Below, one piece after another: positions 1 to 64,000 of a stretch of 64,000 nucleotides of DNA. Below the pieces are notes generated by a model. It had not been told where the DNA came from, did not search any database, and worked only from the letters and a program-made list of their open reading frames with translations. Source of the DNA: Candidatus Omnitrophota bacterium (GTDB taxonomy: Bacteria > Omnitrophota > Gorgyraeia > Zapsychrales > JBAZNR01); assembly GCA_041649175.1 (NCBI GenBank), contig JBAZNR010000001.1, positions 386,332 to 450,331 on the forward strand, given 5' to 3'. A program made the translations under genes and the position numbers. Each line of letters starts with the position of its first letter. Position 1 is the first letter of the stretch.

Positions 1-2900
1 TGGAAATCATTTCTTTAAATGATGGTTGTTCGCTATAACGAGACACCGGAATAAATTCGAACGATAATCCTAAAGACGGAACAAAAGCGCCAAGCGCAGC
101 GCGCCCTGTATTGGCCGCGTCTTGCTTTAACATCTCTTCGGCGGTTTGAACGGCATCAAAGGTCGATTTAAATGTTTTGATCACCGCGCCGTCTTCCTGG
201 AAGGCCACCGGATTCATTTCGGCAATTTGCGTCACGTCGCCGGTAATGGATTCCATAAATAGAACCTGCGGCAGGCCATCGGCTTCTTTATCTTCGCGAA
301 CATCCAAATAATTTGGCAATCCGTAAGCCGGCAAATAACGCAACAACGCCTCGGCTTTGTAATAATTCGCCATGCGGTTTAAGCCAATTTCTTCCTTAAA
401 GAATTTAATGTATTCTGGATTTTCTTTTTGATCGATCTTTTCAGAGATCACGCGATGGATAGATAAGTCAACTTCATCTTTTCTGACGAGCTCATATTGA
501 TTGGTTTGATTATTGAAAACTAACTCGTGATATTTTAAGTTGAGGCCTTCCACCAACATTCTTTGGCCGTTGGATAGATCTTCCACCCAGCTGCCGCCTT
601 TTTGGCCTTTTTCGTTACGCACGGTCTCAATAACTACATTATGTCCCTGACTCATTAAATAAAGAACAAGCGCTAAGCGGTCTAAGTCGATGGAAGTAGA
701 AAGCTTCACCAGGTCATCCACATTGGTATTATTCATGATCAACGGCAGATCTTCGTTTGACGATTGATATTGACTTAAAAAGTATGCTAGGGCTGCTTCG
801 CGGATACGTTCATTACTGCTATCGCTCGCCAATACCTTTAAGGCGCTACCGCCGTGAACTGTTTGCATCAATGTATATCCATGCCCGAACGGACGGCGGA
901 ACGACACGCCATTTTCTCTGACATATTTTGTAAATCCTGATTCAGCATGGCGGTAACCTTCAAATGTGTGCTGAATGATGAACAGCATGTTTTCCGGGTT
1001 AAATCCGAAGAAGCGATAGTTAACAAATTCTTCCATGATCTGCGCGCCCGTCGCATCATTAACGTGAATAATAACTTTGGCATTACGGATAACTTCCGCA
1101 ATGTTAAGACCGTTTTCCCCGGCTAATTGCTCAAGCTCTAAGCGGTATTGGATCAAAAGGCGAGCACCTAAAGAAAAGTTCTGCGTGTTTTTAAATTGCG
1201 GATATGTTTGTTGCATATAAACTAGAAAGCGGTAAGCGACATATTCATCTAATTCTTTTTCACTAATATCATATTGCGCGTGCACGCCCGCCTTGATCAT
1301 CGACTCGGCGTCATACTTGGCTTTCATAATTTTTTCATTAAGCTCTTGCTTGGCCGCATCATTTAATTTTTCTTCCACATCCCATCCGGCCATTTCGGCA
1401 ACATCTTTTTGCATCAATTGATGCGGATTGAATAAATATTTGGCCCCGCCGCCTAAAATAGCCGCGGCACGCGTTGCCCCGCCGGCAAAAAGCATTTGAG
1501 CGATCAACCCGCCGGAGACCACTAATTGCTCAGCCTTTTGACGCCATTGGGTAAACACGGCACTTAAACGAAATTCGTTCAAGGAAACTCTATCGGCTGC
1601 TTTTAAACTATGCGGATAGCTATTCACTTTGGAGCCGTTAAAGTTAGTTCCGTTTTCGGTTAATTCCTGCAAATGGACGGGAACATAATTGGTGAAACTA
1701 TCTTGTGAACGGTAGGCGTGAGCCTGTGCTAAAACAGAAACCCAGCTGTCCCGGCCCGACCCAATGGTTGTTGCGGCCAGTAAAGCGTCTTGGCTTCTTA
1801 AATGATTCAAGGCATCGGGTAAATTCTTCGGTTCTTTAAAATCATGGATGATGTCGCCGTCACGTTTGAAGAATACCGCGTTGGCCTCAGCCATTTGCGT
1901 AATATCACCGGTCACCGCTTCTAAGTAGAGGAAACCGCCTTTGAAACGCAGATTATAAGGAAGGTCATTACGTAAGAGTTTGCGCAGGCTCTTAACTTGA
2001 TACAAAAGTCTGAAGGCATTATACGGTGCACCCAAACGGCCGGCTTCATCAATTAAAGCGGTTAATTCTTCGCTTCCCTTAACGTTGGATGTTTCAATAA
2101 GGAAATTCTTACCCGACTTGCTTCGCAAGGCATTGCCGCCTTTTTGTTTTCCCGGATTTTCTACCAGTTCGCCCACAATATCGTGGCCTTTGATTGTGAT
2201 CAGATAAATGCCGTAAGCTAATTTTTCAATATTGATAACTTCATCCACCAAAAATTTGGTTAAGTCATTGATACGGTGGCTTCCCATAAAGGCATTGCCG
2301 TCTAGCAGAGATAAAATATCTTTTTCACTATCGGCAACTTTCACGAGTTGGGTAAATTCTCCAACAACCTTAAGCTGCATAATGCCATAACCATGACCAT
2401 AGGGGATTTCCGGACTTTCGGCGGCGAAGATAAGCTGGCCGTCTTTTAAGGAATAGCCGTTTAAGGTCGGCTGAACGATAAAGTAAATTCTTTCCGGATT
2501 AAATCCGTAGAAATGATTTTCGGTGAAATCACGGACAATGCTTTCATGAACATCTTCATTGGTGTGGACAATGATGGTTTGACGCCCTAAAACGGCCACC
2601 GGATCAAGGTTAAATTCAACGGCTAATTTTTCTAAAGCCATACGATAAGCGATCAGTTGTCGCGGGCCCATGCCTAAACGGAATTGAGCCTCATCGACGC
2701 TAGCTAAGCCGGCTTCTTCGGCAAGTTCCCAAATATCAATGCCATACATAGGGCCACGGTTAAGGCGTGTGGCGGCCCCGGCGAAAATAAATTGAGGAAT
2801 ATATTGGCCGTATAATAAGGCTCTTTGGGCTAAGGTAATAAAGAAGTTATGGCCGGGTTTCTTTAAGAAATCGTCTAAAGAGAGGATTTCGGCCAAACTT
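1..2900 (-). other. Two tandem, mutually homologous modules of about 470 aa each with a sugar-nucleotidyl-transferase-like GGxGTR(L) signature (UDP-sugar pyrophosphorylase or NTP-transferase-like)
   Basis: Translated LLYGQYIPQFIFAGAATRL (about 2,760-2,820) and QMLFAGGATRAAAILGGGA (about 1,440-1,500). Both resemble the L-A-G-G-x-G-T-R-L NTP-transferase motif. The flanking blocks FYGFNPE..YGHGYG and FFGFNPE..FGHGYT repeat in the same order about 1.4 kb apart. The second module runs off the left edge. Confidence 0.4.
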
Positions 2901-5900
2901 AATTCGCTTGGAGCAATAGTGTCAAAGGCATTGATGCGGTCAATGATCTTATTAATGGCGGCTTCGGCGGCTTTAACAGCTTCTTCGTCTTTTGAGGCTT
3001 TGGCGCTATTGTATTGATTGATGAGGTTTTCTAATTCGGCTTTGATAGGTTCAATGAGGCGGGCAATGGTCGGAAGCAAATTGGCTTTTAGATCAGCCGC
3101 AACATTGTTCGGAGCAGACGTCTTTATAGCGAACCAGCCGCGCTCTCTGGCCAAGATGCCGAGGCCGGCGAGAACGATAAGGGCGCTAAGCGCCCCGGCA
3201 ACGATATTGGAAGCAAAAATGGCGCTTATCGCCCCCGCTACCATTACAATCGTCGCCATTACAGACGGCAATGTAAAGCCGTTGGCGGAGGAAGATAGAG
3301 AATTATTTTTATTATTAATCGGTGTGGTTTTAATAATCTTAACTCGTGCCGGAACATCAACTACCCACTTGGGCTCACTCCATTTTTCACTTTCAATCCA
3401 AGTCATATAGCTAACATCCCATTCCTTTTCAACTCCAAGATAATGCCCTTCTTCTCTATGGCCTTTTTCAGGAGAATACACAACTTCAAAGTTATGACCT
3501 TCTTCTCGAATTCTCAATGCTTCACGCAAATAATCCCACGCCAAGTTGAGAGGCAATGTTTTCTTTAAGATAGACAATACTTCAATGGCTAATTGAGTCT
3601 TTCTAATATTGTTCTCATACATTCTAAATATCTTTATATTATCTTCTGTTGATTCAATTTGATGTCTACCAAGAACACGTGTAATTTCTTCTATTTCTCG
3701 CGCATTATGCTTGTCTTTCGATATTGCAATGATTGCTTCAAAAACATATAAAACTCCATAAATAATTGGAGACAATGTGACTGAGAAGATGTATGCAAAC
3801 ACCATAAAGAATACCATCCATGCCCCCCTAGTTGGATCCGTGCTAGGATGACTAATATCATGATAAATGCCAAAGGTATAAGATATAGCAATAAATGATA
3901 ACGTTAAAATTACGAAGATTCTGCTGAACTTTTTATTGTCAAAGTTGTCACTTGAAAAAAGATAAGAATACAGGGCAAAATAAATAATTGCTACAAAAAT
4001 AAACGACACTACAGGATGGGCCAAAATTAATGTCCAAAATAAACTTAAAATACCACCTGCCGTTACCATCGCCATCATGGGCGGAAGGATGAAGCCATTA
4101 GCAGAAGTATTGTGAGGATCTTTATTAGCATCATTTTCTTTTGCCGGTAACACTTTCTTAATTAAACTCTTAACGTCGTTTATAAAATAACCTCGGCGGA
4201 TAGTTAATTCCATTTCAGCCTCCTTAGCAGATAATCCTTTGAAGAATGAACCGACAAGAATTCCGCCTAAGATCATCAAGAATGCGGCCGTTTTTGAATG
4301 AGAGCTGATCGTTTGTTGGAGGAGAGGAAGGATCTTGGTAGTGAACCACCATAATGTTACGCTAATGCCCGCTAAGAATATAGAGGCAGAAACTAATTTT
4401 GGCGCATCTTTCTTAATGATCATTCTAATTTTATTGCCGAGAGTAACTGGGATATTGTAAATCAACATTAACGCAAACCCTAAGAGGGTTAGCACAGTCA
4501 TAATAAATGTACCAGTCACATACAGATCAAAGTAATCTCTTGCTATTTTTAACTTGCTAAAAATCCACTCGGCCCATTTAAGCCATTTTACATTCACAAC
4601 TAAGGCATTCACAATACCTATAAAGGCATAAATAACGATTGTTCCTAAGATGGCATAATACTTATAGTCGCCAAAGAAGTAGAATCCTGCCGCTATTAAG
4701 CCCGCTGAAACTACGAGTGCAACAACACCTACTATCCAATTTCCTGCACCAAGCTTCTTAAAGAAATTACCAAAATCTTCTGTGAAATGTATTTTAGTCC
4801 ATGTCCACGCTCCAACTGTCGCCGGCGTAGAACCAGGATTTAAGATAAACGGAGCCATAAGAGCGGAAACAAGCATGAGAATAGGGAATAAAGACCAAAT
4901 AGCCGCCGGGCTTTGCCAGAGGAAAAGACCGCTGACCATTGCTAAGACAGCCGGAACGACCCACCCGAAACCAGGAAGCTTAATCTGAGAATATAAGTCA
5001 CCTTCTGTAAAAAGATCCTTAACGCCGGCAAGCCACATGAAAGGCAATCTATGTTCACGGCCGGTTCTGCGGCCTGTCTTAACATAATCACCGCTATTGA
5101 CCATGGCCTTCTTTTGACCGACAGAAAATGCATTGTAAACAAGCGACATATACACAATGGCCGCTTTAGGAAATACTCTTGCGAACGCTATAGATCCGTC
5201 AATAAACGTTTTCTCAAGAACCAATTGGAAATATCCGGTAAAGGTAATGGCCTGTGATAATAAAAGGCCAATGATACCAGCGGCTAATTCATCGGGGAAT
5301 GTAACGAAAAGACTGGCTCCAAATAAAATCACCACTATAACGTAAAGATTATTTTGGATGACCACAAAAGATTTTCTTAAGAAATAACCGATGGAAGCAA
5401 CAAAGTGCATAAAGGAACGGGAAAACCCGATAATGGACGAAGAATTATGCTGCGCGATTTCATACGATACGGCTTGTTCGCCGGCACCGGCACCGAATTT
5501 ATCAGAAATACCAAGTAACCCGCCATAAACACCTTCACGCGCTTTAGCCGCCTGCATAATTTCTCTATTAATGACTTTTTCTCCGTACATCGTCGCTTTG
5601 TAAGCGCCAAAAATATCTTCGTTAACCCACGGGGCACTTAAAAGGCCTAACTGACGGAAAGAAACTGTTCTGACAAAATCAGGATGCCCGTAATGATAAC
5701 GAATACCCATCCAGTTAAGCGAACGCTGAACCAATGTAGAGAAGGTATGATCACCAAAAGCGTGAACAGCACCGGCCGGCGTTGACACATCGGTAAAGAT
5801 ATCTTCAGGGAAACCGACGATCGCGACACGATTATCTTTAAATTCTTCCATCAGGTTAGGGGCTTTGAAAGTTTCTTCCAAATACATATCTTGATTCATA

Positions 5901-8900
5901 TCCATCATCTGAACAATTTCACCGCGAGTGAATCTAAATATATTGTTTTGGTTGACCGGTTTACCCTGCCCGGCCAAAGGCTTCGAAGATAGATAAATTC
6001 TTCTCACTTCAACAATTCTTCCCTTGCCTCTGTGATCGTTGAAAACAACAACAACTGTTTCTCCTGGTTGAGCCGGCCCTTCACGATACTCTAAAAGAAC
6101 ACCGGCATAGGTATCAACATCAGGGCTGTGATAATCGGTGTTCATATTCTTGTCGTCTCTAGGATTAGCTAAATAAGCGACTCTTAAGCCGGGATATTTG
6201 CGAAGCATATAGTTAACATCGTTGATAATTAACTTTTTGCTCTGGTCAGTGCTTTTTAGCCAATCGCCATACGGCTGATGGCCGACAACATATTCAAATT
6301 TTTCAGATACTTTTTCTTTTATTTCTTGTTCATATTCTTGTTTTGCATCCGTACTCGTAGAATCTATTCCTAAGCTTTCTGGTGTGGGGAAATTGACCTT
6401 AGCAAGCCATGTGTACATTTGATAATAATTCATAATACCGCGAATGGTACGGGCTAAAGGTTGATAGCGGTAGGAGACCCAAAGCCTTACCTCAATAATC
6501 AGATGGTCGTTTGTAATATCAAGTTTTTGTCCATATTGTAAGTTTTCTATGGCTTCAATATCTTTTTCAACCGCATCAACATCATCGGTTCCATATGTCC
6601 ATTTAAATCCAGCCTGATTGTATCTCAGGCTTTCGAATTCCCGACGTATACGGGCCTTAAAGTTTTCCCATTCATTAAGATGTTTGGTAATAAAGTACGT
6701 TAAAAGCGTCGCCTTAGTTTTGTAAGCTTCATTAATGGCATCATATTGCCCGACTGTTTTATCTGAGAATGGATACATGATCGGCTCATCAAAGATCGGT
6801 GTCGCAACGCTGAATAAATATAGCTTCTCCCAAATCGGCATTTGATCCATATCCATCAAGAAGGTGGAGAGAACAAACTGGATTCTTGCGCGAAGGCGTT
6901 GTGTTTCCGGGGCTTTGGAAAGATCCGGCCAACGAGTAACTGTTCCAGCTAAGAAATTATGTTCATCTATGCCATCAATAACAAATAACATTCTTTCTTT
7001 TTCTTCAATAGAGGCGAGGTCATCTTCCAAATACTGGCTGACGATCATGTTCCACGCTTTGGCAAAAGCAACGAGTTTTTCCTGTTCGGTAATAGCCCGG
7101 CGTTCTCTATCAGTACCAACAATAGAAGCAGGAACGATTTTCTCTTGGAATCCTTTAGCCGCCGCTTTAAATTTATCAATAACCGTATCGCCGCCTATTT
7201 TTTCAAGACCAATCCGGCCAAGCAAGGCATTAATAACGATAATACCAATCACAATGGCAGCCACAGCCCCGATAAGATAAAGCCAAGAGGAAGCAATCAA
7301 GCCGTGCACTCCGGCAATAAAGGCCGCTTTCCAAGGAGACAAATAAACAATACCCGCAACAGCCGCAATAAATGTCAGCGCTGATTTAACTCTTAAAGCA
7401 ATAGATGAAATGCCTTTGCCGCCCCAGCTGTTAATACGGTTAGCCCCGGTCCATTTAGCGATCCAGTACCCTAAGGCTCCTTCGATAATGTAGAAATAAG
7501 CGAATATATCCATAAGGAATATCATGAAGAAAATGGAGAATGTGATAGCGATAAGAATATACTGGCCGCCCGGAACTATTGGCCCTATTAGAGCCGTAAG
7601 CCGTTCCCACGGAATATTCCAGCTACTATTTTGCAGGATAATGAAAGCCTTAGATAACCAGCTCCAAATCAATACGTTCGTAAAAATCTTAGCCCCTAAG
7701 GTCAACACCATAACTAAAGAAGCACGGGCTTTACGGCCCAAGGTGCCATCCGGCGGATTATCTTTATAGCCTGCTTCGAACGGTACGGTTTCGCCATATC
7801 TTTGGTTCTTTAATGTATACTCTTGCTGATTGTGTCTATCAACAAACCAAATTGTGAAATAAGCAATAGCTAAAACACTTGTAGCAATTAAAGCGCCGAT
7901 AGCCCACGAACTAAATGCGATAACTCCGGTAAAATTCAAGCCGACCGCCGGAATACCGGATGTCAATCCGACAGAAGAAAGAATGATTGATCCGTAAAGA
8001 ACCGCAAAAATCTTCTTAAAGTTAACGATAACTCTAAACCAGCCTAAACGACCAAACTTAGATGTCTTGATGTCGGGATAAACTTTAGGAAGGATTTTAT
8101 TAACCGTGTCATTGCCATTAGCCAATTCTCTTTCAATTTCAGCCCGGCCACCGTTACGGTAAAATTTAATAAATCCAGGTGTTCTAAAATAACCTTCCAC
8201 ATCATTATGATGGATGGTCGCATATTTTGTTTTGCTCTTTGCTGACTCACTATGAGCAAAAATAATCCTGCTCCAAAGCGCCGCTTCAGCTTCAGCTTGT
8301 AATCCAAATTGATCATTACCGTTATTTAATAGTTCCATACCAGAGAAGAACCGATAGAAATCAAACGACGCTGTAACGTTGGCTAATTTATCTCCGGAAA
8401 GATTGATAAGATTATAAATGTACATCTCTCTTAATCCGTATTGGTCAATTTCTCTCAGCGCAGCTTCATAGTCGTCTGCGCTTAACACATCTTTCATAAC
8501 CGGAATAAACCAAACATGCTTGTATCTACGGAAGAATTCTTTTCGGATATCATCGATTGATTCACCGGAAAATAATCTTCGGCTTACTTCGGCTAACAAT
8601 AGATATTTGGCCTGGTCAACAACGCCGTTCTGGAAGCCATAAGATGGATAATTTTGAATTTCAGACAAGAAATTCTTAATTTCATCACCTGTATGTTTAA
8701 GAACAACTTGGTCAATAATATTTTTCTTAGGAAATAGAGATCTGAATAGTTGCTTGATCCAGGCGAGTAATTTACCGATGGTCATAACACCGGCGATATA
8801 AAGCGATATTAAAAGCAATATACCGCGCCAGATACCGATCTGGTTTAACCAATGCCAGAGTAAATGAGGCCTAATCTTATCAACTTGGTGATCGCCGACA

Positions 8901-11900
8901 TATGTATACTGCTGATCATAGACTTTTGAAACATCCATGCCTTCAGATTCACCGATAAGGATGACTGTTTTTTGATACATACCATCGGGTAATTCAAGCT
9001 CATACTCCTCGTTTGCCTGCTTGGCACCAATGATACTGAAATCAATATCCTTATAAACTTTTACTAAGTCACCATTTTCTAAGAAACTGAATACCGGTTT
9101 GCGATAAGAAGCGGTGGGATCATAAATGGTTGTTTCAACTCCGTTAACGGCAACGCCAAGTTGTTCTTTCATGATCTGCATACGAACAAAAGCATATCGT
9201 TCGGCTAAGAGGCGTCCACCGGGAGAATAAAGGACATTTGATTTGAATTTTGAATCGAGAACATGATACTCATTACCAACAATTGCGATCCGTGATCCAT
9301 CAGGGGTCGTCATAGACATTGTGAGCGGCCCCAACTTTTCTCTGGAAATCATGAACTCACGATCCAAGGTATCTTGATAGGCAAACGTAAACGCAGGATC
9401 TCGATCATTAGGGCCTTTATAGATTTCCACAAATCCAAGCTCACGGCCTTTTTCAACGACCATAACACCCGGCAAAAGATCTTCCGGCATGCGTACTGTG
9501 TCGGTTCCGCCGTTGGTAATAACTAAGGTCTGCGCTTCAAACCACCAAAGATTAAGGCCCAAATCGTTATTGGCGTAAATAGCGGCAATGTCACGGCCAC
9601 GGCTATCGTTAGGAACTAAATAATGGTAAATTGATCTTCCCTCGATAGAAGAATAAGCCCCATCAATATTTATTAATCTCGGCTTTTCTTCAATAATAGA
9701 TAATTGTGTCATCGGAGCGATACCGAGCTTATTCAAACCATCCCAAAGGTTTAATGTCGGATCATTAAATCTCCTGTTGGAAACATCGCTGAAGATACCC
9801 TCAACGCCCTGGTTGAATAATTGTCCGGCACTGATCGTTAATCCACGTTGTTGAGCTGCGGAATCAGATAATGTTCCAAAGGTAGATTTGACTTCATAAT
9901 CCGGAGTTAAGCTATAGGATCTTGTTAATTCACCCGTGCGAGGATCAAATTGTTCAGCAACAATGATCTCCAACACTCTGCCGAGTTCTATGCGGATCGT
10001 TATGAATTTTCTGGCTAAGTGGTCAAACGGAATGCGGTAATCGATGGTTTGAACGCCAAAGTTATTGGTCACGATGGTCGGCTGAAGAACAGTGTTTTCA
10101 TCAATGCCTAATGAACGAAGAGCTATGTTTGTTTCAGAGTTCTGGAAGACTTTTCCGGAATCAATCAAACCGGCTCTAATATTCTCACCTTGTTCGGCGA
10201 TCCAGGCCTTTGCCCAATTGGATTGAGGATCCGGACGATATTCAACAACGCGCTGGATAAATTTGGAATCTTCGTTGTATCTATCGGTCGCTCTCCAGTA
10301 ATAAATATCTCCGTTGATTTGAGCTAATAATTCGGTATCTTTCGTATATCCGACAGGAAGCTCGATAAATCCGATCTGCATATTTTTAACGTAACCATAA
10401 ACTTTATCGTATTCCGTTCTTTCCACAGGAGCATATCCGCCCCATCGATCAATTTCACGAAGATTGATAAACGTTTTGATAACGGTTGAATCGTTTCTTT
10501 GAATATCATAGACACCGGTCACATTGTATTGCCAGCCGCTATGTCCGTTTTGACGGCTAATAAATAAGGAATCAACGCCAAGATCTCTCGAGGAATCAAG
10601 CGATGTTGCATAAACTTCATCCCAGGTGATCGGGTTGACATGAATATCTTCTTGCTGAACGGTGTGTTGGCTACGAACGAGATTGCCTTTACCTGTGAAC
10701 GAATCAACCTGTTTAAATTGGCTTAATTTATTATGGATATACCAAGTTCTATTGTCAGAAGTCGTGCTGTCAGTGACACTGAACCAATTTAAGGAAATCA
10801 GGCCTTTAGCGGAATCTGCGGCCATTTTCTCGATAGCTTTCGGTAAGAATTCGAACGGAGCCGGATAAGGTTCTCTATCTCTTCCATTAACATAGTGGAG
10901 ACTGACAACTTCATTACTCTTTTGTCTTAAATCTAATTTACGAAGGCTTTCAGGATATCGATGATAGATAGTTCCTTCGGGGCCGATTTCCATCGCGAAA
11001 TAATTATCATGAACCCAGTTCATGAACGCCACGCCCTGACGGCCAAGCTCTAATGGAGCTTCTTTGTAGAATTTACCGGACGGTGAGGTGTAATTGGCGA
11101 CGGTGGTGCGATAAACAGGGTCGCCATTTGCATCAACTCTATCTAAGACAATGCCCTTTAAGCGGCCATTGGTTCCATCCACTAAAGCCTGCAACATCGG
11201 TTGTGTGACAGCAATGGAGCTTCCGCGAATAACCCCAAATCCTCTGACATAGCTTAATTCACGCTCGATCGTCGCGATATTGCCTTCGACAATGATCGGA
11301 TAAGCGGAACGTAATTCACTGGATAATTCACTGCCGCGTTTTGGCGTAATAACCATGGTGCGGCCGGTTTCATCGCCAATTTTGATCGGATATGTTTTGC
11401 CTTTATATTCCACGTGAATATAGTAGTTGCTGGAATCATCACGGGTAATACCGGCCGCTTTTAATTCTTCTGGTTTCATAAACGTAAGCGGTTTGCCCAG
11501 ATCATAAACATCACTTGTCACCGCACGCGGCGCTTTTCCGTCGAAGAATATGGCATAACCGGCGTAAGAGCTGTCAGTTAAAGCCGCTAAGTGTTCTCTA
11601 ATCACTCTAGGCCCGTAGGTAAAAATATCTCCGTCTAAGGTTCTATCCGCCGTAACGGTGTAGAATGAATCCGGAACGGTAACTTCTAATCTGGATGTGT
11701 CAGCTTGCGTCTTCATTTCAGCCGGCATAATTAGCGTGTCGCTTACAACCGGCGCAACAACAATGTTAGGAAGTTCTGTAATATTTTTGGATTTTCCACC
11801 GACTTTAACAATTGTCTTTTCAACAGATGCACCGGGAATAACTTGCCCATTGTTAAGATCGGCTGTCACTCTGGCACCGGCGGAAACATCACCATTATCC

Positions 11901-14900
11901 CGATAAGCGGATACGCTGCCGCGCCAATGGCTATCGAAGGCTTGTCCGACGTTAACATGAACGCCTTTAACCGGTGAAGCTTCTACCATCCAGGCAGGTT
12001 TTCCATCCACAAAACTAAAGGTTCCCTTAAAAGATTTGTATTGAATTCCGGCTGTCGTTCTGTCGAGCGTTTTTCCGCCTTTAAGATCAGCCGCCTGTTC
12101 AACACTGATGGTGATAGGGCCAAGATCTAATCCGGCACCGGCAACGCCATGAAGTTCTTTTGTTTTTCCCCAAAGATCATCGGTGCCAAATTGTTCGCTA
12201 AGAATAGAAAAGTTTAAAGTTAAGTTATCCGAAGCCTGAAGCTTGAAGGTCGCCTTCTCAAAACTATATTGATCTTGGGCTTTTAAGGCAACGTCGGATC
12301 TGTTGACAAGAATGCCCGTAAGACCGTCAAAAATTTCGATACGAGAATTAACATTGCCTTCGGATTGAGCAAGGCCGGCTTCTAAAATAACATTGGTGCG
12401 CCCGCTGGTGGAAATATCCAAAATACCGTTTAAGCCGGTAATGCGGTCCAGATCACCCTCATATTCTTCAACGCCCTGGCTTTTTTTGTTAATTTTTAAT
12501 TCATTGGAACGATATGTTTCGGCTTGGAAAATACCGCTAATGCCTAAATAAACGGTATTGGATTTATTATTCACGCCGATATTCTGGATCAAAACGAAGT
12601 AACGGCTGGTTTGTGTTTCAGTGTACCCATCGATAGGCCACTCATTGAAGCTGTAGCTTTGCATTTTTCCGGCGATGGTCTTGGAAATCAGTGTCGCTTG
12701 TTTATTGGTCAGGTCAATACCGACTAAGGCGTATTTAGAACCCATTCCAAGCGCTTCCGGCTGGACCTGGCCGACAAAGGCGTTGACACCGCCAACACCT
12801 AAGCTTTTTAAAATATCAAAAGCGGCGATCTGATTGGACGCGGAAACAATGGGTTTACCATCGCTATCGGTAAGCCGGTTAATAACAGATTGCCAAACTT
12901 GAGGAGCGGTTTGATTATTGAGGGTGAATTGATCGAGGTTAACCAGAGGAACAACTTCGCCTAAGACGTGTAAATTGCGGCCGACGCGAACAACCGCCGG
13001 AGGGGCGTGTTCAAGAGTCGCTAAATATTCTTCGAGCGCTTTGACCAGATTTTCTTTTTCCCCGATGGATAATGTATCGTTGGCATTGATCTGAACGGCA
13101 ACGCGCTCTCTTATTTCGCCTAAGATGCGGTTATATTGTTCATTGCCTTTTAAATAGCTTTCAAAAACGGCGGTAGCGGCATCATTGGCTTCTTTGGAAT
13201 TTTGTTCGGCATTATGAACCGCGCGAATACCCTGCATTTGCTGACGAGTTCCTTGAGCATGATCGCCTAAACTGCTTAACATATTTCCGAGCGGATCGCG
13301 TCCGGCGCCGGTGCGGTCATTGATGCGTTTAATGGATTCTTCTATTTGTTTGGTCCAATAATCTTTGTATTCTTCAACGCTGGCAGAATCAGAACCGATA
13401 TGAGAGAAGATATCATTGAACGCGTATAACCGTCTTAACAATTCAAGGCGCTCACTCTTATAGTTAAGCTGATTGATGTAGAATTCCAATTTTCTCACAA
13501 TAACATCAATAATGGATTCTTCGTTGGTATTGCCCGTCTGGAACAATGAATCTGCTGTTAAGTCCGGATATCCAAATTGGATGATATGCTCCGCTTCGCG
13601 TTCGTAGTTATGGGCGAGGCTGCCGGCTAAAGATCTTACTTCGACTAAAGAATCAGGCAGGCTGTCTCTTAAGGCATTCCAGAATGCAATGCTTTGCGGA
13701 ATGCTTTCTTCAACCGCCGGGTCAAGCCTGTCATTGTAATAATCTCTGGTTTCAGGGATCGTGTACACGCCAAAGGGACGTTTGCTATCTGCCGGCCAAG
13801 TCAAAGGAGAGATAGGAAGCAATAAGTGGTAGCTAACGGTCGTATTATTTAAGGCGTCGTTGATGATACGAATGGTATTTTCTTTCCAGGCGATATAGTC
13901 AATTTCAATGTCTCTTTTAACGGTTAAGATCTCTTGAGGCATTTCAAAGAAGGCAGGAGCAACAGCGTATTCCATGGCATCATTAGCCACTCTGTCTCTT
14001 TGTCTTTGAACAATACCAATACCGACTTGTGTATTGTGGATCATATCCACTGTTAATTGATGCCATGCGCCCTGTTGTCCGCGAGACACGATTTCTTGGC
14101 CTTGCCAGAATGGTAAGGCTTCATTAATACGCTGGACAGCTCCCATGACCGGCGCGTTAGGCGTTTGATCATCTTCATCAAAGTAACGAAACGCGGACGC
14201 AATGGAATCTTCCGGCATAAGGATATTGGCATAAGATAAGCTGTCGCCTCGTTCAAGCCAGATATTAAGCGTATCTAAATAACCAAAATGACGGGCTAAA
14301 TCAGCATTTGCTGAATCAAGTGTTGTATCGCTCCAGCTATAAATATCAGAGATCGGGATGATCGTTCCTTCATGATTCCTAAGGTGATTTAAGTTCTCTA
14401 TGAGGATATCGGTTCTATCAACATCAGCTTCGAGGCTGTCGAGATCAGAGGCCTTAATAATTCCTGAGCTTGAATCCATGGCCGCAAAGTATTCTTGGCG
14501 TAATCCGCGAATTGCATTGTCCGCGCCCAATGTATCGGCTTGGACTCTAATATCAGCCAATAAAGAATCGAATGTCATCTCACGAGAGGTCGCTACTTCG
14601 TGAATGAAATGATAGATATTTAATTTGGAGGAAAGCTTCACTTGTTCTTCCGGTATGGCTCTCATGATCTCATTAAAGCTAAGCCCTTGTTTTCTTAATC
14701 CTTCTTCAATGTCATTTGAGCGCAACTGAATATAAGCAGAATCGGCTTCTTGAGAAAGAAGTTGAGCATTATCAAATTGGCCGCGAAGCGAATCAATAGC
14801 GGATCTTTCTACCGCTAATTGTCTGGCTAATTGTTCTAATGAAGCGCTGTTCAATCCGGCTAAAGATAAGACTTCATCTAATTTTTCTACATCCGCTGAC

Positions 14901-17900
14901 ATCTGGCTGACGTAAAACGATAAAGGCATAACAACACTATCCGTAACGACTTCAGTCGTTCTTTGAGTAACCGGTAAGCTATCTATGTAGAAGGTTCTGT
15001 TACCTTCACTATCAATGCTGACACCAGAGGCATCACGCTCATAAAGTTCTTTTTTGAAATCAGGAACATTAGCGCCGTATTCTAAAATACCGCCTTCGTT
15101 GGCAGCCGGATTAACGCGCGGGCCGGAGATAATGGCTTTTGGCGGTAAGCGGCCTTCTTTAGGAGTAATAATGACTGAGTCAGTCACAACATCGTTCTTA
15201 TCAAACCAGCGGTAAATAATTGATTGACCGGTTCTCAGATCCTTCGTGTTGATCGCATCCATTTCGGCTTGCGTATAAAGATAATAGCTTCCGTGAGGCG
15301 TGATAGCGCGGGCTAAAGGAACACGATTAGGCTTAGCAACTAAGATGCCAACTTCCCCTTCTTTAACGATAGTTGTATCGGTAACAACGGTTAAACCTTT
15401 AGGTAATGTCACCGCGTAAGAACTATCTCCTCTGGTTTCATGAACGGTTAAAAGAACATCTTGAGATTCTGTTAAGACGCTTGATGAAACCGCGCTCATA
15501 TCATTCACAGCCACGGTTCTGGTTCCACTGGCGCCCATTACAATGACATCCGCTTGTTGGCCAACGTCTTCACGGTTGAACCAATAATCGGTCAGGGCTG
15601 TTTCTTCGCTGTAAATAACGACCGGATGAATGGCGCGTCCATCATTGTAGCGGCCAAGATCGCCCGCCGGGTTGACATCCGCTTCAGCCACACCGTCCAC
15701 TAAAACATTCATTCCTTCGCGATGTGGGAGAACTTGTTTGACAGTTAACGGTACGCCTCTGGTTTCATAATAGGTAGCCAGGATCTCGCCGGTTATAGGA
15801 TGGATCTCGGCACCGACGATACGATTACCTTTTTCATCAAACCCGACATAAATATTATATTGTTTTTGGATATTTTCCAACATCTTAGCCGACGGAACAA
15901 TGTAGCGTTGGCCGGGCTGCATATCCCAGGCTTTATTTTCCGGATGTTTAGGATCATCAATGAATGTCTGGATCAAAGGAACATCGCTTCCCTCTTTGGT
16001 TAAAAAGCGTGTGGATGAAAATTCCAAGTATTTTCCTGCCTTGCCTTTGCTTTCCATATATTCTTGAAGATTATATTTAAATCCAAAGACATACCACTGG
16101 GCCGGATCTTTTCTTTCGCGGCCGTTTTCATCAATGACAATTAAGCTGTCGCCTTTTTGTCCGCGTTCGATCACATACATTAAATTATTATCTTTGTTGT
16201 CATAGGCGATTCTGTTGAACGCGACCTCTAATTGGCTTGGGATATACGCAACACTATAGCCGTCAAAGATCCAAGATTGACGTCCATCACCGAAGATTTG
16301 CTTTCCAATGCCGTAACCAAGTGCTTTTCTGAATACATCAGGGAAAATGGCGGCCGGGCCGAATTGATAAAAATTACCGTTATCGGAAGCGATAAAGCTG
16401 GAGTCTTTTAAGACCGGATTGGTATGGAATTTCGTATGTTTAAAGGTTAAGGCATTAATGAACACAGAATTGTCGGTGGATTCCCAGATCCCGCCGTTTT
16501 GTTCGGGGTCAATTTTATTGCTGACAATTTGATTACGAACACCGGATATGGCGTCGATCATATAAACGGCGCCGGCAAATTCACCGAGGGTCAAATGTCC
16601 GCGGAAAAGGTGTTTGAAGGATTCATCGGCGCCCAAACCTTGGTTGAGCAATTCAAAATACGGCGTGTACGGTGAATTGATAATAACGTTGACACCAAAA
16701 CCCTTAAGGTATTCCGGTAAAACTCCATTGAGCGATTTATGATATAAGGCATTGCCCGGTTTCCAATTCCATCCTAAACCTAATCCTAAGCGGGTTGCGC
16801 CTGTATTATAGGTTCCATAAATATTCTGGTAGTCATCAATGATCTTCGATTGAACACTGTCAGGTAAGGAAACAAAGCTTCGGGCATGGGCTGAGATAAC
16901 GGCATAGATGCTATTATCTAACTTATGAATTCTTTCTAAGGAAAGAACCGTATCGCTTAAGGCGAGGCTGTCCCATGATCGCAATTCTTCTCGCATATCT
17001 TCGATGTTGTGGATAACATCTAAAGAATCAGCGATAAGTTTTGCTTCCGCGGAATCAAGCGCGGCCGTTGTGGAGGCGGCCAGTGGGAAGCTGATATTTT
17101 TATTGCTTAAATATCCGTCCGGATCAACAGCTTTACCATTGATTCTTACTTCAAAATGCAAATGCGGTGTTGTAGTGTTATTGGCATTACCGCTGATACC
17201 GGTGAAACCTAAAGTGTCGCCTTTGCTGACTTCTTGGCCGGCTTTCACATTTGTTTCGCTTAAATGAGCATAAATAGCTTTCGTAGCGCCGCTATCAACC
17301 CAAACGTGAAGCCCGAAACCATCTTCGCTGTTACCGACACCAACGATGCCACCCTGCGCCGCAATGACCGGAGTTCCAACGGAAGCGGCAATATCAATAC
17401 CGCCGTGTTCGTAACTCACTTCTTTTCCATCCACCATCTTGGTTCTATGGTCGCCAAAATGCCCGTTCGGAGTTAACGTGAAGAGGTCAGCGCTAAGATC
17501 TAAGGCTCTATTTGTTTCTAATTGGGCTGTTTCGGTAGGATCATTCTCAACCACCGGCGTAAATTCTTCGGTTGAGTTAGAAGCGCCAAATGTGCCCGGG
17601 CCTTCAATAGCGTAAGGATGTTGTTCGGCCGCGAAAACATCCGACGGCATCGCAACCAACATGCCGGTCAAGTAAGATAATCCTAAGAACACTGAGGTCA
17701 ATCTCGGATGACGGCGATAAACATCACGGACGAGAGCAAAAATAGATTGTGGTTCGTCATAATACTCTTCAGCGGTCGTCTTTTCCTGGAAGGCCGCCCA
17801 ATTTTCCTCCGGAGTAAGTAGTGTTTCCTCTTCGGGCTCTAAACCTTCTCCGCTGGTCGCGTTGACATCTTCTTCGGTGTAAAAACCAAATCCCGCTTTG

Positions 17901-20900
17901 TAAATCATACGGCGATGTGCATTCATTAATTGCTCATTTAATTCTTCTTCAGTCAATTCATCAAATGTTTTAGCCGGCTCTACGGTTTCTTCTGTTGAGA
18001 TCTCTTCCGTTGCGGGTTCTTCTGTAACAGCCTCTTCTTGAACTTCTTCTTGCGTGGATTTTTCAGCGCGAACTCTCTTTGTTTCTTTGACAATGGCGGC
18101 AATAACTACGGCAATTGCACCTACCGCTAAAATACTGCCTCCGTTGTCGGGAGAAGCTGTTGTGCTAGCCGTCGTCTGGGCGAAGAGATTACTGCTTGGG
18201 GCAATGATCATGGCAATGATGAACGCGTCTTTGAGATGTTCTCTGAACCATGCAAAAACCGGGGAAAATTTTGATCGATGGGTGAAGTATTTGATTGATC
18301 TTTGAACACGTTTTAAGTTGTAAACGATCGGCGCTACGGCAGCCCAGAATATCATTGCGCCGATCGCATAAGCAATGATATCCCCTATGTCTTCGGTCAA
18401 CGTAAGCCAATAAAGATTGTGCTGATTAATAAAGTCGCTAAAGAATTCTTGTATGCTTAAAGCAACCGTCACGGCCATCAGCGTCACAGGGAAAAGATTA
18501 GGATTAACAGGCTTAATGGGCCTGATCTTTTGTTCCGGAGAACTGTGTTCGTTAAACATGAACTTGGCAATGATCTTAGATTTTCTGGCGATCTCAACTA
18601 AACCAAGAACCACGCTTGTATACCACATCGGATCTAAGACATTAGCGAAATAATCATGCGCCAACGGGCTGATAGCTTTAAAATCTATATAAGCAAAGAA
18701 ATAAAGGAAAATAGCGATCGGCGCGAAAACAAAGTTCTGTCTTAATGAGTAAACTCCGAAAAGGATCGTGCCGCCATAAATAATGATCGGGGATAAAATA
18801 CCTAAAATGCTGGCATCCCACGGCCAAACATCGCCTTGCGCGCCAAAAGCCGCAACTGCCGTTACGGCTAAGGCGGCGAGAATTGCCGTTAAGAAGTTCG
18901 GAGCGACAAAAGAGTTCTTGGTTTTTTCTGATTTAGTTTCTGCTAATTCAACTTCCTGTTTGGCGGTTTCATTGTTCACAAATCCATACGTGCCCGGCCA
19001 GAACCAGAGGAGCGCGATCTGCCCTGCTGAAAACGCCAATTTTAAGATCGGGTCAACCACGCTTACGAACCATTGCGGCATATTGCCTTTACCGAAAAGT
19101 AATTGCGTGGCGTCTGTTTTGAGATAATTTCCGCTGGCGTCTTTGCCCGGGATAAGCGGAATGAGGTTCATAACAAAGAGGAATAAGTTAAGCCAGAAAC
19201 TGTTGGATAAGGCAATGGTTATCAAAAGCTTGAGGCTGATCGCGCCGATCATGATGGATGCAGGGAAGAAAGCAATGACAGCTAAAAGCAATAACCCGGA
19301 AACAGCGAATAATTTAAAGTTATTCCCAGGGCCGGCAAAAATAACTTTTCGATATTCGCTTCCAGTCGTGTAGTCATGGTTGACGCTGACCGGAATAGCC
19401 GCGCCGACTTTAATACCTAAAAACGGTTTAAGAATCGTTTCTTTAAAACTAATGTGCTTCCAAATCTTCCAAACGGTCGCTCTTTCAGGTAAAGATTCTG
19501 TCTTATCGCCAAATAGCAAGGCTGTGATCGCGTGTCCATATTCGTGATAGGCCAAGTAGAGAAGAACGGACGGCCAGACAACAGCCATCCACAACCAACG
19601 TTCCCCAACGAAGAATCCAACAAAAGCCATAAGATCAAATTGACCTAAAGCTAACACAGCGTCTTTCATGGTCGTCAATAACCCGCCAACAGAAAGCATG
19701 GTCGGGTCAATACCGAAAAGTGCGATCGCGATCGCCATCAAGGCAACCGTAACAATTGTACCGACCACAGCAACCGCCACCGGTAAACCGATGCGTTTGA
19801 GCAAAGAATCTTTTTCACGTAATGGCTGACCGTCACCTTTAGTGCGCGGGAAACCTTCCCCGGCTAAACGGTCATGAGCGGCAACGGTAGCTATTTCTTT
19901 AATACGTTTTTCGCTCAGCAATTCAACAATATCTTTTAAAGGACGATTACCGATCAACATCATCTGTAAGACGCGGCTAATCGCTAAAGTCTCTTTGAAT
20001 AATCTTAATTGGCCGTCTTCATCTTTTTCATCAAAGCTGACAATAGAATTTCCGTTAATGAAATCTCTATTAGAAAGATGTTGACCTATACTGCGGCGAA
20101 TAACTTCTCTTTCTTCTTCAGAGGCTTCTAAAATCTTACTGAGGGAAATTGTTCTGTTATTCTGGTTCCAGATCTCACCTAACTGTTCTTCCGTTAAGTC
20201 TAAGCGGCCGCTCACTAAACTCAAGAAGATCGCTTTTTCTTCTTCGGTTGAAAATGACTGTACGGCCCCAAACGCTTGATTGATAGAAATTGACGCTACA
20301 AAATAATCGGAAAGGCCGAATAACTTTTTAGCTTGTTTTTGAGTTAAAGTACCACGTTCTAAAGCTTCTTTGCCCTTTGTGGTTTTCCAAAATCTCTTGA
20401 GCCACGGACGATCTTTGGTCAAACCTTTAAGTTGATCTTTATCAGCAACCAGATAAACGGGCTGATCTTTAATCGCTTGAGCGGTTTTCTTAACGACATC
20501 AATTTTGGCCGGATCAACTAAATATTCATTGTTGGCGAAGTAAAGTGCGGCGGCCGACGGATTGGAAAGAATGAAATAAAGTGTCGAGACATCAATGGTA
20601 GCTCTTAAGAATTCTTGGGCTAAAATCGCATTGTAAAAAAGTTGCGGATTGTTGGTTAAATCTTCAAATCGGTCTAAAGCTTCTTGCAAGGCGGTAACGT
20701 TCATATCATCCTTAATGAACGGCAGGACTTTTTCGTCTTCAATGCTTAAATCTTCCGTTGCCAATGTGCCGTTAGAAAGCCAAAACGCGCGTGCGTCTAC
20801 GGTTAAAGCACCACGGCGCACTAATTCAAATCCTAATTCTCGAAGTTGACGTTCGAGAGCAATGCGGCGTTTTTCAATATCTAATTCTTTGGATAAATAA

Positions 20901-23900
20901 CCTAAGGCTTTGATGATCTCTTCTGCTTCTTTTTGAGCGGATTTTTTGCCGCTTTGAAGAATATTCATCAGCTTTTCATTTAATTCTTTAGCAATATCAT
21001 TTAACTCATTCTCGGCTTCTAAGATCTGTCTAGAGGCTAAACGCTCGATATTGCGTAAAGCGCGGTTGTAAGCTTGTTCGTCATTTTGAATTTCATCGGT
21101 TAAGTCTCTACCGGAATCTCTTCCTTCTTCTTCACGAAATTCATACGTTAAGGTGAAGACTTCAACCATGTGGCGGTCATAGGATTCTAAAGCTTGTTCG
21201 TCTTTTTTATTGAAGATAAGAACAGTTAAAGCTTTGATGGCTTCTAAATTAGCTAAGGCGAGCTTGGCGCGTTTGCCGTCATACAGACGATGAATGGCGC
21301 TAATGATCTCCTCTTCATTGTATTTACCCTTCTTTAGATCAAAGGCAATGCCTTCGGCGATCTCGGAATAATCGAAGAGATTGATCTCTTCATCTTCTAG
21401 GGTTAATGTTTCACCGGCGAGTAAGCGGATAAGAGCATCTTCATCATTGGCAACTAATCGTTCCACGAGGATATCAGCGGCGGCACCGCGTTCAAAAGGC
21501 TGTTGGGCGGCGTCTTCAGTGTTGCGAGTCTTTCCGGAGAGAATATCTAATAATTCACTTACCGGTTTATTGGCTAAGGCGCGATACGCGCGGGTATAAC
21601 GGACATCATCAACTAAAGCGGAACCGTTGTTTTGATTTCTATTTAAAGGAACCACCCGGCCGGCGTCTTTTTGGCCGTTTTTGCTTTCAGCTGCCACGGA
21701 GACCGAGGTATCCCTCGGGAGGGGCCGAAGGGCCTCGGCTCCGTTGTTGGCAACTTTAAATCTGTTAGAATGACCGTTTAAAGACCGCGCGAAATCAACT
21801 AATTCCATCGTCATGGAGAAGTCTTCGTCTACGCCGACTTCATGATTAACAATAACCAATTGACCTAAGGAACGAACGGCTTTTAATGAAGATTTGATCT
21901 TTCCTAAATTGGATAATCTTTGATTGATCTGAATGCGTTCATCAAGCTCTCCTCTGCCGAATGTTTCTAAGGCGAATACAATAGCGGCTAAAGGATTCAT
22001 CATATCTTGAACGCTATATTCATCGCCTACCATCAAACCGGAGATCAAAGCTTTTAATGTTTCATCTTCAGTAGCGTCAAAAGAATCATTGATGAAGTTT
22101 CTTAAATTACCGGCCTTGATGTAAAATTCGATAAATTTCGCTTGGTCAACAGCGCCGTTGGAGTTGGCTTCGTTCCAAAGTGTGAATAATTCCGCAATTT
22201 CGGCGATCAGGACATCAATGAATTCTCTTGTTTCTTCGGTCATCCGTCTTTTAGTTGCCGCGGAACTCAAGTCATTCTGCATAACAGAAGCTTGAGTTCC
22301 GTTGGCAACATCGGATCTGCCTTCCGCCACGGAAGAGGCAGATCCGTTTAATGAAACATGGATCCAATCAATGATCGTAATAAGCGGAAAATCTCTGGTG
22401 GTAATCGTCGGCCAAGATCCTAAAGAAAGCCACGCAATCACATTGGTTAATCCTTCGGAAAGGTCGTCGGCTAATTTCACCATTTCATCTTCGTTGTAAT
22501 TTCTGGCTTGGGCCGCTTCGCCTAAGGCTTGGGCTTTCTTGGAAAGATTGATTTCATCTAAAACTCCCATTGTGCTCAGGAGAACTTGTTCCATGCCTCT
22601 GTAGCCTTCAATGTTTTGGGCGATCTTTAACAGAAGCTGATCAACGATATAGATGTATTCGCCGCGACGTCTCACCGACACTTTATCGCGGGCTTCGGCG
22701 AGATCGTTTTTGATGCGAGTAAGCATCTTGATCAAACGCTCGGCTCTTTGTTTGTTGACGGTCGTTCTGACGCGGTCGGAAATAAATCCCGGGAATATTT
22801 CAGCTAAGGATTCTTCTTGGTGTTCGGTAACCGGCGCAACAGGAGCTCTGTCAGCCGTAGGTTCTAATCCTTCGTTGGATTTAACCAACATCTCGATCGC
22901 ACGGTTAATTCGGCTTTGGAATTGCTGTTCGGTTAAGATCCAGCTCATTTCAATTCGTTCAAACGCGGGATTGAAGAGGCGGATCACTTTATCTTCGAAT
23001 TTATCAGTGGCAAAACTTAAAGTCGCCGCGAAAACCATGGCGAAAACAACCCAGATGAACCAAGGCTGATGAATAATATTCGCGATTTGATCAGCAAAGC
23101 TGACATGGGAAACAACGCTTAAAACTGTGTCTTGAGCGGCGTTGAATGTATCCACGGCAGCTTTGGTTAACGTATCAATGACGGTTGTATCTTGAACAAC
23201 CGGCGTTGTCACAGTTTGAACAGCCGTATCAGCAACTGCCGAAACGTGCTCGACACCGGTTAAGGCGTTTTGCACCGTTTCAGGCAATTGCAAATTGGAA
23301 AGATCGATGCTTTCTCCGACGCGAATGACATCAGGATTGAAATTATTATTTACGCTTGCGGCAAGGCTGTCGGCTTTATGAGAAGCGCCGTTGAATAATC
23401 TTCCGGAGAGAAGCGATTGAACATATCCTTGCGGATCGACCATTTGGTAGGCCAATCTCATTTTCTCTAAGATATGGCCCCAGGTATCGCCGTTTTGGAC
23501 GATGGCCTGAAGTTTTCCGGAAGCGTCATAAGCGAATTCAACAGCCTGGGCAACTTGAGCGTCAATTAATTTGGCGAGGACAACTAAGGCGGTTACGATT
23601 TTCTTGAGGTTAGATCTCAATGCGGGAATGACACGTAAAGCTTGGGGCGCCTTGTTGCCGTGCAATGACGCTGCGATGGCGAACAACAGTTTGCTCATTC
23701 TCTGCCAGAGGATGCCAGCGATTTTGTTGGCGCGTGTAGACGCGTCCGCTGTTGTGGATGAGGAAGAGGCAGAGCTTGTTTTGTTCCCCGCGGGCGGCAG
23801 CGAACGTGCAGTCGTCCTTGGGGTAATCAATGAAATGCTTAAATTGTAAAGTATCCATAATACACCTCCGTGGCTTGTAGGTTTATTGTTGGATTTGGTT

Positions 23901-26900
23901 TGTTGGCCTAACTGGGCTTTTGAAGCGAGATTGGAAGGTTCACTAGACAAGACGAATCCCGCGTGGCTTTCTCGCGAGATTTGAGGTATGTTGGAAACTA
24001 TTTCTCGTGAAGATCCTGGTCTATTTGTAATATCTGAAGCTTGACCGGTAACTTCAGATACTGCCTTAAGGCCTTGTTCGTCTTCAGCAGCATAAGCTTC
24101 GTTAGTACCTACGATCGCCCTAAGGGCGTTCATAGACGCGGCGGCTAATCTTCCCCATATATAGGAAGCTACCGCGCTAAAGCTTACATTCCCGGCTTCG
24201 ATTCGTCCTTCTTCAGGGCGGACTCCGGGAATCTGAGATAATTGAGTATTCTCATCCTTGACGGTGGATGAGAATCTTCCACTGACTTTAGGGGTGTGGC
24301 TGGTATCAGCAGAAGTTACTCTATTATCCTGGCCGTTAACATCTAAAGAGCGAACAGACGCCTTATCTCCACTAAAGATCCTAGTGGACGGTTTGGCAAA
24401 TCCGGAGATCTCAACTGCCACTGCTAGTGTTTCTTGGCGCAGACCTCTCGCACCACCAGTTCTGAAGTTTCCTTCAGAGCTTGTTATTAAGCTTACGCTT
24501 AATTTTTCTGCTTTGTTTCGTATTTCTAGAGCCAGTCTGCTTAAAGCAGCAAACAACAGGCTAACTCCCGTGGTTTTTTGTTCCGCGCTTATACTTTGCT
24601 CTGTCTGCACCATTGCGGAAATGGTGGACAGCGAGACAATACCAGGATCTTGTCTGACGGTTAAACCACTGAAATGCCTCACCTGTCTTTCAACAGCAAA
24701 TCCTGGGCTTTCTACGGAGTTGCTGGCAACAACGATCGTGTTCGGCTTGGCAAAATCCGGCTTCGTTACAGCTATTTCTGTTGGGGCTTTTCCTGAAGTG
24801 CTTCCCTTGGAAGTATTAGGCTCTTCCTGAGGCGCAGGAATGGAGGTTGTTGCTGAAGCCGCGCCAAACGGATCACGTTTTTCACTTAAAGGAATTCTTG
24901 TGCTACTGTCAGCGCTCTTATTAGAGGAAGTACGTGCTAAGCGAAATACGGCTTGAGTAAAGTCCTGCACTCTTCCCATAATAAGCGCCGGCATTGGCAG
25001 AGGCATTTGTAGCGGCGCCGGAGCCAATATCGGGCTTTGCTCTAAAGGTTGTTGTAACTGAATAGCAGGTAAAGCCGATTCTTGGGCTACATTTGGCAAT
25101 ATTTGCTTTATGCTGGCCTTATCTTCTGCCAAGACGCCTATCGCTGGCTGAATCGGTTGAACAACAGTACTTGATACGACAGGAATCGGCCTTAATCGAA
25201 CAAATTCCTTGGTTCCATTATGACCTTTTCCAAAAATTGCTTTATACCCGTTTAAATGCGGAGCCCAATTTCTTGGAATATTGCTGGGGATAAGAAAATC
25301 ATGCAAAATAAATCCAGTTTCATTCAAATATGGCCTGATATTCTGTAAGTGGGGCGCATATTTCTCATTCAAATGCGCCATTCCTAAAGTACTTAAAATA
25401 ATATTGATCTCTCCGGGCTCAAAATAATCCGTAAAATGTTCTTCCGTATCCAAAATAAACCTGATGCCGGATGGAGCCTTTTGCCATTCTTCATGATACA
25501 TATTGGCAAAACCAACAAGCTGGACATTGGTAATTTTCTTTCGTTTAAGTTCTCTGGCAATTTCAATAAGAGCCCTGGCTCTTCCAACGCCCCAATCCAC
25601 CACAGTGATAACTTTACCTTTATTATGGCCGGCTAAACCGATAATTTCATTGACCACATTGGTATTAAAGGTTTCATTCATTGACCGCAAGCTTGTATCT
25701 AAACCAAGCCATTTTTCCAAAAATTTATTGCGCAAGTTCATGCCAATCCACTGGCGAGATTCTGTCGTTTCGGAAGCTAAGCCTAATCCTTCTTCGTCTT
25801 CCATCAAGATAGATTTATCTTCAAGTTGTGCAATATCCGGCCAACGGGTTTCAAGAACCGCGCCGCCGGTTAAAGCATATGTGTATTTTGAATTCGTATC
25901 GGAAAGTGCGCTTTCATTTTGCAGTAATACCACCATGCCTTTGTCGGCTTTTCCGGGTTGAAATTTTGGTAATTTCATAACAACCGTAATGGTTTCGGAA
26001 GGCGCTTGAGGTTTGGTTGTGGAGATAACCGGCGCATTGTGTAAGCTGGCGCGAACACTTTCGCCGAGTTGCGCGAGGCTAAAAACTTCGCCTTGAGTCT
26101 GGGCGAAAATAATTCCGCCTTTGGCAATGATCGTTTTATCGGCAACGAGCGTTTCCACAACGGAATTATTTTCGCCCAAAGTCAGCACGAAAATATTTTC
26201 GCCGGAAACACGATAAACAGGTTTATTTGTTTCTTGCGCCTGTTCGATCGTTCTTACTAAAAGTTGTTTCTTGGCTGGTGTAGCAACCACCACCAAATTA
26301 TGCGAAGCCGCCGTTGTTGTGATCTTAGATAGAACATTCATCCACGTCGGCATACTGACCGCTTCCACGACGGAACCGACAGATGATTTCTTGCCGATAG
26401 GAACACTGCTAATTCCCCAAGACGAACCAAGATCTTGCTGAGCTGAGGCTAATTCTTGCGCCTGAATTCTTTGTATCCATTCCGTAACTCGTGAAGCCTG
26501 TTTAGCACTATCAACACCGAACATCGTGGAAGAATACGAAGAGATTTGATTTGCTAATTGATCTACGGCAATACCCCTATCCGCGGCTACCCGGCCGAAT
26601 AAAAGGCTTGTTATAATATCATTGTCCGGACGGATATCAACGGCAGGTAAAGCAAGCGCCAAGAGATTGTTCTCAAAAGCCATTCTATCTTCGTGTTTTG
26701 AAACGTTTTGTAAAACTATTTTACCGGCCTCAAAAACAATAGACGCGCCTTGTGTATTTTGCCAGAAGTTTAAGATCATTTGTGACGCGTCGGCCGCTGA
26801 GACGTCACCCAAACGAGCAGCAGTTTCTTCTAAGTTTCTCGCTAATCTTTCAACGGATTCTTGACGAAGAGCTCTTTCTTGCTTTTGTTGTTCGGTTTCG

Positions 26901-29900
26901 GTTAGATCAGCAATCTCTAAATCCGCCCTGAATTCTTCTTCAAGCTCTGAACCCACGATATCATAATATGTATCCATCGCCTGGCTGGCACTTTGCTTAA
27001 TTTCCGGAGAGACAAAAGATTTCGTGGTAAACGCGGCAAGAAAATATCCAATGCTTTTAGCAATTCCGAGAGGTTCTAAAGGATGTCCCGCCAATTGCTT
27101 GTTAGCGCGAAGAGCGTCTCGTTCTTCCAATTTCATTAAAAGAAACACGCTGAGAGCATTAAAATCACTTGTATTCATTTGTGCTTCAGATATACGACTG
27201 ACAATTCCATCAATGCGGTCATATTGACCCATTTCCGCTTCCATCGGATCTTTGTCATCATCAAGCCACGATGTATCAAGAAGTGCCTGAGCAATTTCCG
27301 GAATGTTCACCACATGGCCTTTGTCAGCGAATTCTTGCTTCGCCATCGGTGCTGTCGCAAGTTTTTGAGATGTTTCAACGGATTTCCAATGATCATAATC
27401 AGACCAGGCCACCTTTAACGCATCCTCTACTGGGCCCATAGCTTCCTTAAGATACTCTGGAATCTCATCTGTTTCTCGATACCACTGCGTAAGCCATATT
27501 CCGCTATCCGGATAGGCGGCTACCATTTCTTTTATCCAGCTTTGAGCCAAGGCGACTTTTGCAAAAAGCGGCATCGGAGAGTTTTCAGCTAAACGATCTT
27601 TGAGCCAGCCTAAACGAAGGAGATTAACAGACGGTAAAGAAGCGCCTTCGCGAAAATCAATGATGGGGTTTTTCCCTAAAAGTCTATCCTCAAGATCTTT
27701 GCTCCAATGATTGTCGTGAGGAGCAGGCGTCAAACCTTCTTTTTCCGCAAGCTCATTGCCTGCATATGTCCATCCCCAGTCACTGCCAAACCATGACCAA
27801 TGGCCCCCTCGTGTCGTTGTGTATCCTAAATCAGATATGGCGCTGCCCACATGTTCCGTAATCTCACCTTGAGCATCTAAGGAAACTTGTTTATACTGGG
27901 CTTTACCTAAATTTACTCCTTGTGCAAGAGGTTCACTGCCTAAAACAATAGTTCCTTCCGGTAATTCCAAATTGCCTCTTACCCAGGTATCAACTAAATT
28001 AAATCCTTCCACTTTTGATTTTGGTATGGATGTTAAAGGAAGGATAATCGCATACTTCTTTTGCCCCCAAGAAGAACTGCCCGCTAAACCACTATTTCCT
28101 ACGGAGTGGTTAAGAGCAAAATGAATAGTGTCTCGCGGTATTCCTGCCGCAGATAGATCTGTTTTTATAATCCCGTTTTCTGGAAAATAGTCCGTGCGAT
28201 GAACCATCACCAGATCCGCGGGCTTAAGTCCACCAAGTTCTTTTATCGTTTCAGATTCAGAAGAAAATGCACGCGGCGCCATTTCTGCGGTTTCCCAGCC
28301 ATTATCTAAAGCTTGCTGGAACATTTTTTGAGAAATTGCAGCGGGCAAAGGCATATCATCCGGATGCGGCGGAATATTTTCATGAAGCGGCAAGGCTATG
28401 CCGATTTGTACCGCGTCGCCTTCGGGAATTTGGGAGATTTCAGTTGTTGGAGCCGGTAAAGCCGGGCCGTCTTGATAAACACCCGCGCCGGCCAAGATCG
28501 TCGGAGCGCTGACAAGAATAGGAGATTTTTGAGCTAAAGCTTGTTGTGTCTTTTTGCCAAAACCAAAAGCAGCTGTAAACGCATCCCACAATTGAGCACC
28601 AACGCTGGCATTTGAATTGTTTTGCAAAGCAACTTCTTTTTGGCTGTCTTTATTTTGACCGGCCTTGCTTGAGCCAACCAAGCTCAATAATCCCAAAAAT
28701 CCAAAACCGGCTTGCATCGGGACGCTGACAGGCAATGACGCCGGCGCCGGCATCGTCGGAATACTTCCCACCGGCGCGATCGGAGCAGCCGGCACGACAT
28801 CTTTTACTGAATCGGAAACGCTCGGTGTAAGAGTTTTTGTTCTGGCTTCCTCAAGGATTTTGGGATGAGCAGTATTAATTTCGCTTAAGACCGCCGCCGC
28901 TCTCTTAAGCGAAATGTTGCGCAGCGCGTCATTAAGCGGCGTGTGAATTCTTTGAAGCGCCGTCACCGATTCACCGTTAATCTCCTTGATAAAACTATAC
29001 GCAGAGACGGCTCTAGCTTCAGTTTCTTTTCCGGTTTTTACATCTCGTAATCTAAAATCAGCCTGGTCGATCTGGCTAAAGCCGAAGCCTTTGCCGTGTT
29101 CGGTTGGAAATGTGATATCAATAACTTCGAATGTATGAAGCGCCGTTGTGAGGCGATCGCCGATTTTGACATTTCTCATACGCATCGCTTCCAATGACGC
29201 TCCGGAAAACATGACAACAGACCGGGGATCAGCGGGCATGTTGCTGTTAGGCAAGGTTATGTTTGCCGCCGCATCCGCTCTTATTCCCTGCGCGTCCAGG
29301 GCTTTGCGATCGGCGGTACCCACCGTAAACTTTCGCAGACGGTGGTTAAGATCTTCCACTGATGTTGAGCGCGGGAATAGATCGATTCTCATCCCTGGTT
29401 TTCTGGAATAAACTAGACCATCTTTGGTGGACGCAGTAGCGTAAACACTGTCGCGATTGAACGGGATGCTGACAAAAGCTCCTTCACTTTTCTTAACCGC
29501 CAGATCCGCTAAAATAATGTTCTTCGGATTTTGTTCGTCCTGGATCTGAACAATGGCATGATCCCATTTTCCGGTCGTAACATTCTTAACAAAAAGCACT
29601 TGAGGTTTAAGCCCCAAGGCTTTTCCTAAAATATTCGCCGTAATGGAAAACCCTAAACAATCCGGCATTTTTCCGTATTTCTTAGAGAGAACAACGCTGT
29701 CTAAACTGCTGGAAGAAAAATCAAGTACGGAATCGGCCGTCACATCACCGTCAGGGTAACTAAATCCTAATCCTTGCGGCGCGGATGCTTTGATCCATTT
29801 CACTAAAGTATCAACCTTGGCGCGGGTGTTAGATATAGAATTGAAGTGATCTTTGTTGAAATTCGGGATGCGGCTGACCATGCTTCCAAGCGTTTGCGCT

Positions 29901-32900
29901 GTTTGTTCGCTGTAGCCTAAATCTTGCGTGATGGTAACAACATTAGCGCGGGCATCTTGCGTGAGGTTTGTTTGCGCTGAGGATAAAGACGGCATTAGTA
30001 AGGCTACCGTCATGAGCCCGGCAACGGCTAAAGTTTTGAGTGTTCCTACTCTAGTTGGCTTGGCTATTGCGCTGACTGTTGGAACTTTCTGCGCTGCCAT
30101 ATCTCGATATTTCGTCCTGATCTGCTCAACCCTGGAATATTCAATGCTCGGGATCTGGCTTATCCCGGCTTGATCCAAGAGAAATGCCCGATGATGTCCG
30201 TCGGACAAAGCGACAAATCCGTCCGGTAATCGAGAAACGATGACAGGATTTTCTCGTGTAAATTCAAGAAGTCGATTAGCATTATTTTTGTCTGATAAAA
30301 ATAGGCCGACCATTTCTTTCATGGTCGCATCTGGGGAAACTTCTAAATTTAAAACGTGCGTTAAAATATCTCTGACCTGGTTGGCTGCAACTCCTTGATT
30401 TCCGATCTGGCCGTTTGGTTTTTTCATATCAGCGATGTTACTCAAAACCGCGCTATTGGCGATCTCTTGCAACATGGGAGAAACCCAATCCGTTGACAAT
30501 TCAAAGCTTTGATTAACCAAAGTAGCCCGAACGGTTTCGGGAAGCTTGCTAAGCTCAACATAATATCTTCGTCCGCTCGTGGTGGTTATAATACTGCGGC
30601 CGTGATCATCAACGCGTACTTTTCCGCCTTCTTGCGTTAAAACAGCTCCGTTTAAATCAGCAATTGCCATTGTTGACCATTGCCGGCCGTTCGTGTGAAG
30701 GGATGAAACTTGAATTTCTGTCGAGATAACAGGTTGAATATTTGTTTGCGGCAACACGGGTGTTTTACTGACGGCGATTTCGTGAGAAATTCCGAAAATG
30801 GCATCGGCGCTCTTAGCCTGATTAGAAACCTCAAAAGCGTCTTTTGCGCCCATAGCTTTTGCGGATTCTCCAGCGAGTCTACGGCCGATACGGGCAAGCT
30901 CGGCTAATTCTTTGATCTCGTGAATAATCACTTCATTGGACTGAATTTGCGGATTGGCCGCCCAAACAGCGCTATCGATAAAAATGATATTTCCTAAATT
31001 GCGTGCGGCCCCATGTCCGGCGGCTTCAAGCCCATTGACGCTAACAATTTGATAAGCATTTTGCGCATCTTGCGCTCTATTGCCATGCCAGCCGACGGTT
31101 TGATGAGAATTACTATCAACAAAACTTGATAATGCGGCTGCTCCGTTAAATTGTCCGTTTAATGCGCCGGCGCGATCACCGGACGGCGTGTTCCCGAGGC
31201 TTTGATTGACTAAGGCAACGCGGACAGGTTCAGGAAGTTTTTCAAGCTCAACATAATATCTTCGTCCATTAGCCATGGTGAGAATACTACGGCCTTGATC
31301 ATCAACTCTCACGTTACTGCCTTCTCTCATGAGCGTTGCTCCGGTTAGATCAGCCGCTTTTAATGCTGCCGGTTTATTACCTCTTCCAAGAGATACGACC
31401 GGAATCTCAATATTAGAATCAATGCCGGCCATATGATCAATAGCCGGAAGGCCTAAATCAGTGCCGTTATGGCCGTTTATGCCATTTAAGGATCCTGTTG
31501 GATCAAAGGGGCGAACTTCCGGCATACCATTTTCTTCCATGCCGGGCAATGAAGTAATGGCAGGTGAAGCATCTGCTAAATCAGGAATATTTGTGCCGAG
31601 ATCTTCCGCGCGCGGTAATTCAGCCGGAGGTAATCCATTGTCTGCTCCCATATTCGAAGCATCAACAAGAGGTTGCATAACGAGCTGTTCAACTCTGGTT
31701 GTTTCAACGGCAGATGCAGGTTGAGCCGATGGCATCGCGGGCTGTTCCACTCTCGGCGAAGGTGAAGCCTTAGGAGCTTTTGCTGAGACAAGCGCGACTC
31801 CGTCCTCATTTCGAATAACTTGTCCATACGCCGCGATCTGCCCAAAGATATCATTAAATCCGTGATCAAGCCCGAGTTTGGCGCCGAGTTCGTGAATAAG
31901 CATTTCGCTTACTTCTTCAACACTTCGCTCTCTTCCGGCATTAAAATCCTGACGGGTTAAATAAAGCCGTCCACCTTCTTTAAGCCAAGTTCTTTGCCGT
32001 TCGACAGTGCCATCTTCTTTTTGCACCAAAACATCCACATAACGCTGCCTGTCTCCGGATTTATTTTCGCCCCAATGTGCGTCTTGGACCATACTCTCGC
32101 CAATCACAAGATGTGACGCATCAAGTAAGAAAATAATTCCTTCGCGATTAGGATCAGACATCACTTGAAGTTCGCTGGAAATTCTTGCCAATAATTCCGG
32201 TAAATTTTGCCCTCTATTTTCCGCAAATTGTTGTAAACTTTCTAAGGCCCTTGTCTCGTCTTGATCTAATGGCGCTCCGCTTCCGTTAAGCGCACCCATA
32301 AATCGATTTAAACGGTTTAATGTCGTTTCAATAACCGGATGGCTTAAATCTAATTCTTCGGCTCTACCTTGATTCATTAAGTTGGAAATACGTCCATGGG
32401 CACGCGCTTCCATAGCCCGGCCAAAATTTCCTTCTTGATCATGATTGCTACCTGAAGCATTGACCGGGTTATCACGCTGTAATTGCGCATCGGCAACTTC
32501 ATCTACCCCTAAAGGAACAAAACCCGGTTTAGGCTGAACATCCGCCGACACTGGTGTTTCTACTAATAATCTCGGAGCAGAACCAACGGCGTTGGCAACC
32601 GCTTGAGGAGCAGCGCCGGGAATTTGAGATGGGTTAAATGTAGGTGCTGTCGGAGTACTTGGTGTTGTTTGCGAGCCATCAGGCGCGCTCGGAGCTGTTG
32701 GGCTGGCATAAGGATTTGTACCTCTAAAAGAAGGAAGTGATGTACCGGAATTTCTACCAAATCCACGAGCAACACTACTGAATTTTCTTGAACTTCCGCC
32801 GTTTTTATCAAAACCTTCCTGCAGGGCTTCAATGCCAAGGTTATACAGCGAGAAATTCGGATCATTCATGTCGGGTGTGCCGAAATTCATTTGGTTTAAA

Positions 32901-35900
32901 GCTAAGCGAAATGTATTTCCGGCAATTGGCTCACGGACAAATTCTTCAATGATAAAGTTCTGCGCGTTATTGACCGCGTTACCAATCGCTTGCCCCGCCT
33001 TGCTCTCTCCAAAAATAGCCCGTGCATTAAAGACCTTATCCCCGATACCAGATTTTTCACTTTGCCAAACCGACATTATCTCACCAATGATCGGAACAGA
33101 ATTTAATCCGGGTTGAATGACGGGCTTTAACGGATATAAAGCAGGGCCGAAATACAAACCTGTCTTTGCGCCTTCTGCCATGGAATTAGCAATAAAATAA
33201 CGGACAAATCTAGAATCGCTGTCTTTACTTTTTAAATCGTTTAATTTTTCCCCGATTTCTTTATCGCCGGTACGTTTATACTGGATTTCCAACTCATCAA
33301 TTTGTTGTTGCTTAACACTGGCAAAACTTTGCGGATCACCATCTCCAAACATATTTCCCATTAACCACGAGAAGTTAGAATTAAAATTGACAGCTCTATT
33401 CCCAAGTTGGTCCTCTTGAACAAAATCATTGGCATCTCTGACATAACTCGCACGTCTTGCGGCATAGTCCTGAGCAAAAGGAATGAGAACATTCATTGCC
33501 GCTAACTGCGGAATAACACTCGTAGCACTACTGGCCATTTTCTGTCCCATGATAAGCGCTTTGGAACTGGCTGTTAACCCTTTGCCACTTAGCTCAAGCG
33601 CTTCAATGCCAAAACCTTTGCCAAGAATACCGCCGGCCATCAAGATAAGACCTAAATCTTTATAGTTGTCTGATCCAAAGAATAAACCTGCCCCTGCGGC
33701 CGTTGTTGCCAATGTTAAAGCCGATAAAGTTCTTTGCCCTTTTTGCCAACCCTTAATAAGCATCCCTGGACCAACAATACCTAAACCAAACATGGCTAAA
33801 CCGGCATCTTTATGGCCAGTCGCAATCATGCCGGCTGTTGTCCCCCAATAAGCCTTAATGCCAAGATTGGCTCCTATTTTTCTCCAGTTGCTTGCATTCT
33901 GTACTATTTTTCCTCCGGAGCGCTCTAACGTAAACCAATCATCAATATGAGTCGGCTGGCTTAAAAGCGGTTTGGCAAAAAGACCAGCTGATAAAAGCCC
34001 AAGCCCTGTCAATTTCTGATCGTCACGGCCAAAGAATGTTAACCCAACCCCCGTGCCGACAACACCAACTCTGGCAACATTCAAAACCCGGTTAAGCCCT
34101 TTAGATTGAACCAATGTGGGCCAGATAATTGCCCGAATAGTTTCTTTGCGAGTTTCTTTGGCAAACAATCTTCCCGTAGCACTGGCAACATTTTTTACTC
34201 CACTGAACAAAGACGTAACAAACGGCCCAGCAAGCAATATCGTCAGCCCAAGCTTGCGATACGCATCTTTTGTCAGATTATTTTGATTAAGCGCCGGAAT
34301 AGTATCTCCTAACTGAAGAGCAACCGACAACCCGGCTTCAATACCGCGTATTCCTTTAGGGCTAAATATTTTCTGAAAATACGTTAAGGCATCGCCAGCT
34401 CTGGATAGAGACGTATTTGTTACTCTAAACGCAGAATTTTTAAGAATTTGACGCTGGGCATTTCTTGCTTGGTGAAAACCGTTGCGGCCAAACGACGTTA
34501 ATTTGCCGTGGTGAAACAAGGAAGACGTTAATGCCACCCGGCCTATATCATTCCAGTTGATCTGGCCTTTATCGTTAACGACCAAATGCCGGCCGGTGGC
34601 CATTAAAGAAACCGTGTCAGCCACGGTTAAGTCAATACCGACATCAAGAGCTGTTTTGCCTAAACGTTTACCAATGGTTCTGGCTGTTGCCGCGGAAAGG
34701 ATTTTAGCTGTGGCCGCGTTAACACCGCGCCCGACGATCATGCGGCGCATTTCCATATTAACACCGCGAGCGAAAGCTGATCGCCCTTCCGCTTTCACAA
34801 GATTTTTTACGCCATTCTTGAACACAATTCCGTTTATAATGGTTTTTCGGCGAAGTGAAGACAGAATAGCATCTTTACCAACTTTTCTAATAGCCGTCAT
34901 CGTCGCTGTTCTTAGACTTTCCGATCCTGTTGCCGCCGCTCCTGAAATACCGGCAGTAGCAAGGCTACCGACAACTAAGAAAGCATCGACCGTCAACCAA
35001 ACCGCATTGGCGGCATCAAATCCGACGACCATTCTTTCTGTTTTGTTGACTTCTTTAAAAAGATTATAGGCATTGCCGGCTTCCATGTATCCTAAGGAAA
35101 CAAGATAAGAGTTCAAATCTCGCATGGTCGAGGCATCATAACCGCCGCGAGATGTTAAGACGTCACCAAATTCGTAGTTAATTAATTCTTCCGCAACACC
35201 TATGCCGGGATAAAGATCAGGATCGCCTAATTCCTCTTTAAGGTCGGCCGTACGCTTAGGATCCCAAACGAATTCATTTAAATTGTCTTTTGAGATCGCA
35301 AGAGTTATCACTTTTTCTTTTCTGTAATCATTCCACTTCTCCTGCGCTAACCCTTTAAAATCGTCAATGACAAAATCGCTGCGGTCATTCCTGCTGGTCT
35401 GCGGATGAATGGCATCGGTTCTCACCGTATAGGTTTTTCCATCCACAACGATATCCACATATTCCTGCAGATTTCTTAAGCTGGTAACGGTTAATGCTCC
35501 GATAGATACAGAAATGGGCTCCCATTTTCCTGTTGTAGAATTATAGGCATATTTCTTGGGATCAAATCGCTCATCCCACGGATGGATAAATCCGCTATTC
35601 GTCGGGCTTTGAGCTGTCGGAAAATGAGTTTCTGGCTTTGGCCCAACGCCGGCTTCACTCGGATTCATAAAGAAATAATCCATGAAATCTTTATCGACCC
35701 TAAAGCTTTGTTCTCGGCCGTTAACATCCTTGTAATACACTTTCGGACCAAAACCCCCTCCTGCCTGGCTGAGCATATCTCGGCTGATCCGACGATAAAC
35801 TTTGTTGCCATTTTCATCTTCTCTCCAAACTGTAACGACTTTGCTGGGATCGTCTTTGCTGATGGTAATGTCACCATATTTTCCGTAAGGAAGAAGCTCA

Positions 35901-38900
35901 ACAACATCCTGATCGACACCGCTAGCCTGAAAATATTTATCCCAAATATCTTCTTGAGTGCCCCAACCGGTATTGACCGTTCCTTCATAATTCAGTGTGG
36001 AGCGTAGCGCGATCTTTCCGTAATTATCATCTGTAGTATCTTGGATGATGGGATTATTCTCATCAAAGACAATACCCATCGATTGGCCGTCTTGGGTGAA
36101 CGTCGCCGTATCAGAATCTTTGCCTTTCATAACAAATTGATGTTCGCTAAGTCTCGGAATGCCTAAACTAGCCGCATTATCTACAACACCGTCTGTGCCT
36201 CGCGTTGAAGAAGCGGAAGAATCTCGTTTTGCCGCCGCGCTTAAAGAATCTGCCGCAGCTTTTTCTTCAGGGGAACGGATAACAATTAACTTATTCCAAG
36301 GAATGCCGCTGGCATAAGCAATTCCGGAGCGATCCAGTGATTGTTGTGTTTCCGATGGCAAACGGCTGATCTCGCCTTTGGTATTAAACGCCCATCCGGT
36401 GATTTTGCCGTATTGGTCGGCCGCATAAAGCCATCCTTTGTCTTGACCGTATCCGCCGGGAATCATCTCAAGCGTATCATCACCGATCGTAACTTCTCCG
36501 CCGCTAATGAAGAATCTTTCTTGGTCGGGAAGGAAATTGCCCGTACCATCGGGAGTACTTATTTCTTCGCCAGAAAAACGAAGCGGTTTGTCAAAAGAGA
36601 TAGCTGCTTCACGTCCTCCTAAATCTACATCTAAGTTAAGATCAACAGCAGCACCGGCGGCCTGCCCGTGAATAAATTTACGCGCCTCACCGAAGTATTC
36701 GCGAGAATCATCGGTCACCGCAAACCCATAATTATCCGCTAAACTTGTATTGCGAATACGACTGTCCTCGCTGTAATAGCTTGACAACTCATCAGTTGTT
36801 TTTCCCTTAGCATCTTGAGCAAAGGCTCGGACAAGTTTAGACGTATCGGCATAATCTCCTGGCTTGATCTGAACAGTGCTTCCCTCCCCTAACTTCGGCG
36901 TGGACGGATCAAGATAAGAAAATGTTAAATAAGAATTTGCGTCTTGGGCATTCCAAATATCTTTTTGCCCGTCATTTTTAACAAAGAATTTAGAAGGCGA
37001 TTGTAAAGCCGCATTAGATTTTTGGGCTTGGCTTGAGCCGCCTTCGCGGGCAAAAATACGATAACCCGGAATATAAGAACCTTTGAATTGCGCAACAAGC
37101 TCATCTGTTTTTGTATTAAAGCGTAGCCCGGTAGCAGAAAGCGATTGAGTATATTGAGGATTTCCTATCGCATCAACCATTCCGGTTTCTATCGTGCCTC
37201 CATATAGGGCAACATCGTCGGAAACCGCAACGTCAGCAAAGGTTGTCATTATCCCATTGCTTGAGCCGATTCCGGTAATAATTGTTTTCGAAACACCGGG
37301 GACAACAGCCATGCCGACAACTTTTTGTGTTCCATTTTCTTCTTTGGTGATCGGAGTTATATAAGAATCATTGATCGTCATTAAATAATCCGAGAGATGT
37401 TGTGCTTGCACAGCTTCTGCATGACCGGCAAAATCAGTAGACGATTGGCTTTGACCAGATAAATCGATAACACCGTAAATTCCCTGCGCGGCATTAACAT
37501 CTCGTTGGGCCATGGAATCTGAAGAAGTAACTTCCATTGGACGCAATCGTGTTTGGCTGCGGAAATTATCAACCACAACAAAACCATCTTGCTTCGCTGT
37601 TTCGACTTTTTTGTCTTCTCCAACAAGAGAAATGGTGGCAATTTTTTCTTTTGGTTTAGCGACAGAGACTGTAAACTGATCGTCTTGTGCCAAAATATAC
37701 GGACGGCCATTTTCATCAACACCGGCTACCGGTTTGGGTAAAGATGTTGTTCTGGCTGTTAATGTATTCTCTTCTAAAATGGTTTGGTCGCCTTTTTTGT
37801 ATAAGGCGCCGCCTAACAGATCCATGCCGCTGAATTTATAAGGAACGCTTCCCACTTTTCCAAATCCAGCCGTAATCGTATGACGATCTTCACCAACGCG
37901 GACATAAGATCTATTGGCCGGATCATTGGCTTTTTGAGCATCCGCATCAGAGATTTCTTTTTCGCTGTAATGAGTTTTTTGCGCATTGTCTAGACCTAAA
38001 TACGTATCTACTAACATCGCCGCAGGCATGGCTTCTTGTCCGGTTAAGCTATCTAATCCGGCGATTTGAGCAAGCCTCGCTGTATACACATCGTGCTGCT
38101 CACCGCCGATTTTAGCAGCTGTTGACTTGTTACCATTGGTTAATTGTGCGATAACCGGCGCATCATCGCGGACAGATTGGTTAAGAAGGCTTCCTTCAAG
38201 GCCACGATTATTAACATTCAATTCGCCGTTGCCGCCTTTAGATTCAACGCGGCGTATGGCTAAATTAAATTCATCACCGGTAATAATGTCATTCTCAATT
38301 GAGGCGTTATCATTTTTCCAAACAGGAACAACCGTATTAGCACCGTCCCAACGGGCATCTTTACTCGTAAATCTTTGGTCTTGTCCATCCTTATTAGGAA
38401 TAACGAGATCTGAGTAAGCCGGCAAATTGTCTTTGTTTGCCGGAGAATAGACCGGAGCACCGCCCACGTTAGTAGCTTTGAAATTTTGTCCCGCCTTATT
38501 TATCTTTAGCGCTAAAGCATTATCTTTGCTATCGGCGCCATTGTGGAAAGTTAAAGGACGCAGCGTATTAAGAGTAAATTTGCCTTCACCACTGCCGCTG
38601 TATTGCGGAATTCTGCCTTCAGCAAAAGTGATCTTTTTATCGGAATACGTAACGGGTCCAAGGAGAGGATCATTGTAAGGGGCTTCTTGATCAAACTGGT
38701 ATTCTTTGGCGCGGAACACTTCACTTAGGTTATAAAGCGGAATATTCTCACCTTCATTTTGACTGGCATATTCAGCTCCATATTTTAACAATTCGCCATT
38801 TTTCTCAAAATTAATGGGATTAACTTTAAGGACTAAGCCATTGTCTTCACTGTTACCGCCTGCGCCTTGACTGACCGGCATAATGAAATACGGAACGATC

Positions 38901-41900
38901 GGCGCGGAGAAAAGCGGCGTTGTACCGCTGTAGCCGTCTTGCCGAACATCATAAAATTCAACCGGTGTTTTTTGTTCGGTCCCGTTTTGATTGTTTTGCG
39001 TAAATGAGGCCTTTAGTTTTATATCCGTAGAGGTGCGTTTTTCATCGCTAAATGTTCCGCCGGGATTGTTATAATTTTGATAGGATTCTACGCTACCGGG
39101 CGTGGAGAGAAAATCACCGCCGGTAAAAGAGCGTACTACGCCGGTTAATTGAACGGTTTCGGGAATTTGCGGGTTAACGGCAGACAGTAAATAATCTACG
39201 GCCTGTTGCGGATTTTCTTTTTCTTTGATTTCAAAGGTTCTGTTAACAATACCCTCGGCGCCTTCAACGCCGACCGCTGTTAACAATCCTGCCAGCTCTT
39301 CGCGTGTCCGATCATTGACCAGGTTTTCGCTTTGGCTAATTTTAGATTTTAATTCTTCCAGGATTCTGTCTTTCTTCAAAGTTTCATTGATCTCCACGAC
39401 ATGTTCTTTGGTGTCATCACGGCGAACGGTTGTATACGCCTGTCCGATCACAACTCCGCCCACGCCCATGGAAAGCTTTCCCTGTTCGCCTTCGGCGGAA
39501 AGCCAAGTGTTCTCACGGCCGCCGAAAGATGTCTCTTTCTTGGTACTGAATTTGATGGGACCTTTCACGGAAAATAATTCTTTTGTTCCTGTTCCTAATT
39601 TAAGCTCATATTCTTTTTCTTCATCTTGTGGTAATTTCCATTCGGCTCCGGCGGCAAATTGAAGCATTTCGGGAGATGTGGTGAGGGCATATTCTGTCGT
39701 TCCAGCAGAAAACTTTGTAAAAACTTGATTGCCGACAGCAACATTCTCAATGATGCCGTGTGATGTTGTGCTGCGTTCAATACCGGAAGAAATATTAGAC
39801 GGTGTTCCTTCGCCTTCCTCAGGTTTATTGAGCGGCGTATTGAACGTACGGCCATAGACGGGCAACTTGACTGTGTCAATACTGGCTACCGTGCCAAAGG
39901 CTTTAGGTGTAGATTTATCTCCCGCGCCTAAAATATCCGTTTGAAGATCCCTGACAGTACCGCTTATGGCCTCTGCCTGAACAATGCCAACGCCTAAATT
40001 AACAAGCGATTGACTGGAGGAAGAAATCTCATCGATATTCCTTTTAATTAAAGCTTCTCTTTCTTGGGTTGGATCATTGCCCTGCTCAACGGCGAGTTGA
40101 CGAGTCGTTTCAGCCAGATCAAAGAATTTCTGAACTTTTTCTTTGGATAGATCATCTTGGGCAATGCTATCATTAACATCTCCTGCCATAGAAACGATAT
40201 CACTTAATGCCATACCAACATTACTGCTTAATCCTCCGACAACATTGCGTTTGATCTCTAATTTAATTCCTTGATCACCTGCGTTAATACCTTTGGCGTC
40301 CCATTTTTTGGATGTTTCCCACTTCTTTGTTGCAACATTATATTTTCGTTCTTCCCAGGCGCTTCCCTTTTGTAAAGCCATCGGCTTAACTAGTGTTTGG
40401 CCTTCTTCATTTTTTGCACCTAAAACAATTGGCGCGGCATCGGTGCCTGAGAAATCAAATCCGGTTTTGCTTTTATACTTTAAGCGGATAAGCCCGCCTG
40501 ATTCGCTTAATCCTTCGATCACATATTTTTTGTTTAAAAGATGAACGTCGGCTGAATACATAAGGCCGGTGGGATTAACGGTCACGATATGTCCGTTAGT
40601 GAATTTAAGAGCTTCTCCTGCTTCGCTCACGTAAGATCCGTCACGCGGGCTAACGGCCACAAATTTTTCATAGACCGGTTTATTGTCCACCACGCGCCCC
40701 ACCAGTCTTTTGACGTCGCGGTCAACGAGTTTAAATTTATCGTTGGGGCTTACATAAGCAAATCCGCCTTCGAATCTATTAGTATTCGGATTAAACGAAG
40801 GCTCTTCAACGTTAAATCCGCCGCCGGTAACGCCGGGTTTTTCATTGGCTGTTAGTGTTGTCCAGCGCCATTTGCCGGTTTCTTGTTGTAAAGCGTAATG
40901 GTATTGATCTTCCGCTAAAGGATCCTGGAGAGATACGACATCTTGGGTTGACTTAGGTTTTTCAAAGCCATTTCCGATCTGCGTTCTGTCAACATCTGCT
41001 GTCTGATTAGGATTTTTAGGCGTAGTGCCTTCTAAATTTCTAATGACGATATTATCTTTTCCTCGGCGGATAGAATCGGTAAGCCTGTCATTGATGTAAC
41101 TCGTAGGACTGACGGCTGAACCGCTGTTGGCATGATAACTACGTGTCGCACCGGTGGTCCAATTTCCGCGATGGTCTTTGGAGGCAGTGAAATTAAAAGT
41201 TACTTGGTCTAAGCCAGCTTTATGTTGTTCTTGGTTAGCGCTGAACATACCGGCAGGGACCGTGATCGCATTGCCGCTGTCATCGTAACCAATAGTCATA
41301 GCGTCGTGCTGGACAACGCCACCGCTCGGAATTGCTTTTCCATTTTGTTCAACACGGCTTAAGTATTCTCCGGATACCGGAAGAGACATTGTTTTTGCTA
41401 ATCCGGGATATCCGCTAAATCTTTCCACTATTCCATTATTCGCGTCATGGGTTAAAACCGCCGTTTGAAAATCAATGGAACCATCTGCATTTTGTCGGAC
41501 AACACTTCCGCCGAAAGCGGCTTTGTCCAAACTGGCTTCGGCAACAAATTCAAGTCCACGGTCAGCTTGAACAGCCGTAAAGCCTTTCACCGCGTGAGCG
41601 CTGTAAGCTTTGACATCCCCACCGCGGCTTAGGCTATTGCTCTTTGAGAAATCAACCGCTTCTCTTCCTCCCACGCCGAGCTTTCGAGAATAACTCATTC
41701 CCCAAAATTCACCTTTTTTATCTGCCTTTGCGTCAATGATAATTCTGACATCACCTAATTTTTCCTGATCAAGAATAGAAACCCTATTAGAACGAATGCC
41801 CCCTTGCCCATCGCTTAAAGAAGCGCCTGTCGTATTTCCTGCTAAGGCATTTGCGCTCGCAACATCAATGTTTTGAAACTCCCCATTAACATTCACCTGC

Positions 41901-44900
41901 AGATTGGTATCTTTTTCCGTTACCCCATATTTTTCTTGAAATCTTTTAGATAATCCGCGGCCGCCATTGGTGAGATCTAACCAAACTCCTACCTTCCCGC
42001 CTTCTTTGGCTTGCGCGTAATCCACAACACCCCAAGAAACAATGCCAAGCCCCATCCATCCGCCAAAGCCCATTAAAGCGGCGTTTGTTTGCCCGGGTTC
42101 GATAATCGCGTGGCGCGTCAATGGCTTTTCTTTTCCGTCCGGGCCTAAGCCTATTCTCACAAATTTATCTTGAGGAAGCCCTAAAACAGCTATTGTTCCT
42201 TTGGCAAATTTTTCTCTTTGTTCTGCTGATTTGGTAGCGAGCCTGGCGGATAATCCAGCAACGCCTTCCACTAAGGCACCGGTCGTATACGTTATATTTT
42301 GTACAGACGCCTTAGCCAGCGTGGCGTGCATGTTATTAACGTAATAACTTTGCGCAAGCGCGCCGGGTAAAGCAATTAACTGCGCTTCATATTGCTCTTT
42401 CAAATAAATTTCTTTATTTCCATCGTAGGCCTCATATTTTTCTCTGATTTCCGCCCTAGATAACCCTTTATCTTCCGTTTCATTGAAACGGCGCATATCT
42501 TCCTTCATCCGGCGCGACTCACGCACATAATCAATGCCCATACCGGCTGCGGCCGTGACGGAATTAATATAATGATCAAATCCGCTAATGGTCCACTTTT
42601 GGCCGTTTTGAGGAATAGAGCCTTGATACGTATAAAAATCATTGGACATTCTGGCTAAATCGCCATAAGAAACCATGCCAAATTTTTGGAAGAATTTTCC
42701 GACTGTGGAAGCCACTTTAGCTATATCACTTTTTTTACCCCACACCGCTTTTTGCTTATCTATTGTCGTATCATCTTGGAGGTCCTCTACTTTTCCAAAG
42801 GCCCCCATATAAGCTCCGTGCGCAATAGCGGTAGCAAAGAAAGCAATGGTCAAAAATTGTGTAGCTGACATTCCTTTTTTTCCGGTCTCCGCATTGGCAA
42901 CATTATTTTGATACGCTTGATCTAAGGCGAAAGCAAAGAGTGAGCCAACCATGCCCTGTCCAAAAGGAGAGGCCATAAACCGAGAAAGACTATCCCAAAC
43001 AGATGAATCTTTGCTAGAACCACTCGTCCCCGCTCCGAAGAAATTCGTATCAAACCCATTCAAAGCATAACGGCTGCCGGTTTCGCCTAAAACGCCAATG
43101 GCTTCCACCAAATAATAATGTGTTGAAGGGTTAACGGGTTTCCCGAAGAAAAATTTATTTTTAGTAAAATACCATTTCATCAATGTCCCGGTACCTTGCG
43201 TGATCAAACCAGGTGTCAGAGATTTAAATTGATCGAAAGCCGCATGCAAAGGATTATTCGAAAGCTCTATCTGACCTCTTGGATTGTCTATATTAAAGTC
43301 GCCTTGTAACCATCCTCTTTCGAGACCCATCTTAGACCCGGCCCAATCCATACTGACCGTGGTGCCGGCTAAAACCGGAGTTGAAATCCCGGTCATCAGA
43401 ATGTTGGAAACACCTTGGCGGAGAATATCGTTACCAATGTTTTTAACGAGAGGCTGGATAATATGCTTGTCGGCTAAAACTTCTATGCCGGCTTTAGCCG
43501 TGCCATAAAGAAGGCCTCTGGCAAAACCACCACCAAAAGCCGATAAAGCACTACCCTGCGGACCCATCTGCCCTAGCATTGCTTGCAACTGTGTTGGGCC
43601 GGTAAGATTGCCCGAATTCCATGCAATCTGCTCTCCAACCATTGAGGGAGTAACGCCTGACAACCCAGTAGATTCCAATGTTCCCCCGGTTAATTGTTGA
43701 AATTGCGTGGGGCCTGTGAGATTACCCGCTTCCCATGCGGCTTGTTCAGTTAAGATATTTGGATTTTTTAAAATTTCTTTGGAAGCCGCATCAGCGCCTG
43801 CTTTAGCACCTAAATTATTTGCGTACGCGCTAACCCCCATGGACACACCAACCGTAAATGCCGTCGAAAAGATAAAAGCACCGGTTTCATTCCACCAGCC
43901 CTTCATCACGCCGATCTGTCCTAAGGTACTTCCCAAACTTCCTATCCCGTTGCTTATGGCAAAAGCTCCGGGATTAAATCCGGTGGAAGCAAAATTGACC
44001 AAACTCATGAGCGCTTGCGTTCCCACAACGGTCCACATGTCGCTACGGCTAAAAGCTACTCCCGGTAAAAAGTCATGGGCGCGGCTGTGCCACTGAGAAC
44101 CCCAAACAAAGGCTTGAGTAGCTTCGCTGACAATTTCCGCTTTTTCTGATTGGACAATACTTGGCGCTAAAACGAACCCGGTAGATTGTTTGGCAAAATC
44201 TTCGCGCGAAATGGTAAGGGACTTTCCAATATCGGTGTACGAAACCTCTTTGTCATCAATCGCTGTTACAGTAATGAAATGTTCAGATTTGAAGTTGGCG
44301 ATGAATGGCGGTCTTAAATTGAAAATCTCTTCAGCCGGTAAACGAACAGCTTGGACATTTAATCCATAAGCATTGGCGATCTTATTCAAAGCAAAAAGAG
44401 AGGTCTTAAGCTTCGGCTCACCCGGCTCAATAATGTTGTTCAAAAGGTCCACTGCTAAAGTAACCACCGAAAGCTCTTCTAAAGCCACTTCAATGTCGCG
44501 GCTCATGAGAAGATCTTTAAGGGCGTAAACACCGCAGTTTAAAGGGTGAATACTGGGATCGCGCAGCCAAGAATAAATCTTTTTGATGCGGCTGTCGGTC
44601 ACGGTTGTTTCTGACTTTATTTCAATGGTTCTGTCTTCTAATTCCGGATTGGAGACATTTTGACGGGGCAGTCTGAGGTTGATTTGGGGCTTTTCTTTGT
44701 AGGCGATTTGTTTTAAAAGATTCTCAACGCTTCCGGCAATTTGGGCAGAAGCGACTTCTTCGGGAGAGGCATCGGGGCTAACGGCATTGACAGCTTTGTC
44801 TTTCCAGAGAACAGCCGGATTATAGTTAAACGCCCAGCTGATCTGGTCAGGAATAAAAATGACAACAATGAGCAAGGCCACCGTTCTGATCCAGGCCTTA

Positions 44901-44965: not shown

Positions 44966-45104
44966 TCTGTTCTCCATATGGTTTTGAAACACCATTGTCC
45001 AATCTGGAATAAACTAAAATGGCACCATTTTTACCAAACGCCAATGAGCTGAAAAAATCCATAAAATGAGAAATCTCCGGCAACAAATCCGGAGATCGGG
45101 ATAT

Positions 45105-45133
45105 AACATAGCCAATAAGACTATTATTGACAA
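45105..45133 (-). promoter_or_regulatory. Candidate sigma70-type promoter for the giant gene on the minus strand (TTGTCA-17-TATGTT)
   Basis: The -35 box tgacaa lies at 45,128-45,133 and the -10 box aacata at 45,105-45,110, both read as reverse complement, with a 17-bp spacer. The site is about 140 nt upstream of the ATG. Pattern match only. Confidence 0.25.
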
Positions 45134-45220
45134 ATTCAATAATCCGTGGCTTTTTAATTGTAAATGTTTTCACTACCCTTCTCCGTGGCTTGTTGGCTTC
45201 GGTCGCCCCCAACCGAAGCA

Positions 45221-45261
45221 TCAAAAAAGGCTGCTGAAAACGTTTGACGTTTTCGGCAGCC
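45221..45261 (-). terminator. Rho-independent terminator for minus-strand transcripts. It could end the tad operon with a long 3' tail or end a small RNA unit.
   Basis: A 14-bp stem ggctgcTgaaaacg / cgttttcGgcagcc (45,229-45,261) is followed on the minus-strand RNA by UUUUUU, seen as aaaaaa at 45,223-45,228 on the plus strand. Confidence 0.6.
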
Positions 45262-45360
45262 CAGGAGGGTTACTTAAAATTCCGACACTTCTTTTTCCCG
45301 TGGCTTTGCGGGCCTCATTTTTACTTACTTCCGGCCCACCTTTATCGATCCGTCAATTGC

Positions 45361-45393
45361 ATTATAAATATAACATTGTAATAGGATGTGTCA
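45361..45393 (-). promoter_or_regulatory. Candidate promoter (TTGACA-15/16-TATATT) reading toward the terminator at 45,221-45,261. Together they would define a candidate small RNA or leader unit of about 130 nt.
   Basis: On the minus strand TTGACA sits at 45,388-45,393 and TATATT or ATATTT at about 45,366-45,372. The downstream RNA holds only a 14-codon ORF (MRPAKPREKEVSEF). Confidence 0.2.
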
Positions 45394-45795
45394 ACTTTTT
45401 ATTTCCTTGATTTGGAGCAAAAGTGTCTATTTTTCAATGACTTATGAAATAAATAAAAAATAATTTATTTTTTTTGGAAATTATTCCCAAAAGCGAATTT
45501 TTCTTATGAAAATGTTTTAAAAAATGTTTAATAACATCCGGTGTTTGAAATAAAAAATTGACGGTGTTTTTTTATTTTACGCTTTCCGTCATGATCAAAA
45601 AAGAGAGAGAAAATGAGAAGAACGTTATGAGAAAAACTATACTTCCGTCGGAATACTACACTTTTCCGACGGAGAAATTGTTTTCCGCTTGATGATCCAT
45701 TTTCGTTTTTAGTCAGGATCTTTCTGGAAATCTACGACAAGAAAAATGAACTGATGCGAAAGGAATATATTCGTAATCCATGAACGCCTGCGTGG

Positions 45796-45895
45796 ATAAA
45801 TTCGTGGAAATATTGCACGAATTTATATAGATTGGACATTAAATAAATATGATTGGACATTAATCTCTGTGTAATTATTCTAATTTAATGTCCAA
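45796..45895. promoter_or_regulatory. Cluster of likely protein-binding motifs just downstream of tadC. An 11-bp perfect inverted repeat ATAAATTCGTG-9-CACGAATTTAT lies at 45,796-45,826. Three copies of TTGGACATTAA follow, two direct (45,832-45,842 and 45,853-45,863) and one inverted (45,885-45,895).
   Basis: Read directly from the sequence. A degenerate copy, GATTGGACAAT, lies 20-30 nt upstream of the giant-gene start codon at about 44,993-45,003 on the minus strand. Confidence 0.35.
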
Positions 45896-45909
45896 AGATA
45901 TATATGAAT

Positions 45910-46815
45910 TTATCGTTTCTGTGAAGCGCCGCCAACCAAATTCTTCATAGGATTGTTCTGCATGAAATCCAAGAATATGGGAGCGCCAACGAGAATAGCA
46001 ACAACGGGGAAAATGAAAAGCAAAAGAGGAACAAGCATTTTTAAAGGAGCTTTGAGAGCTACTTGCTCGCCACGGCGAAAGCGCGCCAGGCGCATATCTT
46101 CCGATAGGATATTGAGCGCCTCGGCAACCGAGGTTCCCATTCTATCCGCTTGGATAAGCGTACGGGTAAACGTGGTTAGATCCGGCAGGTCGTATTTTTT
46201 GGACAAATCGCTTAGGGCATTGCGGCGCGACTTTCCGACATTGATCTCCTGCATGATCAAATTCAGCTCATCCGCTAAAGCCGAAGGCGGTGTTTTCTCA
46301 ATGACCCATTTTAAGGCCAACATAAAATCAAGGCCGGCATTAACGCATAAGCCTAGAAGGTCAATGGTGTCAGGAAGCTGTTTGACGATAGCATTTTTGA
46401 CTTTACTGATCTTTCCTTTAAGCCAAAACTCCGGCAATATATAGCCAATGGCAAAACCCATCAGCGATGTAAATAGGATCACATCTGCCTGAATAAAGGG
46501 CAAAGTTGCCCCCAAAAGCCCTCCAATGATAAGCTCTTTAATGAGCAAGAATTCTTCGGGAGACATATCAACCTTGGCTAAAGCTAAATCCTTTGAAATA
46601 CGGGCCCCTAGAGGGCCAATACACAGCGGTTTATTGAACATCGCCAAACCCTTAATAAGGGCTCGCGGAGCATCTGTCCATTTCTTCTTTCTATCGGTTG
46701 CGGCTTTTTCGTGAACCAAAGAAAGGGTAGGGCGAAGCACCTGGTCAAAAGGCAAAATGGCATAAGCCAGAAGCACTCCGGTAGCAAAGGCTAAAATAAG
46801 GATGACAATTTGCAT
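45910..46815 (-). CDS. tadC: Tad/Flp pilus assembly inner-membrane protein TadC-like (T2SS-F family)
   Basis: A 301-aa ORF with the GspF/T2SSF-type layout of TM helices and a cytoplasmic helical domain. It lies immediately after a paralogous T2SSF gene, matching the tadB-tadC order. Confidence 0.75.
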   Translation of the reverse strand: MQIVILILAFATGVLLAYAILPFDQVLRPTLSLVHEKAATDRKKKWTDAPRALIKGLAMFNKPLCIGPLGARISKDLALAKVDMSPEEFLLIKELIIGGLLGATLPFIQADVILFTSLMGFAIGYILPEFWLKGKISKVKNAIVKQLPDTIDLLGLCVNAGLDFMLALKWVIEKTPPSALADELNLIMQEINVGKSRRNALSDLSKKYDLPDLTTFTRTLIQADRMGTSVAEALNILSEDMRLARFRRGEQVALKAPLKMLVPLLLFIFPVVAILVGAPIFLDFMQNNPMKNLVGGASQKR

Positions 46816-46837
46816 TATTTTCTCACCAGTTAGTTAA

Positions 46838-46966
46838 TTTCCAATAACCAAATGCCAATGACCAGATAAACTTCAATAACCAATTTTCTAATTTCCAAAC
46901 GTTTTTAACATTGATTATTGATAAATTGGGAATTATCTGGATGTTGAAATTTGGTCATTGGTTATT
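46838..46966 (+). repeat. MITE-like intergenic repeat, copy A, about 130 bp, with imperfect terminal inverted repeats (aataaccaa..caatgacc / ggtcattggttatt)
   Basis: It fills the whole tadB-tadC spacer. Its first 100 bp are about 88% identical to copy C at 52,069-52,165 and it is the reverse complement of copy B at 47,915-48,040. The shared core is ccaaacgtttttaacattg. Confidence 0.6.
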
Positions 46967-46969
46967 ATC

Positions 46970-47827
46970 CTAAAAATCCTTAAACGTACTTATTTTCCAT
47001 ATCAAAAATGCTCCGACGAGCTCGGAGGCGACAGCGTACATCAAAAGCATTTTCCCAATATCGGAATTAAACATCTGGTCAAAGAAATTCTTATTGGTCG
47101 CTGTCACAATAAAGGCAAAACCAATAGGTAAAAGCGACATAACAACGCCCTGAATTCTTCCTTGCATCGTTAAATTATCCAGGTTTTGTTTTATCTTTTT
47201 ATTCTCCCGGATAACGCCGATGATGCGGGCAAAAATGACGGGTAAATTACCGCCGGTTTCCCGGGCTAAAAGAATAGCCGTGATCATCTGATTTAAAGCG
47301 GTGGAAGGCACCCGGTCATAAAGGTGCGCGAACGATTCTTCTAAAGACACGCCCATTTTATTCTCGCCGAGCAAAATGGCAAATTCCTGATTAATAGGGT
47401 CCGACATTTCTTCGGTGACCACTTCGATAGCTTGAATAAGGCTTAAGCCGCCGCGCAAAGAGCTTGACATGATCATCAGCGCGTCAATGAGCTGATCATT
47501 GAATTTATCCATTCTTTTTTCTGCTAAAACCTTGATCCAAAGCCCCGGGCCGATGAGGCCTAAAAATACGCCTAAGCCTAAACCAAACCAGCGAAATTCC
47601 GTCGGAGCGACAACAAATCCGGCTACCGCGCCGATCACAGGCGCGAATGTATAAAGCACCACAATACGGTTAATTTTTGAGCGCATGAACATGCGGTCCA
47701 TTTTATCGGAAAGTCCTTTGGCGCGTTTTTGATTGATCTGCATAGCCAGATTAAAAGCGGAAGGGGCAATGACCCATGTTAAAAGGCCGGCGGCAGAGAA
47801 GATGAGCAGCATAATAAAAAGACGCAT
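46970..47827 (-). CDS. tadB: Tad/Flp pilus assembly inner-membrane protein TadB-like (T2SS-F family)
   Basis: A 285-aa ORF with the T2SSF-like domain (...LDALMIMSSSLRGGLSLIQAIEVV...) and N- and C-terminal TM helices. Confidence 0.75.
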   Translation of the reverse strand: MRLFIMLLIFSAAGLLTWVIAPSAFNLAMQINQKRAKGLSDKMDRMFMRSKINRIVVLYTFAPVIGAVAGFVVAPTEFRWFGLGLGVFLGLIGPGLWIKVLAEKRMDKFNDQLIDALMIMSSSLRGGLSLIQAIEVVTEEMSDPINQEFAILLGENKMGVSLEESFAHLYDRVPSTALNQMITAILLARETGGNLPVIFARIIGVIRENKKIKQNLDNLTMQGRIQGVVMSLLPIGFAFIVTATNKNFFDQMFNSDIGKMLLMYAVASELVGAFLIWKISTFKDF

Positions 47828-47914
47828 GGTACTATTTTTGCTTAAAGCCTTTCAAAAATCAACTTTAATATGGAAAATTAACTTTGCGGGTTGTGGGGAT
47901 GCATTATGAGTTTT

Positions 47915-48040
47915 GGTCAATGACCAATCACCAAATTCCAACATCCAGATAATGTTCAATTTACAAATAACCAATGTTAAAAACGTTTGAATATTGATTA
48001 TTGGAATTTGTTTGGTGATTGTGTTTTGGTTATTGGAATT
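47915..48040 (-). repeat. MITE-like intergenic repeat, copy B, in inverted orientation
   Basis: Its reverse complement aligns base for base with copy A (...attccaataaccaaa...caaacgtttttaacattgg...attatctggatgttggaatttggtgattggtcattgacc). It lies between the Cys-rich pilin gene and tadB. Confidence 0.6.
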
Positions 48041-48048
48041 TCAGAAGT

Positions 48049-48567
48049 CTACTGGCAGATATTATCATCCGCGTTGATGCAGTCTTCAATGCAGTTTTGT
48101 TCTTCGGTCAATTCGCAACTTCGTTCGCAATCTCCGTGAAATTGGCTGGGATTACCGTTGGATTGGTTGCACCGATCACGACAGATCGTTGCGCATGCCG
48201 GATCGTAAAACATGCTATCAGGATCACAGAACATATCATAACAACCGTTGAGACAGGCTTGATAGTGGTTATAAAGCCCTCCTTCACAGCCAGACACGCA
48301 AGACGTGTGGATGGGATCATAACAAGCATTGTAGCATTGCAGGCTATACCAGCCTTCGTGCTCACCTTGAGCCCAAAGGCATTCGGTTGTTTTTTGCGGG
48401 TCATACTGGCGGCCTTCGCTGAACACTTCCGACGCTGATTTCCAGCGCCCGGCAAGTCCGCGCAAAATATATTTTTGCATTAACAGAATCGCACCGATCA
48501 TTAGAATGATCAAGGCGACATATTCTAAAGTTGAAGCAGCTTTTTTTTGACAAAAAAATTTAATCAT
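48049..48567 (-). CDS. TadE-like pseudopilin with a cysteine-rich C-terminal domain (172 aa, about 22 Cys)
   Basis: The N-terminus KKAASTLEYVALIILMIGAILL matches the TadE/Flp-type class-III signal and hydrophobic stem. The C-terminal half is packed with CxxxC and CxC pairs. Confidence 0.6.
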   Translation of the reverse strand: MIKFFCQKKAASTLEYVALIILMIGAILLMQKYILRGLAGRWKSASEVFSEGRQYDPQKTTECLWAQGEHEGWYSLQCYNACYDPIHTSCVSGCEGGLYNHYQACLNGCYDMFCDPDSMFYDPACATICRDRCNQSNGNPSQFHGDCERSCELTEEQNCIEDCINADDNICQ

Positions 48568-48570
48568 CGT

Positions 48571-51500
48571 TTACCATTGGCATTGGTCGCTAAATTTGAC
48601 ATTAAATCCCCAGGGATTGCCGTTATGCCAGAAATATTCCGCGCAAGATAAAGACATGACCCCGTGAGAAAGCAAGCTTTCGGCGCGCGCCCGGCAATCG
48701 TCATCCTTCACCATAAAAGCACCCTCAGTCGGAGTATCGAGACAACCACTTAAACTATTGATATTGCCGACAGAAGCAGGGCCTTTTTGCGGATGAGAAA
48801 ATGACATACCCCAAATCGGCATGGCATTAGCAAATCGAAATGATAAGTCTTTATCCTGATCCCAGCGGGTGACACGCACTTTTACTTTGCCGCCTTTGAA
48901 ACAACCCGTATGATGATACTCGTCTTGTTCATTGCACCAACTCACCTTGTCATATACATCACCTACTGAATTACAGCGGTGTTGATTAAATGTCCCGTGG
49001 ACAGAGTTCTTTACTCTTGGCCAGTCCGGTTCAGGAAGTCCAGGTCGTCCGCATCCGCCATCACAGCGCGTTGGTATCTTGGCTTCTACTCTCACAATAT
49101 GCCAACAACCCTTTTCTGAGCCGTCCGGATTACGCCCGCATCCTTTATCTGTTTTCCATCCATAGATCGCGTAAGGCGGCAAAGAAGGAATATCGCCCAG
49201 AAGAGAATCTTCGACGCTGCTAATGCCATTGGGGAGGTTGGCTGTTGTTAAAAACTCACTGATCTTTGTTCGCGCGTCAGCAAGTTTGGTAGCAGCATCA
49301 CCGGCTTTTGTATAGGCATCGCTTAGAAAATTGTAACGCTGTTGATATTTTTCCCTTAAAAGCGCTATATGTTCTAGAAATCCTGGATCAGCGCACTGCG
49401 GCCAAATACCGTTAACTGTATCGTATCCTAACGTGTTGTTGATAAAGTGAGTATTGAACAAGTGGCACGGCGTGACATCGCCGGAAGCATTACAGCTGTT
49501 ATAGCAAGCCTGCAGCATTTCAATGGTTCCATTGCCGGCGGGATTTTGGTAACAGCTAAGAACTTGCGGAATAATAGGAACACCCGGATAAGGAGCGATA
49601 TTATTATTGATCCACGTAACATTATTCGGACAAAATACCGATCGCATGCCTTCTGAATCCCAATATCCATGATACTGGCTATTGCCGTTGCGCCATCCGG
49701 ATAATTTTGCCCGCCACATATTTAAAGGCCCGGAGGCTTTCGCTAAGTCATAAAGAGCATTTCCATTAGAATTATCAATCCAGGTCTTAGCCTCATTATA
49801 CCAATCGTTAAACGAACTATAAATATCCTCGGGTGGCATGGCTAATGTTTTGGTGGCCCACACAATAAAATCATCCGTTGTTATTTTCATTTGGTCTAAG
49901 GAATCTTCCGGCCATTCGGAGGCGGGTGTGCCTGGGCTAGCGCTAAACGCATCCTCACAAGACTGATTGGCGGCGCAATGATCCGGATTATCATCATGAT
50001 CTAGATCTGCCGAGGGATCTAAGCAGCTTGGACAATCCCCCGGGCAATGTTTTCCGACACAGTTTTGATTATACGGCCACGTTTCTGAACAAAACTGATC
50101 ATCACCGCGTTTCCACTTAGGCCTGCTTCCGGTACAGGGAGCAGGCCCGAGATCCGCGTTGGTGACACAGCGGTCTTCTTGAGCGATCACGCATGTGGCA
50201 TTATGAATATTATCAAAATAGGCATCATCGTCCTGGTTTGTCGTCGTTAAACAACAGCTTTCTCCGGAACAATTTCCCGTAAGCGAAAGGCGCCCGACGG
50301 CATCAAAACTATCGCATCCCGGATAACGCGCATCACACCAAAAACACCCCTCGGGATGGTCCGGATTATGACTTGTATTATTTTGCAAATATGTCCGGTC
50401 GGCAACTTTCCAAAGGGCCGGAAATAAGCCGGTGGCATCTTCCGCGCGGTATTTTCCCATCACGTCACTAATCTGAGGATTGTTGTAGTTTCCCGGCGGG
50501 GAAGTTTTAAGCAGAGGATTTTCATCGTCGTGACCGAGAATTTCTCGAAAAGACTTAAAAGCATTGTTGCCGTTTTCATAAATGGGATCATAGACATAAG
50601 GCCAAGAAGTTGCCGGACAGGAGCTTGAGGGATCTTCCGTCGCATTGCAACGCAGTTCAGCTTCATCTTCCGTGCAGCATTCCGGGCGGATCTCTTGAGT
50701 AACGCCACGCCTCCACCACCCACCGCCAACAGGTATTGTCACCGTTTCTTCCGGCAAACAACAACAATTGCATTCCGCAGGACGGTTAGGATCCGTCACA
50801 TTGCAACAAGCATGCTCGCCGGCAGACTGCTGATGCGTATTTCCATCCGTACAGGTTGGCGTAAACGGATCCCACATGCCCCAATCATCATCGTGCACCG
50901 TTCCGCTTCTATCGGTATAAGATTCATAGATCAACTTTGAAAGAAGATCCTGAAACTGAGCAATTTTTTCAATATTTTCTAAACGCTCCTCCACCACATC
51001 AGAATTTTCTTGGATTTCCCGAACACGATTAGCATAATAATAACCGAACCGATTGGTTTTATCTCCTACGGAATCATCTGTCCCGCACCGATCACAAACT
51101 CCGTCCATATCTTCATCGAGATTATCTGGCATTTCTTTATTATCATCCACCACATTTTGAATCCCCATAAGGATCCCACGCTCTAAAAACTGGTCTTGCT
51201 GGGTCATTTTAGGAAACATCTTATTATAAAATTCGCTTAAACCGGGTTGAAGGACAGCAACAGAAAGAACGAAATTGATAGTAGCTCCGGCAAGCCCGGC
51301 ACCAGCCGAAATAGTCAACACTGTGGCTGCTTGTATAGCTGCAGGTGTCGCAGCTCCCGCCGTAAAGATAATAACGGCAATCAAAATAATCGCTGCTATA
51401 ACCAAAGTCGTTAAGTTCCTAAGAAAATTATGATCGGTCCCGCAAACATGCAAGTCCGCGCCGCCGTCTAAAACGTATTGATACAAATACTGCGAATAGC

Positions 51501-51720
51501 TGGCGATCTCAGATGCCAAAAACGCCGCGCCCAAATTAGCCGCGATGGTCACCTGCGCTTTTGTTTGCGCCACGCGCCCCAAATTCATCACCACCGCCAA
51601 AAAGATGATCAAAACCGCGGTGATCAAAATGAGGATAAGCGCCACTTGCCCTAAGCGTGCGTGCTTTGGCTTGATCGGCCTTAACGGATGAAGCAGTCTA
51701 TTTAAAAATTGAAAAATCAT
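48571..51720 (-). CDS. Giant TadG-like pilus-associated protein (1,049 aa) with a Cys-rich extracellular region
   Basis: The N-terminus RLGQVALILILITAVLIIFLAVVMNLGRV matches the TadG/TadE-like N-terminal motif. It is followed by a large Cys-rich segment (CCNVTDPNRPAECNCCCLPEE, CDRCGTDD...). Typical TadG is about 500 aa. Confidence 0.6.
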   Translation of the reverse strand: MIFQFLNRLLHPLRPIKPKHARLGQVALILILITAVLIIFLAVVMNLGRVAQTKAQVTIAANLGAAFLASEIASYSQYLYQYVLDGGADLHVCGTDHNFLRNLTTLVIAAIILIAVIIFTAGAATPAAIQAATVLTISAGAGLAGATINFVLSVAVLQPGLSEFYNKMFPKMTQQDQFLERGILMGIQNVVDDNKEMPDNLDEDMDGVCDRCGTDDSVGDKTNRFGYYYANRVREIQENSDVVEERLENIEKIAQFQDLLSKLIYESYTDRSGTVHDDDWGMWDPFTPTCTDGNTHQQSAGEHACCNVTDPNRPAECNCCCLPEETVTIPVGGGWWRRGVTQEIRPECCTEDEAELRCNATEDPSSSCPATSWPYVYDPIYENGNNAFKSFREILGHDDENPLLKTSPPGNYNNPQISDVMGKYRAEDATGLFPALWKVADRTYLQNNTSHNPDHPEGCFWCDARYPGCDSFDAVGRLSLTGNCSGESCCLTTTNQDDDAYFDNIHNATCVIAQEDRCVTNADLGPAPCTGSRPKWKRGDDQFCSETWPYNQNCVGKHCPGDCPSCLDPSADLDHDDNPDHCAANQSCEDAFSASPGTPASEWPEDSLDQMKITTDDFIVWATKTLAMPPEDIYSSFNDWYNEAKTWIDNSNGNALYDLAKASGPLNMWRAKLSGWRNGNSQYHGYWDSEGMRSVFCPNNVTWINNNIAPYPGVPIIPQVLSCYQNPAGNGTIEMLQACYNSCNASGDVTPCHLFNTHFINNTLGYDTVNGIWPQCADPGFLEHIALLREKYQQRYNFLSDAYTKAGDAATKLADARTKISEFLTTANLPNGISSVEDSLLGDIPSLPPYAIYGWKTDKGCGRNPDGSEKGCWHIVRVEAKIPTRCDGGCGRPGLPEPDWPRVKNSVHGTFNQHRCNSVGDVYDKVSWCNEQDEYHHTGCFKGGKVKVRVTRWDQDKDLSFRFANAMPIWGMSFSHPQKGPASVGNINSLSGCLDTPTEGAFMVKDDDCRARAESLLSHGVMSLSCAEYFWHNGNPWGFNVKFSDQCQW

Positions 51721-51730
51721 TATGTATTTC

Positions 51731-52060
51731 CTATTCTATTTCCTCTTCCGAACCGTCATCCGGAGGAGTGTCCCAGCCGTTAAAAACAAGATTCATGTCT
51801 GTCCCATCGTAGAAATCTGTTTGTAGCTGGCGCAAAGGCCCCGACATTGGGGAAGTGTCCCAATTTGAACCTTCGTTCACGAATCTGTCCGATAAGCTTT
51901 GATCATGCGCGATGCGCCGTTCGGCTAAACTTACTCCCGCCCATTGAAACGCCTTAATACAGCCGTAAATAATAAGCAGGATCATAATGAAACAAAAAGT
52001 GAATTCCATTGTCACTTGGGCCTGTTTGTTGCAAGATTTCTTAAAAATGGGACTTATCAT
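51731..52060 (-). CDS. TadE-like pseudopilin. The ORF track starts it at a TTG at 52,081, inside repeat C. An ATG at 52,058-52,060 (MISPIFKK...) is more likely.
   Basis: The TadE-like N-terminal motif is NKQAQVTMEFTFCFIMILLIIYG. The C-terminus is acidic. Confidence 0.55.
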   Translation of the reverse strand: MISPIFKKSCNKQAQVTMEFTFCFIMILLIIYGCIKAFQWAGVSLAERRIAHDQSLSDRFVNEGSNWDTSPMSGPLRQLQTDFYDGTDMNLVFNGWDTPPDDGSEEEIE

Positions 52061-52068
52061 ATTTAAAG

Positions 52069-52165
52069 TTCCAATCACCAAATTCCAATGGCCAGATAAA
52101 TTTCAAAAACCAATTTTCTAATTTCCAAACGTTTTTAACATTGTTTATTGAAAATTGAATATTAT
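52069..52165 (+). repeat. MITE-like intergenic repeat, copy C, apparently 3'-truncated
   Basis: ttccaatcaccaaattccaatggccagataaatttcaaaaaccaattttctaatttccaaacgtttttaacattg... is about 88% identical to copy A. It sits upstream of the small TadE-like gene. Confidence 0.55.
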
Positions 52166-52228
52166 TTGGTTATTGTTGCTTGTATCCTGCCTGCCTGCCG
52201 GCGAGGCAGGGTTATTTTCTTTTCTTTA

Positions 52229-53752
52229 TCACTTCACCGGATTAACATCATCCACCGGCGTTACCCATTTACGACCGCCGCTATCGGCAATAGCGCTTCG
52301 GACATAAAGCATTTTCTCAGCCTTGTTATAACAAGTTTGATTAAGATTTGCCTCTGACGAACATTCTCCCGCATTGGCCACGCAAACTTCAACAGCCGGA
52401 TTATCACAACCAGGATTCCAAGCACATTTATCGCCGTGGCTTCCGCAGCTGTCTGATCCATAGTTACAATATTCCGAATCATTAGGATTGAGATCAAGGC
52501 AACCATGCCGCGCCCAAAAGGGAACTTCTCCACAGGCCTCGTGGATATTATCATCTCCGGCTAAACAATTCCACATACGCCCCGTATCGTTGCTCAGTTG
52601 AAACTGCCGTTCAATAACATCGGTACAGTTTCTTTTTTGCGTATGACGAGTATATTGCTTGTCATCGTCATACAACTTTCCCTCTTCAACGGACATATGT
52701 GTTCCCTCAAAACACACCGAACGAATATAACTGTCTTGCTGAAATCCGGGGCGAGTTCCTTGCGGCCGTCCGGTAGCAGCTGTCGCCGGCGTATAGCCGC
52801 CACGCTCATCCCAAGTATTGTACGTTGTATCGATATCCCCATCCTGATAATCCATCACGTAAAACGTTTCAATGTTTGAAGTGCCTCCTTGGCAAATGGT
52901 ATCTAGGCCGCCGGTGTTACGCATGGTGGCAATGGCATCGCATTTTCCGTCGAAACCGCAGGCTTTTTGCACAAATTCTTCTTTTAAATCTCCGTCTAGA
53001 TCCAGCGAAATATTTTTTCCTTTATCAACATCGACACTGCCGCGTCTGATATCCACCGGTTTCCATTGCCAAGAAAACCTGCAGCGGGTGATGGGGACAC
53101 CTTCTACATCCGTATCTCCGTCCCTATCGAGATCGAAACGTTCATTTATTTGCGCGGCATTACAACTGCCTCGTCCTTCCGAACAATACGGGGAAGCCGC
53201 CGGAGCACAAAAACTATCATCCGCATTAACGATCTTCGTGTAAGCAACGGGGCATCCGATATTACCCGGCAGGCACATTTCATTCCATCCGAAATGGGGA
53301 TTGCCCGAAGCACCCGGAACTTGGATGATCTTAAAAGAAGCAGTAGAAAAATTGAATTGTTTTCCGTTAATATGAATGTCTTGAACAGGTATTTGTTCTG
53401 TATGCCCAAAGTCCGTTCCCATAAATAAATTGCGGGTAAATGTGCCTGTTCCGCCGAGAATATACGGCGTGCGGGAGCTGGAGCCGTATTTACCAGTTTC
53501 TACCGTTTTTCTATCTTCAATAAAAAGAACGCTGGCTGTATTGCGGGATGTGTTATTGGCTTGTCCGGAAAGAAATGAATTTTGCAAAGCTAAGCGCATG
53601 GCGCCCAAAGACTGATTTTGCACATAATTAAAATTGACCGCGTAGCGGATCATAGCCCCGAGGACAAAAATGAGGATAGCGCCAAAAATGGCCAACTCAG
53701 TGACTGTTTGGGCTTTTGGTTGGGCGAAAAACTTCTTTATTCTTTCTCTCAT
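52229..53752 (-). CDS. Large TadE/pseudopilin-like protein (about 507 aa) with a Cys-rich and Asp-rich ectodomain. The start is probably the ATG at 53,749-53,751 (MRERIKK...). The ORF-track start at 53,818 (TTG) would overlap flp7.
   Basis: The N-terminus KAQTVTELAIFGAILIFVLGAMI matches the TadE/Flp-type motif. The ectodomain has many Cys residues and Ca-binding-like D-x-D-x-D runs (DLDRDGDTD, DLDGD). Confidence 0.6.
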   Translation of the reverse strand: MRERIKKFFAQPKAQTVTELAIFGAILIFVLGAMIRYAVNFNYVQNQSLGAMRLALQNSFLSGQANNTSRNTASVLFIEDRKTVETGKYGSSSRTPYILGGTGTFTRNLFMGTDFGHTEQIPVQDIHINGKQFNFSTASFKIIQVPGASGNPHFGWNEMCLPGNIGCPVAYTKIVNADDSFCAPAASPYCSEGRGSCNAAQINERFDLDRDGDTDVEGVPITRCRFSWQWKPVDIRRGSVDVDKGKNISLDLDGDLKEEFVQKACGFDGKCDAIATMRNTGGLDTICQGGTSNIETFYVMDYQDGDIDTTYNTWDERGGYTPATAATGRPQGTRPGFQQDSYIRSVCFEGTHMSVEEGKLYDDDKQYTRHTQKRNCTDVIERQFQLSNDTGRMWNCLAGDDNIHEACGEVPFWARHGCLDLNPNDSEYCNYGSDSCGSHGDKCAWNPGCDNPAVEVCVANAGECSSEANLNQTCYNKAEKMLYVRSAIADSGGRKWVTPVDDVNPVK

Positions 53753-53759
53753 CAATATT

Positions 53760-54086
53760 TTATTCTCCGGCCACGGCGGAAGAGCCGCGGGTTCGCTCGA
53801 CACTATTTGAAGAATCAATACGAGTCGTCACTATTCCGTCTTCTCCATTCACTGTTGCGTTACTTGTTGTGATCCAGCTCACAGCGTCGGAAGTGATCGT
53901 ATGATTAATATGAGTATTCATCAGCGTCGGGTCATATTGCTCGCCTAAATTATCCACCGATTCTTTCCAGTTTCCCTGAATACCACGCTTCACATAAGTA
54001 CTGACCGCCACAAAAGCCCCTAAAATAATGATGATCAAAATCGCGTATTCCAAAGTTGTCTGAGCCTGATGTTTTTTTATGCGCAT
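53760..54086 (-). CDS. flp: Flp-type pilin paralogue 7 (108 aa)
   Basis: The N-terminus KKHQAQTTLEYAILIIIILGAFV fits the Flp motif (x)QxTxEY plus hydrophobic stem. Its stop lies 7 nt before the next gene. Confidence 0.65.
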   Translation of the reverse strand: MRIKKHQAQTTLEYAILIIIILGAFVAVSTYVKRGIQGNWKESVDNLGEQYDPTLMNTHINHTITSDAVSWITTSNATVNGEDGIVTTRIDSSNSVERTRGSSAVAGE

Positions 54087-54088
54087 AT

Positions 54089-54418
54089 TTACTCCCCGGG
54101 CGTAAAGCCCATATTGACCAAAGAATCCGATGAAGATGTTATTTCGTCATTAAAAACATAAGTAATATCATTGACCTGATGAATGAGCTGGCGATTCATA
54201 ATGCTATGACTATTTGAAACAGAATTGACCACATATTGATCCGTCGCTCCGGATTCTTGTTCCGACGCGCTTTGCGGAGCCAGCTGATCGGCGGCTAATC
54301 TTACCACATCTTGTAATCCGCGCCTGATGGGTGGGGACATCACCACCAAAGCGGTGGAAACAATTCCGACCAAAATAATGTATTCCATCAACGATTGGCC
54401 GCGCGTCATTTTTAACAT
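54089..54418 (-). CDS. flp: Flp-type pilin paralogue 6 (109 aa)
   Basis: The N-terminus MTRGQSLMEYIILVGIVSTALVV carries the G/QSxxEY class-III motif. Confidence 0.65.
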   Translation of the reverse strand: MLKMTRGQSLMEYIILVGIVSTALVVMSPPIRRGLQDVVRLAADQLAPQSASEQESGATDQYVVNSVSNSHSIMNRQLIHQVNDITYVFNDEITSSSDSLVNMGFTPGE

Positions 54419-54421
54419 ATT

Positions 54422-54793
54422 TTATCCGCCTTCTCCCGGAGGAAGTTGTACAGATACCGTATTAACAGACGTTGTATCGTCCTGTGACTTCCTGGAAATT
54501 CCAGTGCTTCCGCCGGGCAAAAGGATCTTATTTTGTTGAATACTGCGTTCTATATCAGAATTCGTCGCGGCATAATACGGTTCATATTCGCCGTAAAGCC
54601 TGCCGACGGCATTCGCTTCCACGCTGGCGTCTTTGACGATGTCCATCATGGTTGATTTGGCGTCATGAAGCCGCCCTTGCAAAGCCCGTTTTAACACAAT
54701 GGTCATCGCCATCAGCGCGGCGATCACCAGCGCGATCATGATAGCGTGTTCATTGGCCATTTGTCCGTTTTGACGAAAGAATATTTTACGCAT
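54422..54793 (-). CDS. Flp-like pilin paralogue 5 (123 aa), a divergent copy
   Basis: The N-terminus RQNGQMANEHAIMIALVIAALMAM is a divergent Flp-like motif. Confidence 0.5.
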   Translation of the reverse strand: MRKIFFRQNGQMANEHAIMIALVIAALMAMTIVLKRALQGRLHDAKSTMMDIVKDASVEANAVGRLYGEYEPYYAATNSDIERSIQQNKILLPGGSTGISRKSQDDTTSVNTVSVQLPPGEGG

Positions 54794-54880
54794 AAATTTC
54801 TACGAAATGTATTTTATATTTTAGATGAAAACAAGGTAAATCAAAAACGAAATTTGTTGAAGCTGCCCCGACTCGTGTGC

Positions 54881-55011
54881 TGCGGCGAAATTCTTTTCAA
54901 TAATTTCGCCGCACTCGTCGAGGTTCACTTTCTTCGTCTACAAACGTAGATGAAGAAAGTGAAAAAACACACATGGCTTACCCGAAGGTTTTTCTCTCCG
55001 GGTAAGCCATG
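54881..55011 (-). terminator. Three consecutive strong hairpins between flp4 and flp5, acting as an attenuator or partial terminator inside the operon
   Basis: At 54,972-55,011 a 13-bp stem catggcttacccg / cgggtaagccatg is followed on the minus-strand RNA by UGUGUUUUUU. At 54,926-54,961 there is a 16-bp perfect stem cactttcttcgtctac-aaac-gtagatgaagaaagtg. At 54,881-54,913 there is a 12-bp perfect stem tgcggcgaaatt-9-aatttcgccgca. Confidence 0.55.
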
Positions 55012-55029
55012 GTTTACAAACAATACAGG

Positions 55030-55365
55030 TTAATTTCCCCAATACTCCTGCTGTTGGTTGATGATCACCGTTTCAGAGTCGACATTGACCGTTTCTGCCT
55101 CAGTCAGCTCTGAGCGTGTAACGCCAGCATTGAACGTTTCTCTCGTTGAGCTAGTGGAGCTGGTTGTGCTATTAACCCTGGTGTTCCCGGGAGAGAATTG
55201 TTCGCCGATATCGTCGGCGGCCGATCTCAAACGCCCCTGAACACCTCTTTTAATGTAGAATTGAATGGACAGCAAAGCGCCGATGATAATAATGATCAAA
55301 ACAGCGTATTCCAACGTGCTTTGCGCCTTCATTTGTCTTAGTTTTTTTAACATTTTTATGTTCAC
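55030..55365 (-). CDS. flp: Flp-type pilin paralogue 4 (111 aa)
   Basis: The motif is KAQSTLEYAVLIIIIIGALL. A canonical ribosome-binding site, AGGAGGTG, precedes the ATG. Confidence 0.65.
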   Translation of the reverse strand: MNIKMLKKLRQMKAQSTLEYAVLIIIIIGALLSIQFYIKRGVQGRLRSAADDIGEQFSPGNTRVNSTTSSTSSTRETFNAGVTRSELTEAETVNVDSETVIINQQQEYWGN

Positions 55366-55399
55366 CTCCTAAAGAACTTAAGTTAGTGTGATCGATATT

Positions 55400-55801
55400 T
55401 TACGGAACCATTTCTATTTCAACGGCGCCACCACCTCCACCACCGCCGCCACCATCAGCTCCGGGGCCATTATATTGGTATTCCTGGAAACCACCTTCCA
55501 GGCGCTGAATATCGCTATTAGACGTCATCCCGATACCGCTTTCCGCTTCATTCATCACAACCGATGACTCGGAATTACGCGAGACATCGAATGCACTGGT
55601 CAGCTGTGTCGGTTCAAACTGCGTCGTTGTACCCAGCTCTGATGTATTATCGGCCATATACTGAGTAGCGTCATAAACTCTGGCCTGCAGAGCACGTTTG
55701 GCGTAAACCTGCATGGCAATGACCGCGCCGACGACAAGCGCGATCAAAATCGCGTACTCGGCGGTATTTTGCCCTCTTTTTTTGTTTAATTTTCTGAACA
55801 T
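55400..55801 (-). CDS. flp: Flp-type pilin paralogue 3 (133 aa) with a C-terminal poly-Gly tract of 10 residues
   Basis: The motif is KKRGQNTAEYAILIALVVGAV. The ribosome-binding site is AAGGAGGTG. The Gly tract is encoded by the ggyggyggy repeat at about 55,425-55,455. Confidence 0.7.
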   Translation of the reverse strand: MFRKLNKKRGQNTAEYAILIALVVGAVIAMQVYAKRALQARVYDATQYMADNTSELGTTTQFEPTQLTSAFDVSRNSESSVVMNEAESGIGMTSNSDIQRLEGGFQEYQYNGPGADGGGGGGGGGAVEIEMVP

Positions 55802-55849
55802 TTTATTTACACCTCCTTAAAAGGCTTTGATGTTCACATTAAAAATTAG

Positions 55850-56095
55850 TTACGGAATGACCACATCTTCATTGCCACCGCCGCCACCGCCACCTGAAGT
55901 ATGCGAATTGGAAAGTTTATCGGCCATGGTTTCCATTCCGTTAACGGTTGTCCCTAATGTACGGTCTAAGGCCGGGCGCAAAACTCCGCTGGGCCCTAAG
56001 AAAACGATGAGAACCGCCACAACTGCCGTCACTAAAATAATATACTCTAGTGTGCTTTGACCTCTTTTACTTTTTAGCTTCATGTTTTCATTCAC
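55850..56095 (-). CDS. flp: Flp-type pilin paralogue 2 (81 aa) with a C-terminal G7 tract
   Basis: The motif is KRGQSTLEYIILVTAVVAVLIVF. Confidence 0.7.
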   Translation of the reverse strand: MNENMKLKSKRGQSTLEYIILVTAVVAVLIVFLGPSGVLRPALDRTLGTTVNGMETMADKLSNSHTSGGGGGGGNEDVVIP

Positions 56096-56143
56096 CTCCT
56101 TAAGAGTGAACTTTTGTATGCTCCATAAAGCGAAGCAATATTT

Positions 56144-56299
56144 CTAGTTATCCCTCAATCCTTCTTCTACATTCTTTTGAGCTGCCTGAACCGCCCGGTA
56201 AACATAAGTACTCATGGTGATCATCGCCGCTGATACAAGAGCAATCACGAGGACATATTCTATTAGATTTTGTCCGTTTTTATTTTTCAGCCTCATCAT
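56144..56299 (-). CDS. flp: Flp-type pilin paralogue 1 (51 aa), not in the ORF track because it is under 60 aa
   Basis: Hand translated as MMRLKNKNGQNLIEYVLVIALVSAAMITMSTYVYRAVQAAQKNVEEGLRDN*. The ribosome-binding site AAGGAGGTG precedes the flp2 start in the spacer. Confidence 0.6.
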   Translation of the reverse strand: MMRLKNKNGQNLIEYVLVIALVSAAMITMSTYVYRAVQAAQKNVEEGLRDN

Positions 56300-56471
56300 C
56301 GCCTTGCCTATGTTTATCAAAGATTGTAGCCGCCCGCTTACAGCATCTCCGGCAACCGAAGAGCGAAGGATTTCATCCGCGCGGGCCCTCTATCTGTGAT
56401 CGCCTCTCGAAGACGATCACGTGAAAACGCCCGAGAATATCCATCGGGCGCAAAATACGTCATTTCTAAGC

Positions 56472-56504
56472 GAAAAAAAATCTCCGGAAAAATTTTCCGG
56501 AGAT
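56472..56504 (-). terminator. Rho-independent terminator after the 827-aa gene on the minus strand
   Basis: A perfect 9-bp stem atctccgga-aaaatttt-tccggagat (56,480-56,504) is followed on the minus-strand RNA by U8, seen as aaaaaaaa at 56,473-56,480 on the plus strand. The same ATCTCCGGA/TCCGGAGAT stem recurs at 45,073-45,096 in the giant-gene leader. Confidence 0.6.
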
Positions 56505-56682
56505 CACAATAGCTCCTTAAAAAATCATTAAGTAACGTGATGCAATATGTGTGAACAACGCTTGGTACCTTCATCATTTCTCCGTGGCTTAAGAAACAAT
56601 GAGACTTTGACTAAAATGGTATTACCTTTAATGCGTTATAAATATAACACATACAAAAAACAGGCGCAAGCACTTGTTTGGG

Positions 56683-59166
56683 TTAATTTTTCTCCTGATT
56701 TTCGATGCGGATTTGAAGCTTGCACCCCAAGGGATCACGCACATCGCTTTCGTTAAGGCGCGCCAGGGCATATTCCAGGTCTTTGCGGTAAAGATGGGTT
56801 GGGGGAAGAACAAGGCTCACAATGATACTATCCTTGCTCCTTTGAACAGAGCCGGATATTTGGTAAAAACGTTCTCTGATATCAGAAAAATTAAGCTTTT
56901 CATAGTGCAGTGGAAAGAAATGGCGCTGGCAATAGTTATTGAGCGCCGATAGAAGAAACTCAATATTCGTCTCCAAAGACGGCTCAGCCCTCAAAAGATT
57001 GTATTGGCCTCCTCCTTCTAACAAGTTAACTCGGTCATGGGACGGAGTAACGCTCACAACTCCATAAGAAGCTTTTTCGGTCCGGGCGGTAAAATCCTGA
57101 TAACTTTCTTGAAAGTTTGGCCAGCGAGCAAGAAAAGCGGCGATTACATCTTCCGCCGACATTTCTTCCGAAAGGATATTGGTGACGATCGCCATCACCG
57201 GCCAGTCTAAGGCGCTATCACGCAAAAGAAGGGCTCTCACGCGCGTTTTTTGCCCAATGAGCGGTTGTTCCAGTTTTGTTTTAAGTTCGCTGTAATACAC
57301 TTCTTTTCCGACGGAATCACAATAAAAATGATTGATCAAGCGCGCGTCTTCTTCGATAAATTTTCTGCATTCTTCCTGCCAGGGCCAGGCGCCGGCCATA
57401 AAAAGCCTTCGTTTGGCCGGAATAGCCGTAAACTTGGCGATCTCTTCTTTGTTGCCGTCAAAAATACCGATGCGGGATATGTTTTTTCCGGATGAATTTT
57501 CGAAACTTAAAAAAAGCTCATAGAACTGTTTCGCAAAACTCTTGTATCCGGGAATACTATTAATAATAACGGGCTGAACATTGCTAATGATATTTGAAGA
57601 AAGAGACTCAATGATCTTGTTCATGGGCATCGTAAATGCAGATTGAACATTATTTTCATTCCAAATCGTTTGAAATTGCCCGTCGACGCATATTTCAGAT
57701 TTATCCTGCGCTGTTATCTTGATATAGCTTATTTCAGAAAATGTCTGCGAGTACTCATTGGCCATTTGCATGGAAAGACTTTTGAGATTTTGAACGCTGG
57801 TGGTTAGTTTTTCTAATATTTCCGCGTTAAGATGTTGTTTTTGTTTGATGCCGTTGATCCCCCAAAGGCCGTCTTGGGTATAATTCTTAATATCCCCGAT
57901 TTTCTTAATATTAAACGCCGGAAAATATAAAAGCACTTCGCTGGCTAAATTGATATCGACCGGCAAATAAACTTCACTATGCTTGCTTAAAAGTCCGCCG
58001 AGCATAGACGCGTTCGATAACTGCCACTGGGCGGCTTTTAAAAAGAAACATCCCATCCCATCCCAAACGGGAGGTTTTTCTCCCGAAATAATTTCCGGCT
58101 TCTTTTCCGGAGAAAAATATTCCGCTTCCGGAGTCCATATTTTGTCATCAGAAGAGGCGGCCGGTTTTGGTGTAGCTTCTTTTGGCTTCTCTTCTTTGGA
58201 AGTTTCTTTCCCGGCAAAAGGATCGGCTAGTAGGGGGCTTTCCTGCGGAACCGTTGGCGCGATTTCCGGCATAGATTCCGGAACACTGTCCACAACAGCT
58301 TCGGGAACAGCCTCCGGTGCGGCTTCAGGAGCAGCTTCAGGAGCAACTTCAGGCACAGCCTCTGGCGCGACTTCAGGAGCGGCTTCAGGAGCGGCTTCAG
58401 GAGCAGCTTCAGGAGCAACTTCAGGCACAACTTCCGGGACAACTTCAGGGGTAATTTCCGGCGCAGGCTCCGGTACGGGTTCTGGGACACTTTCTTGAGG
58501 CGCGGGTTCAATTTTCTTTTCGGGAATAGATTGTTTTTCTTCCACGATCGGCGCTTGAGCCATAGGATCCGGAAGAAGTGAAATATATTCTTGCGGTTCT
58601 TCTTGTTCCGGTTCCAAAATAGGCAAAATAGGCTCTGTGGCGCTGGGCTCTTTCTCTATTTGAACTTCCTTAGAAATATCAGCTAGGGCTTCCGACTTCA
58701 CTTCGGTCAGATCCGGTAAAATAATGGGAGGTTTTTCGGAAGACTTTTCAGGAAGTTTTTCCTCTTTGGACATTTTTTCTTGCGAGGCTAAGTCTATTTT
58801 TCCAAGTTCCACGGAAATATCTTTATTTTTTGACGGTTCGACCGGAAATTGCTCTTTCGTAACCGAAATTTTTGGCGGCTCGTCATGAACAGAGAGCAGT
58901 GCTTGTTTTTCCGTAAATAATTGTTCTTTTCTTTTTTCGGGAATCTTGAATTTCTGCGGCTTGCCTTCTTTTTCGGCCCTTCTTCCGACGGGACTGCTAA
59001 GAGCTGAACTTTTCAGAATGGCGTTGACGGAGGATTTGGAAACTTCGCATTGAAATTTTTCGCGGATCAAATCGGAGATCTTGCGGCAGCTAAGATCGGG
59101 ATTATCCCGTTTTTGCGTGACAACAAAATCAATAACTTCCTGTTTTAATTTGTAAACAACACCCAT
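56683..59166 (-). CDS. 827-aa protein with an N-terminal HTH, a long Pro/Glu/Ala-rich region (including a PE(A/V) tandem repeat) and a C-terminal domain of unknown function, possibly transposase-derived
   Basis: The HTH-like N-terminus is ...LSCRKISDLIREKFQCEVSKSSVNAILK. A Pro/Glu/Ala-rich segment about 250 aa long includes the uninterrupted tandem repeat PEVVPEVVPEVAPEAAPEAAPEAAPEVAPEAVPEVAPEAAPEAAPEAVPEAV. The C-terminal 450 aa contain an RW...E...K stretch, AAFLARWPNFQESYQDFTARTEK, that loosely recalls the DDE-transposase YREK region. No TIRs were seen. Confidence 0.55.
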   Translation of the reverse strand: MGVVYKLKQEVIDFVVTQKRDNPDLSCRKISDLIREKFQCEVSKSSVNAILKSSALSSPVGRRAEKEGKPQKFKIPEKRKEQLFTEKQALLSVHDEPPKISVTKEQFPVEPSKNKDISVELGKIDLASQEKMSKEEKLPEKSSEKPPIILPDLTEVKSEALADISKEVQIEKEPSATEPILPILEPEQEEPQEYISLLPDPMAQAPIVEEKQSIPEKKIEPAPQESVPEPVPEPAPEITPEVVPEVVPEVAPEAAPEAAPEAAPEVAPEAVPEVAPEAAPEAAPEAVPEAVVDSVPESMPEIAPTVPQESPLLADPFAGKETSKEEKPKEATPKPAASSDDKIWTPEAEYFSPEKKPEIISGEKPPVWDGMGCFFLKAAQWQLSNASMLGGLLSKHSEVYLPVDINLASEVLLYFPAFNIKKIGDIKNYTQDGLWGINGIKQKQHLNAEILEKLTTSVQNLKSLSMQMANEYSQTFSEISYIKITAQDKSEICVDGQFQTIWNENNVQSAFTMPMNKIIESLSSNIISNVQPVIINSIPGYKSFAKQFYELFLSFENSSGKNISRIGIFDGNKEEIAKFTAIPAKRRLFMAGAWPWQEECRKFIEEDARLINHFYCDSVGKEVYYSELKTKLEQPLIGQKTRVRALLLRDSALDWPVMAIVTNILSEEMSAEDVIAAFLARWPNFQESYQDFTARTEKASYGVVSVTPSHDRVNLLEGGGQYNLLRAEPSLETNIEFLLSALNNYCQRHFFPLHYEKLNFSDIRERFYQISGSVQRSKDSIIVSLVLPPTHLYRKDLEYALARLNESDVRDPLGCKLQIRIENQEKN
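58230..58500. repeat. Near-perfect 9/18-bp tandem DNA repeat encoding the PE(A/V) array (gcttcaggagcRgcttcaggagca...)
   Basis: About 15 units are seen directly. This explains the artefactual ORFs 57983..58498(+) and 58227..58511(-). Confidence 0.7.
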
Positions 59167-59245
59167 AAATGACGGCGCAATTCTAAGTTAGCAGTTTGGA
59201 CATTTCTTTAATAAGATTGGCTCTATCATATACTACCTATTTTAG

Positions 59246-59575
59246 GTGAGTCAAGCTTTTTATCCGCAAACAGGACTAAAAAAGCAAATAACCTTAGATT
59301 TTGCTTGCCAAATAACCTTTGCCGTAGTTAAATACCTTATGCTCAAAAAATGTCCTTACTGTTTTGAGATCGCCAGCGAAGGAATGAACAAATGCCCCGT
59401 TTGCCTTCAGTTCATTATTGACCCACTCATTGATTCGGAATATAAAAGTATTGATAAAAAGAAATGTTTTTTCTGCGGGAAGAATATCCTCAAAGAGGCT
59501 CGCATCTGCCGCTTTTGCCATCAATGGATCGACGAAGTTGACCGCACGGCAGGGGATATTGAGCGAATTGATTAA
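59246..59575 (+). CDS. Small zinc-ribbon protein with four CxxC pairs (CPYC, CPVC, CFFC, CRFC). It may start at an internal Met.
   Basis: Eight Cys in four evenly spaced CxxC pairs within 80 aa is highly non-random. It is the only convincing plus-strand gene. Its stop overlaps the stop of the convergent DUF192 gene in the sequence ttaa. Confidence 0.5.
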   Translation: MSQAFYPQTGLKKQITLDFACQITFAVVKYLMLKKCPYCFEIASEGMNKCPVCLQFIIDPLIDSEYKSIDKKKCFFCGKNILKEARICRFCHQWIDEVDRTAGDIERID

Positions 59576-59916
59576 CCTTCTTGAGTTATAGAATCTCCAA
59601 GGCAAGTACCTGAGGCCTGGATCGTTCCGGCGGGTAGTTCTATCGCGCGCTGCGCCTTCCAAAAAATAGGGCTTAATGAAAACGGTTTGATGTTTTTAAC
59701 GAGCCCTACCACCGAGTTATCCTTTCCGACGAAGATCACATCAATAGAAAAACGCATAAAGAACATATGGATGGAATTGCAGGATTCGATGACCAACGCT
59801 TCCGATGGAAGGATTTGTTTTCTGTTCAAAAGTCCGATCATTCTCGAAAGCGGCGTATCAGCGATAGCCACCTGATCAGCGATAACCGTTTGGCGTGTCG
59901 TATTAATGATCTTCAC
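59572..59916 (-). CDS. DUF192-family small protein
   Basis: The 114-aa sequence ...ADTPLSRMIGLLNRK...ALVIESCNSIHMFFMRFSIDVIFV... resembles the conserved DUF192 (COG1430) core. Confidence 0.5.
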   Translation of the reverse strand: MKIINTTRQTVIADQVAIADTPLSRMIGLLNRKQILPSEALVIESCNSIHMFFMRFSIDVIFVGKDNSVVGLVKNIKPFSLSPIFWKAQRAIELPAGTIQASGTCLGDSITQEG

Positions 59917-59926
59917 GATGGATATT

Positions 59927-62092
59927 TTAAGTGTGAATTAGGAAAATTTCTTTTTTAAGAGGAATACCGCGCATCACCAGCTCATTATAACAAGCAGGCG
60001 TATAGCCGGTGGGCCGGTAATGGCCTAAAACTTTTCCGTCTTCACTCATACCGGTTTGCTCAAATAAAAAGACGTCTTTTAGATCAAGCTGGGTCGCATC
60101 TAACATTCCGACCACTTCGGTAATTCCGGTAATTTTTCTTGTCCCGTCGGAAAAACGGGCAATGTGGACAACAATGTCAATGGCGGTGGCGATCATTTCA
60201 TACATGGCGCGAAGGGGGAGTTCAATGCCGCTTAAAAGCATCATGGCACTCATGCGAATAAGAACATCGCGGGTAGAGTTGGCATGCAATGTAGTCAGTG
60301 ATCCGTCGTGGCCGGTATTCATCGCTTGAAGCATATCCAAAATTTCCGGCCCACGGCATTCTCCAATAATAATACGGTCGGGACGCATACGCAGCGTATT
60401 AATGAACAGGTCACGAATAGTGATCTCACCTTTGCCTTCTACGTTCGACGGCCGAGACTCCAAACGGCCCCAATGGCGCTGTTTGAGTTTTAACTCGGCG
60501 GCATCTTCAATGGTGATGATGCGTTCTCCCTCGGGAATAAAAGAAGAAATAACATTTAAAAGGGTGGTTTTTCCGGCACCGGTCCCTCCGGAAACGATAA
60601 TATTTTTTCGCCCCACAACACAGGCATTAAGAAAATCCGCCATGGATTGCGACATGCTGTCAAAACGTTTTAAGAGATCTTCAATGGTGTAACGTTCTTG
60701 GCCGAATTTTCTGATGGTCACCATCGGGCCGTTCAAAGCCAAAGGCGGGATGATCGCGTTAATACGCGACCCGTCGGGAAGACGAGCGTCGACCATCGGG
60801 ACCGATTCATCAATGCGCCGGCCTAAAGGAGCGATGATCCTTTCAATAATGGCGCGAACCTGCTCATTGGAAATAAATTTCTTATTGGTTAAGATCATCT
60901 TGCCGTTTTTTTCAATATAAATTTCATCTTTGCTGTTGACCATAATATCGTTAACATCCGCATCCGCTAGAAGGTCTTCCAGGGCGCCTAACCCTAAAGC
61001 CTCGTCGGCAATTTCTTTGACCAAGCGGGTTCTTTCTTCGTGAGAGGAAATAATAGCCCCGGCTTCTTGGGTTAAAAGATCCCCGATGATCTTTTCGGTG
61101 GTGGCACGCAGCGCTGGCGCCCGGCGAGGATCGCTTAAAGATTCGACGCTGATCTGTTGAAGATTTAATTTTTCTATTAATCGTTCATGGATTTTCTTTT
61201 TTAATTTAATAATGTCATCATCTTCATCCACCTGGGCCATAAAATCTTGGCCTTGGATGATTTTTTCGGTCAGCCCGAATTTATCCCAAAATCCGGCGGG
61301 CTTGGGCAGATCAGCGGTGGTGCGTAATTTGGCGATTTCCGTTCCCTGGACAAATAGATCTTCTTTGCTTAATTCTGCGGCGATCTTTTTAAATGCTTCC
61401 GCAACGGCACTGCGCGGGCTGTCCATCACGCATGGAACCCCGCGGTTTAAGGCCATACCGACCACTTTTCCGTCGGAAGGGACATGGGCAAAGATCTCAC
61501 AGGGAAGAGCCATGCGCACTTCCTGCCAGGCAACGCCTCCGCGGCTTTCCGAACGGTTCAAGATCATCTTGACCATCTTGAGCGGAAAATGCAGGCTTTG
61601 GAGAACATCCAAGCTCCAGCGTGTTTGATAAACTGCTAAAATATCCGGGGTGGCCACCAGCATGATCAAATTGGAATGGTCAAAAACGGTGATGAGCGTT
61701 TCGCTAAAGGCTTTTCCGACGTCAATGACCACATAATCATAAAAAGCGGCAGCGGCTTTTAAAAACGGCTTGATATTGTCGGGCGTGATATGGCCAACTT
61801 GCTTGGTGTGGGCAACCGCCGGAATAAAATCTAATCCAGACGTGTGCGTGGTGACATATTTCTTGATAACATTTTCCTGGCCAGGTTTTTCCAGTTCGCC
61901 TAAAACATCGACCATGGCGTGGCGTGGCGCGACATTGAGCATGCGCGCCATATCCTGGCCGGCCTGAAAATCCATATCGACCAGTAAGACCTTTTGGCCC
62001 GTCAAAGCCAGCGCTACGGAAACATTCACCGAAATAAATGTTTTTCCGACGCCGCCTTTGTTGCTAAAAACAGAAATTGTTTTGGATTTCAT
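59927..62092 (-). CDS. Fusion ATPase with an N-terminal MinD/ParA-like domain (TadZ/CpaE-like) joined to a CpaF/TadA (VirB11-family) secretion ATPase
   Basis: The N-terminus has a deviant Walker A, SNKGGVGKTF. The C-terminal half has the Walker A GGTGAGKTT and the family motif IIGECRG, plus other conserved CpaF blocks. Confidence 0.85.
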   Translation of the reverse strand: MKSKTISVFSNKGGVGKTFISVNVSVALALTGQKVLLVDMDFQAGQDMARMLNVAPRHAMVDVLGELEKPGQENVIKKYVTTHTSGLDFIPAVAHTKQVGHITPDNIKPFLKAAAAFYDYVVIDVGKAFSETLITVFDHSNLIMLVATPDILAVYQTRWSLDVLQSLHFPLKMVKMILNRSESRGGVAWQEVRMALPCEIFAHVPSDGKVVGMALNRGVPCVMDSPRSAVAEAFKKIAAELSKEDLFVQGTEIAKLRTTADLPKPAGFWDKFGLTEKIIQGQDFMAQVDEDDDIIKLKKKIHERLIEKLNLQQISVESLSDPRRAPALRATTEKIIGDLLTQEAGAIISSHEERTRLVKEIADEALGLGALEDLLADADVNDIMVNSKDEIYIEKNGKMILTNKKFISNEQVRAIIERIIAPLGRRIDESVPMVDARLPDGSRINAIIPPLALNGPMVTIRKFGQERYTIEDLLKRFDSMSQSMADFLNACVVGRKNIIVSGGTGAGKTTLLNVISSFIPEGERIITIEDAAELKLKQRHWGRLESRPSNVEGKGEITIRDLFINTLRMRPDRIIIGECRGPEILDMLQAMNTGHDGSLTTLHANSTRDVLIRMSAMMLLSGIELPLRAMYEMIATAIDIVVHIARFSDGTRKITGITEVVGMLDATQLDLKDVFLFEQTGMSEDGKVLGHYRPTGYTPACYNELVMRGIPLKKEIFLIHT

Positions 62093-62100
62093 CTGTGTAT

Positions 62101-63720
62101 TTAAGATCTATCTAAATTATAAACGATCGGTATCGTCACCGTGATATCTTGCAGATTTAGCTCGGAGGGAAAAACCGTATAAGGCGCTAAGTTTTTAGCC
62201 GCGTTAACAGCGTCGCGGTCAAAAATATCATAACCGGAAGATTCCTGAACAGAGGCTGACGCGAGTGTTCCGTCTTTGAGGATATGCAGCATCAGCTTAA
62301 CCGTTCCTTCCCAGCCATATTGCCGGGCTTTTTCCGGGTAAACAACCGATTGGGCGATCTTTTCTTGGATCGAGCGCACATACGGGATGAGTTCTTGTGG
62401 GATAAATGTTTTTGCCGACGCGGCCGACGGAGAAACCAAAGCCGATGTTACGTTTTGATCCGCCTTTTTTTCATTAGGCACGCTAAAATCTTCCGTGGTC
62501 ACGGTTTGTTCGGCGGCGGCTCTTTTATGATGCGTTAAGATCGTCGGCGTTAAGCTGATGACAAGTTCTGTTTCTTTATTTGGCGTTTTATTGGTTGTGC
62601 GAAATAAAGCTCCTAAGACCGGGACATCGCTAAAAATGGGAATGCGCTTAATGGTCTCTCCGTTATCATATTTGATAAGCCCGGCTAAAATAACCGTTTG
62701 CCCGTTTTCCAAATACAATTGGGTTTGAGCGGTGCGCGTGGTAAAGGCCACATTATTCCCGACGGCATTGGTCGAGTCAATATCGCTGACTTCCAATTTT
62801 AATTCAACGTCGATCTTTTCGTCTTTGATGGTCGGCTTAACGGTTAAGTTAACGCCGTAATCTTTGTACTGCAAGTTTTCTTGAACATTCCCGCCGGAAG
62901 AAGTTGTCGTCGTTGAAACCGGGATTTGTCCTCCTACTAAAAAGCTGGCTTCTTTACCGCTGACGCAAACTAATTTTGGCTTAGATAAAATGCGGCCCTT
63001 GCCTTCGGTAATCAAGGCATTAATAGTGCCTAAAATTTGTGTGGTACGGCTAAATTCTCCCACGCGAAAAACATCTTTGATCTTATCAATTTTCCCCGAC
63101 GGCAACGCTTCGGTAAAGGTCAAAGCGCTGGTCCATTCAATGCCCATATTTTTAGTATAGCTAGAGGTCAATTCCGAGATCTGCGCGTCTATCTGCACTA
63201 AATCATTGATATCTTCTTCTTTGGTCAAATTAAGAATGCTTTCCGAAAAACGCTCCAAGACTTTATCTAAACTTTCTTTCTTGTCCGAACCGATCGTTCC
63301 CGAAACCATCACTTTTCCTTCGAGTTGGTTCACTTCGGTATAAATTCCGGAAATATTGGACTCAGCTAAAAGTTCTTGCATGCGGGTTTTTATAAGATTG
63401 AGGTCTTCTCCGACAACGCGCAAGACCAAAGAACGTTTGCCGTAGCTATCCCAAATAAAAAGCAATGTTTTACCGGGCTGTTTGGCGATCATCAAGATAT
63501 GATCATCCTCAGCTTTAACAACATCCGCGACGTTAGGATCGGTGATAGAAACACGCGTGAGGCTGTACGTTTTGATGGTTTCGAGTTCTCCGACGACCAT
63601 TTGAATCTCTTCTTCTACCATGGAATCAAAGATGGCTTTGTTGCTATCAGCAGCCAAAAGGAAGGAGGCAGAGAAAAATCCACCGACTATCAAAGCTAAA
63701 AATAAAAATTTTTTCATCAT
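62101..63720 (-). CDS. Tad secretin (CpaC/RcpA-like) with a C-terminal TonB-C-like domain
   Basis: There is a signal peptide MMKKFLFLALIVGGFFSASFLLAAD. Secretin-core blocks are present (...ILSKPKLVCVSGKEASFLVGGQIPV...YKDYGVNLTVKPTI...IPIFSDVPVLGALF). The C-terminus, YPEKARQYGWEGTVKLMLHILKDGTLASASVQESSGYDIFDRDAVNAAKNLAPYTVFP, matches the TonB_C pattern YP..A...G.EG.V...F.I..DG.V....V..SSG...LD.AA..A......F.P. Confidence 0.85.
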   Translation of the reverse strand: MMKKFLFLALIVGGFFSASFLLAADSNKAIFDSMVEEEIQMVVGELETIKTYSLTRVSITDPNVADVVKAEDDHILMIAKQPGKTLLFIWDSYGKRSLVLRVVGEDLNLIKTRMQELLAESNISGIYTEVNQLEGKVMVSGTIGSDKKESLDKVLERFSESILNLTKEEDINDLVQIDAQISELTSSYTKNMGIEWTSALTFTEALPSGKIDKIKDVFRVGEFSRTTQILGTINALITEGKGRILSKPKLVCVSGKEASFLVGGQIPVSTTTTSSGGNVQENLQYKDYGVNLTVKPTIKDEKIDVELKLEVSDIDSTNAVGNNVAFTTRTAQTQLYLENGQTVILAGLIKYDNGETIKRIPIFSDVPVLGALFRTTNKTPNKETELVISLTPTILTHHKRAAAEQTVTTEDFSVPNEKKADQNVTSALVSPSAASAKTFIPQELIPYVRSIQEKIAQSVVYPEKARQYGWEGTVKLMLHILKDGTLASASVQESSGYDIFDRDAVNAAKNLAPYTVFPSELNLQDITVTIPIVYNLDRS

Positions 63721-63755
63721 TTAATAATTCTAGTCATATTCAAGTTGAAGCGTTT

Positions 63756-64000
63756 TTATTGTCCGCCGCGGAAGATCTCGACCGGTTTTGATTCTTCCTT
63801 AACGGGTTTATCTTGGTCCGCGTCTTTCCCGATCTTAAGATCGAGGCCTTGGGTCGTTTTAAGATAATTTGATAAAGAATCCCAGGATGCCGTCGGTAAT
63901 TGATAGGACTCGCTTTCACCGGGCTGGCGCAAAACAAGCTGTAATTTTCCGTGCTGTTCAGCAAAGGCCAGAAGGTTCGCCTCATCAGGATTTAAAGCAA
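63756..64000 (-). CDS. 3' end of an upstream gene (C-terminal 81 aa), positionally a CpaB/RcpC-like pilus assembly protein
   Basis: The frame ending in TAA at 63,756-63,758 translates to ...ALNPDEANLLAFAEQHGKLQLVLRQPGESESYQLPTASWDSLSNYLKTTQGLDLKIGKDADQDKPVKEESKPVEIFRGGQ*. This is preferred over the listed ORF 63740..63985, which is basic and low-complexity. The CpaB assignment rests on position only. Confidence 0.4.
   Translation of the reverse strand, partial: ALNPDEANLLAFAEQHGKLQLVLRQPGESESYQLPTASWDSLSNYLKTTQGLDLKIGKDADQDKPVKEESKPVEIFRGGQ

Follow-up and report, generated by a model that had tools for sequence, protein, structure and literature searches.

In T2SS and T4aP, the minor-pilin complexes GspH-I-J-K and FimU-PilVWX-PilY1, to which PMC12075869 and PMC10191384 refer, are proposed to prime assembly and to cap the fibre. 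GspK is the largest member of its set and lacks Glu5, Ca2+-type loops occur in both GspK and PilY1, and PilY1, at ~1,100 aa, is not a pilin. More recently, the Kil Tad pilus of Myxococcus xanthus was described with Tip complexes made of KilL, KilM and KilN, which are TadE/F/G homologues, with the Flp-like adapter pilins KilK and KilO; KilN is large, its C-terminal domain has no PDB homologues, and numerous disulfides are predicted in the Kil tip (PMC12075869). In Omnitrophota, a T2SS-like locus has already been described in which giant genes are accompanied by rcpC, a PPIase, genes resembling gspD/E/F and numerous small class III signal peptide genes (bioRxiv 10.1101/2023.11.21.568195). The available portion of the Omnitrophota locus papers notes the other subunits only as "less well conserved"; it does not describe large Cys-rich proteins, pseudopilins or TadE/G homology, and the words "pseudopilin", "TadE" and "cysteine" have zero occurrences there.

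The locus analyzed here is that same Omnitrophota locus. It lies in a 64,000-nucleotide stretch (the window) of a Candidatus Omnitrophota MAG, where minus-strand ORFs encode Cys-rich proteins of 172, 1049 and 507 aa. Their host operon is a genuine and complete Tad/Cpa operon, as judged by Pfam and by identity to annotated CpaF proteins, with a secretin, a TadZ-TadA/CpaF fusion, Flp-type pilins and TadB/TadC. The three genes sit between seven small Flp-like pilin genes and TadB/TadC, and a 116-aa gene between the 507-aa and 1049-aa genes is part of the same set:

62101-63720, minus strand: secretin with TonB_C domain (Pfam)
59927-62092, minus strand: TadZ-TadA/CpaF fusion ATPase (Pfam; up to 58% identity to annotated CpaF proteins)
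53760..56299, minus strand: seven small Flp/class-III-signal pilin genes, the filament subunits of this context (alignment)
56144-56299, minus strand: previously unlisted 51-aa Flp-type gene among these seven
52229..53752, minus strand: 507-aa protein from ATG (ORF; identical to hypothetical protein WC676_01460)
51731..52081, minus strand: 116-aa TadE-family pseudopilin, motif QA/QVTMEF (PF07811 similarity)
48571..51720, minus strand: 1049-aa TadG-like protein (ORF; identical to hypothetical protein WC676_01450)
48049..48567, minus strand: 172-aa pilin paralogue (ORF; identical to hypothetical protein WC676_01445)
45910..47827, minus strand: TadB and TadC, T2SSF platform proteins directly downstream of the block (PF00482, E 4e-15 and 3e-15)
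2..44995, minus strand: giant ORF of more than 15,000 aa, continuing past the window edge (stop-free frame 45013 to 2)

The preliminary description of this DNA had named the three larger ORFs, all of which are real, but overlooked the 116-aa gene, which of the four matches TadE best. The giant adjacent ORF to which it pointed is also real, with C39 and M23 peptidase domains (Pfam), and its linkage to the block is conserved. Among the small pilins, the 81-aa protein scores 27.5 bits against PF04021 (cutoff 23.7). Between the PPIase/RcpC genes and the giant gene, no gene for a prepilin peptidase can be seen. An upstream TTG would offer the 507-aa gene an alternative start, giving 529 aa and overlapping the preceding pilin gene.

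Cysteine enrichment is particular to the block genes. Cys makes up 17/172 (9.9%), 47/1049 (4.5%) and 21/507 (4.1%) residues of the three proteins, bearing out the density claimed for them, against 0-1.0% in 11 of 12 other operon proteins; the 116-aa ORF is the exception at 2.6%, the six small pilins that were scored have no Cys, and the giant ORF has 2 per 15,004 residues. Binomial P values for the excess, computed against a generous 1% background, are 3e-12 (172 aa), 7e-17 (1049 aa) and 8e-8 (507 aa). Across related loci the medians for the four block genes are 2.1, 1.1, 3.8 and 6.4%, compared with 0% in 214 filament pilins and 0.17% in giant ORFs. Much of the excess in the 507-aa and 172-aa proteins is lineage-specific, because each of these two families conserves only ~7-8 Cys. 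The 1049-aa family keeps ~28 Cys in at least 84% of 57 relatives, with co-varying pairs among them, a pattern that would be compatible with extracytoplasmic disulfides. The 1049-aa protein does contain the quoted Cys-rich string CCNVTDPNRPAECNCCCLPEE, and the CxxxC arrays ascribed to the proteins occur in the 172-aa (seven) and 1049-aa (four) proteins but not in the 507-aa protein (none). The Cys-rich regions, which might have belonged to a known unrelated family, and the block ectodomains generally, have no match in Pfam, NCBIfam or PDB, which leaves the adhesive or enzymatic role suggested earlier for the tips a conjecture.

Within the four proteins, the following segments were delimited:

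53693..53716, minus strand: K-A/Q-T-V-T-E-L, aa 13-20, with Glu at +5, the predicted cleavage motif of prepilin type in the 507-aa protein
53108-53134, minus strand: Asp-rich loop of the 507-aa protein, aa 207-215, DLDRDGDTD
52976..53002, minus strand: DLDGDLKEE loop of the 507-aa protein, aa 251-259, DxDxDxxxE, putative Ca2+ site (conservation)
52829-52852, minus strand: Asp-rich loop of the 507-aa protein, aa 301-308
51526..51651, minus strand: Tad (PF13400)-like N-terminal segment of the 1049-aa protein, aa 24-65, G/QVALILILITAV...MNLGRV...AANLGAAFLAS (PF13400 match)
51250..51429, minus strand: family-specific hydrophobic helical hairpin of the 1049-aa protein, aa 98-157 (Kyte-Doolittle segments)
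48388-48567, minus strand: pilin-like N-terminus of the 172-aa protein, aa 1-60, KKA/ASTLEY
48055-48381, minus strand: Cys-rich module of the 172-aa protein, aa 63-171

None of the block proteins passes a curated Pfam or NCBIfam cutoff by itself. The 172-aa protein is, by sequence, a paralogue of the adjacent pilins with a Cys-rich tail: its N-terminal 51-60 residues are 43-50% identical to neighboring pilins (BLASTP E 1e-9 and 6e-13), and its family keeps eight Cys in at least 88%. The clearest TadE-family member of the block by profile similarity is the 116-aa protein. PF07811 matches the window's copy at an E value of 0.24 and two orthologues at 0.0047 and 0.013, and TadE is matched by 24 of 33 orthologues (best E 4.3e-5).

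The 1049-aa protein has an N-terminal Tad-type helix, a hydrophobic hairpin, a DxDxDG loop (aa 202-207, conserved), a Cys-rich helical/coil region and a C-terminal beta domain. PF13400 aligns from the Gly onward over profile positions 1-41 of 47 (E 0.0028), at 18.4 bits, so that this protein alone falls below the 22.3-bit cutoff; 33 of 80 relatives match the profile (best E 3e-5), and a spurious-type match, PsbT, is also found in 36 of the 80. An HMM of the family's N-terminus placed five of six annotated TadE/TadG proteins in the top five of 42 controls, with the TadG-type controls first and second, at low scores of 5-10 bits and for a kind of hydrophobic helix prone to false positives. Position +5 is I, V, L or M in 50 of 50 members, and the two canonical TadG-type controls likewise lack Glu+5, as read from their N-termini. 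A TadG-type N-terminus is supported below threshold. The family has 817 representatives at E<=1e-3. In the AF2 model (pLDDT 72.2) residues 23-83 form a helix and the hairpin lies at pLDDT 38-52; the predicted fold has no PDB or viral fold match.

The 507-aa protein combines a short basic leader, a class-III-like motif (KA/QTVTEL), an N-terminal helix of ~50 residues and a beta-rich, Cys-containing ectodomain with three Asp-rich loops. The preliminary description had assigned TadE/TadG/Flp-type N-termini to all three proteins, which stands for the 172-aa pilin paralogue and, below cutoff, for the 1049-aa protein; for the 507-aa protein it failed the profile search set beforehand as its test, because none of 46 N-termini of this family matches the TadE, Tad, Flp or class III profiles. 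The family has at least 172 related clusters, with a Pfam domain in none of the 120 listed. Its proposed pilin status draws on the motif, on hhalign, which aligns the family with the local pilins at 90.8% probability, and on a predicted pilin-like fold (AF2 pLDDT 77.8; helix 2-64, then beta strands). In addition, its N-terminal HMM puts Flp and TadE controls on top of the control set. When 52 relatives are aligned over their full length, Q15 and E19 are conserved at 90% or more; among the 46 N-terminal segments neither residue varies, and we infer from this motif that the leader may be cleaved at KA/QTVTEL. The Asp-rich runs noted earlier are borne out: all 52 sequences share D251, D253, D255 and E259, while D207, G212, D301, D306 and D308 are conserved at 90% or more, and some family members match EF-hand or FG-GAP weakly, so the loops may bind Ca.

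The four-gene block is kept in ~40 Omnitrophota species, mostly with a giant gene downstream. Gene order is retained in 40/40, 39/40 and 39/41 species-level loci; the 116-aa gene is present in 39 of 40 related loci, and 39 of 41 have a positional orthologue of the 172-aa protein carrying 6-14 Cys. In 23 of 27 related loci the block is followed by a giant ORF or a large truncated one, with sizes such as 85,803 aa (L002) and 40,114 aa (L008). All three N-terminal alignments have an invariant Q+1, and the 507-like and 116-like sets also an invariant E+5; residue -1 is Ala and not Gly in several members, and profile matches begin exactly at the [GA]/Q junction, recurring across families.

Like canonical TadE, TadF and TadG proteins (PF07811, PF13400), the block proteins have a short basic leader, G or A at -1, a hydrophobic N-terminal helix and a tad operon, with Glu+5 in the TadE type and none in the TadG type. 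However, annotated TadE/TadG controls are 139-599 aa long with 0.3-2.7% Cys and a single N-terminal hydrophobic segment, whereas the Omnitrophota proteins reach 507 aa at 4.1% Cys and 1049 aa at 4.5% Cys, their profile matches are sub-cutoff or absent, their ectodomains are unrelated, and their genes lie before tadB/tadC instead of after. With GspH-I-J-K the block shares a four-member set, a largest member without Glu5, Ca2+-type loops and a proposed priming or capping role, and PilY1 is near the 1049-aa protein in size; the machine, though, is of the CpaF/TadZ/RcpC type and not GspE/L/M, and none of the block proteins has a profile or fold match to Gsp or Pil families.

Among known systems the closest analogue is the Tip complex of the Myxococcus Kil pilus, made of TadE/F/G homologues and rich in disulfides. 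Both are encoded in Tad loci of organisms that are predators or putatively so, with one short pilin-like, one extended and one large TadG-like subunit, a C-terminal domain without PDB homologue, many predicted disulfides, an extra Flp-like minor pilin and lineage-variable ectodomains. Unlike in Kil, the large Omnitrophota subunit (1,000-1,700 aa) has a hydrophobic hairpin, the 507-aa subunit fails TadE profiles, the adapter-like pilin bears its own Cys-rich module, and the locus has giant genes as its partners where Kil has a T3SS-like apparatus. The ectodomains have no detectable sequence similarity to canonical TadE/TadG controls.

We consider it reasonably probable that this block supplies an Omnitrophota Tad/type IVc pilus machine with its minor pilins (pseudopilins), the 507-, 116-, 1049- and 172-aa proteins being counterparts of TadF/KilL, TadE/KilM, TadG/KilN and a Flp-like adapter pilin (KilK/KilO), respectively; the 507-aa protein is accordingly proposed as a large minor pilin in the KilL/TadF-like position. 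The hydrophobic N-terminal helix would insert each protein in the inner membrane, and prepilin peptidase would cut the 507-, 116- and 172-aa proteins at [GA]/Q-x-x-x-E-[LFY]. The ectodomains would fold in the periplasm, held by numerous disulfides as well as by Ca2+ bound in loops of the DxDxDG type, and the four proteins may then associate by way of their N-terminal helices, forming a complex that would prime polymerization of the Cys-free Flp pilins and end at the pilus tip. There the large, Glu5-less TadG-like subunit would be outermost, turning its lineage-specific surface toward prey or host cells or toward the co-encoded giant cell-wall-degrading protein, which we propose as a functional partner.

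The extra hairpin of the 1049-aa family casts doubt on whether this protein leaves the membrane. Also speaking against the minor-pilin reading are the sub-cutoff profile scores, the profile failure of the 507-aa family, the lack of a visible prepilin peptidase gene, Ala at -1 in several members and the low scores in the control set. The block proteins, and the 1049-aa protein above all, could instead be membrane-anchored parts of the assembly machine, the helix and hairpin holding the 1049-aa protein in the inner membrane while its Cys-rich domain, lying in the periplasm, would act as a scaffold or gate to bring platform and secretin into line or to take in the giant protein. We regard this as unlikely, though it has the best claim among the alternatives: the three hydrophobic segments are kept in 50 of 50 relatives and the hairpin is missing at that position in six canonical TadE/TadG controls, the family lacks Glu+5, and the 507-aa family fails pilin profiles. 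Aggregatibacter TadG was also reportedly found by Tomich et al. in 2006 to be an unprocessed inner-membrane protein. Yet the PF13400-type N-terminus belongs to the TadE/G pilin-like class, the three partner proteins carry Glu+5 motifs and single hydrophobic helices, the hairpin is modelled at low confidence, and in the models of the 2025 Tip-complex study TadG-type proteins form the backbone of the pilus tip (PMC12075869).

Less probable again is that the proteins are exported cargo or surface effectors borrowing a pilin-like signal, such as Cys-rich adhesins or toxins released via the secretin by a Tad/T2SS-like machine, independent of a pilus tip. Large, fast-evolving ectodomains without known fold, lineage-specific Cys-rich extensions and the description of the machine as T2SS-like (bioRxiv 10.1101/2023.11.21.568195) would suit such a role. 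However, the genes occur in strict one-copy-each stoichiometry and in fixed order between pilin and platform genes in ~40 species, and their N-terminal helices, 50-60 residues long, have the length usual for pilin alpha-1. Known T2SS cargo, moreover, carries Sec or Tat signals and not class III motifs. That the N-terminal likeness arose by chance among ordinary signal anchors, the genes being unrelated Cys-rich periplasmic proteins in the operon by accident, is already disfavored and very improbable: the window's own proteins all lie below curated thresholds and hydrophobic helices do yield spurious matches (PsbT among them), but the recurring [GA]/Q start of the matches, the invariant Q+1 and E+5, the decoy test that ranks annotated Tad pseudopilins on top, the plain BLASTP homology of the 172-aa protein to pilins and the conserved synteny all argue against it.

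Read as a minor-pilin set, the block would not amount to a new kind of system; it would be a known and recently described kind of pilus tip, encoded in these Omnitrophota by genes that are unusual in size.

The four adjacent genes encoding proteins of 507, 116, 1049, and 172 aa are most simply read as the minor-pilin set of the Omnitrophota Tad machine. They belong to a Tad/Cpa-type (type IVc) operon in which every gene in the window is on the (-) strand, and which runs from the end of rcpC through a secretin, TadZ-TadA/CpaF, DUF192, an 827-aa repeat protein, and seven small Cys-free pilins to the four-gene block (in the order 507, 116, 1049, and 172 aa), and then to TadB, TadC, and a giant ORF. 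The features are as follows:

62101-63720, (-), secretin with a C-terminal TonB_C domain
59927-62092, (-), fused TadZ (ParA/MinD-like) and TadA/CpaF ATPase, 721 aa
59572-59916, (-), DUF192 gene, directly after the ATPase
56683-59166, (-), 827-aa protein; weak match to HTH_32 at the N terminus, long (A/V)PE(A/V) repeats
56144-56299, (-), gene for a 51-aa Flp_Fap-type pilin (MMRLKNKNGQNLIEYVLVIALVSAAMITMSTYVYRAVQAAQKNVEEGLRDN)
52229-53752, (-), 507-aa ORF read from ATG, identical to WC676_01460
51731-52081, (-), 116-aa gene
48571-51720, (-), 1049-aa ORF, identical to hypothetical protein WC676_01450 (Candidatus Omnitrophota MAG, 1.23-Mb contig, as for the other two WC676 proteins)
48049-48567, (-), 172-aa ORF, identical to WC676_01445
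2-44995, (-), giant ORF, over 15,000 codons long and continuing past the window
~44165-44416, (-), Peptidase_C39, N-terminal in the giant ORF
~17120-17410, (-), Peptidase_M23 (peptidoglycan endopeptidase) in the giant ORF
~6104-6901, (-), Glucan_synthase-like region in the giant ORF

The 172-, 1049-, and 507-aa ORFs lie where the preliminary description had placed them; it had missed the 116-aa gene. An alternative upstream TTG start would extend the 507-aa protein to 529 aa, but it overlaps with the preceding gene. The giant neighbor that had been noted is also real, its frame running stop-free from 45013 to 2, and its domains agree with the published view of giant proteins. The accessible text of three reports on Omnitrophota (bioRxiv 10.1101/2023.11.21.568195, PMC10066038, and bioRxiv 10.64898/2026.06.07.730766) assigns giant proteins to cell-wall attack on prey and places their genes after a conserved T2SS-like/Tad locus in which many genes encode class III signal peptides; large Cys-rich proteins or pseudopilins are not described in that text.

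Several other features of the operon recur among related loci. The secretin-TonB_C arrangement, an unusual fusion for an RcpA/CpaC-type secretin, is kept wherever a related locus extends to this gene (L007, L008, and L009), and the TadZ-TadA/CpaF fusion, which has at most 58% identity to annotated CpaF proteins, is also found in related loci at 719-730 aa. The slot between the ATPase and the pilins, held here by the 827-aa protein, is filled by a 621-978-aa protein in loci L002, L007, L008, and L009. The 51-aa gene is the counterpart of the Flp_Fap-positive first pilin in related loci, and its orthologues in L001 and L002 match PF04964; its product is probably the major Flp subunit. In L003, a locus reaching upstream past the window's right edge, the operon starts with genes for a PPIase (Rotamase_2) and RcpC (1033-2761), as described for Omnitrophota giant-gene loci. 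A DUF192 gene is likewise found in the Moraxella bovis plasmid tad locus L005 (11872-17779), where genes for a TadE-family protein of 333 aa and an RHS toxin of 1,516 aa come next, making this another tad locus coupled to a large effector.

Scanning one genome per species with a 6-sequence alignment as the seed, we found 48 related loci, all of them in Omnitrophota MAGs or in bins labelled 'uncultured Planctomycetales/Planctomycetia', which are probably coarse labels for the same lineage. Among loci with enough flank to be counted, a 507-like gene lies immediately upstream of the 1049-like gene in 40/40, a 116-like gene in 39/40, and a Cys-rich 172-like gene immediately downstream in 39/41, so that the comparative genomics called for in the preliminary description revealed a gene order kept in about 40 species. 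Downstream, an open-ended ORF no shorter than 1,000 aa follows in 23 of 27 loci, and called giant genes reach 85,803 and 40,114 aa in two related loci. Co-occurrence of the block with giant genes is strong, but proximity by itself does not establish that the two are linked physically or functionally. Locus L008 carries a gene resembling the BrnT toxin, with a small partner gene (16542-17039), between the Cys-rich small pilin and tadB, and the block thus tolerates insertions. Word-indexed searches had made the 1049-aa protein appear a near-orphan (6 matches) and the 172-aa protein an orphan; the first impression was overturned by an exhaustive HMM search, which returned 817 representatives at E <= 1e-3, mostly of 1,000-1,700 aa, and the second by synteny. 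The 507-aa family comprises at least 172 clusters and has no Pfam domain or solved relative.

The unusual Cys richness of the three larger proteins was borne out. There are 17 Cys (9.9%) in the 172-aa, 47 (4.5%) in the 1049-aa, and 21 (4.1%) in the 507-aa protein, an excess over a 1% background with P = 3e-12, 7e-17, and 8e-8, respectively, compared with 0-1.0% in 11 of 12 other operon proteins and 2.6% in the 116-aa ORF. None of the six small pilins scored contains Cys, and the giant ORF has 2 in 15,004 codons. Across loci, median Cys content is 2.1% for 507-like, 1.1% for 116-like, 3.8% for 1049-like, and 6.4% for 172-like proteins, against 0% in filament pilins (n=214) and 0.17% in the giant ORFs downstream of 23 related loci, and Cys enrichment is a trait of these gene classes rather than of one genome. 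The CC-rich string that had been reported is present in the 1049-aa protein, but the CxxxC arrays ascribed to all three proteins hold only for two of them, with 7 in the 172-aa, 4 in the 1049-aa, and 0 in the 507-aa protein. In the 1049-aa protein, about 28 of 47 Cys are kept in at least 84% of relatives. A conserved core of 7-8 Cys is present in the 507 family and likewise in the 172 family, the other Cys of these two window proteins being lineage-specific additions. Variable Cys pairs of the 1049 family are gained or lost together (C459/C469, C93/C916, C348/C358, and C566/C582), but this is only suggestive of disulfides because kinship alone can give the same pattern. One of these pairs, C93 in the loop after the N-terminal helix and C916 in the C-terminal beta domain, is co-present or co-absent in 57 relatives (phi 1.0). 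A disulfide may tie the C-terminal domain to the pilin helix, which would make this a pilin head interrupted by ~750 inserted aa.

Pfam and NCBIfam searches with the complete 507-, 1049-, and 172-aa proteins returned nothing relevant, the best whole-protein profile matches (Nodulin_N, VP4_2, and HblD) being dismissed as noise. Sequence-profile searches of the PDB yielded only chance matches (E ~0.1), and Foldseek found nothing in the PDB at E <= 0.001 for the 507- and 1049-aa models (best E 1.8 and 1.5) and, for the 1049-aa model, nothing at this threshold among the viral models of BFVD. No profile match (Pfam, NCBIfam) or PDB sequence or fold match was found to T2SS minor pseudopilins (GspH/I/J/K) or PilY1. 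The ectodomains of the 507 and 1049 families resemble neither each other (hhalign probability 0.3%) nor canonical TadE/TadG controls, and the Cys-rich regions were not traced to a known unrelated family in Pfam, NCBIfam, or the PDB.

After these null whole-protein scans, the N termini of each family were scanned in depth. The TadE/TadG/Flp-type start that had been proposed for all three proteins found partial support in two of them. The isolated N terminus of the 1049-aa protein matches PF13400 (Tad, TadE/G-like) at 18.4 bits (E 0.0028; gathering score 22.3 bits), aligned over profile positions 1-41 of 47 with Gly as its first residue; the profile also matches 33/80 family N termini (best E 3.1e-5) and two of six full-length relatives (best E 0.013), but not the full-length window protein. 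PsbT matches to the same N termini (36/80, best E 0.057) were discounted as generic transmembrane-helix similarity. When the family's N-terminal HMM, whose shared sequence is GQVAvILILviAiALIFyAVsLNLGrvsQtKT-TTiAsN-gAS-lAS, was run against 42 proteins, the top five were five of the six annotated TadE/TadG controls (from Burkholderia, Moraxella, and Sulfitobacter plasmids), with two TadG-type proteins first. Position +5, counted from the predicted cleavage site, is I/V/L/M in 50/50 members; the window motif LG/QVALI lacks Glu+5, and the two TadG-type controls have Ile there when their N termini are read by eye. For the 172-aa protein, the first 51-60 residues share 43-50% identity with two neighboring pilins by BLASTP (E 1e-9 and 6e-13), one of which exceeds the cutoff of the class III signal peptide profile PF04021 (27.5 vs 23.7 bits). 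The window protein itself has no Pfam match, but among 32 orthologues two match PF04021 (best 1.1e-4) and two match PF04964. Judged by sequence, the 172-aa protein would be a paralogue of the pilins that carries a new module at its C terminus.

Profile membership failed for the 507-aa protein, the result that the preliminary description had named as grounds for refutation, because none of 46 family N-terminal segments matched TadE, Tad, Flp, or class III profiles (E <= 10); TadE PF07811 (gathering 22.9 bits) matched neither the window protein nor any of 52 full-length relatives. The family nevertheless shares the motif (K/R)(A/G)/QTA-ELAvFGAILIFV with invariant Q+1 and E+5 (KA/QTVTE in the window protein). 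This motif aligned to local pilins by hhalign (probability 90.8%, E 1.2e-6), and the three best ranks of the family HMM among 42 controls went to a Flp pilin, a TadE protein, and a hypothetical protein resembling TadE. Motif, alignment, and ranking all point to a pilin-like protein. The 116-aa window protein, with the motif QA/QVTME, reaches 12 bits against TadE PF07811 (E 0.24, below the gathering score), but TadE matches 24/33 of its orthologues, always at the profile start (best E 4.3e-5; two others at E 0.0047 and 0.013). The 507-, 116-, and 172-aa proteins (the last with the motif KA/ASTLE) each have one N-terminal hydrophobic segment, and the prepilin traits of a short basic leader, a small -1 residue, Glu+5, and ~20 hydrophobic residues are found in the 507-, 116-, and 172-aa proteins.

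The models predicted for the 507- and 1049-aa proteins show a pilin-like fold, with an N-terminal helix and a beta sheet. The 507-aa model (52-sequence alignment; pLDDT 77.8, pTM 0.74) has a helix at 2-64 followed by a beta-rich domain, the predicted helix continuing for ~50 residues after the predicted cut as in type IV pilins. The Asp-rich runs previously noted in this protein as possible Ca sites are real and form loops among its most conserved features, with D251, D253, D255, and E259 invariant in 52 relatives. The 1049-aa model (57-sequence alignment; pLDDT 72.2, pTM 0.72) comprises an N-terminal helix (23-83) and a strand (91-95), a Cys-rich middle of helix and coil, and a C-terminal beta domain (850-1043). 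It also contains a low-confidence hydrophobic helical hairpin:

51250-51429, (-), aa 98-157 of the 1049-aa protein, hydrophobic helical hairpin

The hairpin is kept in 50/50 family members and is missing at that position from canonical TadG/TadE controls. It may serve in membrane retention, in burial within the tip bundle, or in insertion into a prey membrane.

Taken together, the preliminary observation was confirmed and its interpretation partly supported, and the block is best described as a divergent, enlarged TadE/F/G-type tip set that is predicted to be rich in disulfides. Among published systems it most resembles the Kil Tad pilus of Myxococcus xanthus, in which KilM (short), KilL (extended), and KilN (large) are homologues of TadE/F/G (PMC12075869). 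Kil Tip complexes are interchangeable, with a base of N-terminal helices, numerous predicted disulfides, and a large C-terminal domain without a PDB homologue, and are helped by small Flp-like minor pilins; TadG-type proteins have been proposed as the tip backbone in many bacteria (PMC12075869). By size and type, the 116-aa protein would correspond to TadE/KilM, the 507-aa protein to KilL/TadF, the 1049-aa protein to TadG/KilN, and the 172-aa protein to an adapter-like pilin. The Omnitrophota block shares with the Tip complex (PMC12075869) a tad locus with adjacent short, extended, and large TadG-like genes, a C-terminal domain without a PDB homologue, and many conserved Cys. In such a tip set, disulfides and Ca2+ loops would stabilize domains whose periplasmic folding precedes assembly. 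The T2SS pseudopilin GspK lacks Glu5, and since the 1049-aa subunit does so too, it would by analogy be outermost at the tip.

Three observations do not fit a tip set. One is the conserved hairpin of the 1049 family. In addition, every profile match of the window's own four proteins is below the curated cutoff, and no prepilin peptidase (peptidase A24; TadV/CpaA/PilD) gene was found from the PPIase/RcpC genes to the giant gene; a 167-aa ORF at the operon head in L003 was rejected for this role, having no Pfam match and an implausible sequence. An alternative, for which the hairpin argues because it is conserved and missing from canonical TadG, is that the 1049-aa protein never leaves the inner membrane and acts as a platform or anchor; we consider this unlikely, given the PF13400-like N terminus and the published proposal of TadG-type proteins as a tip backbone. 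A bolder proposal is that the four-protein complex, more than an adhesive tip, couples giant (15,000-85,000 aa) Cys-free proteins to a Tad-derived machine dedicated to their export. It would dock the giant N-terminal region and carry or thread it via the TonB_C secretin, and the hairpin would enter the prey envelope and anchor the attack site; this proposal is more doubtful still, and would be highly interesting if true.

Omnitrophota are widespread, ultra-small, and probably predatory or parasitic bacteria. The tip-set reading proposes a role for four conserved "hypothetical" genes, as the pilus-tip set of a machine that usually sits beside giant genes, and two of these genes (1049 and 507) define large families without a Pfam domain or solved relative. 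The near-lack of Cys in filament pilins and the giant protein would fit a separate export route, and so sharp a difference in Cys content between the tip proteins and the other two offers a testable clue to the export of each. The role assignment directs multimer modelling, proteomics, and cryo-ET of Velamenicoccus co-cultures to specific targets, and the proposal would extend to a distant phylum the idea that predators customize Tad pili with disulfide-rich tips.

Follow-up and report, generated by a model that had tools for sequence, protein, structure and literature searches.

An ordered set of seven pilin-like genes and a conserved terminator hairpin after the fourth in a Tad-type locus of an uncultured Omnitrophota bacterium

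The stretch of DNA analysed here (the window, 64,000 nucleotides) belongs to a MAG of an uncultured Candidatus Omnitrophota bacterium and carries the pilin genes of its Tad-type pilus or secretion machine. Seven genes with a class III signal (Flp/type IV pilin-like), flp1 to flp7, lie head-to-tail on the minus strand, flanked by a TadZ-TadA ATPase gene and by TadB/TadC platform genes (Table 1). The closest TadZ-TadA sequences come from Omnitrophota MAGs, and in its C-terminal half TadA shares 55-58% identity with homologues from Myxococcota. This Tad-like locus is immediately followed by a giant ORF, which exceeds 15,004 codons and has a C39 peptidase domain at its N-terminus. An earlier note on this DNA had listed seven genes and one pseudopilin; the seven minus-strand ORFs are indeed there, but three further pilin-like genes with the same class III signal (507, 109 and 172 aa) follow flp7, making 10 signal-bearing genes in all. 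The 507-aa pseudopilin and the 1049-aa protein have orthologues in the same position (494-582 and 997-1265 aa, respectively), and neither of them, nor the 109-aa pseudopilin, has a Pfam match. No Peptidase_A24 (TadV) candidate is present in the 64-kb window, in agreement with what had been noted before, nor does the window show a T3SS*-like partner.

Table 1. Positions of genes and sequence features in and around the pilin block (numbered along the window).
Feature	Position	Strand	Description
RcpA-type secretin	62101-63720	-	C-terminal TonB_C; Secretin 147.1 bits, TonB_C 68.3 bits
TadZ-TadA fusion ATPase	59927-62092	-	T2SSE 199.6 bits, AAA_31/ParA
Promoter-like site	56641-56669	-	From sequence reading: TTGCGC-17 nt-TATATT, TG two bases before the -10 hexamer
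Terminator-like hairpin with U run	56471-56505	-	In the ~345-nt flp1 leader; 12 pairs, then TTTTTTCGCT
flp1	56144-56299	-	50/51 aa, short canonical Flp-like prepilin, G|QNLIEY, weak SD
flp2	55850-56083	-	77-aa prepilin, G|QSTLEY, SD AGGAGGTG
flp3	55400-55801	-	133-aa prepilin, G|QNTAEY, SD AGGAGGTG
flp4	55030-55353	-	107-aa prepilin, A|QSTLEY, SD AGGAGGTG
Hairpin 1, putative intrinsic terminator after flp4	54962-55015	-	Stem 55011-54972, U tract to 54962
Hairpin 2	54926-54961	-	10 bp, 1x1 mismatch, 5 bp; GUUU loop; no U tract
Hairpin 3	54867-54922	-	Long, irregular; inner stem GGCGAAAUU/AAUUUCGCC; no U tract
flp5	54422-54793	-	123-aa pilin-like protein, G|QMANEH, no SD
flp6	54089-54418	-	109-aa pilin-like protein, G|QSLMEY; start 3 nt past flp5 stop
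flp7	53760-54086	-	108-aa pilin-like protein, A|QTTLEY; start 2 nt past flp6 stop
507-aa large pseudopilin	52229-53752	-	A|QTVTEL, Cys-rich C-terminus; start 7 nt past flp7 stop
109-aa TadE-like pseudopilin	51731-52060	-	A|QVTMEF; assigned by signal motif and position only
1049-aa protein	48571-51720	-	N-terminal membrane helix; putatively TadG-like, by position
172-aa Cys-rich pilin-like protein	48049-48567	-	A|ASTLEY, YILRGLAGRW
TadB-/TadC-like platform proteins	46970-47827, 45910-46815	-	T2SSF domain, 56.8 and 56.2 bits

In each of the seven flp products a short basic leader, with G or A at -1, is followed by Q at +1, E at +5 and a hydrophobic helix some 20 residues long. Since a strict motif scan of the six frames of the window finds signal-bearing ORFs in this cluster only, they are not chance occurrences. 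The motif proposed earlier, xQ(S/N)T(L/A)EY, is exact in flp2 to flp4, while flp1 (QNLIEY), flp5 (QMANEH), flp6 (QSLMEY) and flp7 (QTTLEY) depart from it. Curated families recognise little of this: Flp_Fap matches flp1 alone, below its cut-off (23.9 bits against 32.2, E 3.7e-5), Class_IIIsignal (PF04021) matches flp2 above its cut-off (27.6 against 23.7 bits) and flp3, flp6 and flp7 weakly, and the rest are sub-threshold or without a match to either model. Six of the seven proteins have no match to a curated pilin family, and Flp matches, whose absence the earlier note had named as evidence against its own reading, are formally lacking in six of the seven genes. This counts against the assignment, but the class III signal together with the locus context compensates for it, and the pilin-like nature of the genes and their membership of a Tad-type locus, with Tad components on both sides, are supported by sequence, as had been proposed. 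In AF2 models flp4 consists of a helix (13-52) and a beta-hairpin (pLDDT 78) and flp3 of a helix (9-55), a beta-hairpin and a disordered tail; this predicted combination of a long N-terminal helix with a beta-hairpin is pilin-like, although no significant structural neighbour was found for the flp4 model, which again counts against the assignment.

The earlier note regarded the seven genes as paralogues, as if expanded locally. Instead they fall into seven orthologous families, whose order is unchanged in at least eight further loci of Omnitrophota, and by sequence comparison they are anciently diverged rather than recent duplicates. Conservation is uneven along the array. Orthologues of flp1 are 56-71% identical and those of flp4, second only to flp1, 61-67% over their full length; flp4 also has the most detectable homologues (1369, at 58-71% identity over the full length), compared with 660 for flp3 and six for flp5, and is a candidate major subunit. 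Fast-evolving flp5 shares only 29-44% identity with its positional orthologues. That the genes downstream of the flp4 spacer evolve much faster than flp3 and flp4 is supported by these comparisons, and would fit two tiers of genes.

Two of the proteins end in glycine-rich tails, G7-NEDVVIP in flp2 (Gly codons 55874-55894) and G9-AVEIEMVP in flp3 (55427-55453), so that the run of seven noted before is right for flp2, whereas the run of 10 given for flp3 is one of nine. It had been suggested that these tracts are prone to slippage, and one may consider whether they are contingency loci in which slipped-strand mispairing alters tract length and varies the pilus surface. GGN runs do have a period of three, the repeat being 9-nt x2 and perfect in flp2 but 9-nt x3.1 and 84% matching in flp3; two genes lying side by side have similar G-run plus (I/V)P-stop tails; and P0002, the closest flp3 homologue among the matches listed, ends ...AGDGG at the same place. 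However, the codons are mixed GGN, with no homopolymer and no perfect repeat longer than the 9-nt x2, not one of the other 119 flp3 homologues listed contains four or more G in a row, and flp2 orthologues end ...RPLSP without any Gly run. Moreover, an independent Logan assembly from the same population (L001, the only second copy of the window DNA) has flp2 and flp3 ORFs of equal length (77 and 133 aa) and is identical over the aligned flp4-flp5 stretch, and a change of length would stay in frame and touch only a disordered linker. We therefore consider such a role very improbable. Judging from these comparisons, the tails are lineage-specific, recent C-terminal extensions rather than a conserved feature; disorder is predicted for them, and their place is probably the surface of the filament.

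Signals for expression differ between the two ends of the array. A strong ribosome-binding site, AGGAGGTG, had been assigned to flp1 through flp4; it is found on flp2, flp3 and flp4, while flp1 has the weak GGCAAGG. Accordingly, the SD:anti-SD dG is -4.5 for flp1, -11.5 to -13.4 for flp2 to flp4 and +0.2 for flp5, with most other genes of the locus at 0 to -4. The same pattern, strong on flp2 to flp4 and weak or none on flp5, recurs in six other loci; flp5 has no SD in the window, L082 and L203-L205, and has one of its own in L083. Upstream of flp1, nine related loci carry CTTGACA-N-TGnTATA(T/C)T at the equivalent place, which suggests that the site in Table 1 may act as a promoter; the promoter scanner did not call the copy in the window, whose -35 is weaker. 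Most related loci have a hairpin and U run at the position that corresponds to those of the flp1 leader, but without conservation of sequence.

The 236-nt spacer between flp4 and flp5 (54794-55029) folds into three hairpins with an MFE of -86.3 kcal/mol (z = -8.8), as good a fold being reached by none of 200 shuffles, which bears out the earlier description of three hairpins of which the first is followed by a U-tract. Hairpin 1 (-30.7 kcal/mol, z -8.3), followed by U6, is the best-scoring terminator-like site of the region in a terminator scan; hairpins 2 and 3 have -19.8 kcal/mol (z -6.5) and -25.5 kcal/mol (z -4.9). A terminator hairpin follows flp4 in all seven loci that were fetched through protein homology, without use of the motif (the window, L082, L083 and L203-L206), and also every flp4 copy seen elsewhere; in L177 it follows both flp4 copies, one being a non-training match of 60 bits. 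Across the Omnitrophota loci compared, hairpin and U tract lie 18-35 nt past the flp4 stop. The core of the stem, GGCUUACCCG...CGGGUAAGCC (GGCUUAC…GUAAGCC), is nearly invariant, and the alignment shows 92.8% of cells paired and six pairs with changes on both sides, located at the stem ends, a covariation score attained by none of 500 shuffles. By these sequence criteria hairpin 1 qualifies as an intrinsic terminator, which stands immediately behind each flp4 orthologue, and attenuation at this spacer would be the expected consequence.

A plain terminator needs no conserved stem sequence, and the terminator of the flp1 leader keeps only its position, so hairpin 1 may do more than terminate. Alone or with hairpins 2 and 3 it could act not as a passive terminator but as a regulatory RNA element recognised by its sequence, to which an antiterminator, an RNA-binding protein or an sRNA would bind. 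The seven stem pairs GGCUUAC/GUAAGCC are invariant in 11 loci (seven of them found without use of the motif) between which the flanking flp4 proteins share no more than 61-67% identity. The window and L204 have hairpins 2 and 3 in common, with compensatory changes, the former as a hairpin of the same shape but different sequence and the latter with G-C to A-U changes; L102 and L206 have two extra hairpins as well, and with model R1 the element is detected in Tad loci of other phyla only as one weak match in L017 (24.9 bits, E 0.008). Nevertheless we think this explanation quite unlikely: no Rfam family matches the element, the loop of hairpin 1 varies in length and sequence, L082 and L083 have hairpin 1 only, and no binding protein or partner RNA was identified. 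Conservation could also reflect co-inheritance with flp4 as the best-conserved gene, since in L177 and L109 the gene and its hairpin have been duplicated together.

One may also consider two independent transcription units, in which the hairpins would end the flp1-4 mRNA and protect its 3' end from exonucleases, while flp5 and the genes after it would be transcribed from their own promoter in the spacer as a short-leader, SD-less mRNA, with no attenuation by read-through. The hairpins are very stable, the spacer is at least 200 nt long in the window, L204 and L205, and the SD-less flp5 of five loci (see above) fits a short or leaderless mRNA. The ~180 nt between the hairpins and flp5 hold a weak promoter-like site (TTTACC-18-TAAAAT, 9/12, 54840-54811) that ends 17 nt before the flp5 ATG, but such sites are no more frequent in the region than in shuffled sequence (15 against 13.7). 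In L082, moreover, the spacer past the hairpin is only ~55 nt, and in L083 just 18 nt separate the hairpin from the ATG of the SD-bearing flp5, which leaves no room for a promoter, so that there flp5 must be reached by read-through. We regard separate units as unlikely. A point against the read-through model is that, if the very stable hairpin 1 is efficient, the essential TadB and TadC genes downstream would need another promoter or antitermination.

In Aggregatibacter actinomycetemcomitans the Flp/Tad (type IVc) locus has the order flp-1-flp-2-tadV-rcpCAB-tadZABCDEFG, and Kram et al. 2008 (cited in PMC3767616) reportedly described a transcriptional "termination cascade" in it. The window shares with that system prepilins with a G/XXXXEY-type class III signal, TadA, TadZ, TadB/C, the RcpA secretin and TadE/F/G-like pseudopilins and, as we predict for the window, terminators within the operon that would raise pilin genes above downstream genes. 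It differs in having seven pilin-like genes and three pseudopilins, where the canonical locus has one or two flp genes and tadE/F/G, and in that five of its seven pilins are 107-133 aa long (50-80 aa canonically), with a helix and beta-hairpin predicted for flp3 and flp4 instead of the all-helical form. Its pilin genes follow tadZ-tadA instead of heading the locus, TadZ is fused to TadA, the secretin has a TonB_C domain, tadV and tadD are absent nearby, and its terminator is conserved in sequence. Archaeal pilins with a class III signal peptide (PF04021; EppA/PibD substrates) are likewise small helix plus beta-element proteins with the motif Q-x-(S/T)-x-E-x-x-x-L, but here the machine belongs to a bacterium and includes an outer-membrane secretin; since Tad loci from many bacterial phyla commonly have Q at +1 as well (97 of 138 ORFs), this residue is no special archaeal trait here.

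A further related system is Kil, the Tad-like predation pilus of Myxococcus xanthus, which has a major pilin (KilP), small Flp-like adapter pilins (KilK/KilO) and larger minor pilins, including one very large modular protein, and bears minor-pilin tip complexes (KilL/M/N) (PMC12075869). Both are Tad-like machines of (suspected) predators with several pilin classes; Kil pilin genes, however, are scattered over several clusters and serve four interchangeable tips, whereas those of the window form one fixed array. The giant ORF with its C39 peptidase domain, directly downstream, raises another explanation, namely that the pilin-like proteins build a short periplasmic T2SS-like pseudopilus that pushes or presents the adjacent giant protein, rather than an adhesive surface pilus. 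Ten pilin-like genes are indeed nearer to a T2SS set (one major and four minor pseudopilins) than to canonical Tad. Yet the ATPase is a TadZ-TadA fusion, the two platform proteins are of TadB/C type, the secretin has an RcpA-type N-terminal domain, and the closest described relatives, Tad and Kil pili, are extended filaments, and we find a pseudopilus rather improbable. It would be compatible with two-tier expression.

The Omnitrophota "type II secretion system-like" or Tad locus upstream of giant genes in a preprint by West-Roberts et al. 2023 (10.1101/2023.11.21.568195) and in Seymour et al. 2023 (PMC10066038) is the same system. The type of locus was therefore already known; the available portions of these texts do not resolve the seven ordered orthologue families, nor do they mention the terminator hairpin after flp4, the tiers of SD strength or the poly-Gly tails, and the new details relative to them are the pilin set with its fixed order and the conserved hairpin.

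We consider it probable, with moderate confidence, that the array is a Tad/Kil-like (type IVc) pilin module in which flp1 to flp4 are abundant and the genes from flp5 onward, past a terminator, are reached by low read-through. The earlier proposal of two expression blocks divided at the flp4-flp5 spacer finds support in the conserved hairpin, the SD pattern and the tiers of conservation. Transcription would start at a sigma-70-type promoter ~345 nt upstream of flp1, and flp1 to flp4, above all flp2 to flp4, would be made abundantly as shaft (major) subunits. The terminator after flp4 would stop most transcripts, with read-through giving a low level of mRNA for flp5 to flp7 and the 507-aa pseudopilin, to which, in some lineages, a secondary promoter perhaps contributes. 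These four genes, whose tight spacing had been noted before and is confirmed by gaps of 3, 2 and 7 nt, would be translationally coupled, and their low-abundance products may act as priming or tip pilins, perhaps joined by the downstream 109-aa, 1049-aa and 172-aa proteins. Were hairpin 1 instead a regulatory RNA element, a factor bound to it would open expression of the platform genes and of the tip pilins, and perhaps that of the giant gene as well, on a signal such as contact with prey.

Seven small genes on the minus strand, flp1 to flp7, encode proteins with a short basic leader whose last residue is G or A; then come Q at +1, with E at +5, and a hydrophobic helix some 20 residues long. 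The signal thus takes the prepilin form XXXXE(Y/F), here (G/A)|Q-x-x-x-E, in 7/7 cases, with Y at +6 in six of them and H in flp5, and in most of the seven the helix is followed by a motif Y-x-K-R-G-x-Q-G-R (protein alignment A1). The seven genes recognised in the earlier note are indeed present, and three further ones, of 507, 109 and 172 aa, bring the total to ten: when the 64-kb window was scanned in six frames with a strict motif, the class-III signature turned up ten times, always inside this cluster. The Q at +1 was considered as a special archaeal-like trait and rejected, since bacterial Tad loci that carry TadZ-TadA fusions commonly have it too. In NCBI, flp3, flp4 and flp5 are entered as hypothetical proteins (WC676_01485, _01480 and _01475) on the 1.23-Mb contig of a "Candidatus Omnitrophota bacterium" MAG.

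Features of the pilin array and its surroundings. Values of SD dG are for pairing of the Shine-Dalgarno (SD) sequence with the canonical anti-SD, which may not be that of the host.
Feature	Position	Strand	Description	SD dG (kcal/mol)
Secretin	62101-63720	minus	RcpA-type N-domain and C-terminal TonB_C (Pfam)
TadZ-TadA fusion	59927-62092	minus	721 aa (Pfam)
DUF192 protein		minus	after the TadZ-TadA fusion in gene order (Pfam)
827-aa repeat protein	56683-59166	minus	between the DUF192 gene and flp1
flp1	56144-56299	minus	50/51 aa, signal G|QNLIEY	-4.5
flp2	55850-56083	minus	77 aa, signal G|QSTLEY, SD AGGAGGTG	-13.4
flp3	55400-55801	minus	133 aa, signal G|QNTAEY, SD AGGAGGTG	-13.4
flp4	55030-55353	minus	107 aa, signal A|QSTLEY, SD AGGAGGTG	-11.5
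Hairpin 1 (stem)	55011-54972	minus	-30.7 kcal/mol, z -8.3, followed by U6
Hairpin 2	54961-54926	minus	-19.8 kcal/mol, z -6.5, without U tract
Hairpin 3	54922-54867	minus	-25.5 kcal/mol, z -4.9, without U tract
flp5	54422-54793	minus	123 aa, signal G|QMANEH	+0.2
flp6	54089-54418	minus	109 aa, signal G|QSLMEY	-7.4
flp7	53760-54086	minus	108 aa, signal A|QTTLEY	-7.6
507-aa gene	52229-53752	minus	pilin signal A|QTVTEL	-6.6
109-aa gene	51731-52060	minus	pilin signal A|QVTMEF
1049-aa TadG-like protein		minus	after the pilin array in gene order; likeness by position and N-terminal helix
172-aa gene, Cys-rich	48049-48567	minus	pilin signal A|ASTLEY
TadB	46970-47827	minus	T2SSF
TadC	45910-46815	minus	T2SSF
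Giant stop-free frame	1-45013	minus	at least 15,004 codons, continuing beyond the left edge of the window

Assignment to known families is less straightforward. When the Flp HMM check proposed in the earlier note was run (Flp_Fap PF04964, gathering score 32.2 bits), only flp1 responded, at 23.9 bits (E 3.7e-5) and thus under the gathering score, and flp2-7 did not match this family. The Class_IIIsignal family (PF04021, gathering score 23.7 bits) does accept flp2, at 27.6 bits, and matches flp3 (17.6 bits), flp6 and flp7 (14.0 bits each) weakly below threshold; it did not match flp1, flp4 or flp5, of which flp4 and flp5 have no Pfam match of any kind. An NCBIfam search of the pilin-like proteins returned no pilin. 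The usual Flp precursor, of about 50-80 aa and essentially helical, corresponds in size to flp1 (50 aa) and flp2 alone, flp3-7 being longer, at 107-133 aa. The 109-, 507- and 1049-aa proteins are candidate TadE/TadF/TadG-type pseudopilins by their signal motif or N-terminal helix and matching position, and had no match in Pfam (TadE PF07811 or Tad_N type) or NCBIfam. We hold it very probable that flp1-7 are Tad-type pilin-like proteins. Cysteine is very abundant in the 172-aa protein and towards the C-terminus of the 507-aa pseudopilin, which suggests disulfide-knotted extracellular domains.

AlphaFold2 models built from 50-sequence alignments give flp4 a helix (residues 13-52) and a long beta-hairpin (58-97; mean pLDDT 78), and flp3 a helix (9-55), a beta-hairpin (73-100) and a low-confidence tail that includes its Gly run (pLDDT <50 at 116-125). 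The predicted fold is a minimal pilin-like "lollipop", bigger than canonical Flp. Neither the sequence profile of A1 nor Foldseek identified a solved relative: the flp4 model found nothing in the PDB below E 0.4, the top matches being MS2 coat beta-hairpins. Two profile matches were rejected, namely Geopilin (E 0.2) and the CW_7 lysozyme repeat (5i8l, E 0.002), the latter composed of three stretches, none of them significant singly. A segment RG(I/V/L)QG(N/R)(W/L)K...(D)xxGEQ(Y/F)(D/S)P at residues ~33-55 of the flp4, flp7 and 172-aa proteins weakly resembles this cell-wall-binding repeat of the Cpl-7 lysozyme, probably by coincidence, because the segment is modelled inside the long pilin helix.

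The array had been described as an expansion of paralogues, a view that comparison with other loci does not bear out. Six related Omnitrophota loci retrieved via flp3 homologues (L082, L083, L203-L206) carry the gene series of the window in identical order (~50, ~65-70, ~120 and ~109 aa, a gap, then ~120, ~110, ~110, ~500, ~90 and at least 1000 aa), and the metagenome contigs L102, L115, L162 and L177 also carry the flp1-7 series. The best match of each window protein is the protein of equal rank in the related arrays, with identities of 56-71% for flp1, 61-67% for flp4, 47-61% for flp3, 45-52% for flp7, 38-45% for flp6 and 29-44% for flp5. Database searches found 1369 homologues of flp4, with full-length identities of 58-71%, then 660 of flp3 and only six of flp5. 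Judged by these sequences, flp1-7 are old orthologue families and not the product of local expansion. L003, an Omnitrophota locus less closely related to the window (TadA 51% identical), contains nine class-III ORFs of similar sub-types. In 80 Tad loci from other phyla that have a TadZ-TadA fusion, class-III ORFs near tadA usually number 0-4, but L032 has seven; thus, a large pilin set is a trait of this lineage without being unique to it.

Translation signals divide the array into tiers. The strong ribosome-binding sites that had been attributed to flp1 through flp4 are found at flp2-4, but not at flp1, and, against the same canonical anti-SD, which may not be that of the host, most other genes of the locus fall between 0 and -4 kcal/mol. 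The profile recurs in all six related loci, where flp2-4 reach -10 to -13.5 kcal/mol on that scale and flp5 lies near 0 except in L083. From flp5 on to the 507-aa gene, the gaps between genes measure 3, 2 and 7 nt, in agreement with the 2-7 nt noted before, and such gaps fit translational coupling of flp5-7 and the 507-aa gene.

Between the tiers lies the 236-nt flp4-flp5 spacer (54794-55029; fold -86.3 kcal/mol, z = -8.8), with the three strong hairpins, the first followed by a U tract, that the earlier note had seen. Hairpin 1 is the best terminator-like site of the region: here and in all related loci a stable G+C-containing hairpin after the flp4 stop is followed by a U tract, as in intrinsic (Rho-independent) terminators. 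All loci of the flp1-7 layout have it 18-35 nt past the flp4 stop, and its core is nearly invariant (GGCUUAC(C/U)(C/U)G ... GUAAGCC, then the U tract). We aligned it from 11 loci (alignment A3), seven obtained without use of the motif (the window and the six related loci) and the others with it (L102/L115, L109, L162 and L177). Pairing extends to 92.8% of cells, against 31-54% in slid controls; six pairs near either end of the stem (base and top) have changed on both sides, and 0/500 shuffles matched the observed covariation score. A covariance model of the hairpin, R1, matched only hairpin 1 loci among 87 sources (80 of them the other-phyla Tad loci), except for a weak match in L017 (24.9 bits, E 0.008); it also recognised, at 60 bits, a copy outside its training set that follows the in-array flp4 in L177. 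L177 (1-309) and L109 (1833-2254) have an extra stand-alone flp4 with hairpin 1, located upstream of the main flp1-4 array and its promoter, so that flp4 and hairpin behave as a unit. Scanning metagenomes with the core pattern yielded 119 matches, mostly chance or unrelated palindromes, and the only flp arrays among them were L102, L109, L115, L162 and L177, so that the bare 10-nt stem is not specific, whereas the full element is. One of these palindromes, the recurrent unrelated element ACGAAAGGCTTACCTGACTGCAATCGGGTAAGCCTCTCT, carries the same 10-nt stem away from pilin genes on metagenome contigs L096, L098, L107, L108, L110, L133, L140, L147, L153 and others, mainly MWW*. Rfam 15 has no match at gathering score to the spacer or the flp1 leader; Spot_42 (26 bits vs 80) and ftsZ-DE (43.8 vs 72.2, on the strand opposite to that of the hairpins in L204) remained at chance level. 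A mini-ORF in hairpin 1 (MAYPERKTFG*) was rejected as a by-product of the palindrome, being in frame with a stop in 5/11 loci and lacking its ATG in L082, L083 and L203.

Hairpins 2 and 3 do not occur everywhere: L082 and L083 have only the first. The triple arrangement is common to the window and L204 (mean column identity of the aligned spacer 72%), where hairpin 2 has equal shape and different sequence and the two copies of hairpin 3 have similar sequences (the window has GGCGAAAUUAUUGAAAAGAAUUUCGCC; L204 has GGCAAAAUUAUCCAAGAGAAUUUUGCC and shows G-C to A-U changes); L102 and L206 have two further hairpins besides hairpin 1. In L203 a PDDEXK_3 gene (6895-7263) is inserted in the spacer downstream of the hairpin, and such spacers seem to tolerate insertions; the same locus has a 23S_rRNA_IVP gene (10060-10407) after the large pseudopilin. 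L003 has neither the flp4-flp5 gap nor the hairpin, so hairpin 1 is a trait of the sub-lineage with the flp1-7 layout and not of all Omnitrophota.

Upstream of flp1 by ~190-400 nt is a promoter-like extended -10 element, CTTGACA...TGnTATAnT, which is conserved in relatives. We compared the leaders (window 56300-56680, minus; L083 7200-7580; L203 5210-5560; L205 5216-5448; L109 819-1051; and others). The flp1 leader contains the motif GCCACGGAGAAAT, then a short ORF that is not conserved and a hairpin resembling a terminator; leaders of relatives also have a small ACACC-GNRA-GGUGU hairpin, a single-stranded (A)AUAGAG that is conserved, and a GCCC...GGGC stem. The leader could be a cis-regulatory element or sRNA not described so far. 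In most loci its hairpin and U run keep their place without sharing sequence, so that the sequence conservation of hairpin 1 exceeds what a terminator needs. One may therefore also consider that hairpin 1 acts as a sequence-specific regulatory RNA, an option that we regard as quite improbable.

From this anatomy, the orthology and the conserved terminator and SD tiers we infer, with somewhat more confidence than doubt, that flp1-4 have their own promoter, that a terminator follows flp4 and that the downstream pilins are made at a low level. A sigma-70-type promoter at 56641-56669 would drive flp1-4, flp2-4 would be translated very efficiently to supply the bulk (shaft) subunits, and most transcripts would be halted at hairpin 1. 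Terminators inside a tad operon have a precedent in A. actinomycetemcomitans, for which a "termination cascade" was reportedly described by Kram et al. in 2008. A minority of read-through transcripts, or a secondary promoter in lineages with long spacers, would then give low levels of flp5-7 and the 507-aa pseudopilin; in L083 flp5 is reachable only by read-through, because the hairpin ends 18 nt before its ATG. The fast-evolving flp5-7 and 507-aa proteins, perhaps with the larger downstream proteins, may prime assembly or form the tip, a step modelled on TadE/F/G and on the minor-pilin tip complexes present on the Myxococcus Kil pilus (PMC12075869). Alternatively, the array could be two separate operons in which the hairpins serve as 3' stabilisers; with the read-through dependence of L083 in view, we consider separate operons unlikely. 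The termination model agrees with the two-tier architecture of the earlier note, now backed by conservation of the terminator and SD tiers across loci; overall, what that note observed was mostly right, with four corrections, and its interpretation is supported in part.

The poly-Gly tails call for a different explanation from the one first offered. The flp2 protein ends ...HTS-G7-NEDVVIP and flp3 ends ...GAD-G9-AVEIEMVP, its tract being G9 and not G10; at the DNA level both 3' ends are alike, a GGN run followed by ...TTCCGTAA. Orthologues of flp2 terminate ...RPLSP, P0002, the closest among the flp3 matches listed (60% identical), terminates ...AGDGG, and none of the best 119 of 660 flp3 homologues has a G run of four or more. 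As the run is missing from these homologues, the tails are recent and lineage-specific, and they are probably disordered surface extensions in view of the modelled flp3 tail. Slippage of the tracts, and with it phase variation, is possible in principle, and TRF does detect 9-nt repeats in both genes, perfect and x2 in flp2, x3.1 with 84% matches in flp3. The Gly codons are, nevertheless, a mixture of GGN and those homologues have no run, and we find Gly-tract phase variation very improbable. L001, a Logan contig of the same population, has flp2 and flp3 ORFs of equal length and is 100% identical to the window over the aligned flp4-flp5 spacer region.

The surroundings are those of a Tad locus: the pilin genes share one cluster with a TadA-type ATPase, TadZ, two TadB/C platform proteins and an RcpA secretin (Pfam: T2SSE at 199.6 bits, in fusion with ParA/AAA_31; two proteins with T2SSF; Secretin and T2SS-T3SS_pil_N). 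RcpC lies upstream of the secretin in L083. The TonB_C end of the secretin is also found in related Omnitrophota loci, and the fusion of ParA-like TadZ to TadA has full-length matches across many phyla; the nearest TadZ-TadA genes among GTDB genomes are from Omnitrophota MAGs (63% and 51% identity). As noted before, the window holds no TadV gene: no Peptidase_A24 (TadV/CpaA) occurs in its ORFs, nor in the called genes of the six related loci. The 827-aa protein has a weak N-terminal HTH_32 match, its gene contains ~11 tandem 12-nt repeats encoding PEAA/PEVA units (58296-58449), and in related loci its slot is taken by proteins of 621-953 aa that have no annotation.

The Omnitrophota, ultra-small bacteria that are widespread but uncultured, are suspected to be predators or parasites, and their giant genes almost always have a secretion/pilus locus of the present type upstream. 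The stop-free frame directly downstream of tadC is such an Omnitrophota-type giant gene, with a Peptidase_C39 domain near its N-terminus (~200-283 residues from the start). This adjacency raises the alternative of a T2SS-like pseudopilus serving the giant protein, which is compatible with the promoter-terminator model and to which we assign a low probability. A joint reading goes further and is more speculative still: the seven-pilin array and the sequence-invariant hairpin would be the filament and checkpoint module of the giant protein's dedicated machine. A heteropolymeric Tad-derived filament, with flp2-4 as shaft and flp5-7 and the large Cys-rich pseudopilins as cap, would deliver or display the >15,000-aa protein on prey cells, and a specific factor on the RNA hairpin would free expression of tip, platform and giant gene only on demand.

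Tad complexes and giant ORFs in Omnitrophota were described by Seymour et al. (PMC10066038), and the locus type is thus already published; new are the resolved order of the seven families, the SD tiers, and the terminator element, which is conserved and accompanied by extra hairpins. What appeared as many small class III signal genes is a fixed set of seven pilin families and three pseudopilins, in which the first four genes, flp2-4 above all, appear to be built for high expression and the others for low. At the tier boundary stands an RNA hairpin of conserved sequence, and R1 provides a compact marker of the locus in fragmented metagenomes. These results offer targets for metatranscriptomics, metaproteomics, complex structure prediction and heterologous expression. 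The general picture of Tad systems is unchanged by them, and is extended to an unusually elaborate, phylum-wide variant.
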